A stretch of 64,000 nucleotides of DNA, taken from assembly GCA_034437375.1 (NCBI GenBank), contig DAOTUK010000064.1, positions 604 through 64,603 on the forward strand. The letters are read 5' to 3'. The notes beneath the pieces are model-generated. The model worked only from the letters and a program-made list of their open reading frames with translations. It was not told where the DNA came from and did no database searches. This document shows, one piece after another, positions 1 through 64,000 of this stretch (position 1 is its first letter; each line of letters begins with the position of its first letter). A program made the position numbers and the translations under genes. The DNA is from Chloroflexaceae bacterium. Lineage in GTDB: Bacteria > Chloroflexota > Chloroflexia > Chloroflexales > Chloroflexaceae.

Positions 1-684
1 AGTAGCAATATCCGGGGGGAAAATATCGTGGTCTGTCTTCCCGATAACCTGTTCTGGCGTCAGGTGGAAGAGGCGTAAATACTGCTGGTTGACCAGCATG
101 TACTGGCCGTGTCTATCCTTGACATACGCCACTGCGGGTACACTATCCAGCACATGTTGCAAGAGCTTCTGGCTCCATTGCAAGGCCTCCCCGGTCTGCT
201 TGCGCTCGGTAATGTCAAGGATATAGCCGACATAGTGGGTAACGGTGCCCGCACTATCGCGGATGATAGAGGTATAATCATAAATCCAGCGCGGTTCGCC
301 ATCGGCGTTGAGCAGACGGTATTCCTGCTCAAAGAATGCGCGGCCTTCGGCGCTATAGGTGGCGACCTCGTTTCCCACCCGTTCCAGATCTTCGGGATAG
401 ACAATGGTCGGGTAGGGTACGCGACCACTGAGAAAGTCATCGGCGGTATAGCCAAAGCGGGCCACATTGAGCGAAACGTATTCGACGGGCCACCCCTCGC
501 GGGCGTCCCACTTGAACAAAACAACCGGCCCATCGAGAAAGGGGTGTAACACGTGGGCGGTTATATCAGACGTTGTGGTCTGTTGCTGGCAGAGATCGCG
601 CTCGTGGCTGATCACTGCTATCTGTTCACGCAACCGTTGATTTTCCTGCTGTAACGCTTCAATAGTCTGCTGGTCACTTGCCAT
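1..684 (-). CDS. PAS-domain sensor protein, N-terminal part (3' end runs off the window)
   Basis: Not in the supplied ORF track because there is no stop in the window. I reverse-complemented bases 684-1. The frame is open for 228 codons from the ATG at 684-682. It reads MASDQQTIEALQQENQRLREQIAVISHE (coiled-coil-like), then two PAS-like blocks: ...GWPVEYVSLNVARFGYTADDFLSGRVPYPTIVYPEDLERV...EYRLLNADGEPRWIYDYTSIIRDSAGTVTHYVGYILDITERK, and LLQHVLDSVPAVAYVKDRHGQYMLVNQQYLRLFHLTPEQVIGKTDHDIFPPDIAT. Confidence 0.8.
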   Translation of the reverse strand, partial: MASDQQTIEALQQENQRLREQIAVISHERDLCQQQTTTSDITAHVLHPFLDGPVVLFKWDAREGWPVEYVSLNVARFGYTADDFLSGRVPYPTIVYPEDLERVGNEVATYSAEGRAFFEQEYRLLNADGEPRWIYDYTSIIRDSAGTVTHYVGYILDITERKQTGEALQWSQKLLQHVLDSVPAVAYVKDRHGQYMLVNQQYLRLFHLTPEQVIGKTDHDIFPPDIAT

Positions 685-876
685 GGTTTCCAGGCTCCTT
701 TGCTGTTACTTATATTTAGCCCTGGTTGGCAGAGCGCGTGTGTCGTACTTTTCCGTTCTTGCATTGTTGTATTGTACCCTGGTATAACGTTGTCGTGTAC
801 TCAATACAACGATAGTTTTTGGTATCTTTGTCGTATGCAAGGAGTCGTGCAGAATGGGAAGAGCAGCTTTTTTTAC

Positions 877-890
877 CCTGGGAGCGCGAG
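877..890. repeat. Isolated half-copy of the CCTGGGAGCGCG(A/G)GC palindromic-element core
   Basis: cctgggagcgcgag at 877-890 matches the core found at 26119-26175, 41451-41585 and 51944-52032. No matching closing arm was seen nearby. Confidence 0.35.
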
Positions 891-945
891 TATCCCCACC
901 GCCCCGGCGCGCGTGGGATAGCCGCGCTTGTAGAAAGCGCCTCCT

Positions 946-1119
946 CCCCTACTTGTCAGGGCGATTGCAACGTCGCTCTGGCGACGACAGACGACGGCTT
1001 TTCCGTATTCGCAACCGTTGGTTTGCGCCTTCAGCGCGAAATATGGGGGGGCACAGCGCCTCAAACTCCCCACGCATTCTCGTTGACGTAAGACGTTGCA
1101 ATCACCCTTCCCTACTTGT
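946..1119. mobile_element. MITE-like element: 16-bp terminal inverted repeats flanked by 9-bp direct repeats
   Basis: gggcgattgcaacgtc (959-974) versus gacgttgcaatcaccc (1092-1107) gives 15/16 complementary positions. cctacttgt occurs directly outside both arms (948-956 and 1111-1119). The element lies in the 500-bp PAS/trxB intergenic region and has no coding capacity. Confidence 0.35.
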
Positions 1120-1201
1120 GAACATGTACGGGTATGGTACAATTGGTACTATAATTCAGATGCATTGGCTGATTGATAGAAATTGATGGAATAGTTATAG
1201 T

Positions 1202-2173
1202 GTGCAGAAGGGAACCCATATGAGTGAAAACGGAGTCTATGATGTGGTGATTATCGGGGGTGGGCCGGCCGGCTCTGCGGCCGCCATCTATACCGCACGA
1301 GCCGACCTGCGTACCCTCGTAATAGATAAGGGGCTTACCGCCGGCGCCCTTGGCGTTACCAGTAAGATCAGTAACTACCCCGGCGTCGCTGGTACAGTCA
1401 CCGGTGCGGAAATAGTCGAGATAATTCGCCAGCAAGCCGAATCCTTTGGCGCAGAATATCTCAACGATAAAGTGGTCGGAGTAGATTTAAACTCCGATCC
1501 CAAGCAGGTATTTAGTGGCTCCAATGCCTTTCAAACCAGAACCATTATCCTGGCGACCGGCTCTATGGGGCGCACCAATACCGTACCCGGCGAGCAGGAA
1601 CTGCTTGGGCGCGGCGTGAGCTATTGTGCTACCTGTGATGGCGCGTTCTTCCGCAACCGCCCCGTTGCAGTAGTGGGCAACAACGATGAGGCGTTGGAAG
1701 AAACCCTGTTCCTCACAAAATTTGTGAGCCAGGCGCATCTCATTGTCCCCACTCCGGAGTTTAAGGCCAGCCAACACCTGGCCCATGAAGTGCGCGAACA
1801 CCCGAATATCACCATCCATATGGGGACGCGGCTCAAGGGGATAGGGGGAAGCGAGAAGGTGGAGCATGTGCGGGTACAATCACGCGAGAGCAAAGAAGAA
1901 GAACAGCTTGCGGTAGATGGCGTGTTTATCTTCCTGCAAGGTGCAAAGCCAATTACCGACTACCTGATGGGGCAGATAGAGACAACCGAGACAGGCTGTC
2001 TGCGCGTAGACCGCGAAATGCAAACGAGCATACCGGGCGTCTTTGCGGTGGGCGATTTGCTCTGCTCACACATCAAACAGGCGGTTATTGCCGCGGCCGA
2101 AGGGGTTACGGCTGCCATATCCATAGACAAATATGTGCATGGGCGCACAAAGGCGCAAACCGACTGGTCGTAG
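1202..2173 (+). CDS. trxB: Thioredoxin-disulfide reductase
   Basis: YDVVIIGGGPAGSAAAIYTARA FAD fold, redox-active CATCDG motif, second dinucleotide fold VAVVGNNDEALEE, and C-terminal GVFAVGD. The ATG at 1220 (MSENG...) is a likelier start than the GTG at 1202. Confidence 0.9.
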   Translation: MQKGTHMSENGVYDVVIIGGGPAGSAAAIYTARADLRTLVIDKGLTAGALGVTSKISNYPGVAGTVTGAEIVEIIRQQAESFGAEYLNDKVVGVDLNSDPKQVFSGSNAFQTRTIILATGSMGRTNTVPGEQELLGRGVSYCATCDGAFFRNRPVAVVGNNDEALEETLFLTKFVSQAHLIVPTPEFKASQHLAHEVREHPNITIHMGTRLKGIGGSEKVEHVRVQSRESKEEEQLAVDGVFIFLQGAKPITDYLMGQIETTETGCLRVDREMQTSIPGVFAVGDLLCSHIKQAVIAAAEGVTAAISIDKYVHGRTKAQTDWS

Positions 2174-2221
2174 TATGCGACCGCGTTCTTAACCGACTCG
2201 CTACACGCCAGATAGGGCCCC

Positions 2222-3274
2222 TCAATGCTCGCTCAACACCGTCTCGTGCGCCTGCATCCCAAAATCATCAAACCAGCGTGCCACCTCTTGCGGCGACACA
2301 CAACAACCACGCTGGATTGCACGGCGCTTGCGCAGCATACGCGGCAACCCCCGCAACGCGGCCCCATCTGCCCGCAACGCAACCCGCACCAGATCCGCCG
2401 CCCCAAACGTCGCGGCCCGCTCCCCCGCGGGTTGGCTCCCCCCGCGGCGCGGGCGAAAGAGCGTATGCCGCGCCTGGGCCCCATACCGGCTGGTGGTATA
2501 CCAGGGAACCTGCATCAACCGCGCCAGGGGGAAATTCTTGGCCGCCAACCAGATGCGGTTGCGCTCAAACAAAAACCACTTCATCAACGGCTTTTTGCTC
2601 CACCCCGCCGAATGGTAATGGAACACCACCGCCGACGGTACCAGCAATGCCCGCCACCCCTGCAAGCGGGCCCGCAACCCCAGATCCAGATCTTCCAGAA
2701 AACTGCCGAAATCCTCATCAAACCCGCCCACCTGGTCAAGCATCGCCTTGCGATAGAAGGCCGCCGACCCGCTTGGGGCCAATACCTCCTCCAGGCTATC
2801 ATACTGGCCCTCGTCCGCCTGGCCGCCCCCCCGCGCCCGGCACATCCCATCCCCATACATCATCAACCCCACCGAATCTATCGTCCGGCTCTGCATGCGC
2901 AACACCTTGCACGCACACATCCCGATAGAAGGGGGCAACTCTATCGCCCGCACCAGACGCTCCACACAACGCGGCTCAAGGTAGGTATCCTCGTTGAGCA
3001 GCAAAATATAGTGTCCCCGCGCCTCGCGCACGCCGCGATTAAACGCCACCGCATAGCCCGCGTTCCAATCGTGGCGGATAAGCCGCACCGAGGGATAGTG
3101 CGCCGCAACAAACGCGACGGAATCATCCGTCGAGTCGTTATCCACTACCAGCACCTCTCGGTGTGGGTAGGTCTGGGCAAAGAGCGAATCAAGATTGGCT
3201 TGCAGAAAGTCGCGCCCGTTATAATTGATCACAATGACCGACACAAGCCGATCAGGGTAGGGGTGTTCTTGCAC
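2222..3274 (-). CDS. Family 2 glycosyltransferase
   Basis: VSVIVINYNGRDFLQANLDSLFAQTYPHREVLVVDNDSTDDS is a GT2 N-terminus. LLLNEDT provides the DxD-like site. Confidence 0.85.
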   Translation of the reverse strand: MQEHPYPDRLVSVIVINYNGRDFLQANLDSLFAQTYPHREVLVVDNDSTDDSVAFVAAHYPSVRLIRHDWNAGYAVAFNRGVREARGHYILLLNEDTYLEPRCVERLVRAIELPPSIGMCACKVLRMQSRTIDSVGLMMYGDGMCRARGGGQADEGQYDSLEEVLAPSGSAAFYRKAMLDQVGGFDEDFGSFLEDLDLGLRARLQGWRALLVPSAVVFHYHSAGWSKKPLMKWFLFERNRIWLAAKNFPLARLMQVPWYTTSRYGAQARHTLFRPRRGGSQPAGERAATFGAADLVRVALRADGAALRGLPRMLRKRRAIQRGCCVSPQEVARWFDDFGMQAHETVLSEH

Positions 3275-4265
3275 TGTTCCTCCTGAATGGTTGCAGCAAC
3301 TTCTCGCGCCAACGCGGGCCTATCCAATCCCGCGTCATCATACCCGCAATAGCATCAAGCGAAACCCGCCGTTGCTGTTGAATACTTGTGCGCTTTTGCA
3401 AGGTGACCCCCAGAGCGCCAAAGGCATCCCGTTTGGCCTGGATGAATGACGCCAGACGTCCCCTGGTCGCAAAAAACGCCAACCCCATCGCCGTATGCAA
3501 CAGATGGGCCGGTAACCCCTGCACCAGCAAGGGGTAGGGCATATTCTTCACAAACGTCAAGACCAGATTGCGGTGGCCATAGTAGACGTAGGTATGGCTA
3601 TACGTGCCCATGGTGGCATTAACCTTGTGGTACACTATCGCCGTCGGCACATACCGGCAGCGATAGCCCTTCAACTGGGCCCGGAAACTCAGGTCAAGAT
3701 CTTCGAAAATCAGAAAGAAATCCTCGTCCAGAAGCCCCACATCGTCCAGCAAGGCGCGGCGATAGACCGCCGCCCCCCCACAGGCCCCAAACACCTCGGC
3801 CGGCTCGGTATAGCGCGTGGCCGGCTCCAGTCGCCCGCGCTTGCCTCCCGCCCCGCTAATCGAATAATAGTCGCCGGCCGAGTCAATGATGGTGCGTTGA
3901 TCAAACAGTAGCATCTTGGAAGCGCAAAACCCTACCGTGGGGTGCTGCTCGAATACGCGCACCATCTCCCCGGCCCACGCTTCGTCTACCTCGGTATCGT
4001 TGTTCAAGAGCGCAATATACTCGCCACGGGCCGCACGAATACCCACATTGTTACCCGCGCAAAACCCCTGGTTGGTGGAAAGCGCTACCACCTGTACCCA
4101 CGGAAAATGGGCCCGGACGTAGGACACCGACCCATCCGTCGAACCATTGTCCACCAGGATAATTTCCAGGTCGTCATAGGTCTGGCGGGCCAGCGAACGC
4201 AGGCAACAGTCGAGATGGTGTTTGCCATTCCAGTTGAGCACAATCACACTGAGCATCGGTATCAC
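3252..4265 (-). CDS. Family 2 glycosyltransferase
   Basis: LSVIVLNWNGKHHLDCCLRSLARQTYDDLEIILVDNGSTDGS and ALLNNDTEV. It is a paralogue-like neighbour of the 2222-3274 gene. Confidence 0.85.
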   Translation of the reverse strand: MIPMLSVIVLNWNGKHHLDCCLRSLARQTYDDLEIILVDNGSTDGSVSYVRAHFPWVQVVALSTNQGFCAGNNVGIRAARGEYIALLNNDTEVDEAWAGEMVRVFEQHPTVGFCASKMLLFDQRTIIDSAGDYYSISGAGGKRGRLEPATRYTEPAEVFGACGGAAVYRRALLDDVGLLDEDFFLIFEDLDLSFRAQLKGYRCRYVPTAIVYHKVNATMGTYSHTYVYYGHRNLVLTFVKNMPYPLLVQGLPAHLLHTAMGLAFFATRGRLASFIQAKRDAFGALGVTLQKRTSIQQQRRVSLDAIAGMMTRDWIGPRWREKLLQPFRRNSARTPLP

Positions 4266-4271
4266 AATCTG

Positions 4272-5309
4272 CTACGACTTTCTGCCAAGCCGCGGGTGTA
4301 CCCTGGTATCCAGCGCATAGCGCAGCGTACCGCGCACCCCGCGAAATCGCACAATCAGGTGGGCCACCACCAGCAATGTCTGGAGCCGCCCCGATAGCTC
4401 GATCCCGGCCAGCATAAGCCCATCGCGCCAGGTAGGCGTACGCAACCAGCCGGCTGCACCATCCAGAAAGGCCCGTTGCTCCCGCCGTACCCGTCCCCAC
4501 GCCGCCTGGCTTACCGCGCCCAACCAGATATTCTCACGGAACGTTACATAATCGGGCGGGAAGACATCGCGGTATTCAGAGCGCATTAACGCTATCGTGC
4601 GGTCAATGAGCGTCAGCGCATGCTGTGTGTTGGCTATGCCGCTGCCCCCATAGCCCATATCCATCTTGCGCCAGGCTACCAGCGGCTCTGGAATAAAGCA
4701 GGCCCCATAGCGCAACGGCAATACCTGGTACACCAACCAATCGCAAATAAACTCTAGCTCTGGACGAAACCCGCCCATCTCCAAGAGCGCCTTGCGCCGC
4801 ACCACGGCGGTTGTTCCATACACCCACCAGCCATACTGCCGCAACAAGTGCAACCCGCGCTCTGGCGTAATGAAATCGGGGCGCGACGTAACCACCGGCC
4901 CCGGCACCCGCCCTTGCTCGCGTCCCTGCGCGTCAATGGCAAGCGAGAGGGTTGAGCACAGCCCCGCCTGGGGATACTGTGCCAGCAGGCGCATGGTCTT
5001 TTCGTAAAAGCCCGGCAAGACGCGGTCGTCGGCGGCGGCAAGATGAATGAAATCGCCAGTCACGAGCGCGAGGCTTTCATTTGCCGAAGCAATAACCCCC
5101 TGGTTCTGCGCGTGGCGCACCAGACGCACATGCGGCGCATCTCGTTGCAGGCGTTCGACAATTGCAACGCTGTTGTCAGTGGAACCATCATCAATAACCA
5201 GGATTTCGTGCGGTTGGTACGACTGGTTGAGCATGGCCTCTAGCGCCGCACCGAGATAGTGCGCGTGGTTATAGTTGGGCATTATCACCGATAGGGTCGG
5301 CTCGCGCAT
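4272..5309 (-). CDS. Family 2 glycosyltransferase
   Basis: LSVIMPNYNHAHYLGAALEAMLNQSYQPHEILVIDDGSTDNS. I chose the start at the internal Met (MREPTLSV, 5309) so the gene does not overlap the upstream gene ending at 5336. The track ORF extends to 5363. Confidence 0.8.
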   Translation of the reverse strand: MREPTLSVIMPNYNHAHYLGAALEAMLNQSYQPHEILVIDDGSTDNSVAIVERLQRDAPHVRLVRHAQNQGVIASANESLALVTGDFIHLAAADDRVLPGFYEKTMRLLAQYPQAGLCSTLSLAIDAQGREQGRVPGPVVTSRPDFITPERGLHLLRQYGWWVYGTTAVVRRKALLEMGGFRPELEFICDWLVYQVLPLRYGACFIPEPLVAWRKMDMGYGGSGIANTQHALTLIDRTIALMRSEYRDVFPPDYVTFRENIWLGAVSQAAWGRVRREQRAFLDGAAGWLRTPTWRDGLMLAGIELSGRLQTLLVVAHLIVRFRGVRGTLRYALDTRVHPRLGRKS

Positions 5310-5335
5310 AGCGGTATGCTCCTCTGGATAAACGC

Positions 5336-6523
5336 TCACGATAAGGCCGGTGGCCTGTGCCACTGCGCTTGTGGGTTGCTGTGCTGCATCCGCTGTTGCA
5401 CGGCCTCTGCCAGCGCCGGGGCCAGCGCCAGAAAGACATGTCCTCCGGCTGGCACATCCTGGGGGTGATAGATGGGCACATCCATATAGCGGCTGCCGGC
5501 GCGGTTGGGGTCTTCGTCAACAAAAAAGCGCACCTGTCCCGCCAATTCATTAAACAGCCACGTTGCCGCAATGGATGTACCAAACAGGCCGGCCTCGCCC
5601 TGTGCCGCACATTCCCGCGCTGCGGCGACCACCGATTGGAGCCACGCAACCCGGCGACCAATCGCCTCGAATGGCTCGGCCCGTAGCGCGGCCTCGAACG
5701 GGGGGGGGGAGCGCGTTTCTCCCGCCTTGCGGGCCACCACGCTTATTTCCTTGGCGATCCAATCGGTTGCCAACGCTTCTACGGTATACCCGGCGTGCTC
5801 AAGCACCATCTGCACACTCGCCGCAGAAAAATGCGTGCTGTGGTCGGCAATCAACAATTCAAACGGATTTTGCGTATGATCCGGCACTTCTATCAATAAC
5901 AAGCCGTCATCATCCAGTTTGCCATGCAGCGTCGTCAGAAATGCGATGGGTGATGGGATGTGTTCCAGCACGTGTATCATGCTGATAAGCTGGAACTGGC
6001 CCGGCACCTCGGCCGGCGAACAGGTGTACAGCGCTTCCACCCCCGCTATCTGCTCGACTACGGCGCGGTAGAGGTCGTTAAACTCGGTACCGGCCAGGGC
6101 CCAGGTGGGCCGCATCTGGTTGAATGCCCGCAGCATCGCCCCATTCCCACAGCCAATATCGAGCAAGCGCCCCCGCTCTGGCAACGCCACGTGGGACAGC
6201 ACGCGCTCAAGCAGGCGTGCCGAACGCGAGGCGGCCTGGCCGGACGCTTGCTCAAACACGGCCTGCTCAACCCCGCCGCTCTGGTGGTAAATGGTATAGC
6301 CGGCATAAATGCGCTCAATATCCTGTTGCCAGTCGGCATCTATCACTTTCTGTACACACCCGCACCGCCGACACACGCCCAACCGCCCCCCCGCTGGCCA
6401 CGGCTTGCAATCGGAGGTGACGCGGTGAAACTGGGCAAAGGCTGGCATTTCTACCACCGCTTGCGCGGTACACACGTGGCAGGGTGTTGGCGAAATGGGT
6501 AAGGTATCCACATCCAGGGTCAT
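5336..6523 (-). CDS. Class I SAM-dependent methyltransferase with N-terminal 4-Cys zinc-ribbon (NDP-hexose C-methyltransferase-like architecture)
   Basis: CHVC...CRRCGC N-terminal Cys pairs, the SAM motif LLDIGCGNGAMLRAF, ISMIHVLEHIP, and an extra C-terminal domain of about 130 aa. ATGA overlap with the upstream gene at 6520-6523. Confidence 0.75.
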   Translation of the reverse strand: MTLDVDTLPISPTPCHVCTAQAVVEMPAFAQFHRVTSDCKPWPAGGRLGVCRRCGCVQKVIDADWQQDIERIYAGYTIYHQSGGVEQAVFEQASGQAASRSARLLERVLSHVALPERGRLLDIGCGNGAMLRAFNQMRPTWALAGTEFNDLYRAVVEQIAGVEALYTCSPAEVPGQFQLISMIHVLEHIPSPIAFLTTLHGKLDDDGLLLIEVPDHTQNPFELLIADHSTHFSAASVQMVLEHAGYTVEALATDWIAKEISVVARKAGETRSPPPFEAALRAEPFEAIGRRVAWLQSVVAAARECAAQGEAGLFGTSIAATWLFNELAGQVRFFVDEDPNRAGSRYMDVPIYHPQDVPAGGHVFLALAPALAEAVQQRMQHSNPQAQWHRPPALS

Positions 6524-7413
6524 AGGTCAAGCTCCTCGTTCTGCTTATCCTGCCATACCAAATCTATCGTTGTCCAGACATCGGGCGGTTCCAGGCCAAT
6601 CTCCTGCTGCACCCGCGAGGCATCGAGCGTGGTATGCGCGGGCACACATTCAAGCTGAAGGCCCGACTCCGCGCACAGCACCGGTTGCACCAGGGCCGGG
6701 TCTGCGCCAAGCCGGTGGGCGATATGCGCGGCCACCTGGGCATAGGATATATCCTGGGCCGCCGAAAGTTGTAGGATACCCGACAAGCGCAACCGCGCAA
6801 TCTGGTGGAACACCTGGAGCACAGACGAAAGCGGTATCGGCGCGAGCACCATATCGGAGAAGGGGTGGACTGGCTCCCCCGCCCCAAGTGCGCGGGCCCA
6901 TTCCAGCAGACGCGGCATACCCGGCTGCACTATCTTGGTCGGACGCACCACCGCCACCGCCGCCCCCAACGCCAGCAATCGCCGCTCCGTCTCCGCCTTC
7001 TGCCGCCCATACGCGGTACAGGGGGCCGGGGGCGCGTCGGCCGGGGTAAAGGGCACCGACCCATCAAAGACCAGATTGGTTGACGGAAAGATAACAAACG
7101 CCCCCGCGTCCACAAGCCGCTCAGCCAGCGCCACCGTCTGCGTGACGTTAATATGGAAACTCGCCTGGGGGCGCGTGCGGCATTGTTCAAGCGCGGTCAC
7201 ACCAGCGCACAGATAGGCGACCGCCACTCCCTCCGGCCATGTCCAGTCCTCTGGTGCTGCGGCCATATCGAGGAACCAGCGTTGCGGTGACACACTATCA
7301 CGCTGGCGGGTGGTGGCGATAACGGCCTGCCCCGCCTGCTGTGCCTGTCCGACCAGCGCCTGGCCAATAATGCCATCGCCCCCCACGACCAGCGTTATGC
7401 CCGACTGGTTCAC
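6520..7413 (-). CDS. RmlD-like NAD(P)-dependent sugar-nucleotide reductase/epimerase (SDR fold)
   Basis: ITLVVGGDGIIGQAL Rossmann motif and the YGRQK (YxxxK) catalytic motif. I chose the GTG start at 7413, just downstream of the upstream stop at 7418-7420. The track ORF extends to 7488. Confidence 0.6.
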   Translation of the reverse strand: MNQSGITLVVGGDGIIGQALVGQAQQAGQAVIATTRQRDSVSPQRWFLDMAAAPEDWTWPEGVAVAYLCAGVTALEQCRTRPQASFHINVTQTVALAERLVDAGAFVIFPSTNLVFDGSVPFTPADAPPAPCTAYGRQKAETERRLLALGAAVAVVRPTKIVQPGMPRLLEWARALGAGEPVHPFSDMVLAPIPLSSVLQVFHQIARLRLSGILQLSAAQDISYAQVAAHIAHRLGADPALVQPVLCAESGLQLECVPAHTTLDASRVQQEIGLEPPDVWTTIDLVWQDKQNEELDL

Positions 7414-7417
7414 CGCG

Positions 7418-8095
7418 CTACTTCCGGGTACAACAGAGCGCCAGCAGATAGTGCGCCATCGGATAAAAGCCGGTGTGGACGACCTCATCGTTCATTGAGA
7501 AGACAAACACGTTATGGAAATGCTGCTGCATCACGGCTTTGAACTCGTTTCCATCCTTGCAATTGACGTGCCCCGCCTTGCTTGGGGGCGAGGCATACTC
7601 CTGCGATTGGAGCGAGGGCATACCAATAATCAGCGTGCCTTGCGCGTGCAGCGATTGCACCATGTTGCTGATGAAGCGGTGTTCCTCCTCACGGGGGATA
7701 TGTTCTAGCACATCCAGCGCATAGGCCCCATCGAAGTTGCCCGCAACCGGCCCGCTCATCATATCATGCACCTGGCAGGTAAACGACCAGCGCGCATCCA
7801 TGCGCTGCTGCACATCTTCTACAAACACGGGGTCAAAGTCTACCGCGGTCAGGTGGTGAACGTCTTGCAGCACAACCCGTGTGCCAAAGGCATCGGCGCA
7901 CCCCACCTCAAGCACGTGGTTCATACCGCTGAACATCTTGGCGACAAACTTGTACCGCGCCAGCAGGAAGGTCAGCCGCTTCGGGTCGTCGTACCAGACC
8001 TGGTTGCTCATAAGCCCAAGCGGGGTTAGCCCATACCGATCGCGTAGCTCAAGGCAAATCTGATATTGTGGTTCGCGGGTTTGATCATCCGTCAT
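7418..8095 (-). CDS. Class I SAM-dependent methyltransferase
   Basis: VLEVGCADAFGTRVV (SAM motif I), AVDFD, and YALDVLEHIP. ATGA overlap with the next gene at 8092-8095. Confidence 0.75.
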   Translation of the reverse strand: MTDDQTREPQYQICLELRDRYGLTPLGLMSNQVWYDDPKRLTFLLARYKFVAKMFSGMNHVLEVGCADAFGTRVVLQDVHHLTAVDFDPVFVEDVQQRMDARWSFTCQVHDMMSGPVAGNFDGAYALDVLEHIPREEEHRFISNMVQSLHAQGTLIIGMPSLQSQEYASPPSKAGHVNCKDGNEFKAVMQQHFHNVFVFSMNDEVVHTGFYPMAHYLLALCCTRK

Positions 8096-9372
8096 ACCAT
8101 AGTTCCTCTCGTATCATTGGAAGGTTCTGTTTCTTCAGCCGGCGGCTCTGATAATACCACCGTCGCTACCCTATTTAGCACTCCCTTTGCAACTACAAAC
8201 GGGTATCGCGGTATGTGATAGAGCGGGCGTTTGGCTAATACCGCGCGGGCGCCTATCTCGCCCACCAGTTGTCTGAGCGTCAGGCGGGCCAACACTCTGA
8301 GGGAGCGCCCCCCCTTGCGCAACGCTATGCCGGGGAGCCGGCCGGGATAGCGCAAGAGCGACTTGAACCGCTTGTACTTCAGGAATTCCAGCCGAAAGAG
8401 TATCTGCTCAACAATCCGATCTGATTCTGCTTCAACCGCTTCCCACTGGGGCGAGCAATCATCACAATGGAGGCGTACCTTGTGGCGGAAGAATTTGTGA
8501 TGATAGGGGAAGGAGTACAGGCAAAAATCGCTGTATTTGAATGGGCTAAACCGATTGGGGGCAATGTCGAAATCCTGGTACGAGACAGGGCTCATCTCAA
8601 CTCCCAGGATGTCATCGGAATCTTCAACCACATGCATCTTGTCATAGTCCGGGCACGCAACCATGAGGTAGTCATAGTCAATGGAGCCAAACGTGGTATG
8701 CAAATGGCACGGATAAATCAAGAGCGGGTGCATGTGCAAGGCTCGCACCAGGATTCCCTCCTGTTCCACCCGCCAGTAGATGTGCGAGGGTCGTTTATTG
8801 AAGGTTGGCGAATCGGTGTAATATGATTCGGAAACCGGGTGCAGGTATTCCATGGTTATACGCATAAGCTCGCGTGGGGGCAATACCAGCGCCCCCTCTG
8901 GTGTGAGCGGATGGAGCGCTTGCAGGGCGGGGATAAACGTTTCGCGCACAACCCGCAGGCCGGGGCTCAGCACCACTCGTTTGCCCATTTTTGCAAGATG
9001 TAGCACATGGGCCAGTGAGCCATCCGAGAAGAGACTATCGGGCGAAAGGAAGATGAGTGCGGCATCGGCATGGTACGCTGCCCGTATAGCCAGCGAATGA
9101 CAGAATAACAACCCCTCAAAAGCGATGGTATTGGTTGTCTCTTCGGGAATTTCGACGATTTTCACGGGCACCATGGCCTTGAGCCGCGCAAAAGACGGTA
9201 CGTCCTGTATTCGTTCGATGTCGCTCGGCTTGGTATAGATTTTGAACAGCACGTCGTCATCGGGGCCAAAGGCCCCCAGGTTGCCGGGCGACAGCAGGTT
9301 GGGCAGGGCAAAGTTGAGAAACAAATCGCTATATGTTTTGCCCCAGAAAGCTATAATCAGGTGGAATCTCAT
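8092..9372 (-). CDS. Unknown-family protein, paralogue A (GT-A-like motifs; possible glycosyltransferase)
   Basis: Clear paralogue of the 11680-13062 gene. Shared blocks are FHLI..WG..Y.DLFLN.ALP..LSPGNL, IFL(S/T)PDS, PSH(I/L)YW...EGIL.R..H.HPL.IYP and V(V/I)(E/Q)DSD. The start at 9372 (MRFHLI) forms an ATGA overlap with the wzt stop. Confidence 0.6.
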   Translation of the reverse strand: MRFHLIIAFWGKTYSDLFLNFALPNLLSPGNLGAFGPDDDVLFKIYTKPSDIERIQDVPSFARLKAMVPVKIVEIPEETTNTIAFEGLLFCHSLAIRAAYHADAALIFLSPDSLFSDGSLAHVLHLAKMGKRVVLSPGLRVVRETFIPALQALHPLTPEGALVLPPRELMRITMEYLHPVSESYYTDSPTFNKRPSHIYWRVEQEGILVRALHMHPLLIYPCHLHTTFGSIDYDYLMVACPDYDKMHVVEDSDDILGVEMSPVSYQDFDIAPNRFSPFKYSDFCLYSFPYHHKFFRHKVRLHCDDCSPQWEAVEAESDRIVEQILFRLEFLKYKRFKSLLRYPGRLPGIALRKGGRSLRVLARLTLRQLVGEIGARAVLAKRPLYHIPRYPFVVAKGVLNRVATVVLSEPPAEETEPSNDTRGTMV

Positions 9373-10700
9373 ATAGTTGCCTCTGGTAATGGGTCTATAA
9401 ACTGTGTTTGCCACGCAAGATGTGGGCGGATAATCCCAAACTCGCCGCCGAAATACTCCTGGCTAATCTGCCCACTATCGTGAACATGAAACGAGACGGC
9501 ATAGTCTTGAAAGACTTGCACGTCTGCTTTTCCCCTGGCCAGAATAACAGACACACTATAGGTGCCGGTATTTAAAAAGTTCGCTGGAATACAACATACG
9601 GTTTCAAACATCCCAGGATTATGCGGTTTTCCTCCAAACGCATCTTCTGTTTTAGACACAGATTTGAGATTGGAGGACACAAACGCAATACTCCCCAGTT
9701 CATCTCGGAGCCAGATAGAGACGTACAGATGGGTACCTTCCTGCAAATTCCAGTAGGTAATGGAAACGTGTATATCTTCTGATATAGTCACCTCGGTAGA
9801 CGGGCCGCTTCTGCCGGTTTGGAGAATGCGCACAGCATGGAGACGGGCTATATCATCGCCTGGCGCATGCGCCATATCGGGCCAGACCATCTCGCCCCCG
9901 GCGGTCCGCACCATGCCGAGGTACTGCTGCACAACGGATGCCGTCTTGCCAATCGCCGCGACCTGGCCATTATTGAGCAACAGGGCCCGCTGGCACAGGT
10001 TGGTGATATTGCCCATACTATGCGAAACGAGGAGGACGGTTCGCCCCCCCTTACTCACTTCGGCCATCTTGCCCATACATTTTTTCTGAAACTCAATATC
10101 GCCAACGGCCAGGACTTCATCCACGATTAAAATATCTGGTTCCAGATGGGCGGCCACTGCAAACGCCAACCGTACATACATCCCGCTTGAATAGCGCTTG
10201 ACGGGTGTGTCAATAAACTTTTTGACCCCGGAGAATGCGACAATCTCATCAAATTTGCGGTCAATCTCCGCGCGGCTCATGCCAATGATGGCCCCATTCA
10301 TATAGATGTTTTCTCGCCCCGTCAAGTCCGGGTGAAAGCCGGTGCCAACCTCTATCATACTGCCAAGGCGCCCCTCGATAACTGCGCGACCGCTGGTTGG
10401 CTTGATGATACGCGCAAGAACTTTCAGGAGCGTAGATTTGCCGGCCCCGTTGCGGCCAATAATCCCGATAACCTCCCCTTGCTTTACTTCAAAGGAAACA
10501 TCGTTCAAAGCCCAGATAAGGTCATCGCTGGTCTGTCCATTCTGTTCTAGCCGCGCGGTATAGCGGAGATCTCGAAAATTCTTGAGCGGTTTCAGCATGA
10601 AATTTGCGATAACCCCAAGCGGGGTACGCGAAAATTCCTCCTTCAACCCGATGCGGTAGCATTTGGACATATTTTCAACACGAATAACAACGTCACTCAT
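9369..10700 (-). CDS. wzt: Polysaccharide-export ABC transporter ATP-binding protein with C-terminal extension (Wzt-type)
   Basis: Walker A GRNGAGKST, signature YSSGM, Walker B LIVDEVLAVGD, and H-loop VSHS. About 180 extra C-terminal residues (nt ~9372-9908) are beta-rich, as in Wzt C-terminal glycan-cap-binding domains. Confidence 0.9.
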   Translation of the reverse strand: MSDVVIRVENMSKCYRIGLKEEFSRTPLGVIANFMLKPLKNFRDLRYTARLEQNGQTSDDLIWALNDVSFEVKQGEVIGIIGRNGAGKSTLLKVLARIIKPTSGRAVIEGRLGSMIEVGTGFHPDLTGRENIYMNGAIIGMSRAEIDRKFDEIVAFSGVKKFIDTPVKRYSSGMYVRLAFAVAAHLEPDILIVDEVLAVGDIEFQKKCMGKMAEVSKGGRTVLLVSHSMGNITNLCQRALLLNNGQVAAIGKTASVVQQYLGMVRTAGGEMVWPDMAHAPGDDIARLHAVRILQTGRSGPSTEVTISEDIHVSITYWNLQEGTHLYVSIWLRDELGSIAFVSSNLKSVSKTEDAFGGKPHNPGMFETVCCIPANFLNTGTYSVSVILARGKADVQVFQDYAVSFHVHDSGQISQEYFGGEFGIIRPHLAWQTQFIDPLPEATI

Positions 10701-10703
10701 ACG

Positions 10704-11576
10704 TTACGATACATCCACAATAATACTTTCAAGCCGCTGAAAGACCAGAAACCCACTGACAAGCAGAATAATGGTGGTGATAGCTCCGATACCAATAAAA
10801 TCCCATGGCATCGGGTTGGTAGATAGAATGGCCGCGCGAAACCCTTCGATGATACCGACCATAGGATTGAGCGCATATATCGTGAGATACCGCTCAGGAA
10901 TAAGGGATGCGGGGTAGAAAACGGGCGAAACGTACATCAGCGCCATGGTAATAATGTTCAAGAGATAGCCTATGTCCCGATATTGCACCGAGGTGACGGC
11001 AACCCACATACCCAGGCCCAACGCTGCGCCCATAGCCATCAATATTAGCAATGGCAAGTAGATAATCAATGCATTTGGAACGATACGATACCAGACCATC
11101 ATCACAACGAGCAAGATCATTGCAATAAAAAAGTCTACCAATTTGCTCAGTAGAACAGATAGGGGCAAAATAATCCTTGGAAAGTATACTTTGCTAATGA
11201 GTCCCATTCCCGCGGCGAGACTATTGCTAACGCCACCAAGCGCCGAAGAAAAGAATGTCCAGGCGGTCAGGGCGGTATAGACAAAGATGGTAAAGGGTGT
11301 GCCTTCAGACCCGATGCGCAGCAGCATGCTAAAGACGATGGTGAAGATGATCATGGTTGCCAGGGGCCGCAGGATAGACCAGGCCGGCCCAAGAATAGTC
11401 TGGGTATACTGGGTTTTGAGATCACGCACGACCATCAGGTAGAGCAATGTGCGATAGTTCCATAGTTCGCCAAGGTTTGCTATCGTCCAGTGCGATGTGG
11501 GTTCAATAATTATTCGTGGTTTGGGAGATTCGTTCTCCCCGGACGGGTGTTCAATTGTAGGAGCGTTTGTTTTCAA
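10704..11576 (-). CDS. wzm: ABC-2 type polysaccharide-export permease (Wzm-type)
   Basis: LWNYRTLLYLMVVRDLKTQYTQTILGPAWSILRPL N-terminal signature. About 6 hydrophobic spans. It sits immediately upstream of wzt. Confidence 0.85.
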   Translation of the reverse strand: MKTNAPTIEHPSGENESPKPRIIIEPTSHWTIANLGELWNYRTLLYLMVVRDLKTQYTQTILGPAWSILRPLATMIIFTIVFSMLLRIGSEGTPFTIFVYTALTAWTFFSSALGGVSNSLAAGMGLISKVYFPRIILPLSVLLSKLVDFFIAMILLVVMMVWYRIVPNALIIYLPLLILMAMGAALGLGMWVAVTSVQYRDIGYLLNIITMALMYVSPVFYPASLIPERYLTIYALNPMVGIIEGFRAAILSTNPMPWDFIGIGAITTIILLVSGFLVFQRLESIIVDVS

Positions 11577-11679
11577 AAGAATATTTTCCCCTTGTTCTCT
11601 ACCTCAAACGAAACATTTTTCAGGGCTAAGATAGCCTCATTGCTGGCTATCTCATAACGTTGCCCTGGAAAAAAACGCT

Positions 11680-13062
11680 TTAGACAAGGGAATTAGAATC
11701 ATGATTGAATTGGATAACAATGTCGTTCATACATTCAGCCCCGCTTGTTTTTCTCGTACGGTTTGTGTTAAACTGCCGCAGCATAAACTGCCGCAGCATA
11801 AACCGCATATGAACGGGATACCGCCCTACAAAGTACCCCAGTCTTAGCAAAAGATGTCCACCCGTGATAAACCTTTGTCCCAAGTATATTAGCATATTAG
11901 CAGGTGTGAAGGGCGTGGCACTAAGATTATTGATAACATTTGTTAATAGATTATAGTTATCATTGATAATACCAAATTTATCAACAAAATCAATATCATC
12001 ATCTGGATTAAAATACGCAAGCCATTTATATTTGTATTGGATAAATAACCACAAATCAGAAAAACTACGTATTCGGTTGTTAGTTAGACGATCTATCTTG
12101 TTTATTACTTTATTTGAAGCTCTGATGGCATTTTTCCAATTGCCCGACTTTTTGCCGATATGAAGAGCAATATGGTGATTTGCGTAATAATGGTGTTGTT
12201 TGTTTGTATGATAATAGGCCCAGGCTATAACTCGTGCTAAATCAAAGTTGCTTATATCGCCAATATGTCGAGATTTATCCGTAATATCTACGCCGAAAGC
12301 CTCATCAGAGTCCTGAATAACATAGATACTCTCTATATTGGGACATGCTAACGCAATATAGTCATCGTCTATGGTAGACTTCGGTGATACATCTGTGCGT
12401 TGTGGGTATATCATCAACGGGTGGAGATGAAAGCATCGTGCGAGGATACCTTCCCCCTTAACAGGCCAGTACAAATGTGATGGCCAGGTACTCAAGTAAT
12501 CTGTTCCTAAAAAACACGCTTTGCTGTGTAGGTGGAGATGCTCCAATCCCAATTTCACCAACGAACCCGATGAGACTGAGATAGTTCTATCTTCTTGGGA
12601 AAAATATTTTTCTATCAAGGCCGGTACAAATGTTTCATGGGTCACTCGAATACCCGCAATCAAAACTACTCGGTAACCTTGCTCAGCGAGCTGTACAATG
12701 GTTGCAAAGGTTCCGTTAGACCAGACTGAATCGGGGGTCAGGAAAATTAACGTAGCTCCCTCTTTATTTGCTGCTTCAATAGCACGGATTTGATAGTTTG
12801 TCATCGTTTGTAAACGATCGAACGTTTCATCCTCTATAATGATTATTTCGGTAGTAATAATATCAGATACGCTATGAAACACTTCAGACGCTTGTATCTT
12901 TCTTGCGTCGTCGGCTGTCGTGTATATTTTATACACAGACCCTCGGCGGTTTTGGAAAACTGGTAGATTACCTGGTGATAGCTGGCAAGGAAGTGCAATA
13001 TTCAGAAAGAGATCAGTGTAAGCAGTTCCCCAGACAACTGTTATCAAATGGAATTGTATCAT
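11680..13062 (-). CDS. Unknown-family protein, paralogue B (GT-A-like motifs), strongly AT-rich gene
   Basis: Paralogue of the 8092-9372 gene, with the shared blocks listed there. I chose the start at MIQFHLI (13062) by homology with paralogue A. The track ORF extends to 13092. Bases 11941-12000 contain only 12 G+C of 60. Confidence 0.6.
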   Translation of the reverse strand: MIQFHLITVVWGTAYTDLFLNIALPCQLSPGNLPVFQNRRGSVYKIYTTADDARKIQASEVFHSVSDIITTEIIIIEDETFDRLQTMTNYQIRAIEAANKEGATLIFLTPDSVWSNGTFATIVQLAEQGYRVVLIAGIRVTHETFVPALIEKYFSQEDRTISVSSGSLVKLGLEHLHLHSKACFLGTDYLSTWPSHLYWPVKGEGILARCFHLHPLMIYPQRTDVSPKSTIDDDYIALACPNIESIYVIQDSDEAFGVDITDKSRHIGDISNFDLARVIAWAYYHTNKQHHYYANHHIALHIGKKSGNWKNAIRASNKVINKIDRLTNNRIRSFSDLWLFIQYKYKWLAYFNPDDDIDFVDKFGIINDNYNLLTNVINNLSATPFTPANMLIYLGQRFITGGHLLLRLGYFVGRYPVHMRFMLRQFMLRQFNTNRTRKTSGAECMNDIVIQFNHDSNSLV

Positions 13063-13424
13063 CAAGCAGGCTTCTTTCGCTATCCCATGCAAGATTTTAC
13101 AAAAAAGAGCATGTAACGTCTACGGTGGTGAGCGGTAGCGCACAAAGGCTTCAGTCGCTTGCGTGGATTTAAATTATTCTGTACAACGGTAAATACACTT
13201 TCAGACACCAACTTGCTCTTGGGGAGCATGTCTGAGAACCTCCATCCTGTTGCCAGGTCAACTAGTTTTGTCTATTCCTTCACCACATATCCCGCCGGAA
13301 CATTTGTCCAGGGGAGCGTCTTGGCGGCGTTGAAGCGCACCATAGGCGGGTAGCATGAGCATCGGGTCAAGCCGGGTTTCAAGGGTATTGTGCCAATATT
13401 GCCCCGTATACCCTTGCGATGTTT

Positions 13425-14087
13425 TTATTCAAAATAAATAAACTCGTAGTCGCCAGTATATCCAACACTATTATACAACCATATCCACTCGGCGGTGTCA
13501 AAGAAGGCCTCGGCGGTAAGGGCCCAGCATTGCAGGTTAAACAGTTCTAGCTCATTACGATAGCTTTCAACCATGACATATTTGTTTTTGCCGACGCGCT
13601 CAATTTCTTGCAGGGCGGTATGCAACTCGAAAAGACGCAGGTTGTGCAACGCGCCAAGCGAGATCACCAGGTCAAAGGAGTTGTCGCCCCAGGGGTAGCG
13701 ATCCTGCGCGCGGTAGCGCACCAGCGAGGGGCGGATGGCTTCTGGCGCGTCGCTCAGGCCGTGGCGCGAAATATCCATACCCACCACTTCGGCGTCGGGC
13801 AAGAGCTGGTGAAATTCGTAGAGCAGGTGCGCTTTGCCGCATCCCACATCCAATATCTTAGCATTCGGCGGAAGCTGGTAAACGTCAATGAAGCGTTCGG
13901 CGACCGGCTTCCAGCGTCCGTCGTAGCGATAGCCGCCATACCCATAGCGGCGGTCGCCATCCCAGTAGTCGTACTCGTATTCCCTGGCTTTTTGCATACA
14001 TTCGACTTTGTTGTCGTTCATACGCGCCAGGTAATCGCGGTTAGTCTTCTTGTGTAGCGGGGTGACAATATGGAGCAATCGGCCCAT
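13425..14087 (-). CDS. Class I SAM-dependent methyltransferase
   Basis: ILDVGCGKAHLLYEF (motif I), VVGMDIS, and FDLVISLGALHNL. Confidence 0.75.
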   Translation of the reverse strand: MGRLLHIVTPLHKKTNRDYLARMNDNKVECMQKAREYEYDYWDGDRRYGYGGYRYDGRWKPVAERFIDVYQLPPNAKILDVGCGKAHLLYEFHQLLPDAEVVGMDISRHGLSDAPEAIRPSLVRYRAQDRYPWGDNSFDLVISLGALHNLRLFELHTALQEIERVGKNKYVMVESYRNELELFNLQCWALTAEAFFDTAEWIWLYNSVGYTGDYEFIYFE

Positions 14088-14110
14088 GGTAACGGATTCC
14101 TTTCTCTCGG

Positions 14111-15103
14111 CTAGGGTTTATGCTGATAGGTCAGGGGTTGTTGCACAATCGCGTCCCAGTAGTGTTCAACCCACGCGACAACCTCAGCCAGGCCCGTTTC
14201 CATCGTCATCTGGGGTTGCCAGCCAAGCTCGCGGCGGGCCCGGCTTGAGTCTATCACGTATGCGGCATCCTGTCCAGGACGCTCTCCCACAACTTTTGTT
14301 GCCGCTTCAAAGGGCTTGCCCATACGGGCGCAGATAAGCTGCACTACGTCGCGCACGGCGATACCCTCATCGGGCGAGAGGTGGTAGATGTTCCCAACCG
14401 TGCCGCGCTCCAGGACGGCCAGTTCGCCCCGCGACACATCGCGGATATGGATATACGATTTCACCGCCACGCCGCCGCCGTGCAATTCAATCGTCTGGCC
14501 CTGTTTGATGTAGATAACCGAACGCGGAATAATCTTGAATAATTGTTGGCGTGGGCCATACACATTGGTGGCCCGTATGGTCAGGAGCGGAAACCCATAT
14601 TGTCTGGCATAGGTGTGCAGCAGCATATCGGCGGCCGCTTTGGAGGCGGCGTAGGGGGTGCTTGGGTTGAGCGGTGTTTCTTCGGTCACGGTGCCCACGC
14701 AGTTGCCATAGGCCTCTGGCGAGGAGATGTGCAGGTAGCGTTGCAGATAGTCCTGCTTGCGCAGGTGGTTGACGAGCAGCGCCAACGCGACGGTGTTGGT
14801 TTGAAACCAGTGTTCGGGGTGTTCCCAACTGGGGGCTACTTCGCTCTGGGCCGCAAAGTTGACGATATACTGCGGCCGTTCGCTATCGAGCATATCGAGC
14901 AACGCGGGCATGTCGTTGTTCATATCGGCCTGGACGTAGCGGTAGCGCGAGAGGTCGGAGCGGGTTTTGTATTTCAGAAAGAGGTCGGATCGTTCGGGCG
15001 AACGGCTCACGCCGATAACCTCGTACTCCGGGTTATCCAGCAGCAGGTCTACAAAGTCCTGCCCCGAAAACGAGTTGGCTCCAAGGACAACTATTCTGGT
15101 CAT
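14111..15103 (-). CDS. Extended SDR, RmlB (dTDP-glucose 4,6-dehydratase)-like sugar-nucleotide enzyme
   Basis: PYAASKAAADMLLHTYARQYGFPLLTIRATNVYGPRQ and GGGVAVKSYIHIRD closely follow the RmlB pattern. The RmlB TDE triad reads SPE here (LHISSPEAYG), so I leave the exact activity (dehydratase or epimerase/reductase) unassigned. Confidence 0.7.
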   Translation of the reverse strand: MTRIVVLGANSFSGQDFVDLLLDNPEYEVIGVSRSPERSDLFLKYKTRSDLSRYRYVQADMNNDMPALLDMLDSERPQYIVNFAAQSEVAPSWEHPEHWFQTNTVALALLVNHLRKQDYLQRYLHISSPEAYGNCVGTVTEETPLNPSTPYAASKAAADMLLHTYARQYGFPLLTIRATNVYGPRQQLFKIIPRSVIYIKQGQTIELHGGGVAVKSYIHIRDVSRGELAVLERGTVGNIYHLSPDEGIAVRDVVQLICARMGKPFEAATKVVGERPGQDAAYVIDSSRARRELGWQPQMTMETGLAEVVAWVEHYWDAIVQQPLTYQHKP

Positions 15104-15141
15104 AGGGTACTCCTTATTTTTTCATGGCTCTATCGTACCAA

Positions 15142-16512
15142 TTATGGCTGTTCTGGCGGCTGATGGTCATGCACAAAGAAAGCCTGTCCGTGCCACCCAT
15201 AGGGAAGGAAGGGCGAATAGGAGAAGCGTTCCTGTGCGCCAAACACCTCCGCGAAGGCGCGACGCTCACCCATAGCCGGGTTGGCGCGGTTGCAGTTGTA
15301 ATCATCAAACAGCAGCACACATCCATCTTGCAGCAAGTCTTGCTTGAGCAATTGCTCAAGCACGGTAACGGTTGAGGTATACATATCGCAGTCAACGTGG
15401 ATCAGCGCGGCTTTGCCGGCCGGCAGCGCGGTCGCCAGCGTCTCCTCAAAGAAACCTTTGGTAATGTGTATCTGTTCGGGGGGTACTATCTTCGAGAGTA
15501 CGCGGAAAATCCTGTCGGGCATTTCCTCTTCAAGCGCCATAGAACCCTGGAACCACACCTTGTTGATGCGAACTTCGTAGCTTGCCTGGTCAACAGGCGA
15601 GGTGATCTCTGGCAAGCCTTCAAAGGAGTCATACAGGTAGAGCGCGCCGGGATAGCGGAATTGCTGCATCAGCGTGGCCATCAGGCGGGCGGTATATCCG
15701 CGCAGGGTACCAAATTCCAGGATGTGGCCCTGTATACCGGTGCCGGTGATGTACTCGATACAGCGGCGAAATGCTTCACCATACACAACGTCGGCACGCG
15801 GCCGAGTATACCCCAGGGGGGGCAATAGGGTGGGATCTATCTGTTCTAGCATAGTGGGGGGTAGCCGTTCCAGCGTCGCGGGGGGTAGCTGTTCCAGCGT
15901 CGCGGGGGAGAGGCGTTCCAACGCCGTCGGGGGTAGCCGTTCCAACGCCGTCGGGGGTAGCTGTTCCAGGATTGTGGGGGGAAGCTGTTCCAGCGTCGCG
16001 GGCGAAAGTTGTTCCAATGTTTCGGGGGGCAATTGCGCAAGCACATCGGGGGCGAGATGCACGAGAATATCCGGGTGCAGGCGCACAATAATCTCCGGGA
16101 GCAATTGTTCTACCACGGCGGGGGTCAGGCGGGTCAGTACGTCGGGCGAAAGTTGTTCCAACGTTTCGAGGGAGAGCCGTTCCAGCACCGTGGGCGAAAG
16201 CTGTTCCAGCGTCGCGGGGGGTAGCTGTTCCAACACGGCGGGGGAGAGCCGTTCCAATGCCGTGGGCGAGAGCTGTTCCAACACGGCGGGCTCCAATTGT
16301 TCGAGCACGGATGGATTGAACCGTTCCAACACCACTGGAACAAGACATGCGACGATGTCCGGGGGCAATTGTTCGAGCAAGGCCGGGTCAAGGTGTCTGG
16401 TTACCTGGGGATCGAGAAAAGCCAGCAGAGGGGGCCCCAGACGGTGCCAGGCCGTTATCGCCTGGTGTCGAACCATGCGGCGAAGTACGCTGGCTGTTTG
16501 TTGTTGCTTCAT
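15142..16512 (-). CDS. Octapeptide-repeat stalk fused to TylF-type O-methyltransferase domain
   Basis: The C-terminal ~220 aa carry ILEFGTLRGYT, DSFEGLP, KGFFEETL, VDCDMYTST and FDDY (TylF / macrocin-O-methyltransferase family pattern). Residues ~25-232 are 26 tandem 8-residue units. Confidence 0.8.
   Translation of the reverse strand: MKQQQTASVLRRMVRHQAITAWHRLGPPLLAFLDPQVTRHLDPALLEQLPPDIVACLVPVVLERFNPSVLEQLEPAVLEQLSPTALERLSPAVLEQLPPATLEQLSPTVLERLSLETLEQLSPDVLTRLTPAVVEQLLPEIIVRLHPDILVHLAPDVLAQLPPETLEQLSPATLEQLPPTILEQLPPTALERLPPTALERLSPATLEQLPPATLERLPPTMLEQIDPTLLPPLGYTRPRADVVYGEAFRRCIEYITGTGIQGHILEFGTLRGYTARLMATLMQQFRYPGALYLYDSFEGLPEITSPVDQASYEVRINKVWFQGSMALEEEMPDRIFRVLSKIVPPEQIHITKGFFEETLATALPAGKAALIHVDCDMYTSTVTVLEQLLKQDLLQDGCVLLFDDYNCNRANPAMGERRAFAEVFGAQERFSYSPFLPYGWHGQAFFVHDHQPPEQP
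15817..16440 (-). repeat. Coding tandem repeat: 26 x 24 nt (consensus L-S/P-P-x-T/V-L-E-Q/R)
   Basis: The repeat reads LGPPLLAF LDPQVTRH LDPALLEQ LPPDIVAC LVPVVLER FNPSVLEQ LEPAVLEQ LSPTALER LSPAVLEQ LPPATLEQ LSPTVLER LSLETLEQ LSPDVLTR LTPAVVEQ LLPEIIVR LHPDILVH LAPDVLAQ LPPETLEQ LSPATLEQ LPPTILEQ LPPTALER LPPTALER LSPATLEQ LPPATLER LPPTMLEQ IDPTLLPP. The DNA shows matching near-identical 24-nt units (ctgttccagcgtcgcggggggtag...). Confidence 0.9.
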
Positions 16513-16540
16513 ATAGTCGTGTCCTCGTTTCCTGCGTATA

Positions 16541-17593
16541 TCAAACGATGCGCTGTAAGGCTACACGGGCTTTTTGCAACTGCTGCGCTTTGCGTGCTTC
16601 CTGATCGGTGGCCGTGTCGGCAAAGCGGCGGCGGGCGCTGCCGGCGGGCAAAAAATCGTTCAGCATAATGCAGCACCACTTCACCTGGTAGACCGGCAAC
16701 AGCCGACGGAACCGCGCACGATGGGCGGGCGGGTCGGTGGTATATTCGGCGGCTACCTCGGTTACCTGGTCAACGTAGGCCATGGGCACGGGCACGGCTG
16801 GCTGGCAAAAGAAATCGCCTACCAGTTTAGCCGGGTCGTCCCATCCGGCATATTCAAAATCAAGAAAACGTAATTGCTGGTCGCTGTCGGACAGGATGGC
16901 GTTGTGAAAGCCAAAATCGGAGGGCGACAGACAGCGATCCGTGGGGGATACCTCGGTATCGAGCGCCAGGCCTGGCGAGGGTACCTCGCTGGCTACCGCG
17001 GCATGCACCGTTTGCCATACCGCCTGTAAGTCGTGCTGGATGAAGCGCACAGCGTCGCGGTTGATAGGCTGTGTATCGTCAATGCGTTCAAGCCGTTGCA
17101 AGCGTCGTTCGACCGTGGCCAGGTGGTCGGCAATCGTAAAGCACGCCTCGGAGGCCGGCGGCAGTTGGTGGGCCTGGGGGTGGTGGCGGTGCTGGTTGAG
17201 GGCGCGATAGAACGCGAGGGCTTGCGATACGGCGGCGTCGCCTACCTCGGCGGGTTCGAGCCGCCGCCCCGCGACAAACTTGTACAATCCAAGCGCGTGG
17301 TCGCAGTCGTAGGCCAGCGGTTGGGGGATGCAGCGTATACCACGTTCCCAGGCAAAGCTGGCAAAGGCAAACTCGGTGCCCAGGCGGTCGCGGGGGTCGT
17401 CCGGGTGTTGGAAGTAGGCTTTGAGCAGGGCCGTACCGCTGTCGCTCTCTACCCGAAAGACGCGATTGTTCGCCCCCCCGCTCAGCGGAACGAGCGCCAC
17501 CGGGCCCCGAAAACCGGCCTGGTGCATCATGCGGGACGCCGCCTCGGTTATCGGCTCGTCAGCTATTGTGATTGTCGGGTCATCTGTCATCAT
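16541..17593 (-). CDS. APH/choline-kinase-fold phosphotransferase (small-molecule or sugar kinase)
   Basis: NNRVFRVE...ALLKAY (N-lobe), catalytic-loop-like SPSDFGFHN, and metal-binding DFEYAGWDDP. ATGA overlap with the upstream HAD gene at 17590-17593. Confidence 0.7.
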   Translation of the reverse strand: MMTDDPTITIADEPITEAASRMMHQAGFRGPVALVPLSGGANNRVFRVESDSGTALLKAYFQHPDDPRDRLGTEFAFASFAWERGIRCIPQPLAYDCDHALGLYKFVAGRRLEPAEVGDAAVSQALAFYRALNQHRHHPQAHQLPPASEACFTIADHLATVERRLQRLERIDDTQPINRDAVRFIQHDLQAVWQTVHAAVASEVPSPGLALDTEVSPTDRCLSPSDFGFHNAILSDSDQQLRFLDFEYAGWDDPAKLVGDFFCQPAVPVPMAYVDQVTEVAAEYTTDPPAHRARFRRLLPVYQVKWCCIMLNDFLPAGSARRRFADTATDQEARKAQQLQKARVALQRIV

Positions 17594-18192
17594 AGCAAGT
17601 ACGCAGCAAGCTCTGTCCAGGCCGTAAAGCGCCGGAACCCGTGTTCGTCGCCGGTGTTCTGGTTGGGGTCAAAGAGTAAGCGCTCTACGGTAGGCGGAAA
17701 GGCCGCTTCGGCCAGAAATTCGGGCAAGTCATCAATAAAATGGGTACACCCCACGCTGGCGATACGCTGGATTTTCTCCTGTTTGGTTAATTCAAAAAAT
17801 ACCTGTTCGGACGACAAACCAATGTGGGCCGGGTCGAAAAACCCGTAGTGTTCGAGCCACCCGCGGGCGGACTGGTGCAGGTCGAAAGCGGGGCCCCGAA
17901 AGGGATGGCGTGTCTTGTGGCTGATAATGCACACGGCAACCCCCTGCTGCTGGCAGCGCAGAAAGAAATCTATCACACCGGGGAAGGGGGCCGCCTCCTG
18001 CATACGCGGGCCATAGACATAGCCTTGCATTGCAGTCCAGGTGTCTTCCTGTCCACACTGGCGCAGATAGTCGCGCACGGCCCCTTTGCTTGCGGGTAGC
18101 TCCGGCGGAATGTGGTTTTGCTCCAGCGCAACCTGGTGAAACAGGGTATCGTAGCAAACGATCGTATTGTCAAAGTCAACGCCAATATGCAT
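17590..18192 (-). CDS. HAD-superfamily hydrolase (phosphatase fold)
   Basis: The N-terminal MHIGVDFDNTIV contains the DxDxT nucleophile motif. CIISHKT matches motif II, and FIDDLPEF is a motif IV-like acidic site. Confidence 0.7.
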   Translation of the reverse strand: MHIGVDFDNTIVCYDTLFHQVALEQNHIPPELPASKGAVRDYLRQCGQEDTWTAMQGYVYGPRMQEAAPFPGVIDFFLRCQQQGVAVCIISHKTRHPFRGPAFDLHQSARGWLEHYGFFDPAHIGLSSEQVFFELTKQEKIQRIASVGCTHFIDDLPEFLAEAAFPPTVERLLFDPNQNTGDEHGFRRFTAWTELAAYLL

Positions 18193-18205
18193 AGTGTAGA
18201 CCTGC

Positions 18206-19246
18206 CTATTCCAGGGTCATATCAATGATGGGGCGGGCTACCTTGCCGGCTTCCAGATCATCGAGGGCGGCGTTAATCTCGCTCAGGCGGTAGGTCTGGG
18301 GCATCAATACGTCAAAGTTGAATTTGCCAGCCTCCATCAACGTACAGTAGCGCGGGTAGTCGCGGTCGGGCACACTATCGCCGCCCCACGTGCCAAGCAG
18401 TTGCTTACCCTGGTTAAACTGTTGCGGGTTCAGCTCCACCTGTTCGCCATGGTGGGCGTTGCCAATGATAACCGCGGCCCCGCCCTGGCTCCGCACGCTC
18501 AAGAGGGCCTGGGTCATTACCTGGGGGCGGCCGCTGGCTTCAATGGCGCGGTCTACCCCGCCCGGACACATACGCTTGATAGCCTCAACCGGGTCTTCCT
18601 CTCCCGCGTTGATAGTATGGGTTGCCCCCATCTGGCGGGCCAGGTCAAGTTTGGCGGGCAATATATCTACGGCGATAATCGGGATACAGCCGGAGACTGC
18701 GGCGGCCGCAATGGCACACAGCCCTACCCCGCCGCTCCCAAAAATAGCTATGCTCTGGCCGGGGCGGGCCTGGGCGGTATTGAACACGGCCCCAACCCCC
18801 GTTGGCACCGCGCACCCAAGCAGGGCCGCCTGGCGCATGGGGAAGGCTTCTGGGAGCGGGGTCAACCGGTTCTCGCTGATTACGGCATAGCGGCTAAAGG
18901 TGGTAATTCCTCCGGCGTTGACGGTCGTTCCATTCCACTGGTAGGTAGTGCCCGGCACATTCATACCGCTGCCCTTAATCCACGAGAGGATGACCCGATC
19001 ACCCGGTTTGACCTTTGTCACGCCCGGCCCAATATCGTACACCGTGCCGCTACCCTCGTGGCCCAGACAGTGGGGCAGGAAGGGATCGTTGCCGCGGTGG
19101 CCCCGCGCTTCCAGCACCTGCGTATGGCACACGCCACTATAGGCAATGTCAACCACTACCTGGCCAGGCTTCAGGGTCGGCATCTCTAGCTCATCCAGTA
19201 CGAGCGGTTTGCCCAATTCAACCAGTATTGCTGCGGTTGTCTTCAT
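18206..19246 (-). CDS. Zinc-dependent alcohol dehydrogenase (MDR family)
   Basis: GVCHTQV...GHEGSGTV (catalytic Zn ligands), GDRVILSW, and the GSGGVGLCAI Rossmann motif. I chose the start at MKTTAAIL (19246), preceded by GGAGG. The track ORF extends to 19318. Confidence 0.85.
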   Translation of the reverse strand: MKTTAAILVELGKPLVLDELEMPTLKPGQVVVDIAYSGVCHTQVLEARGHRGNDPFLPHCLGHEGSGTVYDIGPGVTKVKPGDRVILSWIKGSGMNVPGTTYQWNGTTVNAGGITTFSRYAVISENRLTPLPEAFPMRQAALLGCAVPTGVGAVFNTAQARPGQSIAIFGSGGVGLCAIAAAAVSGCIPIIAVDILPAKLDLARQMGATHTINAGEEDPVEAIKRMCPGGVDRAIEASGRPQVMTQALLSVRSQGGAAVIIGNAHHGEQVELNPQQFNQGKQLLGTWGGDSVPDRDYPRYCTLMEAGKFNFDVLMPQTYRLSEINAALDDLEAGKVARPIIDMTLE

Positions 19247-19271
19247 CAGAGCGCCTCCATAAGAACAATTA

Positions 19272-20204
19272 TTAAAGGAAGTGTTGAAATATCCGCGAAA
19301 CGGTGTCGGTAATATCACGGGCGGTCAACCCCGTTTGTTCGCGGGCATAGGCTTGCTCGCCGGCTTCGTGTATGAAGCTGTCCGGGGTGCCTATGCGACA
19401 CAGGTAGGTATCATCGGGGTAGGGATGATCAGATAACCATTCAGCGACGCTACCACCAAGCCCGCCCAGAATGGAATGCTCTTCAATCGTCGCTACCATG
19501 CGATACCGCTTAAATATATCCATGAGGAACCTATCATCCAACGGCTTGACGGTATGCATACTCACCACCTCGACGGAAATATTCCTTTGCGTCAGTTCTG
19601 CGGCCGCTTCCATCGCCACGGGCAACATCGTGCCGGTGCTGAGCAAACAGCCATCGGTGCCGGTCTGCATCACGATACCCTGGCCAATTTTGAAATCGGG
19701 CGGCTGTTGATGTACCACCGGCTCGCCCTTTTTGCCCAGACGCAGGTAGACCGGGCCGTTGTGGGCTATGGCGGCTCGCAAGGCCAACCGCACTTCCACC
19801 GCATCAGCGGGACACACTACCGTCATATTCGGTAAAATACGCATCATAGCAATATCTTCGCAGGCATGGTGGGTTGCGCCAAGCGAGGCGTAGGAGAGCC
19901 CGGCCCCGACGCCGACAATAACAACCGGGACGTTGTGGTAGCAGACATCTATGCGTATCTGCTCGTAGCAGCGGGTGGTGATAAAGGGGGTGATGGTATA
20001 GGCCACCGGGCGCAAGCCCGACAGGGCCATCCCCGCGGCTACCCCTAGCATGTTCGCTTCAGCGACGCCACAGTTAAAGAAGCGTTCTCCAAACGCCGCT
20101 TTGTAGGAGTCGAAGAGCCGATTACCTATATCGCCAGAGAGCATGACAATCCGGGGGTCTTCGGCGGCCAGGGCGTTTATTTCGGCAGCAAATGCGTTTC
20201 TCAT
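19272..20204 (-). CDS. Transketolase, C-terminal (pyrimidine-binding) subunit
   Basis: FFNCGVAEANMLGVAAGMALSGLRPVAYTITPF and GATHHACEDIAMMRILPNM. 4-nt overlap with the N-terminal subunit gene. Confidence 0.85.
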   Translation of the reverse strand: MRNAFAAEINALAAEDPRIVMLSGDIGNRLFDSYKAAFGERFFNCGVAEANMLGVAAGMALSGLRPVAYTITPFITTRCYEQIRIDVCYHNVPVVIVGVGAGLSYASLGATHHACEDIAMMRILPNMTVVCPADAVEVRLALRAAIAHNGPVYLRLGKKGEPVVHQQPPDFKIGQGIVMQTGTDGCLLSTGTMLPVAMEAAAELTQRNISVEVVSMHTVKPLDDRFLMDIFKRYRMVATIEEHSILGGLGGSVAEWLSDHPYPDDTYLCRIGTPDSFIHEAGEQAYAREQTGLTARDITDTVSRIFQHFL

Positions 20205-21043
20205 ACTAACCCAAGCTCCATTCTGGCTTGCGCTACTTCTTCGGCGGTTGGAATACGATAGTGCCAGTTGTTATCATCTTCCATAAACGAGATGCCTTTA
20301 CCTTTGACCGTGTTGGCGATAACGACCACCGGTTTTCCGCCGCTATCGGGAACCGTACGCAAGACCTGCACCAGAGCGGCCATATCGTGCCCATCTACCT
20401 CGTGGGTGTTCCACCCAAAGGCTTCCCACTTCTGGCGCAGGGGCGAGAGCGCCAGCACTTCATTGCTGCGCCCGGTGGCTTGCCATTTGTTGTAGTCTAC
20501 AAAGGCCATCACAGTATCTACCTGGTGCGCGGCGGTCATCATAGCCGCCTCCCAGACCGACCCTTCGTTACATTCGCCATCGCTCATCACCACAAACACG
20601 CGGTAGGCTTGCTGCTGGATGCGTGCGGCCAGGGCCATCCCCAGGCCCAACGGTAGCCCGTGCCCCAGTGAGCCGGTAGAGGCCTCGATACCCGGCGCAC
20701 AGCCCAGGCTCGGATGTTCGGCCAACGCGGTGCCATCCTGGTTGAAGGTGTCGAGCAGGTCGGGCGAGAAGAAGCCGCGATAGGCCAGCGTTGCGTATAG
20801 GGCGGTTGCGGCATGCCCCTTGCTGAGAATACAGCGGTCGCGCTCCGGGGCGTCTGGTTGGGCCGGGTCAATACGGAGCGCCGACCAGTACAGCGCAACC
20901 AGTATATCTACACAAGACAATGCCGAACCGAGATGGGGGGTACCGGCGGCATGGGACATCTCAACCAGTTTGCCCCGAATTGTCCGGGCGATAGCGTCCA
21001 GTTCGTCCATATCAATGGGCTCATTGGAGGAGTGGTTGTGCAT
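20201..21043 (-). CDS. Transketolase, N-terminal (ThDP pyrophosphate-binding) subunit
   Basis: GTPHLGSALSCVDILVALYW, SKGHAATALYATLA, GSLGHGLPLGLGMALAA, and the ThDP motif VVMSDGECNEGSVWEA. Confidence 0.85.
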   Translation of the reverse strand: MHNHSSNEPIDMDELDAIARTIRGKLVEMSHAAGTPHLGSALSCVDILVALYWSALRIDPAQPDAPERDRCILSKGHAATALYATLAYRGFFSPDLLDTFNQDGTALAEHPSLGCAPGIEASTGSLGHGLPLGLGMALAARIQQQAYRVFVVMSDGECNEGSVWEAAMMTAAHQVDTVMAFVDYNKWQATGRSNEVLALSPLRQKWEAFGWNTHEVDGHDMAALVQVLRTVPDSGGKPVVVIANTVKGKGISFMEDDNNWHYRIPTAEEVAQARMELGLV

Positions 21044-21073
21044 AGTAGAACCTCGTTCCGTGTCTTTCTTGTT

Positions 21074-22072
21074 TTATTTCAAACCAAGCGATTGCATCAT
21101 TTTGATGTTGTAGTAGCGTATGTTATCCATCGGGTCGGGTATTTTGCCGCTCTGAAAGGCCGCAACCAGATCGCGTACGGCATCTTCAACCGTATGGCGT
21201 GGCGCAAATTGCAGTTCTTGCTCAAGTTTCTTCGATGAAATGTGATAGGAGCGGTTGTCATCGGTAGGGGTTGTGACGATTTCTACATCATCACCCACCA
21301 CGCCCCGCACTAGATTGGCAATGTCGGCAATACGCAAATTATGGTAGCCGGCGTTGTAGATTTTGCCGTCAATGGCTTCATCTGGCCATTCGAGCGTTTT
21401 GATGTACAGGTCGGTCATATCTTCTATGTGGATGTTGGGCCGCATCTGCTGGCCGCCAAATACTTTGATGGTGCGGTTGTTGACGGCGTGGTTGGTCAAG
21501 ATGTTGACGGAGAGGTCAAGCCGCAGGCGGGGCGAGTAGCCGCAGACGGTGGCGGGACGCAACACCAGCACCACAAAGCCGGGTTCGCGGGCCTCAAGCA
21601 GCACATCCTCGCAGAGCGCTTTGTATTTGGAATAGTCGGTCAGGGGGGTACGTTCTAGCTCTTCGGTCACATCTGGCTCGTCTTTAATGCCGTAGACGCT
21701 TGACGAGGAGGCGTAGATAAAGCGGCGCACGCCGCTCTTTTTCGAGACATCAACCAGGTCAAGAAAGGCATCATAGTTGATGGTCTTGCCCAGTTCCGGG
21801 TCGAGCTCAAAGCTCGGATCGTTTGAGATACACGCCAGGTGGATGACCGCATCACAACCAGGGATGTGCTGTTCCAGCAAGGCGCGGTCGCGTATATCGC
21901 CTTTGATTTGTTCGAGGTTGGGGTGATCTTTCACGGCGTCCAGCACATCGTCGCCGTAGATATACAGATCGAGCACTTTTACGCGGTAGCCGTTGTTAAG
22001 CAATTTGGGGATAAGGACGGCTCCGACATACCCGGCCCCGCCGGTGACAAAAACGCTTTGTATTTCACTCAT
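21074..22072 (-). CDS. NAD-dependent epimerase/dehydratase (extended SDR)
   Basis: VFVTGGAGYVGAVLIPKLL Rossmann motif, ASSSSVYG, and the YSKYK (YxxxK) motif. Confidence 0.8.
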   Translation of the reverse strand: MSEIQSVFVTGGAGYVGAVLIPKLLNNGYRVKVLDLYIYGDDVLDAVKDHPNLEQIKGDIRDRALLEQHIPGCDAVIHLACISNDPSFELDPELGKTINYDAFLDLVDVSKKSGVRRFIYASSSSVYGIKDEPDVTEELERTPLTDYSKYKALCEDVLLEAREPGFVVLVLRPATVCGYSPRLRLDLSVNILTNHAVNNRTIKVFGGQQMRPNIHIEDMTDLYIKTLEWPDEAIDGKIYNAGYHNLRIADIANLVRGVVGDDVEIVTTPTDDNRSYHISSKKLEQELQFAPRHTVEDAVRDLVAAFQSGKIPDPMDNIRYYNIKMMQSLGLK

Positions 22073-22100
22073 AGCAGTTATTTATGCTCCTGTTTCAACT

Positions 22101-22793
22101 TTATGCTTCATGGGCAACCAGATTCAGCCGGGCGCGTATCAGGTGGGCCGCGTCCAGCAGGCTTGCAGCGGTGTGAAAGGTATCGCTGTCTGTTGGGGGC
22201 GGCTCCGTCGTAAGTAAGAACCCCGGCACACCCGCCGCCGCGCCGGCCTGCACATCGCGCAGCGAATCGCCCACCATAAACGAATCGTCAAGCGCAATGT
22301 TCCAATCCTGCCGGGCCTGTGTCACCATACCCGGCGCGGGCTTGCGACAGGAACACACCTGACGGTACAGTCGTACGCTGGCCTCTGGTAGATGCGGACA
22401 GTAGTATAACACATCCAGGATAACCCCTTCAAGGGCCAGGGTACGCACCAGTGCGTTGTGAATGTCGAGTAAATCGGCTTCGGTCAACAACCCCCGCGCA
22501 ATGCCCGACTGGTTTGTTACCACAATGAGGAAGAAGTGTTCTTGCAATAGGCGCAGCGCCGGTACTACCCCCGGCAACAGGCGCAGGTCGGCCGCTCGCC
22601 GCAGATAGTGGACATCTTCGACCAGAACCCCGTCTCGATCAAGAAACATGGCCCGTCTGGGGCCATCGGGTCTGGATGGGGTTGGCGCTGGTGTTGCTAC
22701 GGCCAGGCGGCTATGACTGGGGAGGTGCCGATACCGGTCGGTGGTGCAACCCGTGGGGAACATAGTCGTATGGGCGTGGATGTCCGGGTTCAT
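22101..22793 (-). CDS. gmhB: D-glycero-D-manno-heptose 1,7-bisphosphate phosphatase (HAD IIIA)
   Basis: FLDRDGVLVED (DxDG nucleophile), VVTNQSGIARG, CSCRKPAPGM, and MVGDSLRDVQAG. The start is uncertain. 22793 forms an ATGA overlap with the gmhA stop. 22649 (MFLDRDG) and the track start 22832 are alternatives. Confidence 0.8.
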   Translation of the reverse strand: MNPDIHAHTTMFPTGCTTDRYRHLPSHSRLAVATPAPTPSRPDGPRRAMFLDRDGVLVEDVHYLRRAADLRLLPGVVPALRLLQEHFFLIVVTNQSGIARGLLTEADLLDIHNALVRTLALEGVILDVLYYCPHLPEASVRLYRQVCSCRKPAPGMVTQARQDWNIALDDSFMVGDSLRDVQAGAAAGVPGFLLTTEPPPTDSDTFHTAASLLDAAHLIRARLNLVAHEA

Positions 22794-23380
22794 TGCGCTG
22801 CTCGTAGTACTGCGGCACAGTCGGTCATACAATGGGTCAGGGCGTGGTGGGCCAGCTCCACACAGCCATATTCCTGGGCCGGTACATAAAAGTTCAGATG
22901 GCCCATATGGCGCAGGGGGTTGTCGGGTTTGAAGCCAGAGAACGTGATAATGTGACAGTTGCGGGCCTGACAGACGCGCACAGTGCGGAGGATATTGTTT
23001 GATTTGCCAGAGCTGCTAATGGCTATCAAGACATCGCCCGGCGCGGCCCATAGCTCCGCTAGACGTTCAAAGGCGAACTCGTACCCATAGTCGTTCGAGA
23101 GGGTGGTGAGCAGGGATTGATCGTAAAAGACCATGCTTGGGATGCCAACCGCGTGGCTTAAATCGTTATGGGTGTGGCTGGCAATCGCGGCGCTGCCACC
23201 GTTACCCACCAGCAGCACTTTGCTGGCCCCCGTACCCGCGGACAACAGTATCTCAACGGCGCGGTGGGTGCCGTCATCAAGCGATAGATTGGCCCCATCA
23301 CTATCGGTCACTTGCACATGCAGGATGCTTTCTGCGAGGGTGCGAACGTAGGATGTGGCACTGATAGGTGGTATAGACAC
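22790..23380 (-). CDS. gmhA: Phosphoheptose (sedoheptulose-7-phosphate) isomerase, SIS domain
   Basis: VLLVGNGGSAAIASH, DVLIAISSSGKSNNIL, and the HIITFSG pattern typical of GmhA. Confidence 0.85.
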   Translation of the reverse strand: MSIPPISATSYVRTLAESILHVQVTDSDGANLSLDDGTHRAVEILLSAGTGASKVLLVGNGGSAAIASHTHNDLSHAVGIPSMVFYDQSLLTTLSNDYGYEFAFERLAELWAAPGDVLIAISSSGKSNNILRTVRVCQARNCHIITFSGFKPDNPLRHMGHLNFYVPAQEYGCVELAHHALTHCMTDCAAVLRAAQ

Positions 23381-23397
23381 GTTTTTCTTCCTGGTAT

Positions 23398-24924
23398 TTA
23401 TTTTAATAACGTTTCAATATGCTTGAACAATGGTACCCGTTCAACCGGCTTCTGGTTGCCTACGGTAAGCACGGCCTGGGCCCCAACCGCGTTGGCGATA
23501 AACCCGACGATTTCTATCGGGGGATTCTGGACATCACACAGGGCACAGACGGCCAGGACAGCATCGCCAGAGCCAACCCGGTCAACAATGTGGCTGACAA
23601 AGGCGGGTACCTCAAAGAAGCCATCCGCTTTGCTATAGCAGAGACAGCCGCTTTTTCCGCGGGTAATCATAATGCGTTCACAGGCGGTTCTTTCGGCAAC
23701 ATCAAGCACAATATCGCGCAGATCTCTGGTCTGGTCGCGGACTTCCAGGCGAATTTCTTTTTCTGAGATGGAGATGTAGTCTGCACGGGGGTATTTTGAG
23801 ATGAGGTTAAATCCATGGTTGCCGGCGTTGGTCTGCGTATTCACAGCGAGATAGGGTGCTTTGGCGCACAAGAGCTTGACCACCTCCGGGGTAATCATTC
23901 CATGGCCATAATCTGTGACGATGACCACATCATAGTGCGGTAGCGCTTGCTCAAGGGCGTCGCACAATGCCTGGGTACATTCGTCGCTATTGGGGGTTTT
24001 ATCCATCACATAGATTTCAAATAATTTCTGAAATGGATAGGTTTCAACAAAGCGCCGTTTGACAATGGTGGGGGCATTATCCATGGTAATAAAAGTAGGC
24101 GCAACATTTGCAGCAAGTTTATCACGGATAAAGTCTTCGTGGGAGTCAAACGCGCCAAGCAAGGTCATCACCCCAACCTGCTCGCTAAAGGCGGCGGCAT
24201 GGTTGGCGACGGCGAGAATACCGCCAGCGAAAATCTCGCTATGGCTATAGCGGGCGGCCAGGATAGGCTCCTTCCCCGACTTGCCCATAGTCTCGCAATA
24301 TTGGTATTCGTCTATAATAGTTTCGCCAATGACCAGGGCTTTGAGGGTGCGGGTTTGTTCCAGATAGTGCAGCACCTGCGAAGGTTGGTAGCGCACCGTA
24401 AAGCTGGCGAGATAGTCAGTCACCTCTTGCGGAAAGACCGACATATGGCGGTTGATCAAGTTGGATGAGCTAAAGGTGATGTCGTCCGTGAAGGCGAGTT
24501 CGCCGCCAACCGAGGTAATGGCTTCTTCTTCCAGCAAGATACCGCCGGTTTTATCTTTGTCAAAGTCTTTATAGTCCGGGCCTTTCACGTAGAAGTGGGG
24601 ACGGAGCATATGGATAGCTTCAACGGCCATAGGCCAGCGGTTGAGAGCGACAAAATCTACACATGCGAGTGCGGCAATGGCCTCCAAGCGCAGGTGTTGG
24701 TTAAAGACGGGGCGATGGGGCCCTTTGTTGACGTGGGTATCGGGCGTCAGGGTCACAACGAGAACATCACCCATGGCTCTGGCTTGCTCAAAGTAGCGAA
24801 TGTGGCCAATGTGGAGCAGGTCGAAAACACCATGACAGTGGACGATGCGCTTGCCTTCATTCCGCAGACTAGCCAGTATCTCTGATAGGTCTTCTAGCGA
24901 TTGTATCTTCTTGTTTTTATCCAT
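23398..24924 (-). CDS. Bifunctional heptose-phosphate nucleotidyltransferase / PfkB-type heptose kinase (HldE-like, domains in reversed order)
   Basis: The N-terminal RIVHCHGVFDLLHIGHIRYFEQA is the HxGH cytidylyltransferase-fold motif. The C-terminal ~330 aa are ribokinase/PfkB-like and end with VDRVGSGDAVLA. I chose the start at MDKNKK (24924) to avoid overlap with the upstream gene ending at 24951. The track ORF extends to 24990. Confidence 0.8.
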   Translation of the reverse strand: MDKNKKIQSLEDLSEILASLRNEGKRIVHCHGVFDLLHIGHIRYFEQARAMGDVLVVTLTPDTHVNKGPHRPVFNQHLRLEAIAALACVDFVALNRWPMAVEAIHMLRPHFYVKGPDYKDFDKDKTGGILLEEEAITSVGGELAFTDDITFSSSNLINRHMSVFPQEVTDYLASFTVRYQPSQVLHYLEQTRTLKALVIGETIIDEYQYCETMGKSGKEPILAARYSHSEIFAGGILAVANHAAAFSEQVGVMTLLGAFDSHEDFIRDKLAANVAPTFITMDNAPTIVKRRFVETYPFQKLFEIYVMDKTPNSDECTQALCDALEQALPHYDVVIVTDYGHGMITPEVVKLLCAKAPYLAVNTQTNAGNHGFNLISKYPRADYISISEKEIRLEVRDQTRDLRDIVLDVAERTACERIMITRGKSGCLCYSKADGFFEVPAFVSHIVDRVGSGDAVLAVCALCDVQNPPIEIVGFIANAVGAQAVLTVGNQKPVERVPLFKHIETLLK

Positions 24925-24950
24925 ATTGTATCGGGTTCCTTGTGGGTAGG

Positions 24951-25964
24951 TTAGTTTGATTCCGTGGTTTTGCCTAAATATTTGAACCAATCGCTGGTTG
25001 CTTCAGCGATAGAGTGCTGCTCCCAGACGGGGGCTTCGCGCCAGAGGTCTATGTGTTCCAGCATAGTTCGCACGCCATCTTCAAAGCGTACCTGGGGTTG
25101 CCAGTGCAGGAAGGTCTGGATTTTGGTAATATCGGCAAAGGTGCAATCGGGCTCACCGGGTCGTTTGGGTACATACACCACCTCTCCACCAAACAGGCTT
25201 ACCAACTGGTTGACGCTGTAGGTATTGCCCGACCCCACGTTGAATATAGTGCCCGCAAGGTCGGATTCGGCGGCGCGGACGAGCGCATCAACGACATCGC
25301 TCACAAAGGTAAAGTCGCGCGTCTGGGTGCCATCTCCCACAACGGTGAAGGGTTTACCAGCCAACTTCTGGGCCAGAAAGACGCCGAATACGGCTCCATA
25401 CGAGCCGGTCGTGCGTGAGCGTGGGCCATAGACGTTGAAGAAGCGTAACGAAACACAGGGCATCTGGTAGATCTGGTGCCAGTGCATGACGTATTGTTCG
25501 CCCAGATACTTGGTGAGGGCGTAGGGGTACATAGGTTTGATAGGCGCGGTTTCAGGGGTGGGGTAAGTGTCTGGTATGCCATAGCACGAGGATGAGGCGA
25601 CATAGATAAACCGTTTGACGTCGGCGTTGCGGGCCGCTTCCAGCACCGATACAGTGCCGTTGACGTTGGCGTGGTGGTAGTTCAGCGGTTGCTGAATAGA
25701 GGGTACGATGTCGGCCAGGGCGGCGACGTGAAAGACCCAATCTACGCCTTCAAAGAGCGGGGTTATCGTGTCAGGTGCGGCTATGTCTACCCGATGCAGC
25801 GTGCATTTCGGGTTATCCTGAAGATGGGCGATATTTTCCATTCGGCCCGTCGAAAAGTTATCCAGGATAACAACTTCGTGACCATCGGCCAGGAGCCGAT
25901 CTACCAGATGACTGCCAATAAAGCCGGCTCCGCCAGTGACCAGTGTTCGATAGGTTGTGTTCAA
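24951..25964 (-). CDS. NAD-dependent UDP-sugar epimerase family (GalE/WbpP-like extended SDR)
   Basis: LVTGGAGFIGSHLVDRLL, ASSSCYG, YALTK, and LRFFNVYGPR...GDGTQTRDFTFVSDV. I infer a TTG start at 25964, preceded by AAGGAG. The 77-codon upstream extension of the track ORF (to 26195) runs through a palindromic repeat element and looks non-coding. Confidence 0.8.
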   Translation of the reverse strand: MNTTYRTLVTGGAGFIGSHLVDRLLADGHEVVILDNFSTGRMENIAHLQDNPKCTLHRVDIAAPDTITPLFEGVDWVFHVAALADIVPSIQQPLNYHHANVNGTVSVLEAARNADVKRFIYVASSSCYGIPDTYPTPETAPIKPMYPYALTKYLGEQYVMHWHQIYQMPCVSLRFFNVYGPRSRTTGSYGAVFGVFLAQKLAGKPFTVVGDGTQTRDFTFVSDVVDALVRAAESDLAGTIFNVGSGNTYSVNQLVSLFGGEVVYVPKRPGEPDCTFADITKIQTFLHWQPQVRFEDGVRTMLEHIDLWREAPVWEQHSIAEATSDWFKYLGKTTESN

Positions 25965-26118
25965 TGCTTTGTTCTCCTTACCTTCCAGGTTTCGTTTGCA
26001 ACCACCCCTGATTGTGCAGCAAACGAGCAGTATATAACCTCTCCCCCCACCGCCGATGGTATGGTACTGATTGTACTCAATGTGCCATTTTATTGCAAGG
26101 CGGCGCGAGGTGGGGAGG

Positions 26119-26175
26119 TGGGGAGCGCGGGCAGGATACCCGCTTTGGGGCAAGCGAGACGCTCGCGCTCCCAGG
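26119..26175. repeat. REP-like palindromic intergenic element (copy A)
   Basis: In gtggggagcgcgGGCAGGATACCCGCtttggggcaaGCGAGACGCTCGcgctcccagga, the outer arms gggagcgcg and cgcgctccc pair. There are two internal mini-hairpins. The element lies in a divergent promoter region. Confidence 0.6.
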
Positions 26176-26329
26176 AGCGGAAAAATGTCTGGCACACCCC
26201 CGCGCTATCAATTGCTTGCGAAAAATACCAATTAGCCTTATCATCATTGACATGTGCCTGCCACATGCTACCCAGAATAGAAGGTATCGAGTTGTATACC
26301 ACCACATATCCCAAAATGGAATTTGACCC

Positions 26330-27400
26330 ATGAATCCAAACTCGCTGGCCTTGACGATGGCCTTTGTGACCACGGTTTGTCTGACGCCAGTGGTACGCTA
26401 TTTTGCCTTGCGCTTTGATTTTGTTGACCACCCCGGCGAACGCAAAATACACCATACCCCCATGCCGCTCCTGGGAGGGTTAGCCATGTATCTTGCCGCC
26501 CTGGTGTCCATCACCCTCTTCATTGATAGCGACGCCTGGGCCCAGATTATCGCTATTCTGGGAGGCGCAACCTTCCTGCTCGTTACGGGGGTGCTTGACG
26601 ACCGCAACCTGTTGCACCACCAGATAAAGCTCATGATTGCTATGCCGCTCTCGGCTATTACGCTCATCGTGGGCGGTGTCCACTTCGACTTTTTCGGGCT
26701 CTTGCTTGGCTCGCTGGCCCCGCCGCTGTTGCTCCTGGTAGCCGATTATCTTCTGACGTTTGTCTGGGTGATTGGCATTACCGCAGCGTTTAGCATCCTT
26801 GACCATATGGATGGCCTGTGCGCAGGGGTGGCCGCCATCGCTGCGCTGTTCTTTCTCGCCTTTGCCACGTTTAGCCAGCAAGTTCTGGTGGGGCCCCTGG
26901 CCGGCGCAATGTTTGGCGCGGCGGTCGGGTTTGTGCTGTGGAATTTCAAGCCAGCCAAGATTTTTATGGGCGATGGGGGGGCCATGTTCCTGGGCTTTAT
27001 GATGGCCGTTCTGGGTATCAAATTGCGCTTTCCCGACCTGTCCATTACGACAAGCTGGATGATACCCGTACTCATTCTCGGCGTGCCTATCTTTGATACG
27101 ACGCTGATTACCATCTCGCGCAGTCGGCGCGGGTTGCTGCCCTTCTCGTCGCCGGGCAAAGACCATACGGCCCACCGGCTGGTAAGCCTGGGCCTGGGGG
27201 TTCGCACCGCCGTGCTTGGCATGTATGCGCTTGGGGTGCTGTCCGGGGTACTGTCCCTGGCCGTGTTTGCGCTGCCTCCCTGGCTTGCCGCTATCCTGGG
27301 AGGGGGCGTACTGGTGGCAGGAGGCGTTGGTATCGCCTTGATCGAACGCGCCCCCTACGAGCGACAAAAAAACAAAAAGGAACAACCTGGTGCTGCTTGA
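26330..27400 (+). CDS. Polyprenyl-phosphate HexNAc-1-phosphate transferase (MraY/WecA/TagO family, GT4-type initiating enzyme)
   Basis: HHTPMPLLGG, VLDDRNLL, ILDHMDGLCAG, and NFKPAKIFMGDGGAMFLGF. About 10 hydrophobic spans. Confidence 0.85.
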   Translation: MNPNSLALTMAFVTTVCLTPVVRYFALRFDFVDHPGERKIHHTPMPLLGGLAMYLAALVSITLFIDSDAWAQIIAILGGATFLLVTGVLDDRNLLHHQIKLMIAMPLSAITLIVGGVHFDFFGLLLGSLAPPLLLLVADYLLTFVWVIGITAAFSILDHMDGLCAGVAAIAALFFLAFATFSQQVLVGPLAGAMFGAAVGFVLWNFKPAKIFMGDGGAMFLGFMMAVLGIKLRFPDLSITTSWMIPVLILGVPIFDTTLITISRSRRGLLPFSSPGKDHTAHRLVSLGLGVRTAVLGMYALGVLSGVLSLAVFALPPWLAAILGGGVLVAGGVGIALIERAPYERQKNKKEQPGAA

Positions 27401-28547
27401 TGTTGCCGTTATTGGCGCTTCGACGGCGGGACTCTATGCCGCCGAATATCTCGCACGGGCCGGTCAACAGGTAGCCGTCTTTGAACAACAGGCGGAACTG
27501 GCCCCGGCCCGACGAACGTACATTATTACGCCCCATCTTCAGACGATATTCCCAGACGTACCGCCAGCGCACATCTTGCACCATAGCCAGATTATGGCTG
27601 TGGAAACGGCCAGCGAACAGCTTACCGTTCATTTCCAGACCCCGGATTTGATTATTGAACGGAACGCCCTCACGCATCTGCTGGCCCAACGGGCGGCCCA
27701 ATCGGGCGTGACCATACACTATGCCCACTGCTTCCAGGATGTCCGGCCCCACCCCCAGGGGGCGCTGCTCTCGTTGCACGATGCTGCGGGGCGGCCGGTC
27801 GAGGTGGTAGCACGGGCGATTATCGGCGCGGATGGGGTCTTTAGCACGGTGGCCAGTGCGGCCGGGTTGCCATTGCCGCCGGCCGTGCCCATTATTCAAG
27901 CCGAGGTAGATCTACCCGCGGGGTGGAATCCGACCGTTTCCAAGGTCTGGTTTGATACCGAGGAAACGCGCTTTTTCTACTGGCTCATTCCCGAATCGCC
28001 CCGACGGGGGGTTGTGGGACTGGCCGGCGACGACCCCGCGGTTATCCGGCAATTGCTGCAATCGTTTCTTCGCCGCCACCGGCTCTCCCCGCTGGCCTAC
28101 CAGTCGGCGTATGTGGCGCTCTACCACCCCCGCTTGCGGCCCTGGGGCCAGGTGGGGAACGCGCCGGTGTTGCTGGTGGGTGACGCGGCCGGACAGGTAA
28201 AAGTAACAACGGTGGGCGGAACGGTCACAGGGTTGTGGGGGGCCAGGGCCGCGGCGCAGTCGCTGGTAGCGCAGACGCCCTATGCCCAGGAGATGCGACC
28301 GCTTCAGCGGGAACTTGCGCTCCACTGGCTTATTCGGGCCGTCCTGGAGCGCCTGGATAACCGCGGCTATGATCGGTTGGTACGCCATATGACCCTGCCC
28401 GTACGCCAGGTATTGAGCCGCCGCAACCGCGACGAAATGGCCCGCGGGTTCTGGCAACTGGCGTGCGTACAACCGCGCTTGCTGGCGTTGCCGCTCCGCA
28501 CGCTGGTTCGCCCATCGTCAAATCGGAACAAGCGCAGCAAGGGTTGA
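27390..28547 (+). CDS. FAD-dependent oxidoreductase, geranylgeranyl-reductase-family-like
   Basis: The N-terminal DVAVIGASTAGLYAAEYLARAGQQVAVFEQ is a dinucleotide-binding fold. LLVGDAAGQVKVTTVGG is a GDAAG motif. The GTG start overlaps the end of the upstream gene (27390-27400). Its TGA shares a base with the ATG of the next gene (TGATG at 28545-28549). Confidence 0.55.
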   Translation: MLLDVAVIGASTAGLYAAEYLARAGQQVAVFEQQAELAPARRTYIITPHLQTIFPDVPPAHILHHSQIMAVETASEQLTVHFQTPDLIIERNALTHLLAQRAAQSGVTIHYAHCFQDVRPHPQGALLSLHDAAGRPVEVVARAIIGADGVFSTVASAAGLPLPPAVPIIQAEVDLPAGWNPTVSKVWFDTEETRFFYWLIPESPRRGVVGLAGDDPAVIRQLLQSFLRRHRLSPLAYQSAYVALYHPRLRPWGQVGNAPVLLVGDAAGQVKVTTVGGTVTGLWGARAAAQSLVAQTPYAQEMRPLQRELALHWLIRAVLERLDNRGYDRLVRHMTLPVRQVLSRRNRDEMARGFWQLACVQPRLLALPLRTLVRPSSNRNKRSKG

Positions 28548-31057
28548 TGAGGGAAAGCGCAGCGTTGATGTCATCCTTGTCTACCATACCACGTCTGCAT
28601 AAACTGTTGCTGCTCTTTTCGCCCTGGGTTATCTTTGCCCTTACCATACAGTTTTCCACACTGCGCGTTTCGCTGGCCTATATGCGCGGTTTTGTCGTCT
28701 CTATCCCCTACTTGCTGGTGCCCCTGCTCCTGCTCAAGCCGCACACGATAGTACGGCACTTTCCGCGCTGTGTCGCTACCTTCCTCCTCTTCGCCATACC
28801 AACCTACCTTTTTGGCGTTATCACCCGCCCCTACCTGGCCACCGATGCGCTGCGTATCTTTGTATTTATGGTACCCTTCTTTCTATACCTCCATTTCTTC
28901 CTGGATAGAGCGGAGATAGCGACCCTCACGGATATAGCCATGGTTATGATGGTGGGGTATGGGCTATTTCAGTATCTCGCGTATATGGCGGGCCACCCGG
29001 AGTATAGTACGTGGTTGCATGTGCAGCTTGGCTTCCAGCAAGACTACGGCATATTCCCCGATAGCCGTATATCGTTGTTGGGGGTGCGCGTGTCGTCGCT
29101 GGCCCTGGAGCCGTCCTACTTTGCCTATATCGTGGGGGTCTATTTCTTTGTCACCCAACGCCCCTGGGTACGGGGTATAATGCTGCTTGGCTATGCCTTG
29201 AGCTTTTCGCTGGTGTCGCTCTATGCGGTGGTGGGTATTGGCGGATACCTCCTGTTCAAAAAGCTGTGGCGATGGGACTACGCCCCGTGGGTCTATATGC
29301 TCATTATTTTCGCCGTGCATATCCTCTTGCGTACCACCCTGTTTGCCGAACGCCCCTACCCGCTGGCAGTGTTTGAGCAGGCGGCGGGCAGCATTGATTT
29401 CCGGTACGCCGGTCTGGATCGCTACCTGGCCGCAGACAGCCCGGTTGATTGGCTTATCGGGGTACAGGATATTGCTACGCGGAACGAAACCAATTTTGTT
29501 GTGACCCGGGCCCCGTGTAACATATCGTCTATCCTGGTGGACTTTGGCCTGGTTGGGGTTGGGCTGTATACCTGGTTGCTCTACCGGGTGAGCAGGCAGA
29601 ATGAACTGGCCGCGCTGGCATTCTTCTTCTATGGGTTCAACACGTTCTATCTGGTGGAATGGCCCATTGTGGTCGTGTGTCTGTATCTCATCTACCACCA
29701 TCAGATGTCCAGGGAACAACCGCTTGACCTGCTGGCGGAAGGACGGCGCGTGCTGGACAAACTCCCCGTGCGCCTGGCCCTCCGTGCCGAAATCTGGGTG
29801 GTGGGGGTGTGCGTTGCGGCCAGTGTGTTTCTGCGGTGGATGCTGCCGGTCGCGGTGGTGGTTGCGCTGCTGTTCTGGCTTTTGCGCTGGTTTGCCGCCG
29901 ATTTGCCCATGCACCAGACGCCGGTAGATTGGGCCTTCGGGGTGCTGCTGGCCCTGGTTCCCGTGACGCTCTGGATTACCCCCGTACCCGACGTGACCCA
30001 GGCCCAGGTGTACCGGCTGGTGACGGGTATGGCGCTCTTGTATGCGGTGGTACATTGGGCCAATACGCGCGGGCGCTGGTTGCTGCTGGTGGCGGGGGTG
30101 GTGGGGTTCGGGGTGCTGCTGGCCCTGATTGCGCCCTTTAGCATGGTATGGATTGGGGGCAAAGCATCCTTTCTGCCGGAGACGATCTATACCCATCTGG
30201 TTTCGGCTCTACCGTTTAATATTCACCCCAACGTTCTAGGGGGCTATCTGGCCATGGTGCTGCCCATTCCGGTGGCGTTGCTGGTTGCGGGTTGGCCATC
30301 GCTCAGTTGGATAGTGCGGGTGCTGCTTGCGGTGGCCATCGTGCTGATGGGCGGGGTGTTGCTCCTGACCCAATCGCGGGGGGCTTGGATTGCGTTGGCG
30401 GTTGCGCTGGCGGTGCTGGTGGTGCTGGTGTGGCGTTGGGGCAAGGTGGCGCTGGCGATTGCGGCGGTGGTGGGGACGGGGATAGTCTTGTCGCCAGCGG
30501 GGGCTTTGGTGCGAGACAGGGCCTTCTGGGCCAGCAGCGAGCATCGGTTGGTGATCTGGGCCGACGTGCTTGGGCTTATCCAGGAGCATCCGCTGGTGGG
30601 GATTGGCCTGGGCGCTTTTCCGCATAGCTACCCGCTGGTTATCAATCCGTTTGGCCGCGTGGTGCATGCGCATAACCTTTTTTTGCAGGTGGCGCTTGAT
30701 ATGGGGGTCGTGGGGGGGGGGGCCTGGCTGGCCATTGCGCTCTTTGTGCTGGTGGCCGCGTGGGGTATCTACCGTGCCGGACAGGCGGCGGGGGATGACT
30801 GGCTGGTTGGTCTGGGTATCGGGTTGTTGGGGAGCCAGTTGGCCCTGCTGGTGCATGGGATGCTTGATTGTGTGATATGGGTACAGGTGGAGACGGCGGC
30901 TGTCGTCTGGGGCATCTGGGGGGTGACGGTGGCGGGGTGGGTTGTGCATTGCGCAGGGGGGCCTGGGGAAAATGGACTGGGAGGGCCGGACTCCCAGACG
31001 TTTCCCGCTCCAGAGGAAAAACGAAACCCTATGCCACCCCCAACCTACCCCAAATAG
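28547..31057 (+). CDS. Large polytopic membrane protein with O-antigen-ligase (Wzy_C-type) domain
   Basis: LLLTQSRGAWIALAVAL, LVGIGLGAFPHSYP, and VHAHNLFLQVALDMGVVGG in the C-terminal half. The N-terminal ~400 aa add many further hydrophobic spans. I chose the start at 28547 (TGATG coupling). The track ORF starts at 28463. Confidence 0.7.
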   Translation: MRESAALMSSLSTIPRLHKLLLLFSPWVIFALTIQFSTLRVSLAYMRGFVVSIPYLLVPLLLLKPHTIVRHFPRCVATFLLFAIPTYLFGVITRPYLATDALRIFVFMVPFFLYLHFFLDRAEIATLTDIAMVMMVGYGLFQYLAYMAGHPEYSTWLHVQLGFQQDYGIFPDSRISLLGVRVSSLALEPSYFAYIVGVYFFVTQRPWVRGIMLLGYALSFSLVSLYAVVGIGGYLLFKKLWRWDYAPWVYMLIIFAVHILLRTTLFAERPYPLAVFEQAAGSIDFRYAGLDRYLAADSPVDWLIGVQDIATRNETNFVVTRAPCNISSILVDFGLVGVGLYTWLLYRVSRQNELAALAFFFYGFNTFYLVEWPIVVVCLYLIYHHQMSREQPLDLLAEGRRVLDKLPVRLALRAEIWVVGVCVAASVFLRWMLPVAVVVALLFWLLRWFAADLPMHQTPVDWAFGVLLALVPVTLWITPVPDVTQAQVYRLVTGMALLYAVVHWANTRGRWLLLVAGVVGFGVLLALIAPFSMVWIGGKASFLPETIYTHLVSALPFNIHPNVLGGYLAMVLPIPVALLVAGWPSLSWIVRVLLAVAIVLMGGVLLLTQSRGAWIALAVALAVLVVLVWRWGKVALAIAAVVGTGIVLSPAGALVRDRAFWASSEHRLVIWADVLGLIQEHPLVGIGLGAFPHSYPLVINPFGRVVHAHNLFLQVALDMGVVGGGAWLAIALFVLVAAWGIYRAGQAAGDDWLVGLGIGLLGSQLALLVHGMLDCVIWVQVETAAVVWGIWGVTVAGWVVHCAGGPGENGLGGPDSQTFPAPEEKRNPMPPPTYPK

Positions 31058-31113
31058 GAAAGTCCGGGTATAATAGGAATATGTCCATACGTTTTCGGGG
31101 CGCCGGGCGTGTG

Positions 31114-31404
31114 CTACGGATCGGCCGTGTCCGCTGCGCTCAACAAATCAAGCAAATCGCTCACCGCATGGCCCTGTTGGGCCGGGTGGCGCATGGGGCG
31201 CTCCGGGTGGATGGTGTAGACATTGCGGCGTCCTTCGCGCTCGTGGCTAATATACCCGGACTCTTCCAGGTCATCGAGCAAGCGTTGTACGGCCCGCTCT
31301 GTGATGCCCACGTGGGCCGCTATCTCGCGGGCCGTGAGGCGGTTATTTCTGGCTATGCACAGAAGTACCTGGGCATGGTTCGTAAGAAACGTCCATCCAG
31401 ACAT
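31114..31404 (-). CDS. Small winged-helix transcriptional regulator (ArsR/MarR-like)
   Basis: LTAREIAAHVGITERAVQRLLDDLEESGYISHEREGRRNVY gives an HTH plus wing. It is divergent from the mrp operon. Confidence 0.6.
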   Translation of the reverse strand: MSGWTFLTNHAQVLLCIARNNRLTAREIAAHVGITERAVQRLLDDLEESGYISHEREGRRNVYTIHPERPMRHPAQQGHAVSDLLDLLSAADTADP

Positions 31405-31434
31405 AGTTTGTTCCCCCCATTCTATTTATGACCA

Positions 31435-31492
31435 TTATATCACGAAACATATGCCGTGCGGCGTATCGTACGCTAAATTTTTCGTGATATAA
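31435..31492. promoter_or_regulatory. Operator-like perfect 13-bp inverted repeat in the divergent regulator/mrp promoter region
   Basis: TTATATCACGAAA (31435-31447) and TTTCGTGATATAA (31480-31492) are exact reverse complements. A third half-site, ttatatcatg, lies at 31501-31510. Confidence 0.5.
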
Positions 31493-31552
31493 TTATCGTA
31501 TTATATCATGGGACGTATTCCGGTTTTCAGATCTGAATTGTGAGAGGGGCCG

Positions 31553-34309
31553 ATGGAGAGAGAAAGCATTGAGCATATGGGGGTGTCCTACCCCGACGGA
31601 CACACAGCACCCCACACGCGGCCTACCCTGCGTGAGATACCCGGCTGGCTCATCGCCTTGCTCCCGCTGGCCATCTTTGCTGGCTTTGTCAGCATGGTGG
31701 GGACGGTGGCCGGCGGCAAACCCATTGCGATAGCCTACCCCTGGATACCGTCGCTTGGTATTGCGTTATCGTTCATGGTAGACGGCCTGGGGTTGTTGTT
31801 TGCGTTGCTGGTCAGCGGCATTGGCACGCTGGTGGTACTCTACGCCAGTAGCTACTTGCATGGGCACACGCATATTCACCGCTTCTACGTCTTTGTCATG
31901 CTCTTTATGGTAGCGATGCTTGGGCTTGTGCTGGCGGATAACCTGATAACGCTGTTTGTCTTCTGGGAGCTGACCAGCATCACCTCCTACCTGTTGATAG
32001 GCTTTAGCCACCGCAAGAGCGAGGCGCGGGCCGCCGCGCTGCAAGCCTTGCTCATCACGGGTGGCGGCGGATTGGCGCTGCTCGCCGGGCTTGTGCTGCT
32101 TGGCATTGCAGGGGGCAGTTTCGAGCTTTCCACCCTGGCGCAGCAGGGCGACGTGGTACGCGCCAGTGGGCTGTATACGCCTATGCTGCTGCTTATTCTG
32201 GCGGGGGCGTTTACCAAGTCGGCGCAGTTTCCCTTCCACTTCTGGCTACCGGGCGCGATGCAAGCCCCCACGCCGGTCAGTTCCTACCTGCACTCGGCCA
32301 CGATGGTCAAGGCGGGGGTCTATCTGCTGGCGCGGCTCACGCCGGTGCTTGGCGGTACGGCGCTGTGGCACGATGCGCTGGTGGTGGCGGGGAGCGCGAC
32401 CATGTTGCTTGGCGCATACCTGGCCCCGCGCCAGGGCGACCTCAAGCGCTTGCTGGCCTACTCCACGGTGAGCGCGTTGGGCACACTGGTGCTGCTGATT
32501 GGTATCGGCACAACCATTGCAATTAAAGCGGCGGTCGTCTTTCTGATTGTCCACTCCATCTACAAGGGGGCTTTGTTTATGGTGGCCGGTATCGTTGACC
32601 ACGAGGCCGGCACCCGCGAGATAGAGCAGGTACGCGGGCTGCGCCACGCTATGCCCTTCACGACGGCCGCGGCTATTCTGGCGGCTTTCTCCTTTGCCGG
32701 TATGCCGCCCCTGTTCGGCTTCATTGGGAAGGAGCTTATCTATGAGGCGAAACTGACCGCGCCGAATGCGTCGCTGGCCTTGACAACCGTGGCGGTAGTG
32801 TCCAACGCGCTGGTGGTGGCGGCCGGACTCACCACGCTGCGGCCCTTCTTTGGCAAGCAAGCCGAGGCCCCCAAGCACCCGCACGAGGCCCCGTTGCCCA
32901 TGCTGGTGGGGCCGGTTGTGCTGGCCGGGTTGGGCTTGCTGGTGGGCATGTTGCCGCATCTGGTAGCCGAACCGCTCGTCGCGCCAACGGTTGCGTCTAT
33001 CCTGGGGGAGAAGACCAAGGTGAAACTGGCGCTGTGGCACGGCGTCAACGATATGCTGATATTGAGCATTATCACCGTGATAAGCGGCGTGGGCATCTTT
33101 ATGGGGCGCAGCATCTTTTGCCGCGCCGGGCGCGTGCTGGATGGCCTGGCCCGCGTGGGGCCGGAGCGTTGGTACGAGCTGGCGCTGGCCGGGTTGCAGT
33201 GGAGCGCCAACACCCTGAACGGCGTCATACAGCGCGGCGCGTTGCGCTCCTACCTGCTGGTTATCATTCTCACGACGGCGGGGATGGCCGCGGCGGCACT
33301 ATCCCAGACGGTGGCGTTGGGCGATGTGCTGGTGGTGCCGCGGGCCGGCGTCTTCGAGTGGGCCCTGTCGCTGCTTATCCTGGTGTCGGCGCTGCTGGTG
33401 GTGATGGCCAGTTCGCGCCTCACGGCCCTGATTGCGCTTGGCGGGGTGGGCTTTGGTATTACCATGCTCTTTGTCTTCTTCAGTGCGCCCGACCTGGCCG
33501 CCACCCAGTTTGCCATCGAGACATTGACGGTGCTACTCTTTGTGCTGGTGCTCTATCGGTTGCCCAAGTATGCGACCCTCTCCAGTACATCGTCGCGGGT
33601 GCGCGATGCGCTGGTGGCGCTTGGCTTTGGCGGGGTCATGACGGTCATAGCGTTGGCTATGACGCGGCAACCCTTACCGTCGCACGTGTCGGAGTATATG
33701 GCCCAGGCCAGCGTACCGCTGGCGAACGGGCGCAACATCGTCAACGTTATTCTGGTGGACTTCCGCGGCATGGATACACTTGGCGAAATAACCGTGCTGG
33801 CCATGGCCGCTATCGGCGTGTACGCGCTATTGACGCTGCGGGCGCCGGGTACGAGCGATAGACCCCCGCCGCCGCAGGTACGCAAGACGCCGCCCCTGGA
33901 TAGTCTTATTCTCTCCACGGCGGCCCGCTATCTTGCCCCGCTGATGGTGCTGTTTTCCTTCTACCTGTTGCTGCGCGGACACAACGAGCCGGGCGGCGGG
34001 TTTGTCGGGGGTCTGGTGGCCGCGTCGGCCTTTGCGCTCTTCATTGTAGCCTACAATGTGCAGCAGGCACGACAAATGCTACGGGTAGACCCGCGCACGC
34101 TGATGGGGGTTGGTATGCTGGTGGCGCTACTGAGCGGGGTACCGGCCCTGCTGCGCGATATGCCCTTTATGACGGGCATCTGGCTCACACAAAAGGTGCC
34201 GGTGATTGGCAAGGTGGGGACGCCGCTGGTGTTCGATGTCGGCGTGTATGTGCTGGTGGTGGGTATGGTGTTGACGATTGTGTTTGCGCTGGCAGAAAGG
34301 AGCGAGTAA
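31553..34309 (+). CDS. mrpA: Monovalent cation/H+ antiporter subunit A (MrpA with fused MrpB-like C-terminal domain)
   Basis: NuoL-like proton-pumping core ([48 protein letters not shown]). The C-terminal [22 protein letters not shown] is an MnhB-type signature. Confidence 0.9.
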
Positions 34310-34311
34310 GT

Positions 34312-34653
34312 ATGGATGTGTTGCTGCCCATTGTGATCGGGGGATTGTATGCGTCGGGGTTGTATATGGTGCTGCGGCGCAGTCTGGTCAAGGTCATATT
34401 GGGGTTGTTCCTGCTTGGGCACGCTACGAACCTGCTGCTCTTTTCGGGGGGAAGGCTCACGCAGGGTAAGCCGCCGCTGGTGGCAGAGGGGGCTACGGCT
34501 CCCACCGAGGCGATTGCCGACCCGCTGGCCCAGGCGCTCATCCTGACGGCTATTGTTATCGGGTTTGGGGTACAGGCGTTTGCGATTGTGTTGTTCAAGC
34601 GCACCTACCAGACCGTCCAGACGGATGATCTGGATCGGCTGAAAGGGCAGTGA
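34312..34653 (+). CDS. mrpC: Cation/H+ antiporter subunit C
   Basis: 113 aa with 3 TM spans, NuoK-like. [17 protein letters not shown] motif. Confidence 0.85.
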
Positions 34654-34708
34654 GAGGCGCGGCGACGCGAGGCGAAGAGGCGAGGCTACGTGAGACGAAG
34701 AGGTACCT

Positions 34709-36208
34709 ATGAATGTATTGTTGTTTCTCCCAATCATCATACCCCTGCTGACGGCGGTCATACTGCTGCTGACGCGAAAGAGTATCCGCGCTCAGCGCGG
34801 GGTGAGCGTCGCGGGGGCGGCGGGGTTGTTTGCAACGGCGCTGGCCATCTTCGGGTCGGTGTGGCGCGATGGAATCCAGGCGGTGCAGTTGGGCAGTTGG
34901 CAAGCGCCGGTGGGCATTACGCTGGTAGCCGACCTGCTCAGCGCGATTATGTTGGTGCTGGCCGGGTTTATGGGTCTGGTGGTGGTTATCTATTCGCGGG
35001 TGAGCATTGATGAACGGCGTGAGGAGGCCGGCTATCACCCGCTGCTGCATGCGCTGCTGCTTGGCGTGAGCGGGGCCTTCCTGACGGGCGACCTGTTTAC
35101 GCTGTTCGTCTGCTTCGAGATAATTCTGCTGTCGTCGTTTGTGCTGCTGGCGCTTGGCGGCGAACCCGAACAACTGGAAGGGGCCACCATTTACGTGACC
35201 ATTAACCTGTTGTCGTCGCTGCTCTTCCTCTCCACGTTGGGGGTGCTGTATGGCAGCTTTGGCACGCTCAATATGGCCGACCTGGCCCTGCGTGTGCCGG
35301 CCGCAGAGGGCGGGCTTACCCCGGTACTGGCGCTGCTCTTTCTGGCGGCGTTTGGTATCAAGGCGGGCATCTTCCCCTTCTTCTTCTGGTTGCCCGCTTC
35401 CTATCACACACCGCCCATTGCCGTGACGACGCTCTTTTCGGCGCTGCTCACCAAGGTGGGCATATACGCCATGATGCGCGTGTTTCCGCTGCTGTTTGCC
35501 CAGGAGCGCATGCTCTTTCCGGTGCTGCTGACCCTGGCCGCGCTCACCATGATCATAGGCGTGCTTGGGGCCGTGGCACAGTATGACACGCGGCGGTTGC
35601 TCTCCTTCCATATCGTGAGCCAGATAGGCTATCTGCTGATGGGGGTGGGCTTGCTTACGCCGCTGGCTCTCACGGGGGCCGTCTTTTTTATGATAAACGT
35701 GATTATTGCCAAGTCGGCGCTCTTCCTGATGGGCGGCATTCTGGCCCGTATTGGCGGCACCTACGACCTGAAAAAGTCGGGCGGGATGTATGCCCGTTCG
35801 CTCCTGCTCACGGTGCTGTTTTTGTTGCCGGCCCTCTCGCTGGCCGGTATCCCCCCGCTGGCCGGCTTTTGGGGCAAGTTTCTGCTGGTGTGGGCCGGTC
35901 TGGAAGCGGGGAGCTATCTGGTGGCGGCGTCGGCGCTGGCCGTGAGTATTCTCACGCTCTTCTCTATGATGAAGATATGGGCCGAGGCGTTCTGGAAGGA
36001 TGCGCCCGAACCGCAGGAAACGCCCATCAATCGGCAGACGATGCCGATGGCGGCGGTGTTGCCGGTGGTGGCGTTGGCCGCGCTCACGGTGGCGTTTGGG
36101 GTGGCGGCGGGCCCCACGGTGGAAGTGGCAGAGCAGGCCGCGGCGCAGCTCTTGCAGCCGGAGGGCTATATCCGGGCGGTGTTACCGGCCGCGGTTGGTG
36201 GTCTGTGA
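34709..36208 (+). CDS. mrpD: Cation/H+ antiporter subunit D
   Basis: NuoM/N-like: [46 protein letters not shown]. Confidence 0.9.
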
Positions 36209-36221
36209 AGGGAGGGGAACA

Positions 36222-36689
36222 ATGTTTTTGCTGAATGTGTTGTTGGCGGTGATGTGGGCTACACTCACGGGCCAATTTTCGCTGGTCAATCTGGTGGCCG
36301 GGTTTGGGCTTGGCTACCTGGTGTTGTGGCTCTTTCGCCCGGCCGTGCGCAGTAGTGGCTACTTTCGCAAGCCGGTGCAGGTAGTGGCGCTGGTACTCTT
36401 CTTCCTGAAAGAACTGGTGATAGCTAATATCAAGGTCGCTTTTCATGTGTTGTCGCCGCACAGCAGTTTGCGCCCCGGCATTGTGGCTGTGCCGCTTTCA
36501 GTACAGCGCGATATTGAGATTATGCTGCTGTCCAGCTTGATAACGTTGACGCCGGGGTCGCTGAGCCTGGATGTGTCGGAAGACCGTCGGGTGCTGTATG
36601 TGCATACCATTGACGTTGACGACGTTGATGCCTTTCGGGCCGATATTAAGCAGGGCTTTGAGCGGCGCATTCAGGAGGTGTTTGCATGA
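36222..36689 (+). CDS. mrpE: Cation/H+ antiporter subunit E
   Basis: MFLLNVLLAVMWATLTGQFSLVNLVAGF... is MnhE-like. The ATG at 36222 is preceded by gaagggagggg. The track ORF upstream extension (from 36000) is an Arg/Trp-rich out-of-context read-through. Confidence 0.8.
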   Translation: MFLLNVLLAVMWATLTGQFSLVNLVAGFGLGYLVLWLFRPAVRSSGYFRKPVQVVALVLFFLKELVIANIKVAFHVLSPHSSLRPGIVAVPLSVQRDIEIMLLSSLITLTPGSLSLDVSEDRRVLYVHTIDVDDVDAFRADIKQGFERRIQEVFA

Positions 36690-36949
36690 CTCTTTCGACG
36701 CTGATTATGGTGCTGGTATTGCCGGCGTTGGCGCTGGCTATGGTGCTGTCCCTGGTGCGTCTGGCGCGGGGGCCACAGCTCCCCGATCGGGTGGTGGCGC
36801 TGGATATGCTGGCGATGCCGGGTATTGCGGTGGCGGCGGTGTGTGCGATTGCGTTTGACCAGCCGGCGTTGCTAGACGTGGCCAGCGTTATTGCGCTGGT
36901 GTCGTTTCTGGGGACGGTGGCGTTTGCCTACTATATGGAGCGGAGGTAG
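36686..36949 (+). CDS. mrpF: Cation/H+ antiporter subunit F
   Basis: LVRLARGPQLPDRVVALDML MnhF signature. 4-nt overlap with mrpE. Confidence 0.85.
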   Translation: MTLSTLIMVLVLPALALAMVLSLVRLARGPQLPDRVVALDMLAMPGIAVAAVCAIAFDQPALLDVASVIALVSFLGTVAFAYYMERR

Positions 36950-36953
36950 CCTG

Positions 36954-37295
36954 ATGAGTGGATTGCTGGTTGAGGTGCTGGTGGTGGCGTTGCTGCTGGT
37001 GGGGACGCTGTTTATTGTGGTGGCGGGGATTGGTCTGGTGCGGATGCCGGATGTGTTTTTGCGCATGTCGGCGACGACCAAGGCGTCTACGCTTGGGATT
37101 GTGTGCATTATTGCGGCGTCGGTGCTCTACTTCGGCGACGCGACGATAGCGTTGCGGGGGCTGGCTATTGCGCTCTTCCTCACGCTCACCACGCCAATTG
37201 CGGCGCATATGGTGGGGCGGGCCGCGTCCGCCGACCCGGCCGTGTGTGTGTGGGAGGGTACGGTGGTGGATGAGCGGGAGCGGACATCCAGGTGA
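36954..37295 (+). CDS. mrpG: Cation/H+ antiporter subunit G
   Basis: GIGLVRMPDVFLRMSATTKASTLG MnhG signature. The ATG at 36954 follows the mrpF stop at 36947-36949. Confidence 0.85.
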   Translation: MSGLLVEVLVVALLLVGTLFIVVAGIGLVRMPDVFLRMSATTKASTLGIVCIIAASVLYFGDATIALRGLAIALFLTLTTPIAAHMVGRAASADPAVCVWEGTVVDERERTSR

Positions 37296-37401
37296 TGGGG
37301 TGTCGTCGCTTTGGTATCGCCTGTATCATCGGTATCGTCAAACTGGCATACGTAGGCGGCAATACCACTTACGCTCCCGCTCCCGTCCCATAAAATGGCC
37401 C

Positions 37402-39078
37402 TTACGCACCCATCGTCATCGCCTGCACATCCTGCTCAACTGTGTTAATTGGCTTGATGGCAAACTGCTCCACCAGCACCTCCGTGACCCCCGGCGAGAG
37501 AAACGCCGGCAGTGTGGGCCCAAGCCGAATGTTCTTGACCCCCAACGAGAGCAACGCCAGTAACACCAGCACCGCTTTTTGTTCATACCAGGCGATGTCA
37601 TACGAAATCGGCAAATCGTTCAGATTGGCGACACCAAACGCCTGTGCCAGCGCCTGTGCCACCACCACCAGCGAGTAGGAATCGTTGCATTGCCCCGCGT
37701 CGAGCACCCGCGGAATACCGCCAATATCCCCTAACGGCAACTTGTTGTAGCGATACTTGGCGCATCCGGCCGTGAGGATAACCATATCGTCTGGCAAGGC
37801 CTGCGCCACATCCGTATAGTAGGAGCGCGACGGGTGCCGCCCATCGCAGCCGGCCATCACCACGAAGCGCGAAATGGCCCCGCTCTTGACGGCCGCAACC
37901 ACCTGGTCGGCTATCTGTACCACGCTATGGTGGGCAAAGCCCACGGGAATCTGCCCCTGTTCAAGCAGGGTTGGGGTGGCACTTTGTTGGGCTTTCGCAA
38001 TCAGCGGGCCAAAATCCTTGGGTTGCCCCGCCACGCGGTTGGCGATATGCGGCACCCCCGGCCACCCGACCATGCCCGTGGTGAAGATACGATCCTGGTA
38101 GGCGGGGAGTGGCTTCTGGATGCAGTTGGTGGTCATCAGAATGGGGCCATTGAACGCGGCAAATTCTTCTTGCTGGTTCCACCAGGCCCCGCCGTAATTG
38201 CCCACCAGATGCGGATATTGCTTGAAGGCGGGGTAGGCGTGGGCCGGCAGCATCTCGCCATGCGTGTAGACTTGCACACCGGTGCCGGCGGTTTGCTGTA
38301 ACAGGTCATCCAGGTCGCGCAGGTCGTGTCCACTGATGAGGATGCCCGGCCCCTCCTGGACTCCAAGCGGTACCTGGGTTGGTTCGGGGTGGCCATAGGC
38401 TGTGGTATTCGCCTGGTCAAGGAGTGCCATTACCTGTACGCCATAGTGCCCACAGCGCAGACAGAGCGCAACCAGATCGCCGATAGGCAGATCATCGTCA
38501 AGGGTTGACGCCAATCCCTCCTGGGCAAAGGCGGCGATGTCATCGTCGGTATAGCCAAGCACGTTGGCGTGGTCAGCATAGGCCGCCAATCCCTTGATCC
38601 CATAGATGAGCAGTTCACGCAGAGAGCGGACATCCGGGTGTAGCAACCCATCAGCACCCACCCCAACCGCCTGTCCCTTGCGAGCCAGCGCCTCCATAGT
38701 GCCGTCCCACGCCCACCGCGCCGGCTCCGGCAAGTGATCCAGACAATCGCTCCCGCCCGCGTGGGGACAGGCGGTCATCACCTTGTCGCGCATGGCGTCA
38801 CGCAGCGCCATTGCTTGTGACGCCAATACGACAAAGCGGTCGGGGTCAAAGTTGACATTGGTGATGGTAGCAAACAACCCCTGCATCAGAAAGCGGTTGG
38901 TTTGAGCATCGGAGATACCCAGTTCACGCGCCCGCACACAATAGACTGACAGGCCCTTCAACAAATACAGCAGGGCCTCTTGCAACGCCGCCACCTCCTC
39001 CGATTTGCCACACACCCCCCGCACAGTACAGCCTTCGTTATGGACAGTTTCCTGACACTGAAAACAAAACATACTCAT
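37402..39078 (-). CDS. hcp: Hybrid-cluster protein / hydroxylamine reductase
   Basis: N-terminal MFCFQCQET...[10 protein letters not shown] cysteine motif. 558 aa with the typical Hcp pattern throughout. Confidence 0.9.
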
Positions 39079-39101
39079 AGAAACACGCTCCTAAAATTTC
39101 T

Positions 39102-39932
39102 TCATACGCCAATCCAGAACCCTGTTGCAACCAGCAACACGGTGATGATCCCAAAGCCCATCTCGGCAAAACCGATAGCTCTGGTCGTATGCCAGCGCCG
39201 ATAGGGAGAGAGTCCGTGCGCGGCGCGGGCCAGGAGCACAGCGACCGCTACGACCGCAAGCCATGGCGCTATTCCTGATAATGCTAACACCACGACCAGG
39301 AGCAGCGCCCCCATATGCGCGGCTATAACGCTGTGCTCGCGGTAGGGTTGCTGGCGTTCGAGGCGCAGCCGTGCTCGCACATAGGCAATGGATGGGAGCG
39401 ACCGGGCCAGCAGTAGCAACCACAACGCCAGGGCCATGCCGAGGGCCCAATCATGGGCCAGCGCAATGCTCGCGGCCACCGAGGCAAAGGCCGCTGGTGC
39501 GGACATCTGGGCCTGCCAGGAGCGCACCGGTCTGGTTTCATCGTAGAAGGCAAAGATGAGCAGCAGCGGCAGCGCCAGCAGCAACGGCAGCAGCGGCCAC
39601 GCACTGGAAGCCAACCAGAGGCCGCCGGCTATACCCGCCAGGGCAACCAGGCTATAGCCGACCGTAAAGCGCCAGGCGGCCCTGGTGCGGGGAGTGTGGG
39701 GACGCTGCCGCCATCCGTCGCGGGCTATCTTGAGCGGGTGACGCACCAGAAAGGCGGCAAAGGCCCCGATGGCCAACGCCGCACCGGCCAGCGAGGGAGC
39801 CACCAGCAACCCAAGCAATATCGGCTCTAGCACCAGGCCCCAACTGCCATGCTCGGTGGGGAGGGCGATGCTTCGCAGGCGGGGAGGGGCGGATGGATGC
39901 ACGGCCGGTCTCATTGGGATCAATCCTTTCAT
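39102..39932 (-). CDS. YwiC-like integral membrane protein
   Basis: LPTEHGSWGLVLEPILLGLL N-terminal motif and about 8 hydrophobic spans. It lies between the crp/fnr regulator and hcp. The family assignment is from memory of the YwiC-like pattern. Confidence 0.5.
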   Translation of the reverse strand: MKGLIPMRPAVHPSAPPRLRSIALPTEHGSWGLVLEPILLGLLVAPSLAGAALAIGAFAAFLVRHPLKIARDGWRQRPHTPRTRAAWRFTVGYSLVALAGIAGGLWLASSAWPLLPLLLALPLLLIFAFYDETRPVRSWQAQMSAPAAFASVAASIALAHDWALGMALALWLLLLARSLPSIAYVRARLRLERQQPYREHSVIAAHMGALLLVVVLALSGIAPWLAVVAVAVLLARAAHGLSPYRRWHTTRAIGFAEMGFGIITVLLVATGFWIGV

Positions 39933-39971
39933 ACCGTCATCATAGCGGGTTTGGGCGGGGGTGTCTTTGCG

Positions 39972-40721
39972 CTAGAGCAAACAGGGCGGAGGATTTGTCG
40001 GGGGGACGCTATCAGTGGGGAGATCTTCGGCTATTGTCACCAGGGCCTCAGACGAACACACCCGTACCCACTCGCGGCCCGTTTCAATAATAGCCTGCTG
40101 TTCCCAACGGCTCAGGGTGCGGCTCACCGTATAGAGCGTGGTGCCGGTCATGTCTGCCAGGTCTTGCCGCGAGAGGGCCATATCAATCAGCACGCCGCTA
40201 TCGTCCGGGCGGCCGGTCTGGTGGAGCAGACGCAGCAGGGCCCGCGCAATACGGCGCTCGACGCGCTCGGTGGCCAGTTCGCGGTAGCGCGTTTGCAGTT
40301 CCACGAAACGCCCGGCAATCATCCGCAAGGTGTGATAGGCTATGATGGGGTACTGCTCCATCAATCGTTGTAGACTGGCGCTGTCCCAACACCAGAGCGT
40401 GGCCGACTCTGCGGCCTGGGCCGACAGGGGGTATTCGGTGTGGGGTAGGGCCGCAAGAATGCCCACCCCTTCGCCCGGCTCTAGAAAGCCGAGAACAACT
40501 TGCCGCCCCTGTTCGGTAAGCTGTGTGAGGCGCACTCGGCCGGTGGCGATGACCATGAAATGGGTGGCGGGGTCGCCTTCATGAAAGAGGAAGGCTTCCT
40601 GGGATACCTCGCGCCTGGTGGCGGCCTGTGCGATGGTTTCCAGGGCTATACGCTCAAGGCCCTGGAAGAAGATAACATTGCGGAGTATGGCGGGCCATAC
40701 GGGGGTATTGGTTTCAGTCAT
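39972..40721 (-). CDS. Crp/Fnr-family transcriptional regulator (candidate HcpR-type)
   Basis: cNMP-binding-type barrel (FLFHEGDPATHFMVIATGRVRL) and C-terminal HTH (SRQDLADMTGTTLYTVSRTLSRW). I chose the start at MTETNT (40721). The track ORF extends to 40829. Confidence 0.8.
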   Translation of the reverse strand: MTETNTPVWPAILRNVIFFQGLERIALETIAQAATRREVSQEAFLFHEGDPATHFMVIATGRVRLTQLTEQGRQVVLGFLEPGEGVGILAALPHTEYPLSAQAAESATLWCWDSASLQRLMEQYPIIAYHTLRMIAGRFVELQTRYRELATERVERRIARALLRLLHQTGRPDDSGVLIDMALSRQDLADMTGTTLYTVSRTLSRWEQQAIIETGREWVRVCSSEALVTIAEDLPTDSVPPTNPPPCLL

Positions 40722-40769
40722 CCGATTCACGCTCCTGATACCACAAAGCAACCCAATGCTATAATTATT

Positions 40770-40815
40770 CCCAAAAGCAAAAGAACTCACCCCGCCCGAC
40801 AAACACAGGGGTGAG
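40770..40815 (-). terminator. Terminator-like hairpin plus T-tract on the minus strand, upstream of the crp/fnr start
   Basis: CTCACCCC (40786-40793) pairs with GGGGTGAG (40808-40815) across a 14-nt loop. On the minus strand the hairpin is followed by TTCTTTTGCTTTTGGG (complement of 40770-40785). Confidence 0.3.
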
Positions 40816-41023
40816 CCTTTCCGCACCATTGAACGCTGAACCTATTGTACCAGAGATTGAAGCCGATGCCTACCCTAAACCCACAAAGACATAAACCGGG
40901 ATGACGCCCGGTGTCCTGCTCAAGCGACCTATTGCAATGGGGTGACTGTCTCTTATGGGTAGTTTCGGACGGTACCTTTCGCAAGCGGTGTATGGAGTTA
41001 TGGCCTGATCTCAAAAAAAAGTA

Positions 41024-41052
41024 TTGACATTTTAAAAAGCTCATGCTATCAT
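41024..41052 (+). promoter_or_regulatory. Sigma-70-like promoter
   Basis: TTGACA (41024-41029), an exactly 17-nt spacer, and TATCAT (41047-41052). It lies about 65 nt upstream of a strong RBS (aaggagaaggagag) and the ATG at 41117. Confidence 0.55.
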
Positions 41053-41116
41053 AACATCTATATATAGGAATTATACCTCACGGGTATATATCGGCTGAAG
41101 GAGAAGGAGAGAACCC

Positions 41117-41365
41117 ATGGCTCCATCCAATAAAAACGATGACCAGACTTCCCAGGGACGGCGCAACCCCCAGACGGATAGCGAACCAGCGGTAGCTATG
41201 GATACCCGTACCTACTCCATTATCGGCTGGACTATGGGCGTCGTGATGGGGATGATAGCGGCTATCGTCCTGGTGTCCGGCACAACGCCCGACCTCACCA
41301 GCGTCAGTTTTCTGGTACCGCTTGAAGTGATCTCATTCATTGCGGCCATGGCGCTCGTCAGTTAA
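41117..41365 (+). CDS. Small membrane protein (82 aa, two hydrophobic spans), unknown function
   Basis: Strong promoter and RBS upstream. A polar N-terminus is followed by IIGWTMGVVMGMIAAIVLV and FLVPLEVISFIAAMALV. A hairpin terminator lies downstream. Confidence 0.45.
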   Translation: MAPSNKNDDQTSQGRRNPQTDSEPAVAMDTRTYSIIGWTMGVVMGMIAAIVLVSGTTPDLTSVSFLVPLEVISFIAAMALVS

Positions 41366-41407
41366 GCGCGTATATCCCCCGACCAATCTCAGCAAATGCA
41401 AAAGGGC

Positions 41408-41430
41408 CCCCATACCCCGGTGGTATGGGG
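41408..41430. terminator. Bidirectional hairpin between convergent genes
   Basis: CCCCATACC (41408-41416), a 5-nt loop, and GGTATGGGG (41422-41430) form a perfect 9-bp stem. On the minus strand it is followed by cccTTTTGCATTTGC. On the plus strand the tail is only tt. Confidence 0.45.
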
Positions 41431-41450
41431 TTATCCGTACCGGGCCGTGG

Positions 41451-41585
41451 CCTGGGAGCGTGGGCATTGTGCCCGCTCCGGTAGGGATGGTTGCTCTGCG
41501 CCTGGGAGCGCGAGCGTCTTGCTCGCAGCGGGACGGGCCGCTTGCCCGCGCTCCCAGGATTCTCCCCAACGGTGAACCGATACCC
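41451..41585. repeat. REP-like palindromic elements (copy B: one short unit plus one full unit with tail)
   Basis: The short unit is cctgggagcgtgggcattgtgcccgctccg (41451-41480). The full unit is cctgggagcgcgagcgtcttgctcgcagcgggacgggccgcttgcccgcgctcccagg (41501-41558). The tail attctccccaacggtgaaccgatacccc resembles the tail of copy C. Confidence 0.6.
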
Positions 41586-41587
41586 CG

Positions 41588-44500
41588 CTACGGACGGAGC
41601 ACCAGTGCATTTGCCTGGGTATTGTCCCAGGTTGCGGTGGTACTCATAGCCTGGCCGTCAACCGTAAAGGACACGGTATCGCCCGGCACGCCACACCCGG
41701 CCGCAACCACCGTCACGGCATACACCACGTTGCCATTGACCTTGCGTGTCTGTCCCTCGCCACAGACGTTCCCTTGCATGGAGGCCTGGACGGTTTGGCC
41801 GGCCGCGGGGACAAACCCGTTCCCTGCCTGTATGTCTCCGTAGTAGATGGCCGGTACGATGGCCAGGTCGCTGCTGGCCAGACGGTCGTACTCCTCCGTT
41901 GCGCCCTTCAGGTACAATGTTACATCCTGCGTGACATACACCCAGTAGCCCTGGCCAAACGTGGCCGCGGCCAGCGTATTGACCCAGGATGGCGTCGCGC
42001 TGTGGTAGCCCTGCCAGGCCTGCCATAGGCTGTCGGGCGTCGCCGTTTGCTGGTTATAGTGCCACACGCTTGTATAGTACCCTTCGATAGATTGCAGCGT
42101 CTCGCTCATCGTCCGGCTCCCGCGCACTGGGTAGGCGATATTGTTCCAGCCGGGCCCCTTCAGCGGAACCTGCACACTGGACATGAGCGCGTAGCGCCCG
42201 GTCCCCTGCGCTGGTGCAGAGGCGGTATTTTGCTCGGTGTTCAGGTTGGTGGGCAGCGGCCGCCAGCAGGGAGCCTCCCACACGCCGCACTGTTCGGGGT
42301 CGCGCTCCTGGAAGTAAACGGAAATCCACTCCTCTTCGCCCGGTACCACATCGCTGGTCATATAGCTAATGCTGAGCGAGGCATTGCCCTCCAGTTGCGG
42401 TGCGCGGGCCGTCGCCGTCAGGCGATAGCCTTGCCCCACCACGGTGGCCCAGGCGGGCGGCTCAATCGAGCTGACCGACTGGATGGCGTAGAATTCGCCT
42501 TCGTTGAAGGTAAGGTTGCTCCCAAACAGCATGGCTTGCCCGTCGGAGGAGAGCACTGGCGCGTTGCGTTTGCGGTGGCTGCCGGGGTTGCCGCGGGGGG
42601 CGTTGCGCTTGCGGTGGCTACCCGGCGTCCCGAAGGGGGCGTTGCGCTTGCGGTGGCTGCCGGGGTTGCCGCCTGGCGTGTTGCGCTTGCGGTGGCTGCC
42701 GGGGTTGCCGCCAATGGCATAGTCGCTCATCACCGCGCGCCGCGGCTCCGGTTCGTCAACCCACACATGTACCAGGCCCTCGAACGCCGGTTCGTCAAGC
42801 CTGATTTGCCCGCTATACCCCGCGCCATTGGCGGTCAACGAAATAACCGGCTGTGCAGTATCGTTCACCGGGTAGAGTTGGGCTTTTAAGGATAGACCGG
42901 GCGGTACCTGCTCAACCATCACCGAGATGGTTTCCGCATCTATGGGTGTGACCACAACGTCCGGTCTCCACGAACTATCGAGCATTGCCATGGTGATATA
43001 CTGGTCGTTGCTGCGCACAGTTTCACACCCCCGGCGTTGCTCGGCCAGGGTAAACACGCAGAGTCGGTCGCCCGGCCGGGCCCCGCGCCCCTCAACGCGG
43101 TCAAGAATCGTGGTGCCCAGGTCTATTAAGTAGTCGCCCTCTTGCTGGAACAGGAAAACCCGCGCATTCTTCTCTGGTTGGTAGGGGCGGCCCTGCTCAT
43201 CCACCATATAGAAAATGGGCACGTCAAGGACTTCGACCGGTGTTTCGGGCTCAACTACGGTAAAGGTCGTGAGATCGAGCGGCAGATAGCCGGGGCCGGG
43301 GTTGGCATCAAAAGCCGAGGGCATATGCATATTCGGGTAAAACGCGGTAATCGTTTCCCAGTCGGAGCGCCCGGTGCCCTGGTTCGATAGCGTTTGCGCA
43401 CAGCCCGGCAACCAGTCGGTGGGCGGTTGAAATTCGCTGGTATTGTCCAGGTAGGGGTCGCTCATTGCGCCGGGGCATGTTGTCACCGGTATCAAGCGCC
43501 CCGCATCATCCAACCCGATATAGTTGTCGTCCAGGAAGAGGGCATAATGCCCAAGCTCGTGGGCCAGCGTTCGCGGCCAATCTTCGCCCATCGTCCCATT
43601 GGCCTCGCCGTAGCGATTCCATACCGCGCCAATACGCACCTGGCCCGGCTCGTAGACAAAGGGGCGGGTGGGGTCGCCAACGGCCTCGGTGATGATGCCG
43701 CCCTGGTTGGCGTTGGGGCGCAGGCGGTTGGTTGCGTAGATGCGGATATGGGCGTAGTTCCAGTTTTCGCGGTCGTGGTAGATGGTAATATTTCCAAGCG
43801 CGACCTGCCCATTTGTCCAATCGTAGAGGATTTCGGAGACACGCCGCAGGTCATACTTCAGCCGCGCAAGGAATTGCTCGTCGGCGCGGGCGTCCCATTC
43901 CAGCGATACATCCAGATTAAACAGCGTGAGTTGGTGGCTTTCCGATACCTCCAATATCTGGTTGCCCTGCTGGTTGACGGTATCGGCTACCAGTCCGGTG
44001 GTAATGGGGGTTGCGTTGGTCAGGTAGATAACGGCTCCGTCGGTTTCTTGATAGGGTAACAGCGCGACCAGCGTATCGCCAAGCGCCACCTGGCTATTGC
44101 CTTGCAAGTAGCCGTGCTGATTGGTGCGTAGTGGCTCGCCGGCGTTATTGGCCAGCACAGATGCATACTGCTCGCCCTGGGGAATATGCTGCACGTGCGC
44201 TATATCAACCGGTGTGCCGTTGTGCGTTACCTGTATCTGGTTGCTAATCATGCGGAGCGGAAAACTGGTGGTGGCATAGGCGCTGTACTGGTAGGGCCCC
44301 GCCGCGCTATTTGGCGTGGGGGCCAGCGCGGGCACAGCCACCAGCCGGAACATGACATCATCCGATTGCCCAAAGAAGCCGCTGGCCCACGTGTCCCACT
44401 GGTAGGTATACGTTCCGTCCTTGCTGCGGGGGGGGGGCGCACTGGGCACATGGATGGTCGGCAGGAAGAGTGCTGTATCGCCCGCCTGTTGCGCACGGGG

Positions 44501-47500
44501 CGGGTGTTCCGGGGCGGTGTCTGTGGTGGTGGGGACGCCGGCTGCTTCCAGCGCCTCTAGTCGCGCCGAGCCCGCACCCGCCTGGGTCAAGGCGGGTAGC
44601 CACGTGCCCCCGCCATTCAGCGAGTAGAATCCCTGGACGCGCTCAATCGGTATATTCCCGGTTTCGAAGAGCCGGAACTGAATGGGCACAACCACCGGTG
44701 CCTGCCAGCGCTCCGATGCATACCCATAGGCCGCATCGGTCGGGCCCACATGCGTTATCACGACCGCCGGGGGGGCGGCCTTGTTCTTGCGGTTGTCGCG
44801 GGTATTGAAATAGAGGTGGTTATAGTCATTGCTCTTGCCGGAGGCCAGGTCAAGGTCGCCATCGCCATCCACATCGCCCCACGCTACCGCACGCGAGCAG
44901 GTGGTTTCATCCGAAGACCAGTCGGCGTACTCCGTCAAGCTCCCGCCATTGTTGCGGTACATACGATCTGAATGGTCACAATTGGCTACCACCAGATCCA
45001 GGTCGCCATCGCCATCCGCATCGCCCCACGCAAGATCGGTCGTCCGTTCGGCTTCAAGCGATGACCAGATGGCATAGTCCGTCAAGGTTCCATGATCATT
45101 GCGATAGAGTTGGATGGGTTGATCCCAGTTGGCCGCGGCCATGTCAAGGTCGCCGTCGCCATCGTAGTCGCCCCACGCGACATTGTGGGCCCAAAACTCT
45201 TCGAGCGATGACCACACTGCTTTTGTCTCTAGTTCCCCATCATTGTTGCGGTACAGCCGATTGGGTTGCTTGTTATTGGCTACGGCCAGGTCAAGGTCGC
45301 CATCGCCATCGTAGTCGCCCCACGCCAACCCCCAACTATCGCTGCTATCTTGCGTTTCCCACACTGCCGCACTTGTCAATGTGCCGTCATCGTTGCGATA
45401 CAGGCGGTTGGGTTGGTTACTATTGGCCACGGCCAGGTCGAGGTCGCCATCGCCATCATAGTCGCCCCAGGCAATCTTGTGCGTCGAATCGGCTTCGTCC
45501 GACGACCACACGGCCTGTGTGGTGAGCATCCCATCATCGTTGCGATACAGGCGGTTGGGTTCGCCATAATTGCCGACGGCCAGGTCGAGGTCGCCATCGC
45601 CATCCACATCGCCCCAGGCTATGTCGCGGGTCAGATCGGACTCTTCCGACCACCAGTCCGGAAAGCGGGCGAGTGTTCCCCCTTCGTTATAGTACACGTC
45701 GTTGGACTCAGCATAATTGCCCGTGGCCAGGTCGAGGTCGCCATCGCCATCCACATCGCCCCAGGCCACACTGGACGTATTCGTCTCTTCGTCCGATGCC
45801 CAGTCAAGGGTGGTATTGAGCGCATCGGTGTTAAACCGATGCACGCGCACGGGTTGATCGCGGTTGCCCGTGGCCAGGTCGAGGTCACCATCGCCATCCA
45901 TATCGCCAAGCGCTACGCTCCAGGTATACTCATCTTCCGTTGATACCCAACTATCGTCATTATCAAGAATCTTCCCTTTGTTGAAGTAGACCCGGTTGCG
46001 CTGGTCGCTGTTGCCGACTACCAGATCGAGCTTCCCATCGCCATTCACATCGCCCCAGGCTACGCTCCAGGTATATTCATGGGCGTAGGATGACCAGATG
46101 GCTACATCAGAAAACAGTCCATCATCGTTGCGATAGATTTGCACCGGTTGGTTGGCATTCCCGACGGCCAGGTCGAGGTCGCCATCGCCATCCATATCAC
46201 CAAGCGCTACACTATCGCTATCGGCATAGTCAAAGCTAGACCACACGGCCGCGCTCGTGAGGGTGCCTCCCTCGTTGCGATACAGGCGGTTTGGCCGGTT
46301 ATAATTGCCGGCCACCAGGTCGAGGTCACCATCATTATCTACATCGCCCAACGCCACACTGGTGGTCTGATCTTTCTCCTCCGATGCCCACACCGGTTTC
46401 TGGGATAACGTGCCCCCCTCGTTGCGGTACAAAAGGTTTGGGGTGCCTATGGTGCCAACTACCAGATCCAGGTCACCATCCCCATCTATATCGCCCCACG
46501 CAACGCTCCACGTATTCCCAGGCTTGTGCGAAGACCAGGCGGCCTCCGCTTGCAGCATCCCACCGTCATTCAGGTACAACCGGTTCGGTTCTTTTGCATT
46601 TCCGACGGCCAGGTCAAGGTCACCATCATTATCTACGTCGCCCCACGCCAGACTTTGCGAGGTGTCCTGTTCCGACGAAGACCACGCCGCGGTGGTCGAA
46701 AGCACCCCGCTCTCGTTGATATAGACGCGGTTTGATTGGTTGATTGTCAGCGAGGAATCAATATAGCCATAGTTGGCCACGGCCAGGTCGAGGTCGCCAT
46801 CATTATCTACGTCGCCCCAGGCCAGCGAGCGGGTATCATCTGACTCGACCGATGACCACACCGTAGCCGGCTGTTCCCGTTCTGGTGGCGCGTCGGTATC
46901 GTCCTCGTTGACGAGCAGTTGCACATCGTCTACATAAAAGGTTGCGTGGGGGGCCATATTATCCTGGTATACCAAGAAGTTGACCGATAGTTGCTGCCCG
47001 CGTATGTGCTCAATCGCATCAGAATCAACTTCGAGTATGGCGCGGTGCCAGCCGGGTTCGTTACTTGCTAGAAACAGGTTATCGCTATACCATGTTTCAA
47101 AGTCCGTATCGGTTATATTGACCTGCAACACATCAGCGTGCAGCGTTTCATCCTCCGTTGCGGTCTGGGCTAGACGAGCCAACGGCCCCGTTGGTACCAG
47201 CGCTTGCGTCGTGCTGCCTTCGGTATCCTGGGTATCGGTGGTTCCCCTGGCCTTGTCCGTTGTCCGGACGGTATCCGGGTTCTCATTCTTCCAGTAAAAA
47301 TGCAGCGTGAGCGAATCGGTTGCTTCGGGAACATCCACAACCTGGTACAGGTAGGTATTAACCCCCGGCGCTGTGGTGGCCGAACGCTTGCCGCTATGGG
47401 CCTTGTCCGAGGTGTACGAGACGTGTTCGTCCATGTCCCAGGCTTCGTCCTGTTCAAACCCGCCATTGACCAGGATATTGTCGGTCTGGAGGTGTGGCCG

Positions 47501-47644
47501 CGCTTGCGCCTGCTCGGCGTGTGCCGGGCGCATCACCAGCGGCGCGGGGATACTCAACCCAAACACACCGAGCATTACTAGCACCCCCACGGACAATCGC
47601 CCCAGACGAACCAGCAATATCTGCATGAAAGACCATGATTTCAT
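41588..47644 (-). CDS. Giant secreted protein: signal peptide, CBM-like domain, 14 FG-GAP/VCBS blades, HExxH metalloprotease-like domain, basic tandem repeat, C-terminal beta-rich domains
   Basis: The N-terminal MKSWSFMQILLVRLGRLSVGVLVMLGVFGL...AHA is signal-like. NILVNGGFEQDEAW...HSGKRS is CBM-like. There are 14 copies of A(W/L)GD.D.DGDLDL. LAHELGHYALFLDDNY places HELGH at nt 43547-43561. There are 4 copies of GNPGSHRKRNAP. AAGGAG lies 7 nt upstream of the ATG. Confidence 0.85.
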   Translation of the reverse strand: MKSWSFMQILLVRLGRLSVGVLVMLGVFGLSIPAPLVMRPAHAEQAQARPHLQTDNILVNGGFEQDEAWDMDEHVSYTSDKAHSGKRSATTAPGVNTYLYQVVDVPEATDSLTLHFYWKNENPDTVRTTDKARGTTDTQDTEGSTTQALVPTGPLARLAQTATEDETLHADVLQVNITDTDFETWYSDNLFLASNEPGWHRAILEVDSDAIEHIRGQQLSVNFLVYQDNMAPHATFYVDDVQLLVNEDDTDAPPEREQPATVWSSVESDDTRSLAWGDVDNDGDLDLAVANYGYIDSSLTINQSNRVYINESGVLSTTAAWSSSEQDTSQSLAWGDVDNDGDLDLAVGNAKEPNRLYLNDGGMLQAEAAWSSHKPGNTWSVAWGDIDGDGDLDLVVGTIGTPNLLYRNEGGTLSQKPVWASEEKDQTTSVALGDVDNDGDLDLVAGNYNRPNRLYRNEGGTLTSAAVWSSFDYADSDSVALGDMDGDGDLDLAVGNANQPVQIYRNDDGLFSDVAIWSSYAHEYTWSVAWGDVNGDGKLDLVVGNSDQRNRVYFNKGKILDNDDSWVSTEDEYTWSVALGDMDGDGDLDLATGNRDQPVRVHRFNTDALNTTLDWASDEETNTSSVAWGDVDGDGDLDLATGNYAESNDVYYNEGGTLARFPDWWSEESDLTRDIAWGDVDGDGDLDLAVGNYGEPNRLYRNDDGMLTTQAVWSSDEADSTHKIAWGDYDGDGDLDLAVANSNQPNRLYRNDDGTLTSAAVWETQDSSDSWGLAWGDYDGDGDLDLAVANNKQPNRLYRNNDGELETKAVWSSLEEFWAHNVAWGDYDGDGDLDMAAANWDQPIQLYRNDHGTLTDYAIWSSLEAERTTDLAWGDADGDGDLDLVVANCDHSDRMYRNNGGSLTEYADWSSDETTCSRAVAWGDVDGDGDLDLASGKSNDYNHLYFNTRDNRKNKAAPPAVVITHVGPTDAAYGYASERWQAPVVVPIQFRLFETGNIPIERVQGFYSLNGGGTWLPALTQAGAGSARLEALEAAGVPTTTDTAPEHPPRAQQAGDTALFLPTIHVPSAPPPRSKDGTYTYQWDTWASGFFGQSDDVMFRLVAVPALAPTPNSAAGPYQYSAYATTSFPLRMISNQIQVTHNGTPVDIAHVQHIPQGEQYASVLANNAGEPLRTNQHGYLQGNSQVALGDTLVALLPYQETDGAVIYLTNATPITTGLVADTVNQQGNQILEVSESHQLTLFNLDVSLEWDARADEQFLARLKYDLRRVSEILYDWTNGQVALGNITIYHDRENWNYAHIRIYATNRLRPNANQGGIITEAVGDPTRPFVYEPGQVRIGAVWNRYGEANGTMGEDWPRTLAHELGHYALFLDDNYIGLDDAGRLIPVTTCPGAMSDPYLDNTSEFQPPTDWLPGCAQTLSNQGTGRSDWETITAFYPNMHMPSAFDANPGPGYLPLDLTTFTVVEPETPVEVLDVPIFYMVDEQGRPYQPEKNARVFLFQQEGDYLIDLGTTILDRVEGRGARPGDRLCVFTLAEQRRGCETVRSNDQYITMAMLDSSWRPDVVVTPIDAETISVMVEQVPPGLSLKAQLYPVNDTAQPVISLTANGAGYSGQIRLDEPAFEGLVHVWVDEPEPRRAVMSDYAIGGNPGSHRKRNTPGGNPGSHRKRNAPFGTPGSHRKRNAPRGNPGSHRKRNAPVLSSDGQAMLFGSNLTFNEGEFYAIQSVSSIEPPAWATVVGQGYRLTATARAPQLEGNASLSISYMTSDVVPGEEEWISVYFQERDPEQCGVWEAPCWRPLPTNLNTEQNTASAPAQGTGRYALMSSVQVPLKGPGWNNIAYPVRGSRTMSETLQSIEGYYTSVWHYNQQTATPDSLWQAWQGYHSATPSWVNTLAAATFGQGYWVYVTQDVTLYLKGATEEYDRLASSDLAIVPAIYYGDIQAGNGFVPAAGQTVQASMQGNVCGEGQTRKVNGNVVYAVTVVAAGCGVPGDTVSFTVDGQAMSTTATWDNTQANALVLRP
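42557..42712 (-). repeat. Coding tandem repeat: 4 x 39 nt (xGNPGSHRKRNAP)
   Basis: GGNPGSHRKRNTP GGNPGSHRKRNAP FGTPGSHRKRNAP RGNPGSHRKRNAP. The DNA units are nearly identical (gttgcgcttgcggtggctgccggggttgcc...). Confidence 0.9.
44770..46870 (-). repeat. Array of 14 FG-GAP/VCBS-type repeats (about 55-60 aa period); boundaries approximate
   Basis: Fourteen Ca-binding-loop-like motifs were counted: AWGDVDNDGDLDLAV, AWGDIDGDGDLDLVV, ALGDMDGDGDLDLAV, AWGDYDGDGDLDLAV and others. Each is followed by N.LY.N.GG. Confidence 0.85.
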
Positions 47645-47690
47645 GATTTCACTCCTTATACGAGAAAAGGTTTTATACGTCTACCGCGCC

Positions 47691-50600
47691 TCATGCGGTT
47701 CCAAACTCCCTGTCCCACAAGGCCAGCAACTCCCGATGGTACGGAACCTGCGCACAAAATGAGCGCCGCAACCGCTCATCTGGTATCCGCGCGGCCCAAT
47801 CCTGCAACTCGCTGCCCGCCTGGGCCAGTACGGCCCGCGCCTGTGCTGGCTCGCCACCCTGCAACACCTGGTAGCAGGTGAGATAGACCAGAAAAGGCTC
47901 ATCGGCGGCAACCAGCGACTCATATGCCAGTAATTGCCCAATCGCTTCCACATGCGCTCGCGCTTCTGTCTCCCGCTCCTGCGCCAGACACACCCGCGCC
48001 AGGCCGGCCCGCGCCTCCATAGCCCGCGTATTCTGTCCCAACTCCTGCCAGATACCCAACGCCTGGGCATATGCCTGCGCGGCGGCGTTCAGGTTCCCTT
48101 GCCCATGCAGCGCGCGCCCCATCACATACGACGCATCCGCTTCCGACAGGCGCGCGCCACTCTCTTGCGCTATCTGCAAAGCCTGGCGGCCATACGTTCC
48201 GGCCGCGTCATACTGTTCGCGCAGCGCGGCGAGCAAGGCCAACCCTGTCAATACCCACCCCTCTTCCGGCAAGGCTCCGATACGCTGGCATATGCCCAAC
48301 GCTTCTTGAAAGGCCGCTTCGGCCGGCCCATAATCGCCCTGGTACAAACACATCCACCCCCGGTTGCCAAAGAACCAGCTTACGCCGCTTTGATCGGCAA
48401 TCGCCTGACAAATCGCCAGTCCTTGATCGTACAGCTTCGAGGCCTGGGCAAAGTGGCCCTGTTCGCGGTACAGTTGGCCCAGATTGCCAAGCGTAATCCC
48501 TTCGCCCCACTGATAGCCAATCTGGCGGTATAAGTTGAGCGCTTGCTGATAATAGGCAATGGCCGTTTCATAATCTTCGCCGGCATCGCTCCCAAGCGAC
48601 TCGAGTGTGCGAGCCTCGCCCTGCAAATCGTTGAGCCCCCGGAAGATGTGCAATGCCTGCTCATCAAAAACCCACGCCTGATCCTCGTTTCCGAGATAGT
48701 ACGCCACCGACGCAAGCTGGCGTAGACACTCCGCCTCTATCTGGGCGTGCTCCCGCTCGCGCGCCAACGTCAGGGCATGCTCTAGCTGCTGCTGCGACTC
48801 CTGGTATGCGCCCTGCAAGCGGAGCGCCATACCCCACCGGACATACCCCAGGGCCTCGTGCCACGAGCTGTCCCCATTGCGCTCCGGGGGCTCGCTCTGG
48901 CGGTGGGCCAGGGTAATGGCCTGCTTGGCCGCCGCAATGGCTACCTTGTACCGATCGGTTGCAATGGCATAGTTGGCCATCCGAAGCGCCGCTTCAGCCT
49001 GTCGCGCTGTATCGTCAAGCTGCGCCGCGAGCGCGGCCAGTTCGGTCAAATCGCGTGACTGTTCATCGCGGGCCCCGCGTAAATCATACACTTGCTCGCG
49101 GGCCAGCAACAGCTCGTACCGTTCAGCATACGCGGTTTCCTCTGTCAGATCAAGGGCGCGGCTCAGGTATTGTATCGCCTCACTATTGGCAAAGCGCTCT
49201 GTGGCCCATAACCCCGCCAATCGTGCATAATATCCCTCGCGGGGCCAGTTTTCGGCTTTGCCATAGTGGTAGGCCAGGTCGGCGTAGTAGGGGGCCAGGT
49301 CTGCGGCGTAGATCTGTTCAATTGCGGCCCCAACTAGCTCGTGCAACTCGCGCAAGCGGGCTCGCAATTGCATCTCATAGGCGGCGTTGTGCAGCAATGA
49401 TTGGCGAAAGACGTACCGCAAATCGCCAACCTGCGACCAGACCCGCTCGCGTTCAACGTTGCGTACCCGTGCAAACACCGACGAATCATCATGCAAAATA
49501 TGTTGGAGTACCTGTACCGCAAATTCGCGCCCAATGACCGACGCGGCTTGAACTACGTGCTTTAACGGTACCGTTAGACGATCCAGGCGAGCAACCAGTA
49601 CCGCCGAAATGCTGGTGGGTACATCGGTTGTGGCCTGGCCCGCCACAAATCCCCAGACGGGCCGGGCCTCTTCTCCGTCTGGACAATCTCCTACCGTTGC
49701 AATGACCTGCCGCTCTCGCAGGTCAAGCAGTAGTTGTTCAATGAAAAAGGGATTGCCGCTGGTGCGCTCGCTGAGGAAGTGGACGAGATCATCACAGACT
49801 GGCCCGGACAAGACCTTGGCGGCATAGGATGCTATTTCTTCAGACGAAAATGGCTTGAGTTCAAGCACTGGATGGGGTACCCGCTCATCTAGCGGTAGCG
49901 CGATCTGATCACTGCCCTGTTGATAGCGGCTGGTAGCCACAATTGCAAAGGGGTACCCGTGCATAGCACGCGAGAGCACCGCCAGCACTTCCATAGAATC
50001 GTCATCCAGCCATTGCAATCCCTCTAATTGTACAACAACGGGTTGACATAAACATTCTGCCTGGAACAGAGTCTTGACCGCCAGCAGGGTATTTTCAAAA
50101 CGTAGTTTCGGCTCCAACTGTTCATACAGCGAGCCTTCCCAATAGAGCCCGACCAGGGCTCCCAGAAAGGAGCGGGTACGATCGATCTCATGCACCAGCG
50201 CATTGGCCATCATGGATGGTTTCAGCTCTACCGCGGCTTTCAAGGCCTCCAACACGGCTTCAAAGCGAGCCTTATTCTCTTCTACCTCATGATCCGCATG
50301 CTGATCAAAATAGTGATATAGCACATAGCGAAAGGGGTTTAAAGACTGGCGTAACACATCATCGGTGGAACAGACCAGCCAGCGTACCCGGAACATTTCC
50401 TGCAAGCGCTGGTGTACTTCATACGCCAGCCGGCTTTTTCCCAGGCCCCCTTCACCATAGACCGTAATAACGCCGGCAAAGGTATACTGAAATATCGGGT
50501 GCAACCACTCGACTAGCCGTAACATAGCCTCTTCGCGCCCTACCATGGGCCCGTGGTGCAAGTGCGCTTCCCCCGCCGATGGCCGATCATCCAGGCGCGC

Positions 50601-51890
50601 CGAGGCGATTGCTCCGCTCTTGCCCTTGAATTGAAACGTGCCGAGATCTTCCAGTTTATAGCGCCGCGCCCGTAAATATCCCGCGACAGGCGCACTCGTC
50701 CATATCTCGCCCCACGCGGCTTGCATCATCAACCGCGCCGCCAGATTGACCACATCCCCAATGGCGGTATACTCGCAGCGCTCATCGCCGCCCATAAAGC
50801 CGGCGTACACCGTTCCTACCGTCAATCCGCCCCGCCACGGTACTTCTGGGGCCCAGGCCCGCAACATTAACAGAAAATCGGCTGCGCGTTCCAGGTTGTT
50901 TTCATACCCGACGGGTGCGCCGAACAAGACCAGCATTACCCCGCCTTTATCGCCAAAGTCGAGCTTGTTGAAATAGCCGCCATAGGCCCCCGTCAATTCC
51001 AGCACGGTGGCGGCAAAGTGGTCTAGCTGGTGCTGCTCGGCTATATGGGCAAAGGAGAGAAACGCGACGGCAACGTCTCGAAACTCGGCCCGTGCCCCGC
51101 TATGCATCAAGTCAAGCACGCTATCGAGCACAAAGCCGGCTACCTCGCGGGGGGCCACGGTGCGGCGGGGCCAGACCTGGGCTGATAGGCCGGGGGGCGG
51201 CTCTCTTGATAAGGCCTCGATTTTGAAGTGTTGCCCGACTGGCCCTGTGGTAACATTGTCTGTGTTCGCAACCATCGCCCGCACCTGGTCGGTGATAACG
51301 ATGTCGCCGCGTTCGGCGTCATGTTCGGCCATAGCACACGCATCAACCGCCGCTCCGCGAAAGAAGTAGGTGAGCCCGCGGGACGCCTCCGCTGGCGCGT
51401 TTGCGTGGGGCTTCAATCCCAGAATACCCCACTCAACCGTCCCCAACCCGACCCCGACTTTGACATTCAACGAGAAGTGGCCATAGCGCGTTGCTATTTT
51501 GCCGTGGCGCACAAAGAACTGTTGTACAAATGCGCCTGCCCAGAGCGCACACTGCGTCGCCTGGGCCGCCCCTACCTCCGCGCCAATGGGAAACAATGCG
51601 GTAAAGGCATCGCCCGCAAAGGTGGTAATAAACCCGCCGTAGTGATATACGGCCTCTACCAGCGGACGAAACACCACATGGAGCGCATCGGTTAAGGCTT
51701 CGGCGCCATCTTTCTGATGCTGCATCAATGTTTCGGTCAAGGCCGTAAATCCAGAAATATCAACAAACAGCGACGCAGCTTCAAACGTTCCGCTAACGCG
51801 CCCTTCCCGATGCCATAGTCCTATGGGATGCGGAATCAGAGCCTCCATACCAACCCGTCTTTCCTCCCAGGCGAATACCACCCGGGCCAA
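47691..51890 (-). CDS. Tandem class III nucleotide-cyclase domains + STAND/AAA ATPase + TPR repeats (signal-transduction regulator)
   Basis: CHD1 has LFVDISGFTALTE and FAGDAFTALF. CHD2 has LDFGDKGGVMLVLFG and YTAIGDVVNLAARLM. The P-loop is VITVYGEGGLGKSRLA. The long C-terminus is TPR-like (repeated A..Y...AL.....G motifs). It ends 46 nt upstream of the giant gene. Confidence 0.85.
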   Translation of the reverse strand: MARVVFAWEERRVGMEALIPHPIGLWHREGRVSGTFEAASLFVDISGFTALTETLMQHQKDGAEALTDALHVVFRPLVEAVYHYGGFITTFAGDAFTALFPIGAEVGAAQATQCALWAGAFVQQFFVRHGKIATRYGHFSLNVKVGVGLGTVEWGILGLKPHANAPAEASRGLTYFFRGAAVDACAMAEHDAERGDIVITDQVRAMVANTDNVTTGPVGQHFKIEALSREPPPGLSAQVWPRRTVAPREVAGFVLDSVLDLMHSGARAEFRDVAVAFLSFAHIAEQHQLDHFAATVLELTGAYGGYFNKLDFGDKGGVMLVLFGAPVGYENNLERAADFLLMLRAWAPEVPWRGGLTVGTVYAGFMGGDERCEYTAIGDVVNLAARLMMQAAWGEIWTSAPVAGYLRARRYKLEDLGTFQFKGKSGAIASARLDDRPSAGEAHLHHGPMVGREEAMLRLVEWLHPIFQYTFAGVITVYGEGGLGKSRLAYEVHQRLQEMFRVRWLVCSTDDVLRQSLNPFRYVLYHYFDQHADHEVEENKARFEAVLEALKAAVELKPSMMANALVHEIDRTRSFLGALVGLYWEGSLYEQLEPKLRFENTLLAVKTLFQAECLCQPVVVQLEGLQWLDDDSMEVLAVLSRAMHGYPFAIVATSRYQQGSDQIALPLDERVPHPVLELKPFSSEEIASYAAKVLSGPVCDDLVHFLSERTSGNPFFIEQLLLDLRERQVIATVGDCPDGEEARPVWGFVAGQATTDVPTSISAVLVARLDRLTVPLKHVVQAASVIGREFAVQVLQHILHDDSSVFARVRNVERERVWSQVGDLRYVFRQSLLHNAAYEMQLRARLRELHELVGAAIEQIYAADLAPYYADLAYHYGKAENWPREGYYARLAGLWATERFANSEAIQYLSRALDLTEETAYAERYELLLAREQVYDLRGARDEQSRDLTELAALAAQLDDTARQAEAALRMANYAIATDRYKVAIAAAKQAITLAHRQSEPPERNGDSSWHEALGYVRWGMALRLQGAYQESQQQLEHALTLAREREHAQIEAECLRQLASVAYYLGNEDQAWVFDEQALHIFRGLNDLQGEARTLESLGSDAGEDYETAIAYYQQALNLYRQIGYQWGEGITLGNLGQLYREQGHFAQASKLYDQGLAICQAIADQSGVSWFFGNRGWMCLYQGDYGPAEAAFQEALGICQRIGALPEEGWVLTGLALLAALREQYDAAGTYGRQALQIAQESGARLSEADASYVMGRALHGQGNLNAAAQAYAQALGIWQELGQNTRAMEARAGLARVCLAQERETEARAHVEAIGQLLAYESLVAADEPFLVYLTCYQVLQGGEPAQARAVLAQAGSELQDWAARIPDERLRRSFCAQVPYHRELLALWDREFGTA

Positions 51891-51943
51891 CCGTATTACG
51901 CATGGGTTCCCAAGCGTAACTGTTTATAAGTAGGTGGCCGTTT

Positions 51944-52032
51944 CCTGGGAGCGCGGGCATCTTGTCCGCACTGGCGCCGGCGGGCCGCCTGCGCTCCCAG
52001 AGGGTTTCCCCCAACGGTGAACACGTACCCCC
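51944..52032. repeat. REP-like palindromic element (copy C) with tail
   Basis: In cctgggagcgcgggcatcttgtccgcactggcgccggcgggccgcctgcgctcccag (51944-52000), the arms ctgggagcgc and gcgctcccag pair. The tail is agggtttcccccaacggtgaacacgtaccccc. It has the same orientation as copy B. Confidence 0.6.
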
Positions 52033-52429
52033 AGGAGACCCGGTTGTACGTGGACAGAATAATACCAGCACGTACGGTGATACCGTGGGGGGGCGGGCCG
52101 GCCCAACGCTGGCTTTTGCCGGGTCGCTTGCTGGCAAGGGCGTTGGGCCGGGTTATTCGTAGCGTGTGGTCTGGTCATTGTCACAAACCTGTCCCTGGAA
52201 ATCCTCCGTGCTCTATGCTTCCAGCGGGTACCGGGGATTTCCCGTTGGGGGGCGTAGCGTTGTACCGCGCAAACTATGGTGATACCAGGCGCCTATATCG
52301 TGAAACAGACTATCACTGGTAATAACGAATCAAAAAAACACTTTCGGGGAACATCTCACTATGGGGAGGCGAGAGTCCCCAGGATACACCGGCACACGAG
52401 AGCGGGCAAACGTATGCCCCGGACAACCG

Positions 52430-53272
52430 CTAGAGATATTCGCGCTGCGACACGCGCCGCCGCCACTGCTCCTTAATCTCAACCGGGCTGCCCTGGCTCA
52501 CGAGAAAATCCATTAAGATACGGCTAAAGGTTGTACGCTCTTGCAAGAAGGGAAAATGGCTCACGCCGGGTATTACAATCAGTTGATGGGGGCGGCTCTC
52601 TTCTTCGCGCAGGAACATGGCATGATCGGGCGGTACAATCGAGTCCTTCTCGCCATAGGTGACTAATACGGGTATATCGTCGCTTAGTTCTTGCAGCACT
52701 GGCCGCAAGTCGGTGCTCATCATAGAACGCTGCAAACTGTTCACCACCTTTTCGCTCAAGCTCTCGGTATCTTCATAGAGCTCTTGTTGGGTTTCTGCAT
52801 CGTCTATGGGGATCTGGCGTATCAGTTTCGACCAGATGGTCGTGGGGTTGGTATGCCCCAGGAGGCGCGAAAATGTCCCCCGTTTGGTGGCGGCTCCCAG
52901 AATAGAGCCTTGCAATGGCGTCGAGACGAGCATCAAGCGCAAGAAGCGCTCTGGGAATTGGCGTGCGGCACTGGCCGCGACCATACCTCCCAACCCATGC
53001 CCAACGAAGTTTGCGCGGCTAATACCCATCCCATCCATAAAGCGTCGCAACATGTCTACATAGGTTGCAATAGAGGGCGTATCCAGACTCCGATCCGACT
53101 CGCCAAAGCCCCAGAAATCCAGGGCATAGGTGCGGTAGCGGTCGGAGACGTGATCCATGGTGGACACCCAGTAGCGCCACGAGCCAACCCAACTATGCAA
53201 AAAGATAACGGGTTGTCCGCGCCCGAACACTTCATAGTGTACCAACCAGTTGTCGAGATAGATCGCGCTCAC
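52430..53272 (-). CDS. Alpha/beta-hydrolase-fold protein lacking the nucleophile serine
   Basis: VIFLHSWVGSWRYW and ALDFWGFGESD. The nucleophile elbow reads FVGHGLGGMVA, so GxSxG has become GHGLG (Gly93 codon at 52994-52996). The acid (GEKDSIVP) and His (GVSHFPFLQ) positions are retained. 4-nt overlap with the kinase gene. Confidence 0.75.
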   Translation of the reverse strand: MSAIYLDNWLVHYEVFGRGQPVIFLHSWVGSWRYWVSTMDHVSDRYRTYALDFWGFGESDRSLDTPSIATYVDMLRRFMDGMGISRANFVGHGLGGMVAASAARQFPERFLRLMLVSTPLQGSILGAATKRGTFSRLLGHTNPTTIWSKLIRQIPIDDAETQQELYEDTESLSEKVVNSLQRSMMSTDLRPVLQELSDDIPVLVTYGEKDSIVPPDHAMFLREEESRPHQLIVIPGVSHFPFLQERTTFSRILMDFLVSQGSPVEIKEQWRRRVSQREYL

Positions 53273-56200
53273 TCGTCATCCTCATCATGCTCGTCACCGA
53301 TTTCTGGTTGTTCGAGCGGCAAAATAAATCGGAATGTGCTCCCAATACCCTCTTCGCTCGTTACCCACATCTCGCCATTGTGTTGCTCAACCAGCGACTT
53401 GGAGATAGCCAGGCCCAGCCCGGTGCCCCCCACCTGCTCGCGGAGCGGGTTATCGGCCCGATAGAAGGGCCGGAACAGCCGATCCAGTTGCTCTGGCGAC
53501 ATACCTACGCCGGTGTCCTCAACTTCCACCTGGATCATGCCGGCCGGGTTGAGAAAGGCCCGTATGGCAATGCCCCCTTGATCATACGTATATTTTACCG
53601 CATTTGAAAACAGATTAAAGATGATCTGGGTCAGCCGTTTCTCGTCGGCGGTAAATGTTGGTAAATCGTCGGCAATGTCAACCGATACGTGCAAGGTTTT
53701 TGCGTCGGCTTCTAGCTTCAATGACTGTAACACATCGTCAAGCACGTCGCGCAGGTCAACCTGGCCAAAACTCAGCTTGATGCGCCCGGACTCTATCCGC
53801 GACATATCCAGGAAGTCGTTTATCAAGTCCATCAAGCGGTTGGCGTTGGTCTTAATCACCCGCAGGTATCCCACTTGATCAACGCTTAATACGCCCGACG
53901 AGCCAAGCAGGAGTAAATCTACATATCCTTTGACCGAGGTGAGCGGGGTGCGCAATTCGTGCGATACCTTTGAGATAAATTCGCGCTTGGCCCGGTCAGA
54001 TTCAATCTCGCGGGTGATGTCGCGCAACACTGCGACCGTACCATAATTCTGGCCATCGAGCCCGACAACGGGGGCGATGTTCATGGTGATGGTTTGGGGG
54101 CCGGGCGACTTGGGGAGTTCAAAGGACATACTGTAGATAACGCTCTGTTCTGAAATATTCGCTAACCCGGTTTCCAGGCTGCTGTGGAGAATGCGGGCCC
54201 GCTTGCGTTGTTGCTCGGCTTCGCCCTGGGTGGCCAATACGGCCATAGGCTGATTTAAGACCGCCCGCGCGGGAATACCAAGCATCTGATCGGCGGCAAC
54301 ATTGAAGCGCTCTATTTTCTTATCCTCATCCAGCACAATAACGCCTTCGGTCAAGCTCTCTAGAATAGCCTGGCTGCGGCTTGTCTCTTCTTTTTGCAAT
54401 TGCAACAGATCGGACAGCTTGGTGGCGACTTCGTTGAGATAGGCGTAGAGTTGGGCATTATTGGTGGCTATGGCTATTTCGTTGCCTATGGTGGCTAAGA
54501 GGCGCAGTTGTGACTCGGTAAAGTAGTTGACGTCCGGGCTCGAAAGGATAAGCACACCAAGCGTAGAGTCGCTCGTTTTCAAGGGTACGGCTACAATGGA
54601 GCGCACCTCGTCGGCGCGGCCCGCCTCGACCACCCACCGCGTATCCTGGAGCACGTCTGGGATAAGGACGGGTTCTTGATTTTGCATAACCCATCCAACC
54701 AGCCCTTCGCTTCCCCCAAAGGAAATGGGAATTTCGGTACTTTGTACAATCCCCTGTTCTTGCAGGACGGCCCGGCACATGAGCTGGCCGCTTTCCAGTT
54801 CGCGTAGCATGATAGAGCCGCGCGATACTCCCAACTTGTGCGAGGTGACCTCTAACGAGGCATTGATGATTTCTTCGAGATTTAAGGTTGAGGTAAGCTG
54901 CAAGGTGATGGCGTGGACGGTTTCGAGCGAGTCTTTCTCCTGGCGCAACTGGGTATTGGCTTCTTCAAGCTCGGTTGTTCGTTCGGCGACGCGCTGTTCC
55001 AGGTTGGAGGCAAAGGTGGTGATATGCTCAAACATACGGGCATTATCGAGCGCGATACCGGCCCAGGAGGCAATCGTAGAAAGCAGATTTACATCATACT
55101 CGCTATAGGCCTGGTTGCTTTCATAGTTTTGCAACCCGATAACGCCGACCACGGTATCGGCGACGATCATGGGTACCCCCACCCACGAGCGGGGGCGCTG
55201 GTCATACATAGCGCGGTTGCCCAATTCTTCGCGCAGCGCGACATCCCATTCTTCTTGCTCTAGCTCAGAACCCTGGAGCACCAGCGGTGATCGCCGATCT
55301 ATGACCCGCCGGGTCAGGTAGGTGATGAGCATATGCAGGCTTGGGTTCACGCCTGCTTGCCCGCTGTGGTCTTTTTCGCCCCGATAGGCGCTCGACAAAT
55401 CCATCTTCCGCTGCACGCCGCGCTCGTAGAAGAGTGGGAACGAGATTTCCTTGCTAATTTCATCATACAGGGCCATGTAAAAGCCGTTGGTATCAAGCAA
55501 GCGCCCGGTTTGCCGATAGATAAGCTCGGACGGCTCCCCAAAGCGTACTGATGCGCTCAGCTCCTGGCCAATTTCGTTAAAGGTGGCGAGCTCTTCAATA
55601 CGGCGCTCACGCTCGGCAAACAGGCGGATATTGGAAATGGTCACGGCGAGCTGGTTGGTGACGGTGGTGAGAAAGCGCAGGTCGTCTTGATCGAAGGCGT
55701 AGGGTTGGTGGCTATTGACGTTGATAACGCCAAGCACGCTATCGGTGGTTGCAATGGGCACAACCAGGAATGATTGCATGGGCCGCGAGCGGGGGTTTCG
55801 AATGCCCGACTGCCCGGAGCGTACGTCGAAGACCGAACACCCAAACCCGCTCAATCCCATCTGGGCGCATTGTTCGGCGGTGTGAAGCAAGAGTGGTTGC
55901 CGATTGCGAATAGCCCACCCGCCCGGTGTATCTTCGTCGAGTAGCGCGGGGGCAATCTGTACCAGGGTTCCTTGCTCGTAACATACCGGGTAGGAGATAA
56001 CGTTGGTGGCTTCATTGTAGAGCCCGATGAACGATGTACGCATATCTATGGCCTGTTCCAATTCGTGGTACAGGCGTCCAAGCACGACCATCTGGTCAAG
56101 CGTGGAAGAGAGGGCCGTGCCGATGTCTTTCAAGACGGTTATTTCGCGTAGCCGCCGCTCGTGTTCGGTAAATAACCGGGCATTGGAAATGGCTGCGCCG

Positions 56201-58245
56201 GCCTGGCTGGCCACCGTGGTCAAAAAGTGCAGATCATCTTCGCTATACGCATGGGGTCTGGCGCTCTGCAAATTGATAATGCCCAGAACGTCGTCGCCAA
56301 GCAGGATGGGTACCCCAAGCCACGATTGTGGCTCTACCGATAGCCCACAACGCACCTGCTCCATAGGCTGCATAGCGAGAAAGGATTCTATCTCTTCCGT
56401 GGTACGGAACAGCAGCGGCTTGGATTCAAGTAAAATATGGTCAACCAGGCCCTTTCCATCTAACGTAATGGTTTGTTCGCCCACCCGTACCGTATCGGAT
56501 GCCCCGTCGCGTACGACCCGTTGGATAAGCAGGGGCATTTCGCCGGTGGCTTTCACATCATACAGGCCAATAAAGGAAAAGCTGGTATCCAGCACATCGC
56601 TAATACCGCGGTGTAGGACGAGCAAGGTTTCGTCCAGATCAAGGGTGGCATTGACCGAATTTCCAATTTCATTCATCGAGGTGAGCTGGCTAATGCGCCG
56701 CTCTCGATCCTGGAAGAGCCACGCATTTTCCAGCGCGATGGCGGCTTGCCCGGCCAACCCGATCATGAGCATCATTTCATCGGTGCTAAACTGGCGCAGT
56801 TCGCCGGTCATCACGCTCAAGACGCCGATGATGCGCTCGCGGTAAAAGACTGGCACGCCCATAAACGATACGAGCCTGTTGCGCCGATTGAACGAGGGGT
56901 ATAGCGAGCCTGAATGCTCTTCGACATCCTCTATCAGCAAGGGGAGCCCGGTTTCGGCTACTTTCCCCGTCAACCCCTGCCCCACAGGTACGCACATCTG
57001 TTCGGCTTCCGCCTTTGGAATGCCGTACATAGCGGCCGGGCGCAAATAGGCGTCCGCTGCATCAAGTGTCCACAAAGCTACAGTCGAAACCCCAAGCTGT
57101 CGCCGCACCAACTCCATCAGGTTGTTCAAGACCTGATCGGGTTGTAACAATGACCCAAGCAACCGCGCGGCCTCTAACAGGGTCGAAAGCTCGCCCACTT
57201 TGACATGCAAGGCCTGCGCGTGCGTCTGGGATTCTTGAAACAACCGCGCATTTTCGACTACTCTGGCGACCTGGTAGGCTACCGCCTGGGCTGTTTCAAG
57301 CTGTGGGGCGGGCACGACCCCCGGCCGCCCCACAAACCCTAGCTCCAGGCACCCAAGCACCGTACCCGCAACAATCATAGGCAACAGCACGACCGATTGT
57401 ACCCCGTACAACTGGAAGGTTTCATGAAAATTCCGCAACAGCGGCTCTTCCACCACGTTGGAGGAGACGAGCGGCCGCTGGTACGCATCTAACCAGAGGA
57501 TGGCCGGGTTATCTACCAGCGAGTAGGGTATCCATTCCGCATCACTGCCCAGGCCATACCCGGCAACCACGGGCCCGATACCCTTTTTGCGGTTGTAGAC
57601 GACCATACAGGCACGGTCTGCGCCGACAAGCTCGACCAGCGTTTCCAGCACGGTATGGTACATCGTGGCCGCATCGTTGGAGGATGCCGCCAGGCCAGAA
57701 ATACGTTGCAATATCTGGACATCATCCGGTGGTGGTTCCGTGGGGGCCGGTGGGGGTGTCTCCGGCTGGCTATCGCCGTCCGTCCCGCGGTGGCCACGCG
57801 CGCGCTCGTCGCCCTGTGCCCAGACATATTGCCGCTGTATCGCCAGCAGCATGCCAAGCTGAGCGGCCAGGCCTTCATAGAACACGGCGTCATAGTCGGC
57901 GTTGCCATCGTTCGAGAGCAGCAAATAGCCAACGTTGTCGGCGCCGGCCTGCAACGCCACACAGGCCAGGGGGTAGGAATTGTACCCCCGCCCGCTCACA
58001 ACCTCCTGTACCTTTTCCCCCCGCGCACTATCGCTCAATCCCCAACCGGCCGAGGCAGACACCCGTTGGTGATCAATGGCTACCAGCACCCCCCACGAAA
58101 AAGGCAGGTAGCGCTGCAACACCTCGACAATATGGGTTGTAAACAATTGGGGCTCAAGGTATAGAGCATCACCCTGCCCGCACAGAGCAAGATGTGCCAG
58201 CAGTTCCCAATTGTGGGTCTGAGTCGAAGCCATTGTTACATCCAT
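53269..58245 (-). CDS. Multi-GAF/PAS sensor histidine kinase (1658 aa)
   Basis: Repeated GAF-like modules (...GVL.V..........F...D...L...A.Q.A.AI.NA.LF...). A PAS-like segment (ILESLTEGVIVLD). H-box FISKVSHELRTPLTSVKGY. N/G boxes IFNLFSNAVKYT, DTGVGM and GGTGLGLAISKSL. Confidence 0.9.
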   Translation of the reverse strand: MDVTMASTQTHNWELLAHLALCGQGDALYLEPQLFTTHIVEVLQRYLPFSWGVLVAIDHQRVSASAGWGLSDSARGEKVQEVVSGRGYNSYPLACVALQAGADNVGYLLLSNDGNADYDAVFYEGLAAQLGMLLAIQRQYVWAQGDERARGHRGTDGDSQPETPPPAPTEPPPDDVQILQRISGLAASSNDAATMYHTVLETLVELVGADRACMVVYNRKKGIGPVVAGYGLGSDAEWIPYSLVDNPAILWLDAYQRPLVSSNVVEEPLLRNFHETFQLYGVQSVVLLPMIVAGTVLGCLELGFVGRPGVVPAPQLETAQAVAYQVARVVENARLFQESQTHAQALHVKVGELSTLLEAARLLGSLLQPDQVLNNLMELVRRQLGVSTVALWTLDAADAYLRPAAMYGIPKAEAEQMCVPVGQGLTGKVAETGLPLLIEDVEEHSGSLYPSFNRRNRLVSFMGVPVFYRERIIGVLSVMTGELRQFSTDEMMLMIGLAGQAAIALENAWLFQDRERRISQLTSMNEIGNSVNATLDLDETLLVLHRGISDVLDTSFSFIGLYDVKATGEMPLLIQRVVRDGASDTVRVGEQTITLDGKGLVDHILLESKPLLFRTTEEIESFLAMQPMEQVRCGLSVEPQSWLGVPILLGDDVLGIINLQSARPHAYSEDDLHFLTTVASQAGAAISNARLFTEHERRLREITVLKDIGTALSSTLDQMVVLGRLYHELEQAIDMRTSFIGLYNEATNVISYPVCYEQGTLVQIAPALLDEDTPGGWAIRNRQPLLLHTAEQCAQMGLSGFGCSVFDVRSGQSGIRNPRSRPMQSFLVVPIATTDSVLGVINVNSHQPYAFDQDDLRFLTTVTNQLAVTISNIRLFAERERRIEELATFNEIGQELSASVRFGEPSELIYRQTGRLLDTNGFYMALYDEISKEISFPLFYERGVQRKMDLSSAYRGEKDHSGQAGVNPSLHMLITYLTRRVIDRRSPLVLQGSELEQEEWDVALREELGNRAMYDQRPRSWVGVPMIVADTVVGVIGLQNYESNQAYSEYDVNLLSTIASWAGIALDNARMFEHITTFASNLEQRVAERTTELEEANTQLRQEKDSLETVHAITLQLTSTLNLEEIINASLEVTSHKLGVSRGSIMLRELESGQLMCRAVLQEQGIVQSTEIPISFGGSEGLVGWVMQNQEPVLIPDVLQDTRWVVEAGRADEVRSIVAVPLKTSDSTLGVLILSSPDVNYFTESQLRLLATIGNEIAIATNNAQLYAYLNEVATKLSDLLQLQKEETSRSQAILESLTEGVIVLDEDKKIERFNVAADQMLGIPARAVLNQPMAVLATQGEAEQQRKRARILHSSLETGLANISEQSVIYSMSFELPKSPGPQTITMNIAPVVGLDGQNYGTVAVLRDITREIESDRAKREFISKVSHELRTPLTSVKGYVDLLLLGSSGVLSVDQVGYLRVIKTNANRLMDLINDFLDMSRIESGRIKLSFGQVDLRDVLDDVLQSLKLEADAKTLHVSVDIADDLPTFTADEKRLTQIIFNLFSNAVKYTYDQGGIAIRAFLNPAGMIQVEVEDTGVGMSPEQLDRLFRPFYRADNPLREQVGGTGLGLAISKSLVEQHNGEMWVTSEEGIGSTFRFILPLEQPEIGDEHDEDDE

Positions 58246-58502
58246 CCAGGGAAAATCCTTAGTTACCGGTCAGGAACCTGGCCGCAGAGGCCATCCCTGT
58301 TATCGCAATGTGCAACGATACATTGCGTAAAGTGCCTTTGTAGCAGTATAAACGAACCTTGCACGGAAAATATCCAGTGTAAAGATGAGGAGGAGATTAC
58401 GCACGCCACCCCACATCCCACAATACCCGCACGCCCCCTTGCCTTGCCTACCCCCGACGACATACGGCCCATGCTCTCCGACATCCTCTTCAGACGAGCG
58501 CC

Positions 58503-59450
58503 TTACCGTCCCGGTCCGTAGTAGGCAAAACTTTTGTGCCCTTGCTCTCGCGCCAGAGCGCTGGCCTTCTGGCGGAAATCTTCTGCCGCCTCGCTCAGTT
58601 CGCGGATGTCATAAAATGGCCCATCCTTGCTGCTCAAGACGCCAATAGAGAGCGACATTAACGGCACCTGACGCGCAATACCCTGGTCGTCTACCATCTC
58701 AATAAACGCTTGTTTGCGATGTTTATAGTTATAATGCAAGCCGATTTCGGCATCGAAGCGGCTAATCAACCGATCTATAATCGGTTGGATGGTATCCTGC
58801 CCCGTGGTTATCACAAAGTCCGGGCCGACAATCATATGCCCCAGAAAATCTTCGGCGCTCCCAAGCTCGTTGACGACTTCGTTGAGCAACATGGCGGTAA
58901 ACTTTAAGACATCTTCGCTCACCACCGACCCATAGGATTGCGTAAAGGTGTCAAACCCGTTGATATGGAGCAAGGCCAGCACCCAATCCTCTGTCGAGAG
59001 TAGACCGCGCAACTGCTCGTTGATAAGCTCGGCGGTTGGCAAATTGGTGACAGGGTGCGACTGGTTCTTGCGCCGCTCTGCTTCAAGCTGATTTTTGACA
59101 ATAATATTGACTTCTTCAATATCAAAAGGCTTGACGATATAATTTTGCGCCTGAACCTCGCCAAGCCCGCGCAGCCGATCCTGGCGCTCGCCGCGGGCCG
59201 TGAGAAAGATTATCGGAATATGGCGCGTGCGGGGACTATCCCGCAGAGCCTTCCCAATGTCGTACCCTTCCATATCCGGTAGGTTGACATCGAGAAGCGC
59301 GAGATTGGGCGGCGTTTTGCGACAAATATCAAGCGCCTCGCGGCCCCGCATAGCGGTCAATACTTCGTATCCCTGCGAGATAAAATAGATTTTGAGAAGA
59401 CTTGAAATATCCGGTGCGTCTTCAACAACCAGAATTTTTTCCTTTGCCAC
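58503..59450 (-). CDS. Response regulator: intact receiver + degenerate GGDEF-like output domain
   Basis: The REC domain has VVEDAPD, the phospho-acceptor in ALLDVNLPDM (D54), IIFLTARG and YIVKPF. The output domain aligns with GGDEF domains (VTNLPT..., LLHINGFDTF, SLSIGV), but the GGDEF site reads VGPDF (nt 58815-58829). Confidence 0.85.
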   Translation of the reverse strand: MAKEKILVVEDAPDISSLLKIYFISQGYEVLTAMRGREALDICRKTPPNLALLDVNLPDMEGYDIGKALRDSPRTRHIPIIFLTARGERQDRLRGLGEVQAQNYIVKPFDIEEVNIIVKNQLEAERRKNQSHPVTNLPTAELINEQLRGLLSTEDWVLALLHINGFDTFTQSYGSVVSEDVLKFTAMLLNEVVNELGSAEDFLGHMIVGPDFVITTGQDTIQPIIDRLISRFDAEIGLHYNYKHRKQAFIEMVDDQGIARQVPLMSLSIGVLSSKDGPFYDIRELSEAAEDFRQKASALAREQGHKSFAYYGPGR

Positions 59451-59463
59451 AACTCCAATCCTC

Positions 59464-61011
59464 CTAGCAAAGCACTTTCGCAGACGAAGTGGCTCCCGAA
59501 ACCTTCATGGAGTGATGTACCTCTTCTGCATCTTGCTGCCCCACACAATGACTCCCTGAACCAGACCGTTCATCATCAACGCCATCATCATAATACGTCG
59601 CTTGTTCGCGGGTACCCCCGCGCAAGGGATGTTCCCGTTGCGGCCCCTCCCCCAGGGTTGCCCGGTGCTCCGCAGGTTCATACACATGCGGCCAGACAAA
59701 CATTGTGCGTCGGGGTTCGCCGGTTTCTTCATCAATATCGTCAGGGTTCCCGCCGGGGACATTCTTGCGGATAAGCCCCTGCCGATCATCAAAGACTATC
59801 GTCACATTCGATCCTATCATCCGTCCTGGGTACACGACAAAGCCGCTCCCAATTTTACAGTTGTGCCCAACCGCAGAGCCAAGCACCGGTAAGCCCACGT
59901 TGCACAGCTCCCCTTTGTGAAAGGTTTGAATGGGCCGGCCGGCCAGGTCAAAATCGGTAAAGACATTGTTGGCGCCAATGAAGGTATTGCGCCCCACCAC
60001 GCCCAGTTGGACACAGGTATTCTGGGCCAGCATGCCATTTTCCATAATGGAGGACATAAACAGCGCCGAATTAAACGCCATAAATGACCGATCACTAACA
60101 ACGCTCAGCATAATCTGGCTTCCTTGCATAATGTTGACATTGCTCCCAATAATGCTATTGGTTATCACCACGCCCGGCCCAACATAGACGTTATCGCCCA
60201 GGACGGTGGGCCCGTGAATAATAGCGGTCGGGTCTATCGAACAATTTTTGCCAACCTTGACCAGGCTTTTGCTGGAAAGAAAGTGGTTGCGCCAGCGCTC
60301 TTCAAAGGGGTTGATATTCTCCCAGAACGCAGTCAAGACCATCTTCACTTTCTTACCAAACAGGTGCCAGTCTTCGCCTTTCCATTGCGAAAAGCGACGC
60401 AGGCTAGAGCGATCCATTTCATTTTCAATCTGGCTTGCGGCGGCAAACACGCCCATGGGAATATTGGCGAGAAAGATATGCACCCAGTTCTCAATAGAAA
60501 GGAACACGCGCAGCGGTATTTGGAACACCAGATCGCCCTGCTGGATGGCCATATAGCGGGGCACGCTATAGTAGCCCATTTCATACGGTTCGGTATCTAT
60601 AACGATGGGCTGCGGTTTCTGGCGCTCGCCCACCGGGAAGTAGTACATATCGGCAACGTAGACGTTTCCTTCCAGGCGGATACCATCTTGCAAGTGTATG
60701 GCGTGGGTGGTAATAGAACGATCATCCCGGGCAAAGGCTATCTGACAGGCGCTTCCAGTTGCTTTGGCTTTCTCAAGAAAGGCATCAACTAAGCGTTCGT
60801 TAAAGAATAAATTATCTCTATGAACTACTAATTCTTCATCACAATGCGTCGGAATTTCATCTAAGGATGAAACATCGAGCATGCCCTTACAATGGCGGGC
60901 AAGGATGTCTCGTTGCAGCAACCAGAGCGGCTTGTTCAAAATACGCAGATCGCGGGCCGGTTCGCCAAAAGGTGGAATGAGTGTTTTTTCATTTATGACA
61001 ATGCGCTTCAT
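59464..61011 (-). CDS. Nucleotidyltransferase-like N-domain (degenerate) + left-handed beta-helix (hexapeptide-repeat) protein
   Basis: Hexapeptide-type region: VGKNCSIDPTAIIHGPTVLGDNVYVGPGVVITNSIIGSNVNIMQGSQI... and VGRNTFIGANNVF...GSAVGHNCKIGSGFVVYPG. The N-terminus (IVINEKTLIPPFGEPARDLRILNKPL) lacks the G-x-G-T-R motif of sugar-1-P nucleotidyltransferases. I chose the start at MKRIVI (61011). The track ORF extends to 61086. Confidence 0.6.
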   Translation of the reverse strand: MKRIVINEKTLIPPFGEPARDLRILNKPLWLLQRDILARHCKGMLDVSSLDEIPTHCDEELVVHRDNLFFNERLVDAFLEKAKATGSACQIAFARDDRSITTHAIHLQDGIRLEGNVYVADMYYFPVGERQKPQPIVIDTEPYEMGYYSVPRYMAIQQGDLVFQIPLRVFLSIENWVHIFLANIPMGVFAAASQIENEMDRSSLRRFSQWKGEDWHLFGKKVKMVLTAFWENINPFEERWRNHFLSSKSLVKVGKNCSIDPTAIIHGPTVLGDNVYVGPGVVITNSIIGSNVNIMQGSQIMLSVVSDRSFMAFNSALFMSSIMENGMLAQNTCVQLGVVGRNTFIGANNVFTDFDLAGRPIQTFHKGELCNVGLPVLGSAVGHNCKIGSGFVVYPGRMIGSNVTIVFDDRQGLIRKNVPGGNPDDIDEETGEPRRTMFVWPHVYEPAEHRATLGEGPQREHPLRGGTREQATYYDDGVDDERSGSGSHCVGQQDAEEVHHSMKVSGATSSAKVLC

Positions 61012-61294
61012 CGAACAGCCTCTTTTCTTTCTAGCATTTATACGCACACGATGCCCACAAAAACGGAAATCTCCGCTGCCAGGCATGCTACGGCGAGAAA
61101 TTCTTTCACTCTACTAAACGTAAACCCCCAACGATATTTGGTACCTGGCTGGTAGTTACCTACGGCGATGTTGTCTATGGGCTGTTCTTACTATACACAA
61201 TAGAGACAATTCAACTCAAGATCAGGAGATTACGTTCAGGTTACACGCATTCCAAAGCCTTTACTGTCAATTGTACACGATGGTGCATGGAACG

Positions 61295-62296
61295 TCAACG
61301 GATATACTGATCCCACGCGGAAAGGATGGTTGAGAGCTCTGAGAGGGCGGTTTGATCTATGGGGCCTTGCATGCGGGCAATGGCCTGGTGCAACCGGGCC
61401 AGTTGTTCCGCCGTGGGCATGCTCCTATTCATCGCAAGCAGGGTGTGTAATAAGTTTACATAAATAAGTAACAACGATTCTGATGCGCCGCTCCGCGGTT
61501 CGATGGCCCGTAGTTCGGTGTCGAGTTGCTGCCGCACATTGTCCCAGGAGATAAGCGCGGGCATATCGAGGACAACCCGTAGCAGCCGTTCGCAGCGTTC
61601 GACAATAGCGGGCACGCTCTGGTCGTCGTCTGCTGGTGCTGGTGCTGGTACTGGCGCAGCCTCCATCGGAGGGGCGGGGGTGGCGGTAGCACCGTCGGTG
61701 CTGGTGGGCGGCGGTGGCGGGGTATCAGGGATGGAGGAGGGCGGTTCCTGGGGGGGGGGATGCTGTGCCTCCCCAATAGCGGGCGGCCCGTCTAGTGGCT
61801 CTGGCGTGTTGCCACTCCGTTGGTATACCATCTCGATGAGCCGTTCCAGGCCGGCCCGCAAGAGCTGGTCTATTTCCTGGGCATAGGTTATCCAGGCGCT
61901 CATATCCATACGGTAGGGGTCGGGGACATCGCGTGGGCGCCCGGCCAGCGTGCCAAGCGTCACCATACGTTCTGCGGCATCGGCATATTGCCCCCGCAGA
62001 ACGTTCATAATGCTGCTATCTATAGCGAGAATGATAGTCGCGTCTGCGACCATATCGGCCTGGAGCGAGCGGGCCTGGTGGCCGTGCAGAGTTAATCCAA
62101 AGACCGAGCTCATAGCAATGCTGGCATAGCTATCGGCCGGGTCGTCGTCATACCCGATAACGCCGGCTGATGCAACATTCCAGGGCAGGCCGCGTTGTTC
62201 AAACATACGGCGCAGCAAGGAGACGGCCATAGGCGAGCGTCCAGTGTTGGCGCCGCCGACCACAAGTATAGATGGTTGTTCCGCGTCCCTATCCAT
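61295..62296 (-). CDS. LMW phosphotyrosine-phosphatase/ArsC-fold protein lacking the catalytic cysteine, + Pro-rich linker + helical C-domain
   Basis: ILVVGGANTGRSPMA aligns to the CX5R(S/T) P-loop (V-C-T-G-N-I-C-R-S), but both Cys positions are Gly (nt 62234-62257). The Arg, the Ser and the DPY acid motif (VPDPYRMD) are retained. The linker is PPQEPPSSIPDTPPPPPTSTDGATATPAPP. Confidence 0.7.
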   Translation of the reverse strand: MDRDAEQPSILVVGGANTGRSPMAVSLLRRMFEQRGLPWNVASAGVIGYDDDPADSYASIAMSSVFGLTLHGHQARSLQADMVADATIILAIDSSIMNVLRGQYADAAERMVTLGTLAGRPRDVPDPYRMDMSAWITYAQEIDQLLRAGLERLIEMVYQRSGNTPEPLDGPPAIGEAQHPPPQEPPSSIPDTPPPPPTSTDGATATPAPPMEAAPVPAPAPADDDQSVPAIVERCERLLRVVLDMPALISWDNVRQQLDTELRAIEPRSGASESLLLIYVNLLHTLLAMNRSMPTAEQLARLHQAIARMQGPIDQTALSELSTILSAWDQYIR

Positions 62297-62314
62297 AAAA
62301 ATCTGGCTCCCTAT

Positions 62315-63454
62315 TTATGTTCGTAACCGTACAATGAGCCGTTCGCCCTCGCGGGTTGCTTTAATCTTGTTGGTACCCCGGAGCGTGTCTGGCAAGAGAA
62401 TGTGGCGGCGATAGGCGCCGGCGCGTACCACCAGTTCTTCATAGCTCAACGTCAGGCTGAGCGCTTCGCGGGGCAGGCCGGGCAGGCGTATGGCGACAAA
62501 GGGGTCGTTGATGTCGCCCACCTCGATGGGGCTGAGCGCTCCGTAGGTATCGCACGGGTTGTGGGTTCCGTAGAGCGTTTGCCCCAGGGTATGCAGGTGG
62601 TCTATGTTCATCGCGGGCTCTGCAAGGGGCAGGGGCAGGATGGGGCGGGGTTGCCAGGTCTGCGTTGCCCGTGTCACAATATCCTGCTGGTGGGCTGCGA
62701 CGCTGGCTATCGGCGTTTCCGCGGCACCGGTTGGTAGCAAGGGGCCGACAACCAGGGCATCAACCGCCAGGCCATGGAGCTGGAGCGCGGGCAGAGCCTG
62801 GGAGGCTTCATCGAAACCGGTAGCGTCGGGCCGCAGGACATAGCGGGCGGTGGTGTTGCGTACATGCAGAGCGTTATCGCGCAGCGTTTCCAGGAACACG
62901 CGCACATCCTGTATCTTGCCTATCCATTCAAAGGGGAGCAGGTTAGCTGAGATTAGCGCATTGTTCAGCGAGTCGGCGCTACGCCCCGGCCCACGGTCGA
63001 GCCCCAGGATGAGTCGGAGAAACCAGCGGAATCCATCTGGCACCGACATAGCCCGCAAGAACATCTCGTGCGAGCCAGCGTGAATGACGACCACATCGTA
63101 GGAAGCGCCAATGTGTTGAACAATGTATTCTATGCCAAAGAACAGATCGAAGCCCGGCAGAGTCGGCAACTCATCGCCGCTTATCTGGGCCAACACGCCA
63201 AACAGGCGCGGGCGCAGGGTTTCCAACAAGGTCGCCATCCGTCCCAGAACGTCCAGTTCCCAGACATCCAGGTTTGGGGCGACCGTCTGGGGCGCTTCAG
63301 AGCAGACACAGCCAAGCAAGCTCTTCAGCCCATGCGAAGGGCCAATGCTGGCCAGCAGCGTGCGTTGGCCCTGCGAAGCGACCAGCCGGGCGGTTGCGGT
63401 TGCGGCCAGCACGATACCATCACCGCCGCTGCCCGTAAAAATCAGTGTTTGCAT
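62315..63454 (-). CDS. ArsA/Get3-fold ATPase-like protein with degenerate Walker A, fused to HSP20-like C-terminal domain
   Basis: LIFTGSGGDGIVLAATA stands in place of the deviant Walker A GKGGVGKT, and both lysines are absent (nt 63410-63433). YDVVVIHAG is the Walker B region. The C-terminal DPFVAIRLPGLPREALSLTLSYEELVVRAGAYRRHILLPDTL...REGERLIVRL is alpha-crystallin/HSP20-like. Confidence 0.7.
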   Translation of the reverse strand: MQTLIFTGSGGDGIVLAATATARLVASQGQRTLLASIGPSHGLKSLLGCVCSEAPQTVAPNLDVWELDVLGRMATLLETLRPRLFGVLAQISGDELPTLPGFDLFFGIEYIVQHIGASYDVVVIHAGSHEMFLRAMSVPDGFRWFLRLILGLDRGPGRSADSLNNALISANLLPFEWIGKIQDVRVFLETLRDNALHVRNTTARYVLRPDATGFDEASQALPALQLHGLAVDALVVGPLLPTGAAETPIASVAAHQQDIVTRATQTWQPRPILPLPLAEPAMNIDHLHTLGQTLYGTHNPCDTYGALSPIEVGDINDPFVAIRLPGLPREALSLTLSYEELVVRAGAYRRHILLPDTLRGTNKIKATREGERLIVRLRT

Positions 63455-63732
63455 ATGTAGATTTCTTTACCCACCAGTTGTGGTTCAAATTCAGGATTGG
63501 TATGCAATGTGCAGGTCATCATGTGCATGATGCGCTACGTTTCTATTGTTTCTTCTATTGTTATAGTGTACCATGAACTTGCGTCGTAGGTTGCAGATGA
63601 AGCGTAACTGCGAGATAATCAGCACCGGTTGTCCCGCAACGATATGCGATAATAGCGTACAAAATGGTTTATAATGGCCTATTGTCAGTGATTCATCCTG
63701 GGGATATAGCCCGGTGAACACTGGTAGGAAGG

Positions 63733-64000
63733 ATGAAAACTCCTATGACTGGCACATTGCAAGACCAGACGATGGCAGAGTTTCTGAATGCGCTGGCCTC
63801 AAGCGCACCAACGCCCGGCGGGGGCAGTGTTGCGGCGTTTAATGGGGCCATTGCGGCTGGTCTGATCAGTATGGTTGGTAGCATTACGCTGGGGAAGAAG
63901 AAGCCGCCAGAAAATAAAGAGACGGTTGAATCAATCCATGCCCAGGCGGAAGAGTTGCGCCAGCAGTTGCAAGCCCTGGCCCAGGCCGACGTTGAAGTGT
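63733..64000 (+). CDS. Cyclodeaminase/cyclohydrolase family protein (FTCD C-terminal-domain type), 5' part; runs off the window
   Basis: Not in the ORF track because there is no stop in the window. The ATG at 63733 follows aggaagg. It reads MKTPMTGTLQDQTMAEFLNALASSAPTPGGGSVAAFNGAIAAGLISMVGSITLGKKK..., the family signature (LAS..PTPGGGS.AA..GA). Confidence 0.75.
   Translation, partial: MKTPMTGTLQDQTMAEFLNALASSAPTPGGGSVAAFNGAIAAGLISMVGSITLGKKKPPENKETVESIHAQAEELRQQLQALAQADVEV

Follow-up and report, generated by a model that had tools for sequence, protein, structure and literature searches.

Three neighbouring genes of one long minus-strand operon, within an ABC-transporter-dependent glycan locus, encode a HAD-like hydrolase, an APH-fold kinase and a TylF-type O-methyltransferase (MT), but they have two different jobs. 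The window, the whole stretch of 64,000 nucleotides that was analysed, contains the three genes intact and consecutive, as a sequence-only reading had claimed. The kinase and the HAD-like hydrolase are precursor-pathway enzymes of a widespread sugar-precursor cassette, not a chain-capping module. For the MT on its spacer, action at the polymer level on a surface polysaccharide, possibly in capping its chains, is plausible, as is a methyl-cap terminator whose spacer is not a coiled coil. The whole reading, with a HAD/kinase precursor pair and an MT that acts from a helical-screw stalk at the polymer level, perhaps in capping, remains tentative, and we assign it a probability of about 45%. The analysis established which genes are present, how they co-occur, how their domains are arranged and which folds are predicted; substrates, capping and any ruler function were inferred. 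The features of the locus were as follows:

7418..8095, minus strand: SAM-MT (Methyltransf_25/11), frequent cassette member (Pfam, co-occurrence)
8092..9414, minus strand: GT-A-like protein of a Pfam-less family, paralogue 1, 440 aa (29% identity to paralogue 2)
9369..11576, minus strand: Wzt (443 aa) and Wzm ABC-transporter pair (Pfam ABC_tran, NCBIfam Wzt/TagH-like)
11680..13092, minus strand: GT-A-like protein, paralogue 2, 470 aa, in a low-GC island (AF2, Foldseek)
13425-14087, minus strand: SAM-MT, cassette member (Pfam and NCBIfam, co-occurrence)
14111-15103, minus strand: dTDP-glucose-4,6-dehydratase-like SDR, cassette member (Pfam and NCBIfam, co-occurrence)
15142..16512, minus strand: TylF-type O-methyltransferase with N-terminal stalk, 456 aa (ORF, Pfam TylF, AF2, Foldseek)
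15142..15813, minus strand: catalytic MT domain, aa 234-456 (NovP alignment, conserved motifs)
15814..16413, minus strand: array of 25 8-residue repeats, aa 34-233, predicted alpha-helical screw stalk (TRF, register, AF2, 9ZEM alignment)
16414..16512, minus strand: basic helix at the N-terminus, aa 1-33, which may bind the membrane or a partner (AF2, charge)
16541..17593, minus strand: APH/choline-kinase-fold kinase, 350 aa, cassette member (Pfam APH, homologues, co-occurrence)
17590..18192, minus strand: HAD-superfamily hydrolase, 200 aa, obligate kinase partner (ATGA overlap, adjacency, fusions, motifs)
18206..26195, minus strand: cassette members Zn-ADH, split transketolase (C and N halves), GalE-like SDR, GmhB, GmhA, HldE-like nucleotidyltransferase with PfkB kinase, UXS/GalE-like SDR (NCBIfam, Pfam, co-occurrence)
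26330-27400, plus strand: WecA-like initiating phosphotransferase (NCBIfam and Pfam)
within 26330..31057, plus strand: FAD oxidoreductase (NCBIfam and Pfam)
28463-31057, plus strand: Wzy_C/O-antigen-ligase-like protein, 864 aa (NCBIfam and Pfam)

The kinase matched Pfam APH (PF01636, 1.1e-11, 45.5 bits, cut-off 23.2; Choline_kinase was sub-threshold). The motifs SDFGFHN and DFEYAGWDDP, quoted earlier for an APH/choline-kinase fold, were present and invariant across homologues, as were D226, H230, N231 and D245, which upheld that assignment. The Pfam match of the HAD-like hydrolase was sub-threshold only (E=8e-4, 20.3 bits versus 27), but motifs I-IV (D6-x-D8-x-T10, S91, K140 and D154-D155) were invariant in 24 homologues, and its identification from DFDNT was retained. 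The proposed coupling of the two genes was confirmed by an ATGA stop/start overlap verified in the sequence. The kinase family is very large (6344 matches); 524 stretches from GTDB species-representative genomes encode a relative, and identities of 44-57% (50-57% in most cases) were seen across Planctomycetota, Cyanobacteria, Chloroflexota, Acidobacteriota, Verrucomicrobiota, Proteobacteria and others. Among 81 kinase loci, from more than 10 phyla, 79 contained the HAD gene; in 77 of these it lay immediately upstream of the kinase gene, on the same strand. True HAD-kinase fusions (P0111, P0137 and P0145) fit consecutive small-molecule steps, not capping of a polymer end followed by editing. 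The only kinase-MT 'fusion' (P0020) proved to be a frameshift, the conserved kinase C-terminus and its stop codon being found in another frame of L001.

The partners of the kinase in the 81 loci included the 4,6-dehydratase-like SDR (66), MT31 (63), the transketolase halves (61 and 57), ADH (60), a second SDR (53) and the HldE-like enzyme (43). Relatives of the window's SAM-MT at 13425-14087 and SDR at 14111-15103 occurred in 63/81 and 66/81 loci, with up to 76% identity, and those of the SAM-MT at 7418..8095 in 28/81 (35-73% identity, mostly at least 58%). The gene order of 18206..26195 was the same in L001, L162, L163 and L169. A TylF MT was found in only three of the 81 loci, and Wzm/Wzt, searched for within 10 kb, also in only three. 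The MT is an optional add-on of the cassette. The HAD and the kinase are an obligate pair in this widely distributed cassette of about ten genes, which comprises the HldE-like nucleotidyltransferase/PfkB kinase, GalE-like SDR, split transketolase, Zn-ADH, HAD, APH-fold kinase, 4,6-dehydratase-like SDR and one or two SAM-MTs, with GmhA and GmhB as members in some loci. Its product would be an activated higher-carbon sugar, probably a methylated deoxy sugar. In MurNAc salvage by MupP/AmgK/MurU, a HAD phosphatase, an APH-fold anomeric kinase and a nucleotidyltransferase work in series (PMC5371407). By this logic, the HAD would most likely strip the distal phosphate from a sugar phosphate, and the kinase would phosphorylate the anomeric carbon to give a sugar 1-phosphate that is passed to the nucleotidyltransferase.

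The TylF-type assignment of the MT was well founded: residues 247-409 matched Pfam TylF (PF05711, E=1.8e-20, 73.8 bits, cut-off 23) and Methyltransf_24 (2.5e-10), and the previously quoted motifs DSFEGLP, KGFFEETL, VDCDMYTST and FDDY were all present. The best Foldseek matches of the AF2 model (mean pLDDT 85.3) were NovP, MycF, SpnH and CalS11 (probability 1.0, 19-22% identity). The alignment covered NovP residues 92-263, with EFG..RG, DSFEGLP, HVDCDMY and FDDY conserved, and the N-terminal ~90 residues of NovP had no counterpart. D374, D376, D403 and D404 were invariant in 36 homologues, and the catalytic Asp motifs agreed with those of NovP, MycF and SpnH. The MT belongs to a small clade of its own (70 proteins found among 5.8 billion). 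TylF-type enzymes such as NovP and MycF methylate sugar hydroxyls via a metal-bound diol, not phosphate. The substrates of NovP, MycF and SpnH are sugars already joined to an acceptor; CalS11, also a member of the TylF family, acts on TDP-rhamnose.

The repeat array in front of this domain was correctly recognised in the sequence-only reading, except for its length of 208 residues: it consists of 25 gapless, in-register 8-residue units spanning aa 34-233 (200 residues). The consensus is [S/P]-P-[A/T]-[V/T]-L-E-[Q/R]-L; of the 25 units, 24 have Pro as their second residue, 21 have Leu as the fifth and 23 have Leu as the eighth. Between 15843 and 16333, Tandem Repeats Finder (TRF) reported the matching period of 24 bp together with super-periods of 48 and 72 bp, a periodicity far above chance. 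Since a near-identical assembly encodes a 488-aa version with four extra units and two other contigs end within the repeat, the exact number of units is assembly-dependent. AF2 confidently predicted helices of 4-7 residues at 8-residue spacing (pLDDT about 70-95), and the stalk aligned in register and without gaps to 14 units of the designed HeliScrew4 (PDB 9ZEM, E=1.2e-11). Pro occupies helix N1 and the N-cap is S, T, D or P, which is the pattern reported for helical screws built of 8-mers. The modelled stalk matches the recently described alpha-helical screw fold, in agreement with the claim of a non-coiled-coil repeat. Residues 2-33 were predicted as a helix with low confidence; the N-terminal element (aa 1-33) has a net charge of +4 and only moderate amphipathicity (muH 0.2-0.44). 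The stalk would form a rigid spacer between this short basic helix and the catalytic domain, in the place where homologues have coiled coils or TPR regions, and may set the distance from the membrane or polymerase to the capping site.

MT homologues either had no N-terminal spacer or carried there an 8-mer repeat like that of the window, a coiled coil, TPRs, or a novel GT-A-like domain together with a coiled coil; some homologues combined TPR and coiled coil ahead of the MT. A GT-A-like domain was fused to the TylF MT in P0014, P0033, P0039, P0043, P0051 and P0054, in most of them through a heptad-rich linker. Characterised terminators have an architecture similar to that of these multi-domain homologues (PMC11231755). 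The distribution of the stalk was patchy: the nearest relatives (64% domain identity) lacked it, as did the MT of the otherwise equivalent locus L169, so it is not required for MT function. Two loci, L164 and L169, repeated the full set: the cassette, a TylF MT, Wzm, a Wzt that has a C-terminal domain, and a ~440-aa Pfam-less protein, which tblastn identified as GT-A-like in L164, the locus tested. In at least five metagenomic loci, a distant TylF-type MT gene came directly after wzm and a long wzt, of 380-471 aa. The flanks of the coiled-coil MT homologues in L172 and L173 were short and contained no recognisable glycan genes.

It is conceivable, though we consider it unlikely, that the MT instead tailors a nucleotide-activated sugar, like CalS11, and that the stalk serves as a scaffold or for solubility and does not measure length. 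In four independent lineages (the window, L001, L162 and L169), the MT gene lies mid-cassette, with the kinase on one side and the dehydratase or MT31 on the other, a position that would also fit a nucleotide-sugar-level enzyme; the MT clade accompanies the cassette in five independent contexts, close relatives do without the stalk, and CalS11 is among the structural neighbours. However, fusions to a GT-A-like domain through a long heptad-rich linker, or to TPR and coiled-coil regions, are difficult to reconcile with a soluble enzyme that acts on an NDP-sugar. The distant TylF MTs beside wzm-wzt and the absence of the N-terminal lid of small-molecule TylF enzymes also argue against it.

The export genes bear on what is recognised at the chain end. 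Wzt (9369-10700) does carry the extra domain ascribed to it earlier, with ~170 additional C-terminal residues, although its match to Pfam Wzt_C was sub-threshold (E=7.3e-5, 23.2 bits versus 30.4), and no sequence match was found between this domain and solved Wzt CBMs. Wzm homologues in related loci were annotated ABC2_membrane. A similar Wzt C-domain occurred in cassette loci without a TylF MT within 10 kb (L002, 49%; L077, 33%), so the signal read by Wzt need not be a TylF-made methyl. Two GT-A-like paralogues flank wzm-wzt in the window. The 440-aa protein had no Pfam match, and no Pfam or CAZy assignment was found for the family; for paralogue 2 (AF2 mean pLDDT 81.8), nearly all top Foldseek matches were GT-A glycosyltransferases, the few exceptions having other nucleotide-binding folds (E about 1e-5, low TM). 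Its island has a GC content of 0.37-0.43 versus about 0.6 around it. It is improbable that the Wzt-read signal is the cassette sugar itself, added once at the end by one of the GT-A-like proteins, with the TylF MT decorating that residue or internal ones. Terminal-glycose caps are an established mode (PMC11231755), and the terminal Kdo of Klebsiella O12 and O4 offers a parallel. Related Wzt C-domains accompany the cassette with or without a TylF MT (L002, L077 and, by tblastn, L164), L169 has a weak Wzt_C Pfam flag, and the GT-A-like family both occurs with the cassette (L013, L024, L043 and L164) and is fused to the MT. Nevertheless, the informative loci are a handful, three GT2 genes are also present at the locus, and the cassette sugar could be the repeating unit rather than terminal. 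Besides the TylF MT, the locus encodes three further MTs, which could make a cap.

Very little speaks for the three genes as a single WbdD-like methyl-phosphate terminator, in which a phosphate placed on the terminal sugar by the kinase is methylated by the MT and edited by the HAD, with the stalk measuring length: kinase and HAD occur without a TylF MT in 78/81 sampled loci and mostly without Wzm/Wzt within 10 kb, the kinase is missing from most TylF-clade and TylF-family loci, the kinase-MT fusion is an artefact, the HAD-kinase fusions point to sequential small-molecule steps, TylF-type enzymes target sugar hydroxyls, and WbdD chains in the PDB gave no match to the kinase or its family profile. 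These outweigh the adjacency and co-orientation of the three genes, the HAD/kinase coupling, the presence of Wzm and Wzt with an extra domain, and the precedent of unrelated kinase/MT methyl-phosphate terminators in K. pneumoniae O7 versus O3 (PMC11231755). We favour a precursor pair plus a polymer-level MT. The MT would most likely O-methylate a sugar residue after its transfer to the undecaprenyl-linked glycan, and our preferred reading is that it would methylate the non-reducing end and leave a methyl cap, as the E. coli O8 WbdD does.

WbdD of E. coli O9a and K. pneumoniae O3 combines a kinase, an MT and a coiled-coil ruler, and WbdD of O8/O5 is methyl only. The ABC-transporter-dependent pathway, a Wzt with an extra C-terminal domain and an MT on a long, regular, non-catalytic spacer are common to WbdD systems and the window, and coiled coils, as in WbdD, occur in homologues of the window MT. 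In contrast, WbdD has a class I MT, whereas that of the window is a TylF-type (PF05711), metal-dependent sugar O-MT; the spacer of the window MT consists of 8-residue helical-screw repeats, not a coiled coil, and precedes the catalytic domain; and the window kinase, a member of a precursor cassette, shows no detectable relationship to WbdD and is not inherited together with the MT. For the window, termination is a candidate function. TylF, MycF, NovP, SpnH and CalS11 share with the window MT the catalytic domain, the SAM-binding motifs and the Asp metal/base motif (HxDxDxY ... DDY), but the window MT lacks their N-terminal lid (~60-90 residues), has a 200-residue stalk and lies in a polysaccharide rather than an antibiotic locus.

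In WbbB (Klebsiella O12) and ORF6 (K. pneumoniae O7), a single polypeptide contains the terminator, a coiled coil and the polymerase GTs (PMC11231755), an overall layout shared by the homologues that fuse GT-A-like and TylF MT domains, whose roles are predicted; in the window, the two are separate polypeptides. The alpha-helical screw of HeliScrew4 (bioRxiv 10.64898/2025.12.04.691947), which has natural relatives such as the Pfam ALTTAQ repeat, shares several features with the stalk: a period of 8 residues, Pro at N1 of the helix, Pro or a small polar residue as the N-cap, two hydrophobic core positions and one short helix per unit, as predicted by AF2. The window stalk is a natural sequence whose composition differs (LExL core), and the likeness is convergent or pattern-level, not homology to the designed protein. 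The HAD/kinase pair is likened to the Pseudomonas MupP/AmgK/MurU set by role only, with no detectable sequence relationship shown, and, unlike that set, sits with a transketolase, an ADH and a dehydratase. AmgK is nonetheless an APH-fold kinase like that of the window, and both MupP/AmgK/MurU and, in heptose activation, HldE/GmhB lead in series from an omega-phosphate to an NDP-sugar.

The sequence-only reading had described a split WbdD-like methyl-phosphate terminator, composed of a kinase, a methyltransferase, a HAD-like hydrolase, a repeat stalk and Wzt. Three consecutive minus-strand open reading frames are present as it described, and the overlap of the HAD stop codon with the kinase start codon (ATGA) is seen in the sequence. 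Profile searches placed two of the products above the Pfam thresholds, as TylF and APH proteins, while the HAD protein gave a sub-threshold match with invariant motifs I-IV. The three genes belong to a co-directional block spanning approximately 26.2 kb down to 2.2 kb of the window.

Genes of the window locus, with block genes in their order
15142-16512, minus strand: TylF-type O-methyltransferase (MT), 456 aa; Pfam TylF (PF05711), residues 247-409, E = 1.8e-20, 73.8 bits versus a curated cut-off of 23
16541-17593, minus strand: APH-fold kinase, 350 aa; Pfam APH (PF01636), E = 1.1e-11, 45.5 bits versus 23.2
17590-18192, minus strand: HAD-like hydrolase (HAD), 200 aa; sub-threshold Pfam HAD match
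Block genes 1-4, minus strand: UXS/GalE-like SDR; HldE-like nucleotidyltransferase + PfkB protein; GmhA and GmhB
Block, next, minus strand: GalE-like SDR; split transketolase; Zn-ADH; then HAD, kinase and TylF MT
Block, after the TylF MT, minus strand: dTDP-glucose-4,6-dehydratase-like SDR; SAM-MT; 470-aa Pfam-less protein; Wzm; Wzt
Block, after Wzt, minus strand: 440-aa Pfam-less paralogue; SAM-MT; RmlD-like reductase; 395-aa MT; three GT2s
Divergent genes, plus strand: WecA-like initiating enzyme; 864-aa Wzy_C (O-antigen-ligase-like) protein at 28463-31057

The window locus is an ABC-transporter-dependent glycan locus. The Wzy_C gene adjoins the WecA-like gene, and the exported glycan may therefore be ligated outside the membrane to an acceptor, either lipid or protein, in the manner of S-layer O-glycosylation systems. 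A PDB sequence search with the 395-aa MT returned nothing informative, and Rfam detected no RNA families or tRNA across the whole window. Three large genes occupy the minus strand at 41588-58245; their products are an FG-GAP repeat protein (2018 aa), an adenylate-cyclase/AAA/TPR protein (1399 aa) and a histidine kinase (1658 aa) that contains six GAF domains.

The kinase has a very large family: of 8000 scored candidates, 6344 were hits, the best 120 of them at 50-70% identity. A scan of GTDB species representatives found relatives encoded in 524 stretches, and the 80 best loci came from Planctomycetota, Cyanobacteria (Microcoleus), Acidobacteriota, Chloroflexota, Verrucomicrobiota, Armatimonadota, several proteobacterial classes and others. 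Every window protein was compared by tblastn with these 80 loci and one further related locus, L001 (n = 81). The kinase was accompanied by the HAD in 79 loci, the dehydratase-like SDR in 66, the SAM-MT designated MT31 in 63, the C and N halves of transketolase in 61 and 57, ADH in 60, the GalE-like SDR in 53, the HldE-like protein in 43 and a second SAM-MT, MT25, in 28. For the TylF MT, Wzt, Wzm and the Pfam-less paralogues, the count was just three loci each. In 77 of the 79 loci the HAD gene immediately precedes the kinase gene in the same orientation, and the two are genuinely fused in three proteins (P0111, P0137 and P0145). The profile match and the catalytic residues assign the kinase to the APH/choline-kinase fold; D226, H230 and N231 of the catalytic loop and the Mg-binding D245 were invariant in 34 homologues. 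HAD motifs I-IV (D6xD8xT10, S91, K140, D154-D155) were likewise invariant in 24 homologues; every Pfam HAD model scored below its threshold on this protein, and neither a single-sequence nor a family-profile search of the PDB detected a relative. When the kinase and its 34-sequence profile were compared with all PDB chains, including WbdD, no WbdD match was obtained and weak choline-kinase matches (E about 0.003) were the sole result, which argues against homology to the WbdD kinase. Based on the co-occurrence, the adjacency, the HAD-kinase fusions and the absence of a WbdD relationship, we conclude that the kinase and HAD would act consecutively on a small molecule in a conserved pathway, and not on polymer ends as had been proposed.

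Both enzymes are part of a cassette of approximately ten sugar-precursor genes, whose conservation spans more than ten phyla at 45-75% identity (window 13425-26195 and 7418-8095; related loci L001-L081). The cassette includes the HldE-like enzyme, SDRs, the split transketolase, Zn-ADH, HAD, the APH-fold kinase, the 4,6-dehydratase-like SDR and SAM-MTs, and occurs in hundreds of species, including Planctomycetota, Microcoleus, Dehalococcoidia and Kuenenia. Literature searches retrieved no description of the cassette or its function, and none of a split transketolase in polysaccharide loci. No NCBIfam equivalog matched any cassette member; only generic heptose-pathway and SDR similarities were recorded. 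The cassette probably makes an undescribed nucleotide sugar. By analogy, the HAD would remove a distal phosphate, the APH-fold kinase would then phosphorylate the anomeric position and the nucleotidyltransferase domain would activate the resulting product, followed by tailoring by the dehydratase-like SDR, other SDRs, MTs and possibly the ThDP enzyme. We infer these roles as the most economical chemical reading, which resembles HldE/GmhB; the order of HAD, APH-fold kinase and nucleotidyltransferase steps has a precedent in MupP/AmgK/MurU (PMC5371407). The cassette, marked by its HAD-kinase pair, offers a well-defined biochemical target in an uncharacterised sugar pathway.

The assignment of the MT as TylF-type agreed with the profile, the motifs and the predicted fold. 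Its domain aligned with NovP residues 92-263 with the signature motifs kept (HVDCDMY with RMDGDLY, FDDY with VDDY and EFGTLRG with ETGVWRG), and the acidic residues D374, D376, D403 and D404 (DxD ... DD) were invariant among homologues. The AF2 model (mean pLDDT 85.3) gave NovP, MycF, SpnH and CalS11 as the best Foldseek matches (NovP: E = 8e-9, TM 0.65 normalised to target). A PDB sequence search returned NovP, SpnH and MycF only, which argues against homology to the WbdD methyltransferase. The MT clade is small, with only 70 homologues among 5.8 billion proteins, and five independent contexts pair the MT with the cassette. The MT gene is located between the kinase and the dehydratase in the window and in L001, L162 and L163, of which L163 belongs to the window organism; in L169 its neighbours are the kinase and MT31, and in L164 it is found next to wzm-wzt. 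Two further glycan loci, L170 and L171, contain an MT in the absence of the kinase, and the short flanks of MT homologues in L172 and L173 held no recognisable glycan genes. Four types of N-terminus were observed in the family: a short extension of approximately 20-57 residues; the same 8-mer repeat as in the window (P0003, about 13 units; P0004, about 10 units); a stretch of 130-240 residues that is annotated as TPR or contains heptad-rich segments; and a homologue, approximately 340 residues long, of the Pfam-less proteins (P0014, P0033, P0039, P0043, P0051 and P0054), followed in most of these six by a heptad-rich linker. A metagenome scan with the MT alignment yielded mostly distant TylF relatives (<45% identity) and was informative only for wzm-wzt-MT adjacency; in L098, L102, L123, L127 and L156, distant TylF-type MT genes immediately follow wzm and a long (380-471 aa) wzt.

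One homologue, P0020 (650 aa; L001 9990-12000), had the appearance of a Rosetta stone combining kinase, coiled coil and TylF MT, and was rejected owing to a frameshift in L001. All-frame translation placed the conserved C-terminus of the kinase (…LLWPVYQLKWCCIVLNDFL…), together with its stop codon, in another frame, and the ADH gene is also split in this 2.7-Mb contig. An indel artefact or a pseudogene accounts for P0020, which is no Rosetta stone; indel errors in long-read MAGs are able to produce false domain fusions. With the sole fusion explained in this way and the TylF MT present in so few kinase loci, the functional coupling of kinase and MT was not borne out.

The repeat stalk is present, although it is 200 residues long and not 208. 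Residues 34-233 of the MT comprise 25 units of 8 residues, in register and without gaps, which follow the consensus [S/P]-P-[A/T]-[V/T]-L-E-[Q/R]-L and carry proline at position 2 in 24 of the 25 cases; TRF detects the array as a 24-bp repeat. A Pfam match to Phage_TAC_7 on the stalk, lacking a significant stretch, was discarded as a repeat-driven artefact. The stalk was correctly described as non-coiled-coil: a crude scan identified no heptad-type segment in the 8-residue, Pro-initiated repeat, whereas heptad-rich segments do occur in MT homologues. HeliScrew4 (PDB 9ZEM) aligned with the stalk gaplessly over 14 units (E = 1.2e-11). Proline at N1, an N-cap residue that is small and polar, and hydrophobic core positions define this designed 8-mer 'alpha-helical screw', whose crystal structure has been solved; the preprint describing it found a single natural example in the PDB, 7QLR (bioRxiv 10.64898/2025.12.04.691947). 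The column composition of the stalk follows the same rules: the period is 8 residues, helix N1 is proline, the N-cap is small or polar, and a pair of core positions is hydrophobic. AF2 predicted one short helix of 4-7 residues in every unit (pLDDT about 70-95), preceded by a basic N-terminal helix at residues 2-33 (muH 0.2-0.44), a candidate for the amphipathic, membrane-binding and polymerase-recruiting element of WbdD-type terminators. On the assumption of 2.5-4 units per turn and a pitch near 1 nm, 25 units would roughly form a rod of 6-10 nm. The Foldseek ranking of the stalk-bearing model was dominated by the MT domain. A stalk-only search of 1.84 billion representative proteins retrieved 483 proteins at E≤1e-3, many of them very large (1000-4500 aa) and functionally unrelated (P0230-P0377 among them), including an eCIS-core/deaminase toxin, a protein with a PHD finger, an RNase T fusion and proteins annotated with ALTTAQ repeats. 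The repeat is thus a generic structural module, not specific to glycan enzymes, and natural helical-screw repeats may be far commoner than the single PDB example suggests. Near-identical assemblies of one population encode MTs of 456 and 488 aa, four units apart, the longer version containing one 3-unit duplication and one extra unit. Two metagenomic contigs end inside the array (window 15814-16413; L163, L166, L167 and L168 compared). The difference reflects either true polymorphism or assembly collapse. As the contig breaks in the repeat point to a possible assembly effect, it was set aside as a sign of ruler tuning.

Wzt (443 aa) was identified by Pfam and NCBIfam. The extra domain attributed to it corresponds to a C-terminal extension of approximately 170 residues, a candidate carbohydrate-binding module, but its match to Pfam Wzt_C is sub-threshold (23.2 versus 30.4 bits) and a PDB search gave no sequence match to solved Wzt CBMs. 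At its end, the upstream 440-aa gene shares 46 nt with the predicted start of Wzt (9369-9414), and the true Wzt start may be located further downstream. The Wzm candidate rests on homology to ABC2_membrane genes in related loci. The two paralogues flanking wzm-wzt (8092-9414 and 11680-13092) are 29% identical and have no Pfam match. They represent a small family (40 hits), some of whose members are joined to an MT-like domain, TylF-type or other, or to membrane segments at the C-terminus. In this family D121 is invariant and D261-S262-D263 nearly so (≥90%), and both are candidates for the acidic metal-binding motif of GT-A enzymes. AF2 modelled the domain with pLDDT above 90 for residues 11-340, and nearly all top Foldseek matches were GT-A glycosyltransferases, along with a few other nucleotide-binding folds, at E about 1e-5 and a TM of only 0.2-0.3. 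The predicted fold points to a new GT-A-like family. The GC content falls to 0.37-0.46 at 11680-13600, versus about 0.58-0.62 around it, over the 470-aa gene and an intergenic region, and is near normal in the 440-aa paralogue, which suggests that one paralogue was recently acquired horizontally.

CalS11 acts on an NDP-sugar, which counts against capping by the window MT. A literature search for TylF-type terminators found nothing. In characterised chain terminators, a glycosyltransferase, a coiled coil and a terminator, or a TPR, a coiled coil and a terminator, are joined in one protein, and Wzt carries a CBM in all of these systems (PMC11231755). The GT-A-like/heptad-rich or TPR/heptad-rich N-termini of MT homologues resemble these layouts. 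Given this resemblance and the distant TylF MT genes downstream of wzm-wzt, we favour action of the MT on the polymer, possibly as a capping enzyme. We tentatively assign a probability of roughly 0.4 to a methyl cap made by the TylF MT, owing to several findings that speak against a cap or a ruler. The nearest relatives of the window MT domain (64% identity) lack the stalk, which is patchy in the family, and L169, with the same overall locus, has a 271-aa MT. The MT gene lies inside the precursor cassette and the window locus contains three other MTs; with these observations weighed against the terminator-like layouts, action at the NDP-sugar level is a possible but unlikely alternative. That the MT is the chain terminator of the ABC-transporter-dependent pathway, with its 25- (or 29-) unit stalk as a ruler setting polymer length, is an unlikely proposition. 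Related Wzt C-domains occur with the cassette and no nearby TylF MT (L002, L077), which also counts against a cap made by the MT; that the cassette sugar itself is the cap is improbable.

The features captured by the sequence-only reading are real, as is the resemblance in logic, but comparative genomics separates the three genes that it joined. The MT, predicted to O-methylate a glycan with its TylF-type domain, is carried on a natural helical-screw stalk and represents a new architectural variant of spacer-bearing glycan-modifying enzymes. Were it a terminator, TylF-type sugar O-methyltransferases would join the glycan chain-capping enzymes, and the spacer between polymerisation and termination need not be a coiled coil, since a digitally extendable 8-residue helical screw could serve. 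This would provide an easily engineered handle on polysaccharide length. A stalk acting as a ruler would give the helical-screw fold, so far represented by a designed protein and a single natural PDB entry, its first assigned biological function, and would constitute a non-coiled-coil solution to the WbdD problem. WbdD uses an extended coiled-coil ruler, whereas the window MT has an 8-residue, Pro-initiated repeat instead.

Follow-up and report, generated by a model that had tools for sequence, protein, structure and literature searches.

An octapeptide array, probably an alpha-helical screw, as a putative spacer of a TylF-type methyltransferase in a Chloroflexaceae glycan locus

The methyltransferase gene and its product

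The window analysed here is a stretch of 64,000 nucleotides from a Chloroflexaceae bacterium (GCA_034437375.1, contig DAOTUK010000064.1, positions 604 to 64,603). On its minus strand, it contains a methyltransferase gene with a Shine-Dalgarno-like GAGGA 9 nt 5' of its ATG, whose product is composed, from the N to the C terminus, of a basic helix, 26 tandem octapeptides (octads) and a TylF-type O-methyltransferase domain:

15142..16512, minus strand: methyltransferase gene (open reading frame and translation, 456 aa)
16441..16512, minus strand: N-terminal helix, residues 1-24; basic, moderately amphipathic, a candidate anchor or docking element
15817..16440, minus strand: octad array, residues 25-232, 26 units of 24 nt (unit table, statistics, TRF and a repeat finder)
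15817..15840, minus strand: last octad, IDPTLLPP, which coincides with the conserved motif DPTLxPPPGY that leads into the methyltransferase domain
15145..15816, minus strand: TylF/NovP-type SAM-dependent O-methyltransferase domain, residues 233-456 (Pfam, NovP alignment, Foldseek)

The catalytic domain is recognized by the Pfam families TylF (E=1.8e-20; 73.8 bits, cut-off 23) and Methyltransf_24 (E=2.5e-10), and a sequence search of the PDB matches it to NovP (2wk1, E=1.4e-12), with which the conserved SAM and metal-binding motifs DSFxG, DxDxYxST and DDY align, reading DSFEG, DCDMYTST and DDY in the present protein. MycF, CalS11 and MeT1 were returned by Foldseek. The solved members of this TylF/NovP/MycF/CalS11/MeT1 group of sugar O-methyltransferases that were returned are 250-283 residues long and lack an octad array, in contrast to the protein described here. 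An NCBIfam scan of the 456-aa protein matched zero families. Pfam matches of Phage_TAC_7, CAAP1, MgtE_N and HHH to the repeat were rejected as artefacts of composition and periodicity, since they fall below the cut-off and recur on unrelated octad proteins. The N-terminal helix spans residues 2-32 in the AlphaFold2 prediction, at low pLDDT (~46), and has a maximal hydrophobic moment of 0.77 (11-residue window); Arg/Lys-rich helices are found at the same position in repeat-less homologues.

A locus for an ABC-transporter-dependent glycan

The following neighbouring genes bear on the role of the enzyme:

16541..17593, minus strand: APH-family kinase, directly upstream of the methyltransferase gene (Pfam APH, E=1.1e-11)
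17590..18192, minus strand: 200-aa HAD-like protein (weak Pfam HAD match, E=8e-4)
11680..13092, minus strand: 470-aa protein without a Pfam family (37% identity to the N-terminal part of P0014, E=2e-66)
9369..11576, minus strand: Wzt (ABC ATPase with a C-terminal extension) and Wzm (ABC-2 permease) (Pfam ABC_tran, ABC2_membrane)
8092..9414, minus strand: 440-aa paralogue of the 470-aa protein (23% identity to the N-terminal domain of P0033, E=4e-27)

The wzm and wzt genes point to an ABC-transporter-dependent glycan pathway; the match of Wzt to Pfam Wzt_C is weak and does not reach the cut-off (E=7.3e-5). The locus further contains a WecA-like transferase gene and sugar-nucleotide genes and, besides the genes for the kinase and the HAD-like protein, those for a transketolase and an ADH. 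The kinase-methyltransferase gene order recurs in L002, a second assembly of the same gene, and in L009, both of which have a 199-200-aa gene at the position of the HAD-like gene, syntenic with the pair, and in another phylum kinase and methyltransferase are fused into a single protein (P0020; 48% identical, E=6e-76). The 470-aa and 440-aa paralogues flank wzm/wzt in the window. In other genomes, a domain of about 330 aa of the 470-aa protein occurs as a fusion with the methyltransferase, the fusion proteins (P0014, P0033) consisting of the no-Pfam domain, a linker and the methyltransferase, and the one fusion locus that was examined, that of P0014 (L012), adjoins wzm/wzt. A 468-aa neighbour in L011, considered as a further homologue of the no-Pfam domain, proved unrelated on testing.

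Composition and conservation of the octad array

The octads follow the consensus L-[PS]-P-x-[VTI]-L-E-[QR]. Leu occupies position 1 in 24 of the 26 units, Pro position 3 in 25 and Leu, Val or Ile position 6 in 25, while position 7 is Glu in 18/26 and position 8 Gln or Arg in 21/26; at position 2, S/D/N/T (12/26) and Pro (8/26) are found. The first two units (LGPPLLAF and LDPQVTRH) and the last (IDPTLLPP) are degenerate. A sequence-only reading of this DNA had described 26 uninterrupted octads in strict register over residues 25-232, with LPPTALER and LSPATLEQ each present twice, and both statements are borne out by the unit table and by a lag-8 self-identity of 0.52, compared with 0.124 +/- 0.022 (maximum 0.205) in 2000 shuffles. 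The period of 24 nt is reported by both TRF and the repeat finder. A higher-order period of 16 or 24 residues is not supported, identity being 0.52, 0.505 and 0.516 at lags 8, 16 and 24, and unit identity declines smoothly with lag.

The same reading had called the 24-nt units near-identical at the DNA level, which is accurate for the C-terminal ~8 units (79% matches by TRF, one adjacent pair being 1 nt apart) but not for the array as a whole, where mean pairwise DNA identity is 55%. Between units, identity is 0.59, 0.66 and 0.41 at the first, second and third codon positions, respectively. A second lineage of homologues (P0003/P0004), 52-56% identical to the present protein, has the same architecture, with the array at the same place, and the same synteny. 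Because the third codon positions are the least alike and the architecture has been kept at this degree of divergence, the octad pattern is under selection at the protein level. A recent and functionally neutral DNA expansion, tolerated at the N terminus of the enzyme, would fit the highly similar C-terminal units, a gene family that works without the array and the accessory nature of the gene; however, most units are old by their DNA (55% overall, 41% at third positions) and yet keep L-x-P-x-x-L, and the second lineage retains the array in place and in synteny, so that we give this explanation very little credence.

Relation to known period-8 repeats

The suggestion that the repeat matches no known class had to be abandoned. 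Period-8 repeats form a large natural class, part of which is covered by the Pfam family ALTTAQ_rpt (PF20080), and the fold type was described in 2025. The period-8 matches comprise 492 protein clusters, some of them with ALTTAQ_rpt, which is present in 16 of the 73 shorter matches that were scanned. No match of ALTTAQ_rpt to the present protein was obtained at E<=1 in an hmmscan with seven families listed, whereas the same scan detects this family at 4.1e-35 in P0072, a protein of 1804 aa with Big_5 domains, and it is to the ALTTAQ-bearing array of P0072 that the octad array aligns with E=9.3e-51. In P0072, the ALTTAQ_rpt array reads as a 16-residue alternation. Both repeats consist of tandem period-8 units in which position 1 is Leu and position 6 is aliphatic. 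ALTTAQ_rpt, however, has a Thr-rich T-T-x-Q core, while the present array has [PS]-P-x-[VTI] at positions 2-5, with no Gln at position 5, is rich in Pro and has acidic and amide residues at positions 7 and 8. ALTTAQ-positive matches are also often long, whereas the stalk found here is short and belongs to a SAM-dependent enzyme that is presumably cytoplasmic. Since the array lies below the reach of the ALTTAQ model, it is, as judged from sequence, a new variant of a catalogued repeat type.

No further copies of the octad repeat were found in the same genome. A word-indexed search with the repeat alone retrieved one extra protein, P0219, a membrane-anchored protein of actinobacterial type with LPxSxLxx octads, which is uninformative on function.

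Predicted fold of the array

In a phmmer search, the array was matched in register, over 112 residues and with E=1.3e-11, to HeliScrew4 (PDB 9ZEM, 9zem_A), array residues 49-160 of 208 (protein residues 73-184) being aligned with chain residues 6-117. HeliScrew4 is a designed and crystallised monomeric alpha-helical screw of the 8-mer type (bioRxiv 10.64898/2025.12.04.691947). Such screws have Pro at the N1 position of each helix, S/T/D/N as N-caps and an apolar core, and wind tightly into a superhelix with 2.5-4 units per turn; their authors, who found the PDB to contain a single natural example, raised the question of why the fold is so little used in nature (bioRxiv 10.64898/2025.12.04.691947). 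HeliScrew4 and the octad array share the period of 8, Leu at position 1, S/T at position 2, Pro at position 3, an aliphatic residue at position 6 and, as predicted for the array, one short capped helix per unit. The combination of an N1 Pro with an N-cap residue is likewise present here, with Pro at position 3 in all but one unit and S/D/N/T preceding it in 12/26. At positions 5, 7 and 8, however, HeliScrew4 has Q/K, A and A and the present array V/T/I, E and Q/R, so packing may differ, and the designed protein has 15 units and stands alone, whereas the natural array comprises 26-30 units and is joined to an enzyme.

The AlphaFold2 model, analysed with DSSP, places one helix of 4-6 residues on P3..L6 of each octad. 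The pLDDT lies at 70-86 for residues ~70-140 and 160-225 and at only 50-70 in roughly one unit out of three, and it stays below 90 throughout. In Foldseek searches of the PDB with two models, 9ZEM and 7QLR were absent from the top 50 matches. The best natural structural matches were to mesothelin, at a Foldseek probability of 0.9-0.98 with a TM-score of only 0.23-0.29 and a sequence E of 0.06. Mesothelin and stereocilin are likewise superhelices of short helices, but the repeats of mesothelin are longer and irregular, and homology to the present array is not claimed.

Based on the helix predicted in each octad and the in-register match to 9ZEM, the 26-30 octads probably fold as a thin rod of tiny helices, a period-8 alpha-helical screw, which agrees with the earlier suggestion of a stack of short helices. 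Could the array instead be a flexible, intrinsically disordered Pro-rich tether without periodic structure? The 37 prolines among the first 240 residues, the middling pLDDT values and the lack of a convincing match in the three-dimensional search would be in keeping with a tether, but Leu1, Pro3 and Leu6 are nearly invariant in strict register despite divergence at synonymous sites, the prediction gives each unit a helix, and the in-register sequence match is to a helical monomer that has been crystallised and shares the period. A disordered tether is hence quite improbable.

Position of the array and distribution of homologues

In repeat-less homologues, the basic N-terminal helix and DPTLxPPPGY, a motif found in most of them, are adjacent, and the array sits exactly between these two elements. 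It is possible that the last octad, IDPTLLPP, was the seed from which the array arose. At the array position, homologues have nothing, TPR or heptad-like Pro-free segments, and others are fused to the neighbouring kinase or to the no-Pfam domain that is encoded beside wzm/wzt. Many homologues have no spacer, including some in glycan loci (L011). In the tree, the two octad lineages fall into an unresolved polytomy with repeat-less proteins, which makes no choice between one origin and two. Orthologues of the methyltransferase gene were found in 0/8 genomes of the same genus; 52 further genomes of the same family or order gave only two weak partial matches, one of them full of stop codons, and a scan of genome contigs yielded nothing beyond a fusion from Acidobacteriota and a distant methyltransferase from Anaerolineae.

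The placement of the array between a terminal helix and a catalytic domain, where homologues have other spacers, fits the earlier proposal of a spacer or ruler, and suggests that the array serves as such for what may be a glycan-capping enzyme. The rod could alternatively be a folded surface for protein-protein interaction or scaffolding, for example for the kinase, the no-Pfam-domain proteins or Wzt, in which case its length would have no measuring function and changes in unit number would be nearly neutral. Solenoid and ARM-like repeats are often used as binding platforms, mesothelin-type superhelices rank first among the natural structural matches, TPR, a classical interaction module, takes the place of the array in other homologues, and many homologues work without any spacer. 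On the other hand, positions 4, 7 and 8 are monotonous (A/T, E and Q/R) and not patterned as a specific binding face, and array length differs between the two lineages, 11-14 units in P0003/P0004 and 26-30 here, while the flanking elements are conserved. We therefore regard a binding platform as a serious but minority possibility.

Changes in unit number

The array has 30 units in the second assembly of the gene (L002) and 26 in the window, and the two genes otherwise differ by one base in 1371, a single SNP outside the array change. Alignment with L002 places the additional units at two sites:

16025..16099, minus strand: 75-nt core that is tandemly duplicated in the 30-unit form (72-nt step, 3 units)
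15865..15912, minus strand: site of one extra unit (LPPATLEQ) in the 30-unit form

Between 87 and 99% of the words of the gene are held by the sequencing runs X1-X3 (Logan contigs), in which the 72-nt duplication junction is present. In run X1, the junction unitig (16025->16096) has a depth of 13.2, the core 28 and a neighbouring unique unitig 13.8, and run X2 has a short unitig, with one mismatch, that is compatible with the extra LPPATLEQ unit. Runs X4-X8 contain a ~94-99% similar relative at low depth, with contigs that break within the repeat. In the distant P0004/P0003 lineage, the difference between 11 and 14 units is due to a 72-nt duplication whose copies have since diverged to 92% identity. 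Steps of 1 unit and of 3 units are thus observed.

Gain and loss in multiples of 24 nt had been predicted from the DNA. Whole-unit change is indeed found in both comparisons, 11 vs 14 and 26 vs 30, but the latter could be an artefact of assembly. In the sample that matches best, read-graph depth speaks for the 30-unit form, and 26 may be an undercount. On balance, we lean towards an assembly collapse of the tandem duplication, rather than a length polymorphism, with about 30 units in the sampled population: besides the junction seen in X1-X3 and the near-identity of the two assemblies, the depth of the core in X1 is about twice that of the junction and of the neighbouring unitig, and no 31-mer is specific to the 26-unit form, whose existence is thus not attested. 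The preference is restrained by noisy unitig depths (inner 8.9-13.8, flanks 20.6-21.6), which mixed alleles could also explain, by the possibility that the assembly of the window came from another sample, and by the real change of unit number documented in the other lineage.

A putative spacer or ruler for glycan capping

ABC-dependent O-polysaccharides are terminated by enzymes that form part of coiled-coil ruler proteins, and changing the length of the coiled coil shifts the modal chain length (PMC5082667, PMC3482155, PMC11231755); in all terminators of ABC-transporter-dependent polysaccharides that have been characterised, the ruler is a coiled coil (PMC11231755). The present system resembles WbdD of E. 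coli O9a in the combination of a kinase gene and a methyltransferase gene in a Wzm/Wzt glycan locus, in a long, rigid and repetitive spacer between a terminal helix and a catalytic domain, which is here predicted, and in the heptad-like spacers that occur in homologues at the array position. It differs in that the spacer of WbdD is a coiled coil, whereas here it is predicted to be an octad screw and is probably monomeric, in the mirrored order of the parts, with the candidate anchor N-terminal and the enzyme C-terminal, and in the kinase being a separate protein. A crude heptad scan gave no Pro-free heptad window in residues 1-240, where the octad array takes the place of a coiled coil.

We hypothesize that each octad forms a capped single-turn helix, in which position 2 (S/D/N/T or P) would act as the N-cap and Pro3 would be the first helix residue, while Leu1 and Leu6, together with Val/Ile5, would point into a continuous apolar core. 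The octads would thereby wind into a thin, rigid, monomeric rod, with a step per 8 residues of roughly 3-4 Å according to a volume estimate, that separates the basic N-terminal helix from the TylF-type domain. The helix may dock on the membrane or on a partner protein, and the enzyme may cap, and so terminate, a growing glycan; by analogy with the coiled coil of WbdD-type terminators, the rod would then determine how far the active site lies from the docking point. Duplication or deletion of whole units would alter the length of the rod in frame, because the DNA is a 24-nt tandem array.

We consider a screw rod that spaces a docking helix from a glycan-capping methyltransferase, with a length tunable in whole units, to have an even chance of being correct. 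Of its elements, the repeat, the selection that preserves it, its place in the protein, the fusions and the changes in unit number are observations, whereas the fold and the functions in capping and as a ruler are inferred. Several observations count against it. Neither the structure search, with 9ZEM and 7QLR outside the top 50 and low mesothelin TM-scores, nor Pfam ALTTAQ_rpt recovers the array, and sequence homology to WbdD was not detected, as the kinase has no PDB relative at E<=1 and the PDB search with the methyltransferase domain returned only NovP/MycF-type chains and not WbdD. The kinase, HAD-like, transketolase and ADH genes could instead make a sugar nucleotide. The gene is patchy, being absent from all eight same-genus and nearly all same-family genomes searched, and the N-terminal helix is a low-confidence prediction and only moderately amphipathic. 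Because so many homologues are spacer-less, including that of the L011 glycan locus, a ruler is not obligatory for the enzyme family. Moreover, the rulers known so far are oligomeric coiled coils, and HeliScrews are monomers. The stronger proposal, of a new, non-coiled-coil molecular ruler in which a monomeric octad rod sets the chain length of a Chloroflexales surface glycan through the distance between methyltransferase and anchor, with slippage or recombination in the array providing heritable in-frame tuning, is put forward tentatively and is, in our estimation, unlikely.

If the rod is only a linker, the outcome is a modest annotation, namely that a catalogued repeat type has gained a new variant in sequence. 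The array nevertheless adds a short and tractable natural period-8 example on an ordinary soluble enzyme domain, and the 492 matching clusters indicate that such arrays are common in sequence space. An enzyme family in which the same position is occupied by nothing, TPR, heptad-like segments or octads would amount to a natural experiment on spacer geometry and polymer length, and, if the ruler proposal is true, an octad ruler would be adjustable in far smaller steps than a coiled coil, each of them a whole unit and in frame.

Sequence, repeat class and probable fold of the octad array

The array is carried by a 456-aa methyltransferase (P0001), and the following reading frames overlap it:

15142..16512, minus strand: array-bearing ORF, 456 aa, with a GAGGA motif 9 nt upstream of the ATG
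16440..15817, minus strand: octad array, residues 25-232, 26 octads in unbroken register
15674-16516, plus strand: array-spanning ORF on the opposite strand
15776-16348, 15846-16088 and 16134-16391, minus strand: array-overlapping ORFs in other frames

Leu occupies position 1 in 24 of the 26 octads, Pro position 3 in 25, Leu, Val or Ile position 6 in 25, Glu position 7 in 18 and Gln or Arg position 8 in 21. Self-identity at lag 8 is 0.52 versus 0.124 +/- 0.022 in shuffles, and both Tandem Repeats Finder and a repeat finder return a period of 24 nt. The sequence-only reading described the 24-nt units as near-identical, which holds for the last ~8 units, the only close DNA copies, but not for the whole array, where mean pairwise unit identity is 55%. 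Likeness between units is 0.59 and 0.66 at the first and second codon positions and lowest, 0.41, at the third; from this and the 55% identity it follows that most of the array is old and that selection has preserved its amino-acid pattern. The octads are genuine and under selection. The long ORFs that overlap them, whether on the opposite strand or in another frame, are by-products of a 24-nt unit without stop codons and are not to be annotated as genes.

The period had also been thought to match no known repeat class, a view that does not survive database searches. With only the array as query, phmmer yielded 492 matches at E<=1e-3 among 1.84 billion representative proteins. Of the 148 best, 143 have 8, 16 or 24 as their strongest internal period, with typical units such as LPPELLAR, LSPATLSK, LGPELLEE and ALPPEAM-TAMRPTQV. 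Part of this period-8 class is covered by a curated family, Pfam PF20080 (ALTTAQ_rpt), present in protein P0072 and in 16 of the 73 shorter matches scanned, and the solved structure of the designed protein HeliScrew4 (9zem_A) matches the array in register (E=1.3e-11). Settings of period-8 arrays (P0071, P0082, P0093, P0103, P0219) include a eukaryote-like 1251-aa protein with LPPELLAR units, an eCIS-core/deaminase toxin whose domains are connected by LGPELLEE octads, and membrane-anchored actinobacterial-type proteins (LSPATLSK, LPVSVLAK).

In the 8-mer alpha-helical screws, short helices are tightly wound round an apolar core with 2.5-4 units per turn, N1 being Pro and the N-caps S/T/D/N; the designed proteins are soluble and, with one exception, elute as apparent monomers, and a single natural example, 7QLR, was found in the PDB (bioRxiv 10.64898/2025.12.04.691947). 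Natural octad repeats are far commoner in sequence space than this one example. The present octads fit these sequence rules, and AlphaFold2 places a 4-6-residue helix on P3..L6 in every unit, with pLDDT 70-86 across most of the array from a small input alignment. However, the array protein does not match ALTTAQ_rpt in a Pfam scan even at E<=1, the residues at positions 5, 7 and 8 of the array are unlike those of both ALTTAQ and HeliScrew4, and Foldseek returned mesothelin-type superhelices at low TM-score and neither 9ZEM nor 7QLR. For these reasons the helical-screw fold is taken as likely rather than demonstrated. Very probably the array folds as a rod of the helical-screw type; in sequence it is a new variant within a repeat type already catalogued and recently solved.

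Position among homologues and unit-number variation

Among the 70 methyltransferase homologues recovered, most close ones are 250-320 aa long and consist of an Arg/Lys-rich N-terminal helix followed at once by a conserved DPTLxPPPGY motif. The octads are inserted exactly between the two, and occur at the same place in only one other lineage of the 70, which is 52-56% identical and comprises P0003 (14 units) and P0004 (11 units); other homologues have TPR repeats or Pro-free heptad-like segments there. The last unit, IDPTLLPP, represents that motif, and the P0003/P0004 lineage retains an internal LDPTILER unit, which suggests that the array may have arisen through tandem amplification of a stretch surrounding DPTL. 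The homologue tree did not distinguish a single from a separate origin of the two octad lineages.

In-frame gain and loss of units, as anticipated from the DNA repeats, is borne out in part. A second assembly of the gene, on an ENA microbial-mat contig (L002), is distinguished from the window by a single SNP and two insertions that keep the frame, a perfect tandem duplication of 72 nt (3 units) and a 24-nt insertion (1 unit), which bring the total to 30 units. The junction of the 72-nt duplication (16025->16096) was found in Logan contigs of the runs in which 87-99% of the gene's words occur; in run X1 its depth is 13.2, close to the 13.8 of adjoining unique sequence, and that of a 75-nt core is 28, so the duplicated form is dominant in that sample. 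No 31-mer is diagnostic of the 26-unit form, and the window's count may therefore be an assembly collapse. In runs from other samples, a relative ~94-99% similar is present, and its contigs are interrupted within the array. Change in unit number is documented independently, and more securely than by 26 versus 30 units, by a 72-nt, three-unit duplication in P0003, absent from P0004, which is not an assembly artefact because its copies are now about 92% identical.

Genomic locus and fusions

The genome derives from a microbial mat, and its RpoB is ~85% identical to those of Chloroflexus, Oscillochloris and Chloroploca, which places it in the Chloroflexales; this RpoB (P0220, contig C241, L013) has 1337 aa versus ~1228 aa in the closest Chloroflexus/Oscillochloris relatives, the extra ~110 residues falling outside the compared part. 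The array gene is part of an extended glycan locus on the minus strand that encodes Wzm, Wzt, heptose-pathway and other sugar-nucleotide enzymes, several methyltransferases, a split transketolase, an ADH and a WecA-like initiating transferase:

8092-9414 and 11680-13092, minus strand: two paralogous proteins without a Pfam family, flanking wzm/wzt
9369-10700, minus strand: Wzt, with a ~180-residue C-terminal extension (weak Pfam Wzt_C, E=7.3e-5, 23.2 bits versus a cut-off of 30.4)
18206-21043, minus strand: split transketolase, N and C halves

The Wzt extension may be a divergent cap-binding module. Elsewhere in the window (41588-47644, minus strand), a 2018-aa FG-GAP/VCBS-like protein carries four tandem 11-12-residue basic units (NPGSHRKRNAP) in its C-terminal third.

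Residues 233-456 of the array protein form a TylF-type SAM-dependent O-methyltransferase (Pfam TylF, 73.8 bits, cut-off 23) that aligns with NovP (2wk1; E=1.4e-12) through the DSFxG, DxDxYxST and DDY motifs, and Foldseek matches include MycF, CalS11 and MeT1. The first 24 residues are basic and moderately amphipathic, with a helix predicted at low confidence. The genes directly upstream encode a kinase of the APH family and a HAD-like protein of 200 aa; with the array gene they form a trio whose synteny extends to L002 and to the distant locus L009. The split transketolase accompanies the kinase-methyltransferase module also in L002, L009 and L012 (the locus of the fusion homologue P0014), and a zinc ADH lies beside it in the window and L002, an association that may point to a conserved pathway for a branched or modified sugar. 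In P0020, a 650-aa protein of an Acidobacteriota MAG (L007, CAVQEJ010000003.1, match 8001-8780), a kinase 48% identical to that of the window (E=6e-76) is fused through a ~100-residue linker to the methyltransferase, which argues that the two enzymes would act on one substrate.

In P0014 and P0033/39, the TylF-type methyltransferase is instead fused to an N-terminal ~330-aa domain without a Pfam family. This domain resembles one wzm/wzt-flanking paralogue in P0014 (37% identity, E=2e-66) and the other in P0033 (E=4e-27), and the P0014 gene itself adjoins wzm/wzt; P0043, P0051 and P0054 have N-terminal parts of similar length, the domain homology resting on P0014 and P0033/39. It is a candidate undescribed glycan-assembly domain, possibly a glycosyltransferase or polymerase. 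The array gene is accessory: of the genomes searched, none of the eight from the same genus and almost none from the same family has it.

A candidate spacer on a putative glycan-capping enzyme

When O-polysaccharides are made by the ABC-transporter-dependent route, their chain length is determined by a terminator enzyme that a coiled-coil ruler keeps at a fixed distance. The model is WbdD, a kinase and methyltransferase; modal chain length rises when its coiled coil is extended and falls when it is shortened (PMC5082667, PMC3482155). According to a 2024 study (PMC11231755), a coiled-coil protein of this sort belongs to every known complex. Hence, by analogy, we hypothesize that the methyltransferase, probably together with the kinase, would cap the glycan and that the octad rod would be the spacer from the N-terminal docking helix to the active site. 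Judged from the volume of its 208 residues and an assumed diameter of 18-20 A, a 26-unit rod would measure ~90-110 A, or ~3-4 A per unit.

Several observations count against the analogy: neither the methyltransferase nor the kinase showed sequence homology to WbdD, no coiled coil was found in residues 1-240 of the array protein, the kinase is a separate protein, and many methyltransferase homologues have no spacer at all. Alternatively, the kinase, the HAD-like protein and the transketolase could be components of a sugar-nucleotide pathway. On architecture, fusions and analogy, the array is a candidate spacer or ruler, not of the coiled-coil kind, for a putative glycan-capping enzyme, and its length can change by whole units; it is this context that makes the array most interesting.

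Follow-up and report, generated by a model that had tools for sequence, protein, structure and literature searches.

RsbQ of Bacillus, which is paired with RsbP, and the receptors D14/KAI2 are small alpha/beta-hydrolase-fold proteins that act with PAS/GAF-type signalling proteins, and these hydrolase-receptors require the Ser-His-Asp triad. In the actinobacterial conservons (CvnA-D), a histidine-kinase-like sensor is accompanied by a fixed set of accessory proteins that do not bind DNA. Regulators of the WspR, PleD and DgcR type join a receiver domain through a helical linker to a GGDEF domain; nucleotide binding by degenerate domains of this family is familiar from PopA, PelD and PdeA. Pseudophosphatases of the STYX type have glycine in place of the catalytic cysteine, and serine-independent dioxygenases and decarboxylases of the alpha/beta fold, such as HOD/QDO and MKS1, use base catalysis. 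Taken singly, regulators with a degenerate GGDEF domain and hydrolases without the serine are both common. Get3d proteins are reported to retain the Walker lysines and to be active ATPases, those of Chloroflexi included (PMC10248533).

The window, that is, the whole stretch of 64,000 nucleotides from a Chloroflexaceae bacterium that was analysed here, contains an array in which several of these folds occur side by side. An earlier note, made from the letters of the sequence, described six co-directional genes and interpreted them as one intact histidine kinase surrounded by five degenerate enzymes. ORF calls and Pfam matches agree with the coordinates, the common direction and the folds given there for the six minus-strand ORFs. 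The genes and the two spacers that delimit them are as follows.

63455..63744, intergenic region separating the divergent ArsA-like and plus-strand FTCD_C genes
62315-63454, minus strand, ArsA-like gene, 379 aa
61295-62296, minus strand, gene for a protein resembling low-molecular-weight protein tyrosine phosphatases (PTP-like), 333 aa
61012..61294, minus strand, gap of 283 nt between the PTP-like and LbH genes
59464..61011 (ORF 59464-61086), minus strand, LbH gene (left-handed beta-helix protein), core gene 1, 515 aa
58503-59450, minus strand, response regulator (RR) gene, core gene 2, 315 aa
53269-58245, minus strand, histidine kinase (HK) gene, core gene 3, 1658 aa
52430-53272, minus strand, alpha/beta-hydrolase-fold (ABH) gene, core gene 4, 280 aa

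The true start of the LbH protein is M26 at 61011, and a look-up of the exact product returned the shorter form alone. The intergenic region is the upstream limit of the co-directional array, and the core operon probably begins at the 283-nt gap; a further 257 nt precede the HK gene. A sigma-70-like match (10/12) lies at 61298-61270, the number of promoter-like matches across the region being at chance level. No membrane segments were detected in any of the proteins.

The best explanation of the locus as a whole, to which we assign a probability of about one half, is a phosphorelay module of four genes that encode, in this order, the LbH protein, a receiver/dead-GGDEF regulator, a multi-GAF kinase and a Ser-less hydrolase-fold protein. 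This order is kept in essentially every Chloroflexales locus recovered, from about 80 genomes of several families. The LbH and RR genes are adjacent in essentially all loci of the 80 Chloroflexales genomes, with the kinase gene next, and ABH follows the kinase in 28 of the 29 loci with room for it, with an overlap of exactly 4 nt in 15/22. Independent contigs also carry the module, one (P0067) with an LbH protein of 61% identity and a kinase of 3185 aa, another, from Oscillochloridaceae, with a kinase of 2800 aa. The four-gene unit is an uncharacterised cytoplasmic signalling module, a putative operon, that has passed vertically and with very little change throughout Chloroflexales, the filamentous green non-sulfur bacteria. 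Compared with loci L010 and L056, respectively, RR is 73 and 73% identical, LbH 68 and 59%, and ABH 70 and 62%, whereas the adjacent housekeeping proteins FolD and PurD reach 61 and 55% and 58 and 46%. Because RR, LbH and ABH are all conserved above these neighbours, they are functional proteins rather than the products of decaying genes. The genes upstream of the module vary within Chloroflexales and include UvrA, V4R, PTP-like and glycosyltransferase genes.

These data bear directly on the possibility that degenerate paralogues, frequent in large genomes, have come to lie together by accident. Such proteins are indeed common one by one, and the two upstream genes show no stable linkage; however, the order, the spacing and the degenerate residues of the four core genes recur in about 80 genomes that span several families, and in part beyond Chloroflexales. 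Chance is therefore a very improbable account of the locus; for the four core genes it is rejected by the synteny data, and it could hold for the two upstream genes only.

In the response regulator, a coiled-coil linker joins an intact receiver domain to a domain of GGDEF fold (Pfam Response_reg and a weak GGDEF match), and the best Foldseek matches of the regulator's AF2 model are WspR, PleD and DgcR. Receiver residues D11, D54, T84 and K107 are invariant among orthologues; the intact D54, T and K had already been noticed in the letters. In the alignment with PleD, the metal-binding D327 and D329 correspond to H162 and N164, GGEEF is replaced by VGPDF, the equivalents of the guanine contacts N335 and D344 are T and E, the phosphate/metal residues are replaced, and the RxxD I-site is absent. 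With its metal and guanine contacts and its GGDEF motif all changed and the I-site missing, the domain is unable to make c-di-GMP. The active site is dead in all 77 RR orthologues from Chloroflexales; over the order, RR identity is 67-79%, and conservation of the C-terminal domain is very high. A bona fide GGDEF fold of such conservation would suit a ligand pocket, and there are precedents for nucleotide binding by degenerate GGDEF domains, so that the domain might be a receptor for GTP, c-di-GMP or another nucleotide, with RR integrating phosphorylation and a second messenger and not docking to the LbH protein. We regard this as quite improbable, given the missing I-site, the replaced guanine, phosphate and metal contacts, and the finding that no c-di-GMP enzymes are conserved near the module.

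The kinase is soluble and comprises six GAF domains, a PAS domain, HisKA and HATPase_c; its H, N, G1, F and G2 boxes are directly legible, in agreement with the initial description of an intact multi-GAF kinase of 1658 aa. Orthologues have a median length of 2650 aa and reach more than 3100 aa. By their residues, both the kinase and the receiver domain of the regulator are catalytically complete.

By contrast, two partners in the module look like enzymes yet, as far as alignments tell, lack the standard catalytic residues. The LbH protein is soluble and has an N-terminal nucleotidyltransferase-like domain followed by a left-handed beta-helix domain (Pfam Hexapep/LbH_EIF2B). Where GxGTR..PK would be expected, the N-domain has IPPFGEPARDLR, so the absence of GxGTR reported earlier holds; for the nucleotidyltransferase-like character itself the support is weak, since the AF2 model is poor (pLDDT 52) and the Foldseek matches are weak, although every one of them is a sugar-1-phosphate nucleotidyltransferase. 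Identity is 53-72% among 80 Chloroflexales genomes, many alignment columns are invariant, and dozens of invariant polar residues are spread over both domains. Because this set of residues is so large, the protein may still be catalytic without the canonical GxGTR, and to speak of five pseudoenzymes, as the earlier note did, overstates the case for LbH.

The same phrase is open to qualification for ABH (Pfam Abhydrolase_1). At the nucleophile elbow, serine is replaced by glycine (VGHGLGG aligned with VGHSMGG of a distant orthologue), and the oxyanion motif HG has become HS; every one of the 32 orthologues from Chloroflexales has GHG[LM]GG and the oxyanion HS. The pair Asp210 and His239 is still present, and with this dyad ABH could keep a base-catalysed activity and might still be an enzyme. 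If both proteins were active, the locus would be a small operon for metabolism or modification, controlled by a two-component system, with LbH an acyl- or nucleotidyl-transferase of non-canonical motif and ABH a catalyst of the Asp-His type. The polar residues of LbH, its conservation above FolD and PurD, and the retained dyad all fit such an operon. Nevertheless, the changes at the elbow and the oxyanion motif are common to the 32 orthologues, GxGTR and PK, which mark every characterised sugar-1-phosphate nucleotidyltransferase, are both missing from the LbH N-domain, and no substrate-supplying genes are conserved near the module in Chloroflexales; on balance we consider an active operon rather unlikely.

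The Chloroflexales module has relatives elsewhere in Chloroflexota. Three distant loci (L090, L092 and L093) keep LbH, the dead-GGDEF regulator and the multi-GAF kinase, and one cluster of distant relatives includes a member of Anaerolineales. In L093, a Ser-intact ABH orthologue (36% identity) lies with V4R, small GTPase and PATAN genes in one tightly packed operon; because this relative has an intact serine, catalysis was probably lost within Chloroflexales. The distant modules also carry a thioester reductase of the acyl-ACP-reductase/PigE type with its Cys and Rossmann motif, and together with the Ser-intact hydrolase it points to an ancestral chemistry connected with lipids or thioesters, a further point in favour of an active operon. 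Genes for an MglA-like GTPase, Roadblock, PATAN, V4R and MreB adjoin the distant modules, which hints at a link to cell polarity or to gliding or filament behaviour, a hint that comes from three distant metagenomic loci and not from Chloroflexales.

The two upstream genes behave differently. The PTP-like protein has a YwlE-like phosphatase domain (Pfam LMWPc) without either cysteine, CTGNTCRS of YwlE being replaced by GGANTGRS, followed by a linker rich in proline and a C-terminal domain, helical and conserved, that matched no Pfam family. In all 22 orthologous sites, cysteine is absent and Arg, Thr and DP[FY] (DPY here) are kept. The ArsA-like protein has a Get3d-type architecture, ArsA_ATPase with the HSP20/alpha-crystallin domain ArsA_HSP20; in alignments to solved structures its P-loop GKGGVGKT is changed to GSGGDGIV, without either lysine, and switch II from D-TAPTGHT to H-AGSHEM. 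The degenerate motifs first pointed out in these two proteins, in the regulator (VGPDF and the altered metal positions) and in ABH (GHGLG, with the 4-nt overlap with the kinase gene) have therefore all withstood alignment to solved structures or to a distant orthologue.

The earlier note went further and proposed that all six genes form one pathway, in which five former enzymes sense ligands or serve as scaffolds or protein-protein switches for a His-Asp phosphorelay. The shared direction behind a single divergent intergenic region, the uniform pattern of loss and retention at the PTP-like site, and the recurrence of the order FTCD_C, ArsA-like, PTP-like, LbH in Chloroflexaceae and Oscillochloris relatives, despite inserted genes, are in its favour. 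Nevertheless, of 83 LbH loci, 27 have a PTP-like gene no more than 10 kb from LbH, and loci named Chloroflexus, Roseiflexus or Kouleothrix have none within that distance of the module; conversely, the module is nearby in just 6 of the 22 PTP-like loci with full flanks, the other 16 having unrelated housekeeping genes as neighbours. As for the ArsA-like gene, about 10 related loci have it; it is fast-evolving (40-60% identity), its P-loop is different in nearly every relative, and in one Oscillochloris contig it is called as two ORFs. A six-gene pathway is accordingly improbable: the claim that such a run of degenerate folds is no coincidence stands for LbH-RR-HK-ABH, the sub-cluster that recurs in about 80 genomes, and falls for the PTP-like and ArsA-like genes, which are not conserved with it as one unit. 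These two are not stable members of the module but loosely attached neighbours, separately conserved Chloroflexales proteins that lie upstream by happenstance in the present lineage. The PTP-like protein may bind phospho-residues, and the ArsA-like protein may be chaperone-like.

Under the four-gene phosphorelay model, the kinase, with its GAF array as a sensor of metabolic state or of ligands inside the cell, would phosphorylate D54 of the regulator. The dead GGDEF domain would then provide a dimerisation or docking surface controlled by phosphorylation, with the co-translated LbH protein, encoded 13 nt away and translationally close, as the putative target, either a regulated effector enzyme or a scaffold similar to eIF2B gamma/epsilon. 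ABH, translationally coupled to the kinase, could be a subunit of HK that binds a ligand or has a regulatory role and does not hydrolyse, presumably descended from an active hydrolase of the kind still found in one distant relative. Both pairings, RR with LbH and HK with ABH, are proposed from gene order and translational coupling only.

A literature search found no published description of the LbH-RR-HK-ABH module, in line with the initial impression that no system of this composition had been described. Among the upstream proteins, the best PDB match of the ArsA-like protein is Nostoc All4481/NosGet3d; it has the ArsA_ATPase and ArsA_HSP20 architecture of plant and cyanobacterial Get3d but, unlike Get3d, neither of the Walker lysines nor the switch II Asp. 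The single best PDB match of the PTP-like protein is 4egs, deposited as RpiB, and the best-characterised of its top matches is the protein-arginine phosphatase YwlE, with which it shares the P-loop Thr-x-Arg and DP[FY]; it resembles STYX in the glycine at the catalytic cysteine position and differs from both in its two-domain layout, with the additional helical domain. The LbH protein has the two-domain layout of the non-catalytic eIF2B gamma and epsilon subunits, with a match to Pfam LbH_EIF2B, eIF2B among its weak Foldseek matches, and a similar loss of the canonical nucleotide-binding signature; however, no specific sequence relationship is detectable past the shared folds, and the LbH protein is bacterial and possibly catalytic. 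As in RsbQ-RsbP, ABH is encoded with a signalling partner on which it presumably acts, but the partner is a histidine kinase and the serine of the RsbQ and D14/KAI2 triad is glycine in all Chloroflexales orthologues. RR shares its domain layout, and presumably phosphorylation control of its output, with WspR, PleD, DgcR and the degenerate-GGDEF adaptor PopA; it lacks the metal-binding Asp residues, the guanine-binding residues, GG(D/E)EF and RxxD, which excludes a role as a cyclase or as an I-site receptor of the PopA kind, and its gene is fixed beside that of LbH. The module as a whole is reminiscent of the conservons in its sensor kinase with fixed accessory proteins and, in its distant relatives, in the adjoining small GTPase and Roadblock genes, but the accessory proteins are different ones, and neither the Chloroflexales version nor the window contains a GTPase.

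Six co-directional genes on the minus strand make up the array at 52430-63454; on its upstream side lies an FTCD_C gene transcribed in the opposite direction. Pfam and NCBIfam matches confirmed the folds that an earlier note had named from the sequence alone, and none of the six proteins carries a membrane segment. In coding order, the genes are as follows.

62315-63454, minus strand: ArsA-like protein (ArsA_ATPase and ArsA_HSP20)
61295-62296, minus strand: PTP-like protein (LMWPc)
59464-61011, minus strand: left-handed beta-helix (LbH) protein (Hexapeptide/LbH_EIF2B)
58503-59450, minus strand: response regulator, RR (Response_reg and a sub-threshold GGDEF match)
53269-58245, minus strand: histidine kinase, HK (six GAF, PAS, HisKA and HATPase_c)
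52430-53272, minus strand: alpha/beta-hydrolase-fold protein, ABH (Abhydrolase_1)

Promoter and terminator patterns were no more frequent than expected from shuffled sequence and therefore do not mark operon boundaries. An Rfam scan of the 51-64 kb region found nothing, and there are no tRNAs within the 64-kb window. Identical contigs occur in microbial-mat metagenomes and MAGs, and the nearest named relatives are Chloroflexaceae MAGs.

The last four genes constitute a module that has been inherited vertically, under strong purifying selection. A genome scan with the LbH alignment yielded 185 loci, the best 80 of which all carry names of Chloroflexales or unclassified Chloroflexota, with Chloroflexus, Roseiflexus, Oscillochloris, Kouleothrix, Chloroploca and Viridilinea among them. 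By tblastn and ORF clustering, the order LbH-RR-(multi-GAF kinase)-ABH was recovered in essentially every locus; ABH follows the kinase gene in 28 of the 29 loci with room for it, and the exact 4-nt overlap between the two genes is preserved in 15 of the 22 loci scored. In comparisons with two related loci, L010 and L056, the identities of RR (73% and 73%, respectively), LbH (68% and 59%) and ABH (70% and 62%) exceed those of FolD (61% and 55%) and PurD (58% and 46%) from the same genomes, whereas those of the ArsA-like (56% and 40%) and PTP-like (40%) proteins do not. The six-gene arrangement described earlier thus holds for LbH-RR-HK-ABH but not for the two upstream genes, which are not stable members of the module.

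The slot directly upstream of LbH varies between groups of loci. In 27 loci, which carry the names Chloroflexaceae, Chloroflexales or Oscillochloris, it is occupied by the PTP-like gene, in 20 (mostly named Roseiflexus, Roseiflexaceae or Kouleothrix) by a Cys-rich V4R protein of 215 aa, and in 18 (those named Chloroflexus and Chloroploca among them) by UvrA. Given the shared slot, the PTP-like protein could be considered a functional stand-in for the V4R protein of the second group. This proposal is unsupported, since the majority of PTP-like genes are found in other places: a metagenome scan seeded with the PTP-like protein gave 65 loci, of which 22 have full 10-kb flanks, and LbH-RR was nearby in just 6 of these, the remaining neighbours being housekeeping genes. 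About 10 of the module loci also contain the ArsA-like gene, which in many cases lies 2-4 kb upstream of the PTP-like one. In an Oscillochloris MAG (L089:1094-2235), it is called as two ORFs, one of 335 aa (ArsA_ATPase) and one of 55 aa (ArsA_HSP20), which suggests a frameshift or decay in some lineages.

On the downstream side, the product of the next gene (47691-51890, minus strand) has class III cyclase domains in tandem ahead of AAA_16 and TPR repeats; in the first cyclase domain the DISGFT and AGD metal motifs are intact, and the second domain is degenerate. Beyond it, on the same strand, lies a gene (41588-47644) whose 2018-aa product contains 13 FG-GAP/VCBS-type repeats. Neither gene is conserved beside the module in related loci, nor is a Crp-family cNMP-binding regulator (39972-40829) a conserved neighbour. 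Two further stretches of the window stand out in composition (9369-13092 and 28463-36208). One is low in GC (0.46-0.47) and includes genes of the Wzm/Wzt type for ABC export of polysaccharide, together with an ORF of 470 aa without a family; the other, at 28-38 kb, is strongly AT-skewed, and the skew is due to membrane-protein coding, namely an O-antigen-ligase-domain membrane protein and Mrp/complex-I-type antiporter subunits.

The kinase and the regulator form a complete His-Asp pair. In HK, for which the Pfam matches are strong (HisKA, E = 6e-20; HATPase_c, E = 2e-30), all the boxes can be read in the sequence (SHELRTP, NLFSNAVKYT, DTGVGM, FRPFYR and GGTGLGL), and the receiver of RR (Response_reg, E = 2.8e-24) is complete, with E10/D11, D54, T84 and K107 invariant in 28 sequences, in agreement with the earlier reading of both as intact. 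The kinase has 1658 aa and six GAF domains in the window; the median among orthologues is about 2650 aa and the maximum exceeds 3100 aa. RR identity stays at 67-79% throughout. The GAF array is much expanded or contracted between lineages, with orthologues at three loci (L087, L088 and L090) reaching 2800-3185 aa, against an RR identity that holds at about 75%.

The output domain of RR retains the GGDEF fold. In the AF2 model (pLDDT 77), the top Foldseek matches are WspR, PleD and DgcR, with E values down to 6e-20 and coverage of the receiver, linker and GGDEF domains, and the Pfam GGDEF match is sub-threshold only. Profile alignment to PleD places VGPDF at the position of GGEEF, replaces the metal-binding D327 and D329 with H162 and N164, and replaces the guanine-binding N335 and D344 with T and E. 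RR also lacks the inhibitory RxxD site: AEDF stands at that position, five residues ahead of the GGDEF motif. The dead site is itself conserved across 77 orthologues, as VGP[DSAE]F and HINGF[DE]xF, and the output domain can be neither a diguanylate cyclase nor an I-site receptor. The resemblance of HINGFDTF to the DIxGFT motif of class III cyclases raised the alternative that the C-terminal domain belongs to that family; this was rejected, as the top structural and profile matches are all GGDEF proteins.

ABH is a hydrolase-fold protein without a nucleophile. The match to Abhydrolase_1 is clear (E = 1.8e-29) and Asp210 and His239 of the triad are conserved, but the nucleophile elbow lacks Ser, reading GHGLGG here and GHG[LM]GG in all 32 of the 32 orthologues. 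A clear orthologue in a distant locus, L093 (36% identity, E = 2e-48), carries HGW and GHSMGG, the latter aligned with GHGLGG. The presence of Ser in this relative indicates that the change to Gly probably arose on the Chloroflexales branch, which would make ABH a clean natural case of conversion of an enzyme to a regulator.

The LbH protein is harder to classify. Its start codon is at 61011, corresponding to M26 in the ORF, which gives the sole product on record, and its hexapeptide-repeat domain (Hexapep, E = 3e-14) matches profiles of GlmU, gamma-CA, CcmM and the LbH domain of eIF2B-epsilon. Active sites differ among LbH families and are located at trimer interfaces. The sugar-1-phosphate nucleotidyltransferase signature GxGTR..PK is missing (the lack of GxGTR had been noted), and its place is taken by IPPFGEPARDLR, invariant across the LbH family. 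The assignment of the N-terminal domain as nucleotidyltransferase-like fared less well: Pfam gives no NTP_transferase match in this protein, the model, built from a 16-sequence alignment, is poor (pLDDT 52, with only residues 30-140 confident), and the Foldseek matches drawn from it, although all to nucleotidyltransferases, are weak (E >= 3e-3), so that a domain of this type is only weakly suggested. The LbH protein may be either a pseudoenzyme or an enzyme, as its many invariant polar residues would suit the latter equally well.

In the two upstream genes, the degenerate sites are likewise real. The PTP-like protein (LMWPc, E = 3.9e-17) has GGANTGRS where the arginine phosphatase YwlE has CTGNTCRS; the nucleophilic Cys is lost, and Thr, Arg and the DPY of the general-acid loop are kept, with R20, P125 and D126 invariant. 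All 22 of 22 orthologues lack the Cys, with the pattern G(G/A)A(N/D)TGR(S/A). The best PDB match is 4egs, deposited as RpiB, and the best characterised of the top matches are YwlE arginine phosphatases. Past a Pro-rich linker, the C-terminal ~110 aa (61295-61700) form a conserved helical domain with no Pfam family, in which R234, P246, Y279 and L302 are invariant. The ArsA-like protein shows the Get3d architecture, in which an alpha-crystallin/HSP20 domain lies C-terminal to an ArsA fold, and its best PDB match, in two stretches, is NosGet3d (3igf/8egk); against NCBIfam NosAFP it scores 98, far under the cut-off of 325. Compared with Get3 of M. thermautotrophicus, the deviant Walker A GKGGVGKT is changed to GSGGDGIV and the switch II D-TAPTGHT to H-AGSHEM. 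The P-loop lacks Lys in all 7 relatives and differs in nearly every one. The Walker lysines are normally retained in Get3d proteins, those of Chloroflexi among them (PMC10248533), so the ArsA-like protein is a divergent Get3d-type paralogue. Alignment thus upheld the degenerate sites of the ArsA-like, PTP-like, RR and ABH proteins, and those of the latter three are fixed across orthologues. The picture of five pseudoenzymes in a row is nevertheless only partly upheld, as LbH may be an enzyme and the two upstream genes are not stable members.

To look beyond Chloroflexales, 50%-identity representatives were searched exhaustively with LbH; only 41 clusters reached E <= 1e-30, one of them with a member from an Anaerolineales MAG. 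Three distant loci have the following gene orders.

L090: V4R-LbH-RR-x-kinase (3011+ aa), with GTPase, Roadblock, V4R and MreB upstream
L092: LbH, AAR/PigE-like thioester reductase, RR, then a kinase of 2988+ aa
L093: PATAN, small GTPase, ABH, V4R, LbH, AAR-like, RR, then kinase, tightly packed

The GGDEF site of RR is already degenerate in all three (GGSDF, GGDNF and GQENF, respectively). A further LbH relative (L091, 34-39% identity) has no RR or kinase nearby and thus marks the edge of the module. Between LbH and RR in two of the loci (L092:3322-4431 and L093:4483-5610) lies a gene of 369-375 aa with similarity to the N-domain of PigE and to cyanobacterial acyl-ACP reductase (NCBIfam, 3e-59 and 3e-26); it has the Rossmann GxGxxG and a Cys that aligns by eye with the catalytic Cys of AAR. 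Genes for PATAN, MglA-like small GTPase, Roadblock/LC7, V4R and MreB adjoin LbH-RR-HK in L093:208-3175 and L090:1217-6337. The 64-kb window itself contains no V4R, small GTPase or AAR-like gene.

Taken together, these observations can be cast as a tentative model. Under this model, the GAF array would sense intracellular signals, the phosphorylated RR would present its dead GGDEF domain to the co-translated LbH protein as a surface for docking or dimerisation, and the hydrolase-derived ABH might modulate the kinase. In its broadest form, to which we give a probability of only about 15%, LbH, the dead-GGDEF regulator and the giant multi-GAF kinase, with V4R and ABH as partners, would be an ancient Chloroflexota-wide signalling device that uses enzyme-derived domains as ligand receptors or adaptors, in which the hydrolase turned from catalyst to pure receptor in Chloroflexales, and which feeds small-GTPase/PATAN polarity control of gliding filaments. 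Polarity or gliding as the output is a hint that comes from the distant neighbourhoods only. If correct, this broadest form would amount to a class of two-component output not recognised before, one acting via a beta-helix protein rather than DNA binding or c-di-GMP. Signalling in Chloroflexales, which are key phototrophs of microbial mats, has hardly been studied, and here a module without an assigned function is conserved like housekeeping genes and pairs giant kinases, with up to >3100 aa of GAF repeats and among the largest soluble sensor kinases known, with a regulator that cannot be a cyclase. The module provides a defined set of four candidate proteins for non-transcriptional, non-c-di-GMP two-component output.

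We found no description of the module in the literature on Chloroflexus two-component clusters, Chloroflexi degenerate-GGDEF regulators, V4R/Roadblock/MglA/GAF proteins and PATAN or gliding, or in a survey of prokaryotic small GTPases, in line with the earlier remark that no described system with this composition was known. However, every component has well-known analogues: degenerate GGDEF adaptors for RR, RsbQ-like hydrolase partners for ABH, eIF2B-like LbH subunits for the LbH protein, STYX-like pseudophosphatases for the PTP-like protein and Get3d for the ArsA-like protein. Accordingly, the array is best regarded as a two-component system with accessory proteins rather than as something categorically new.
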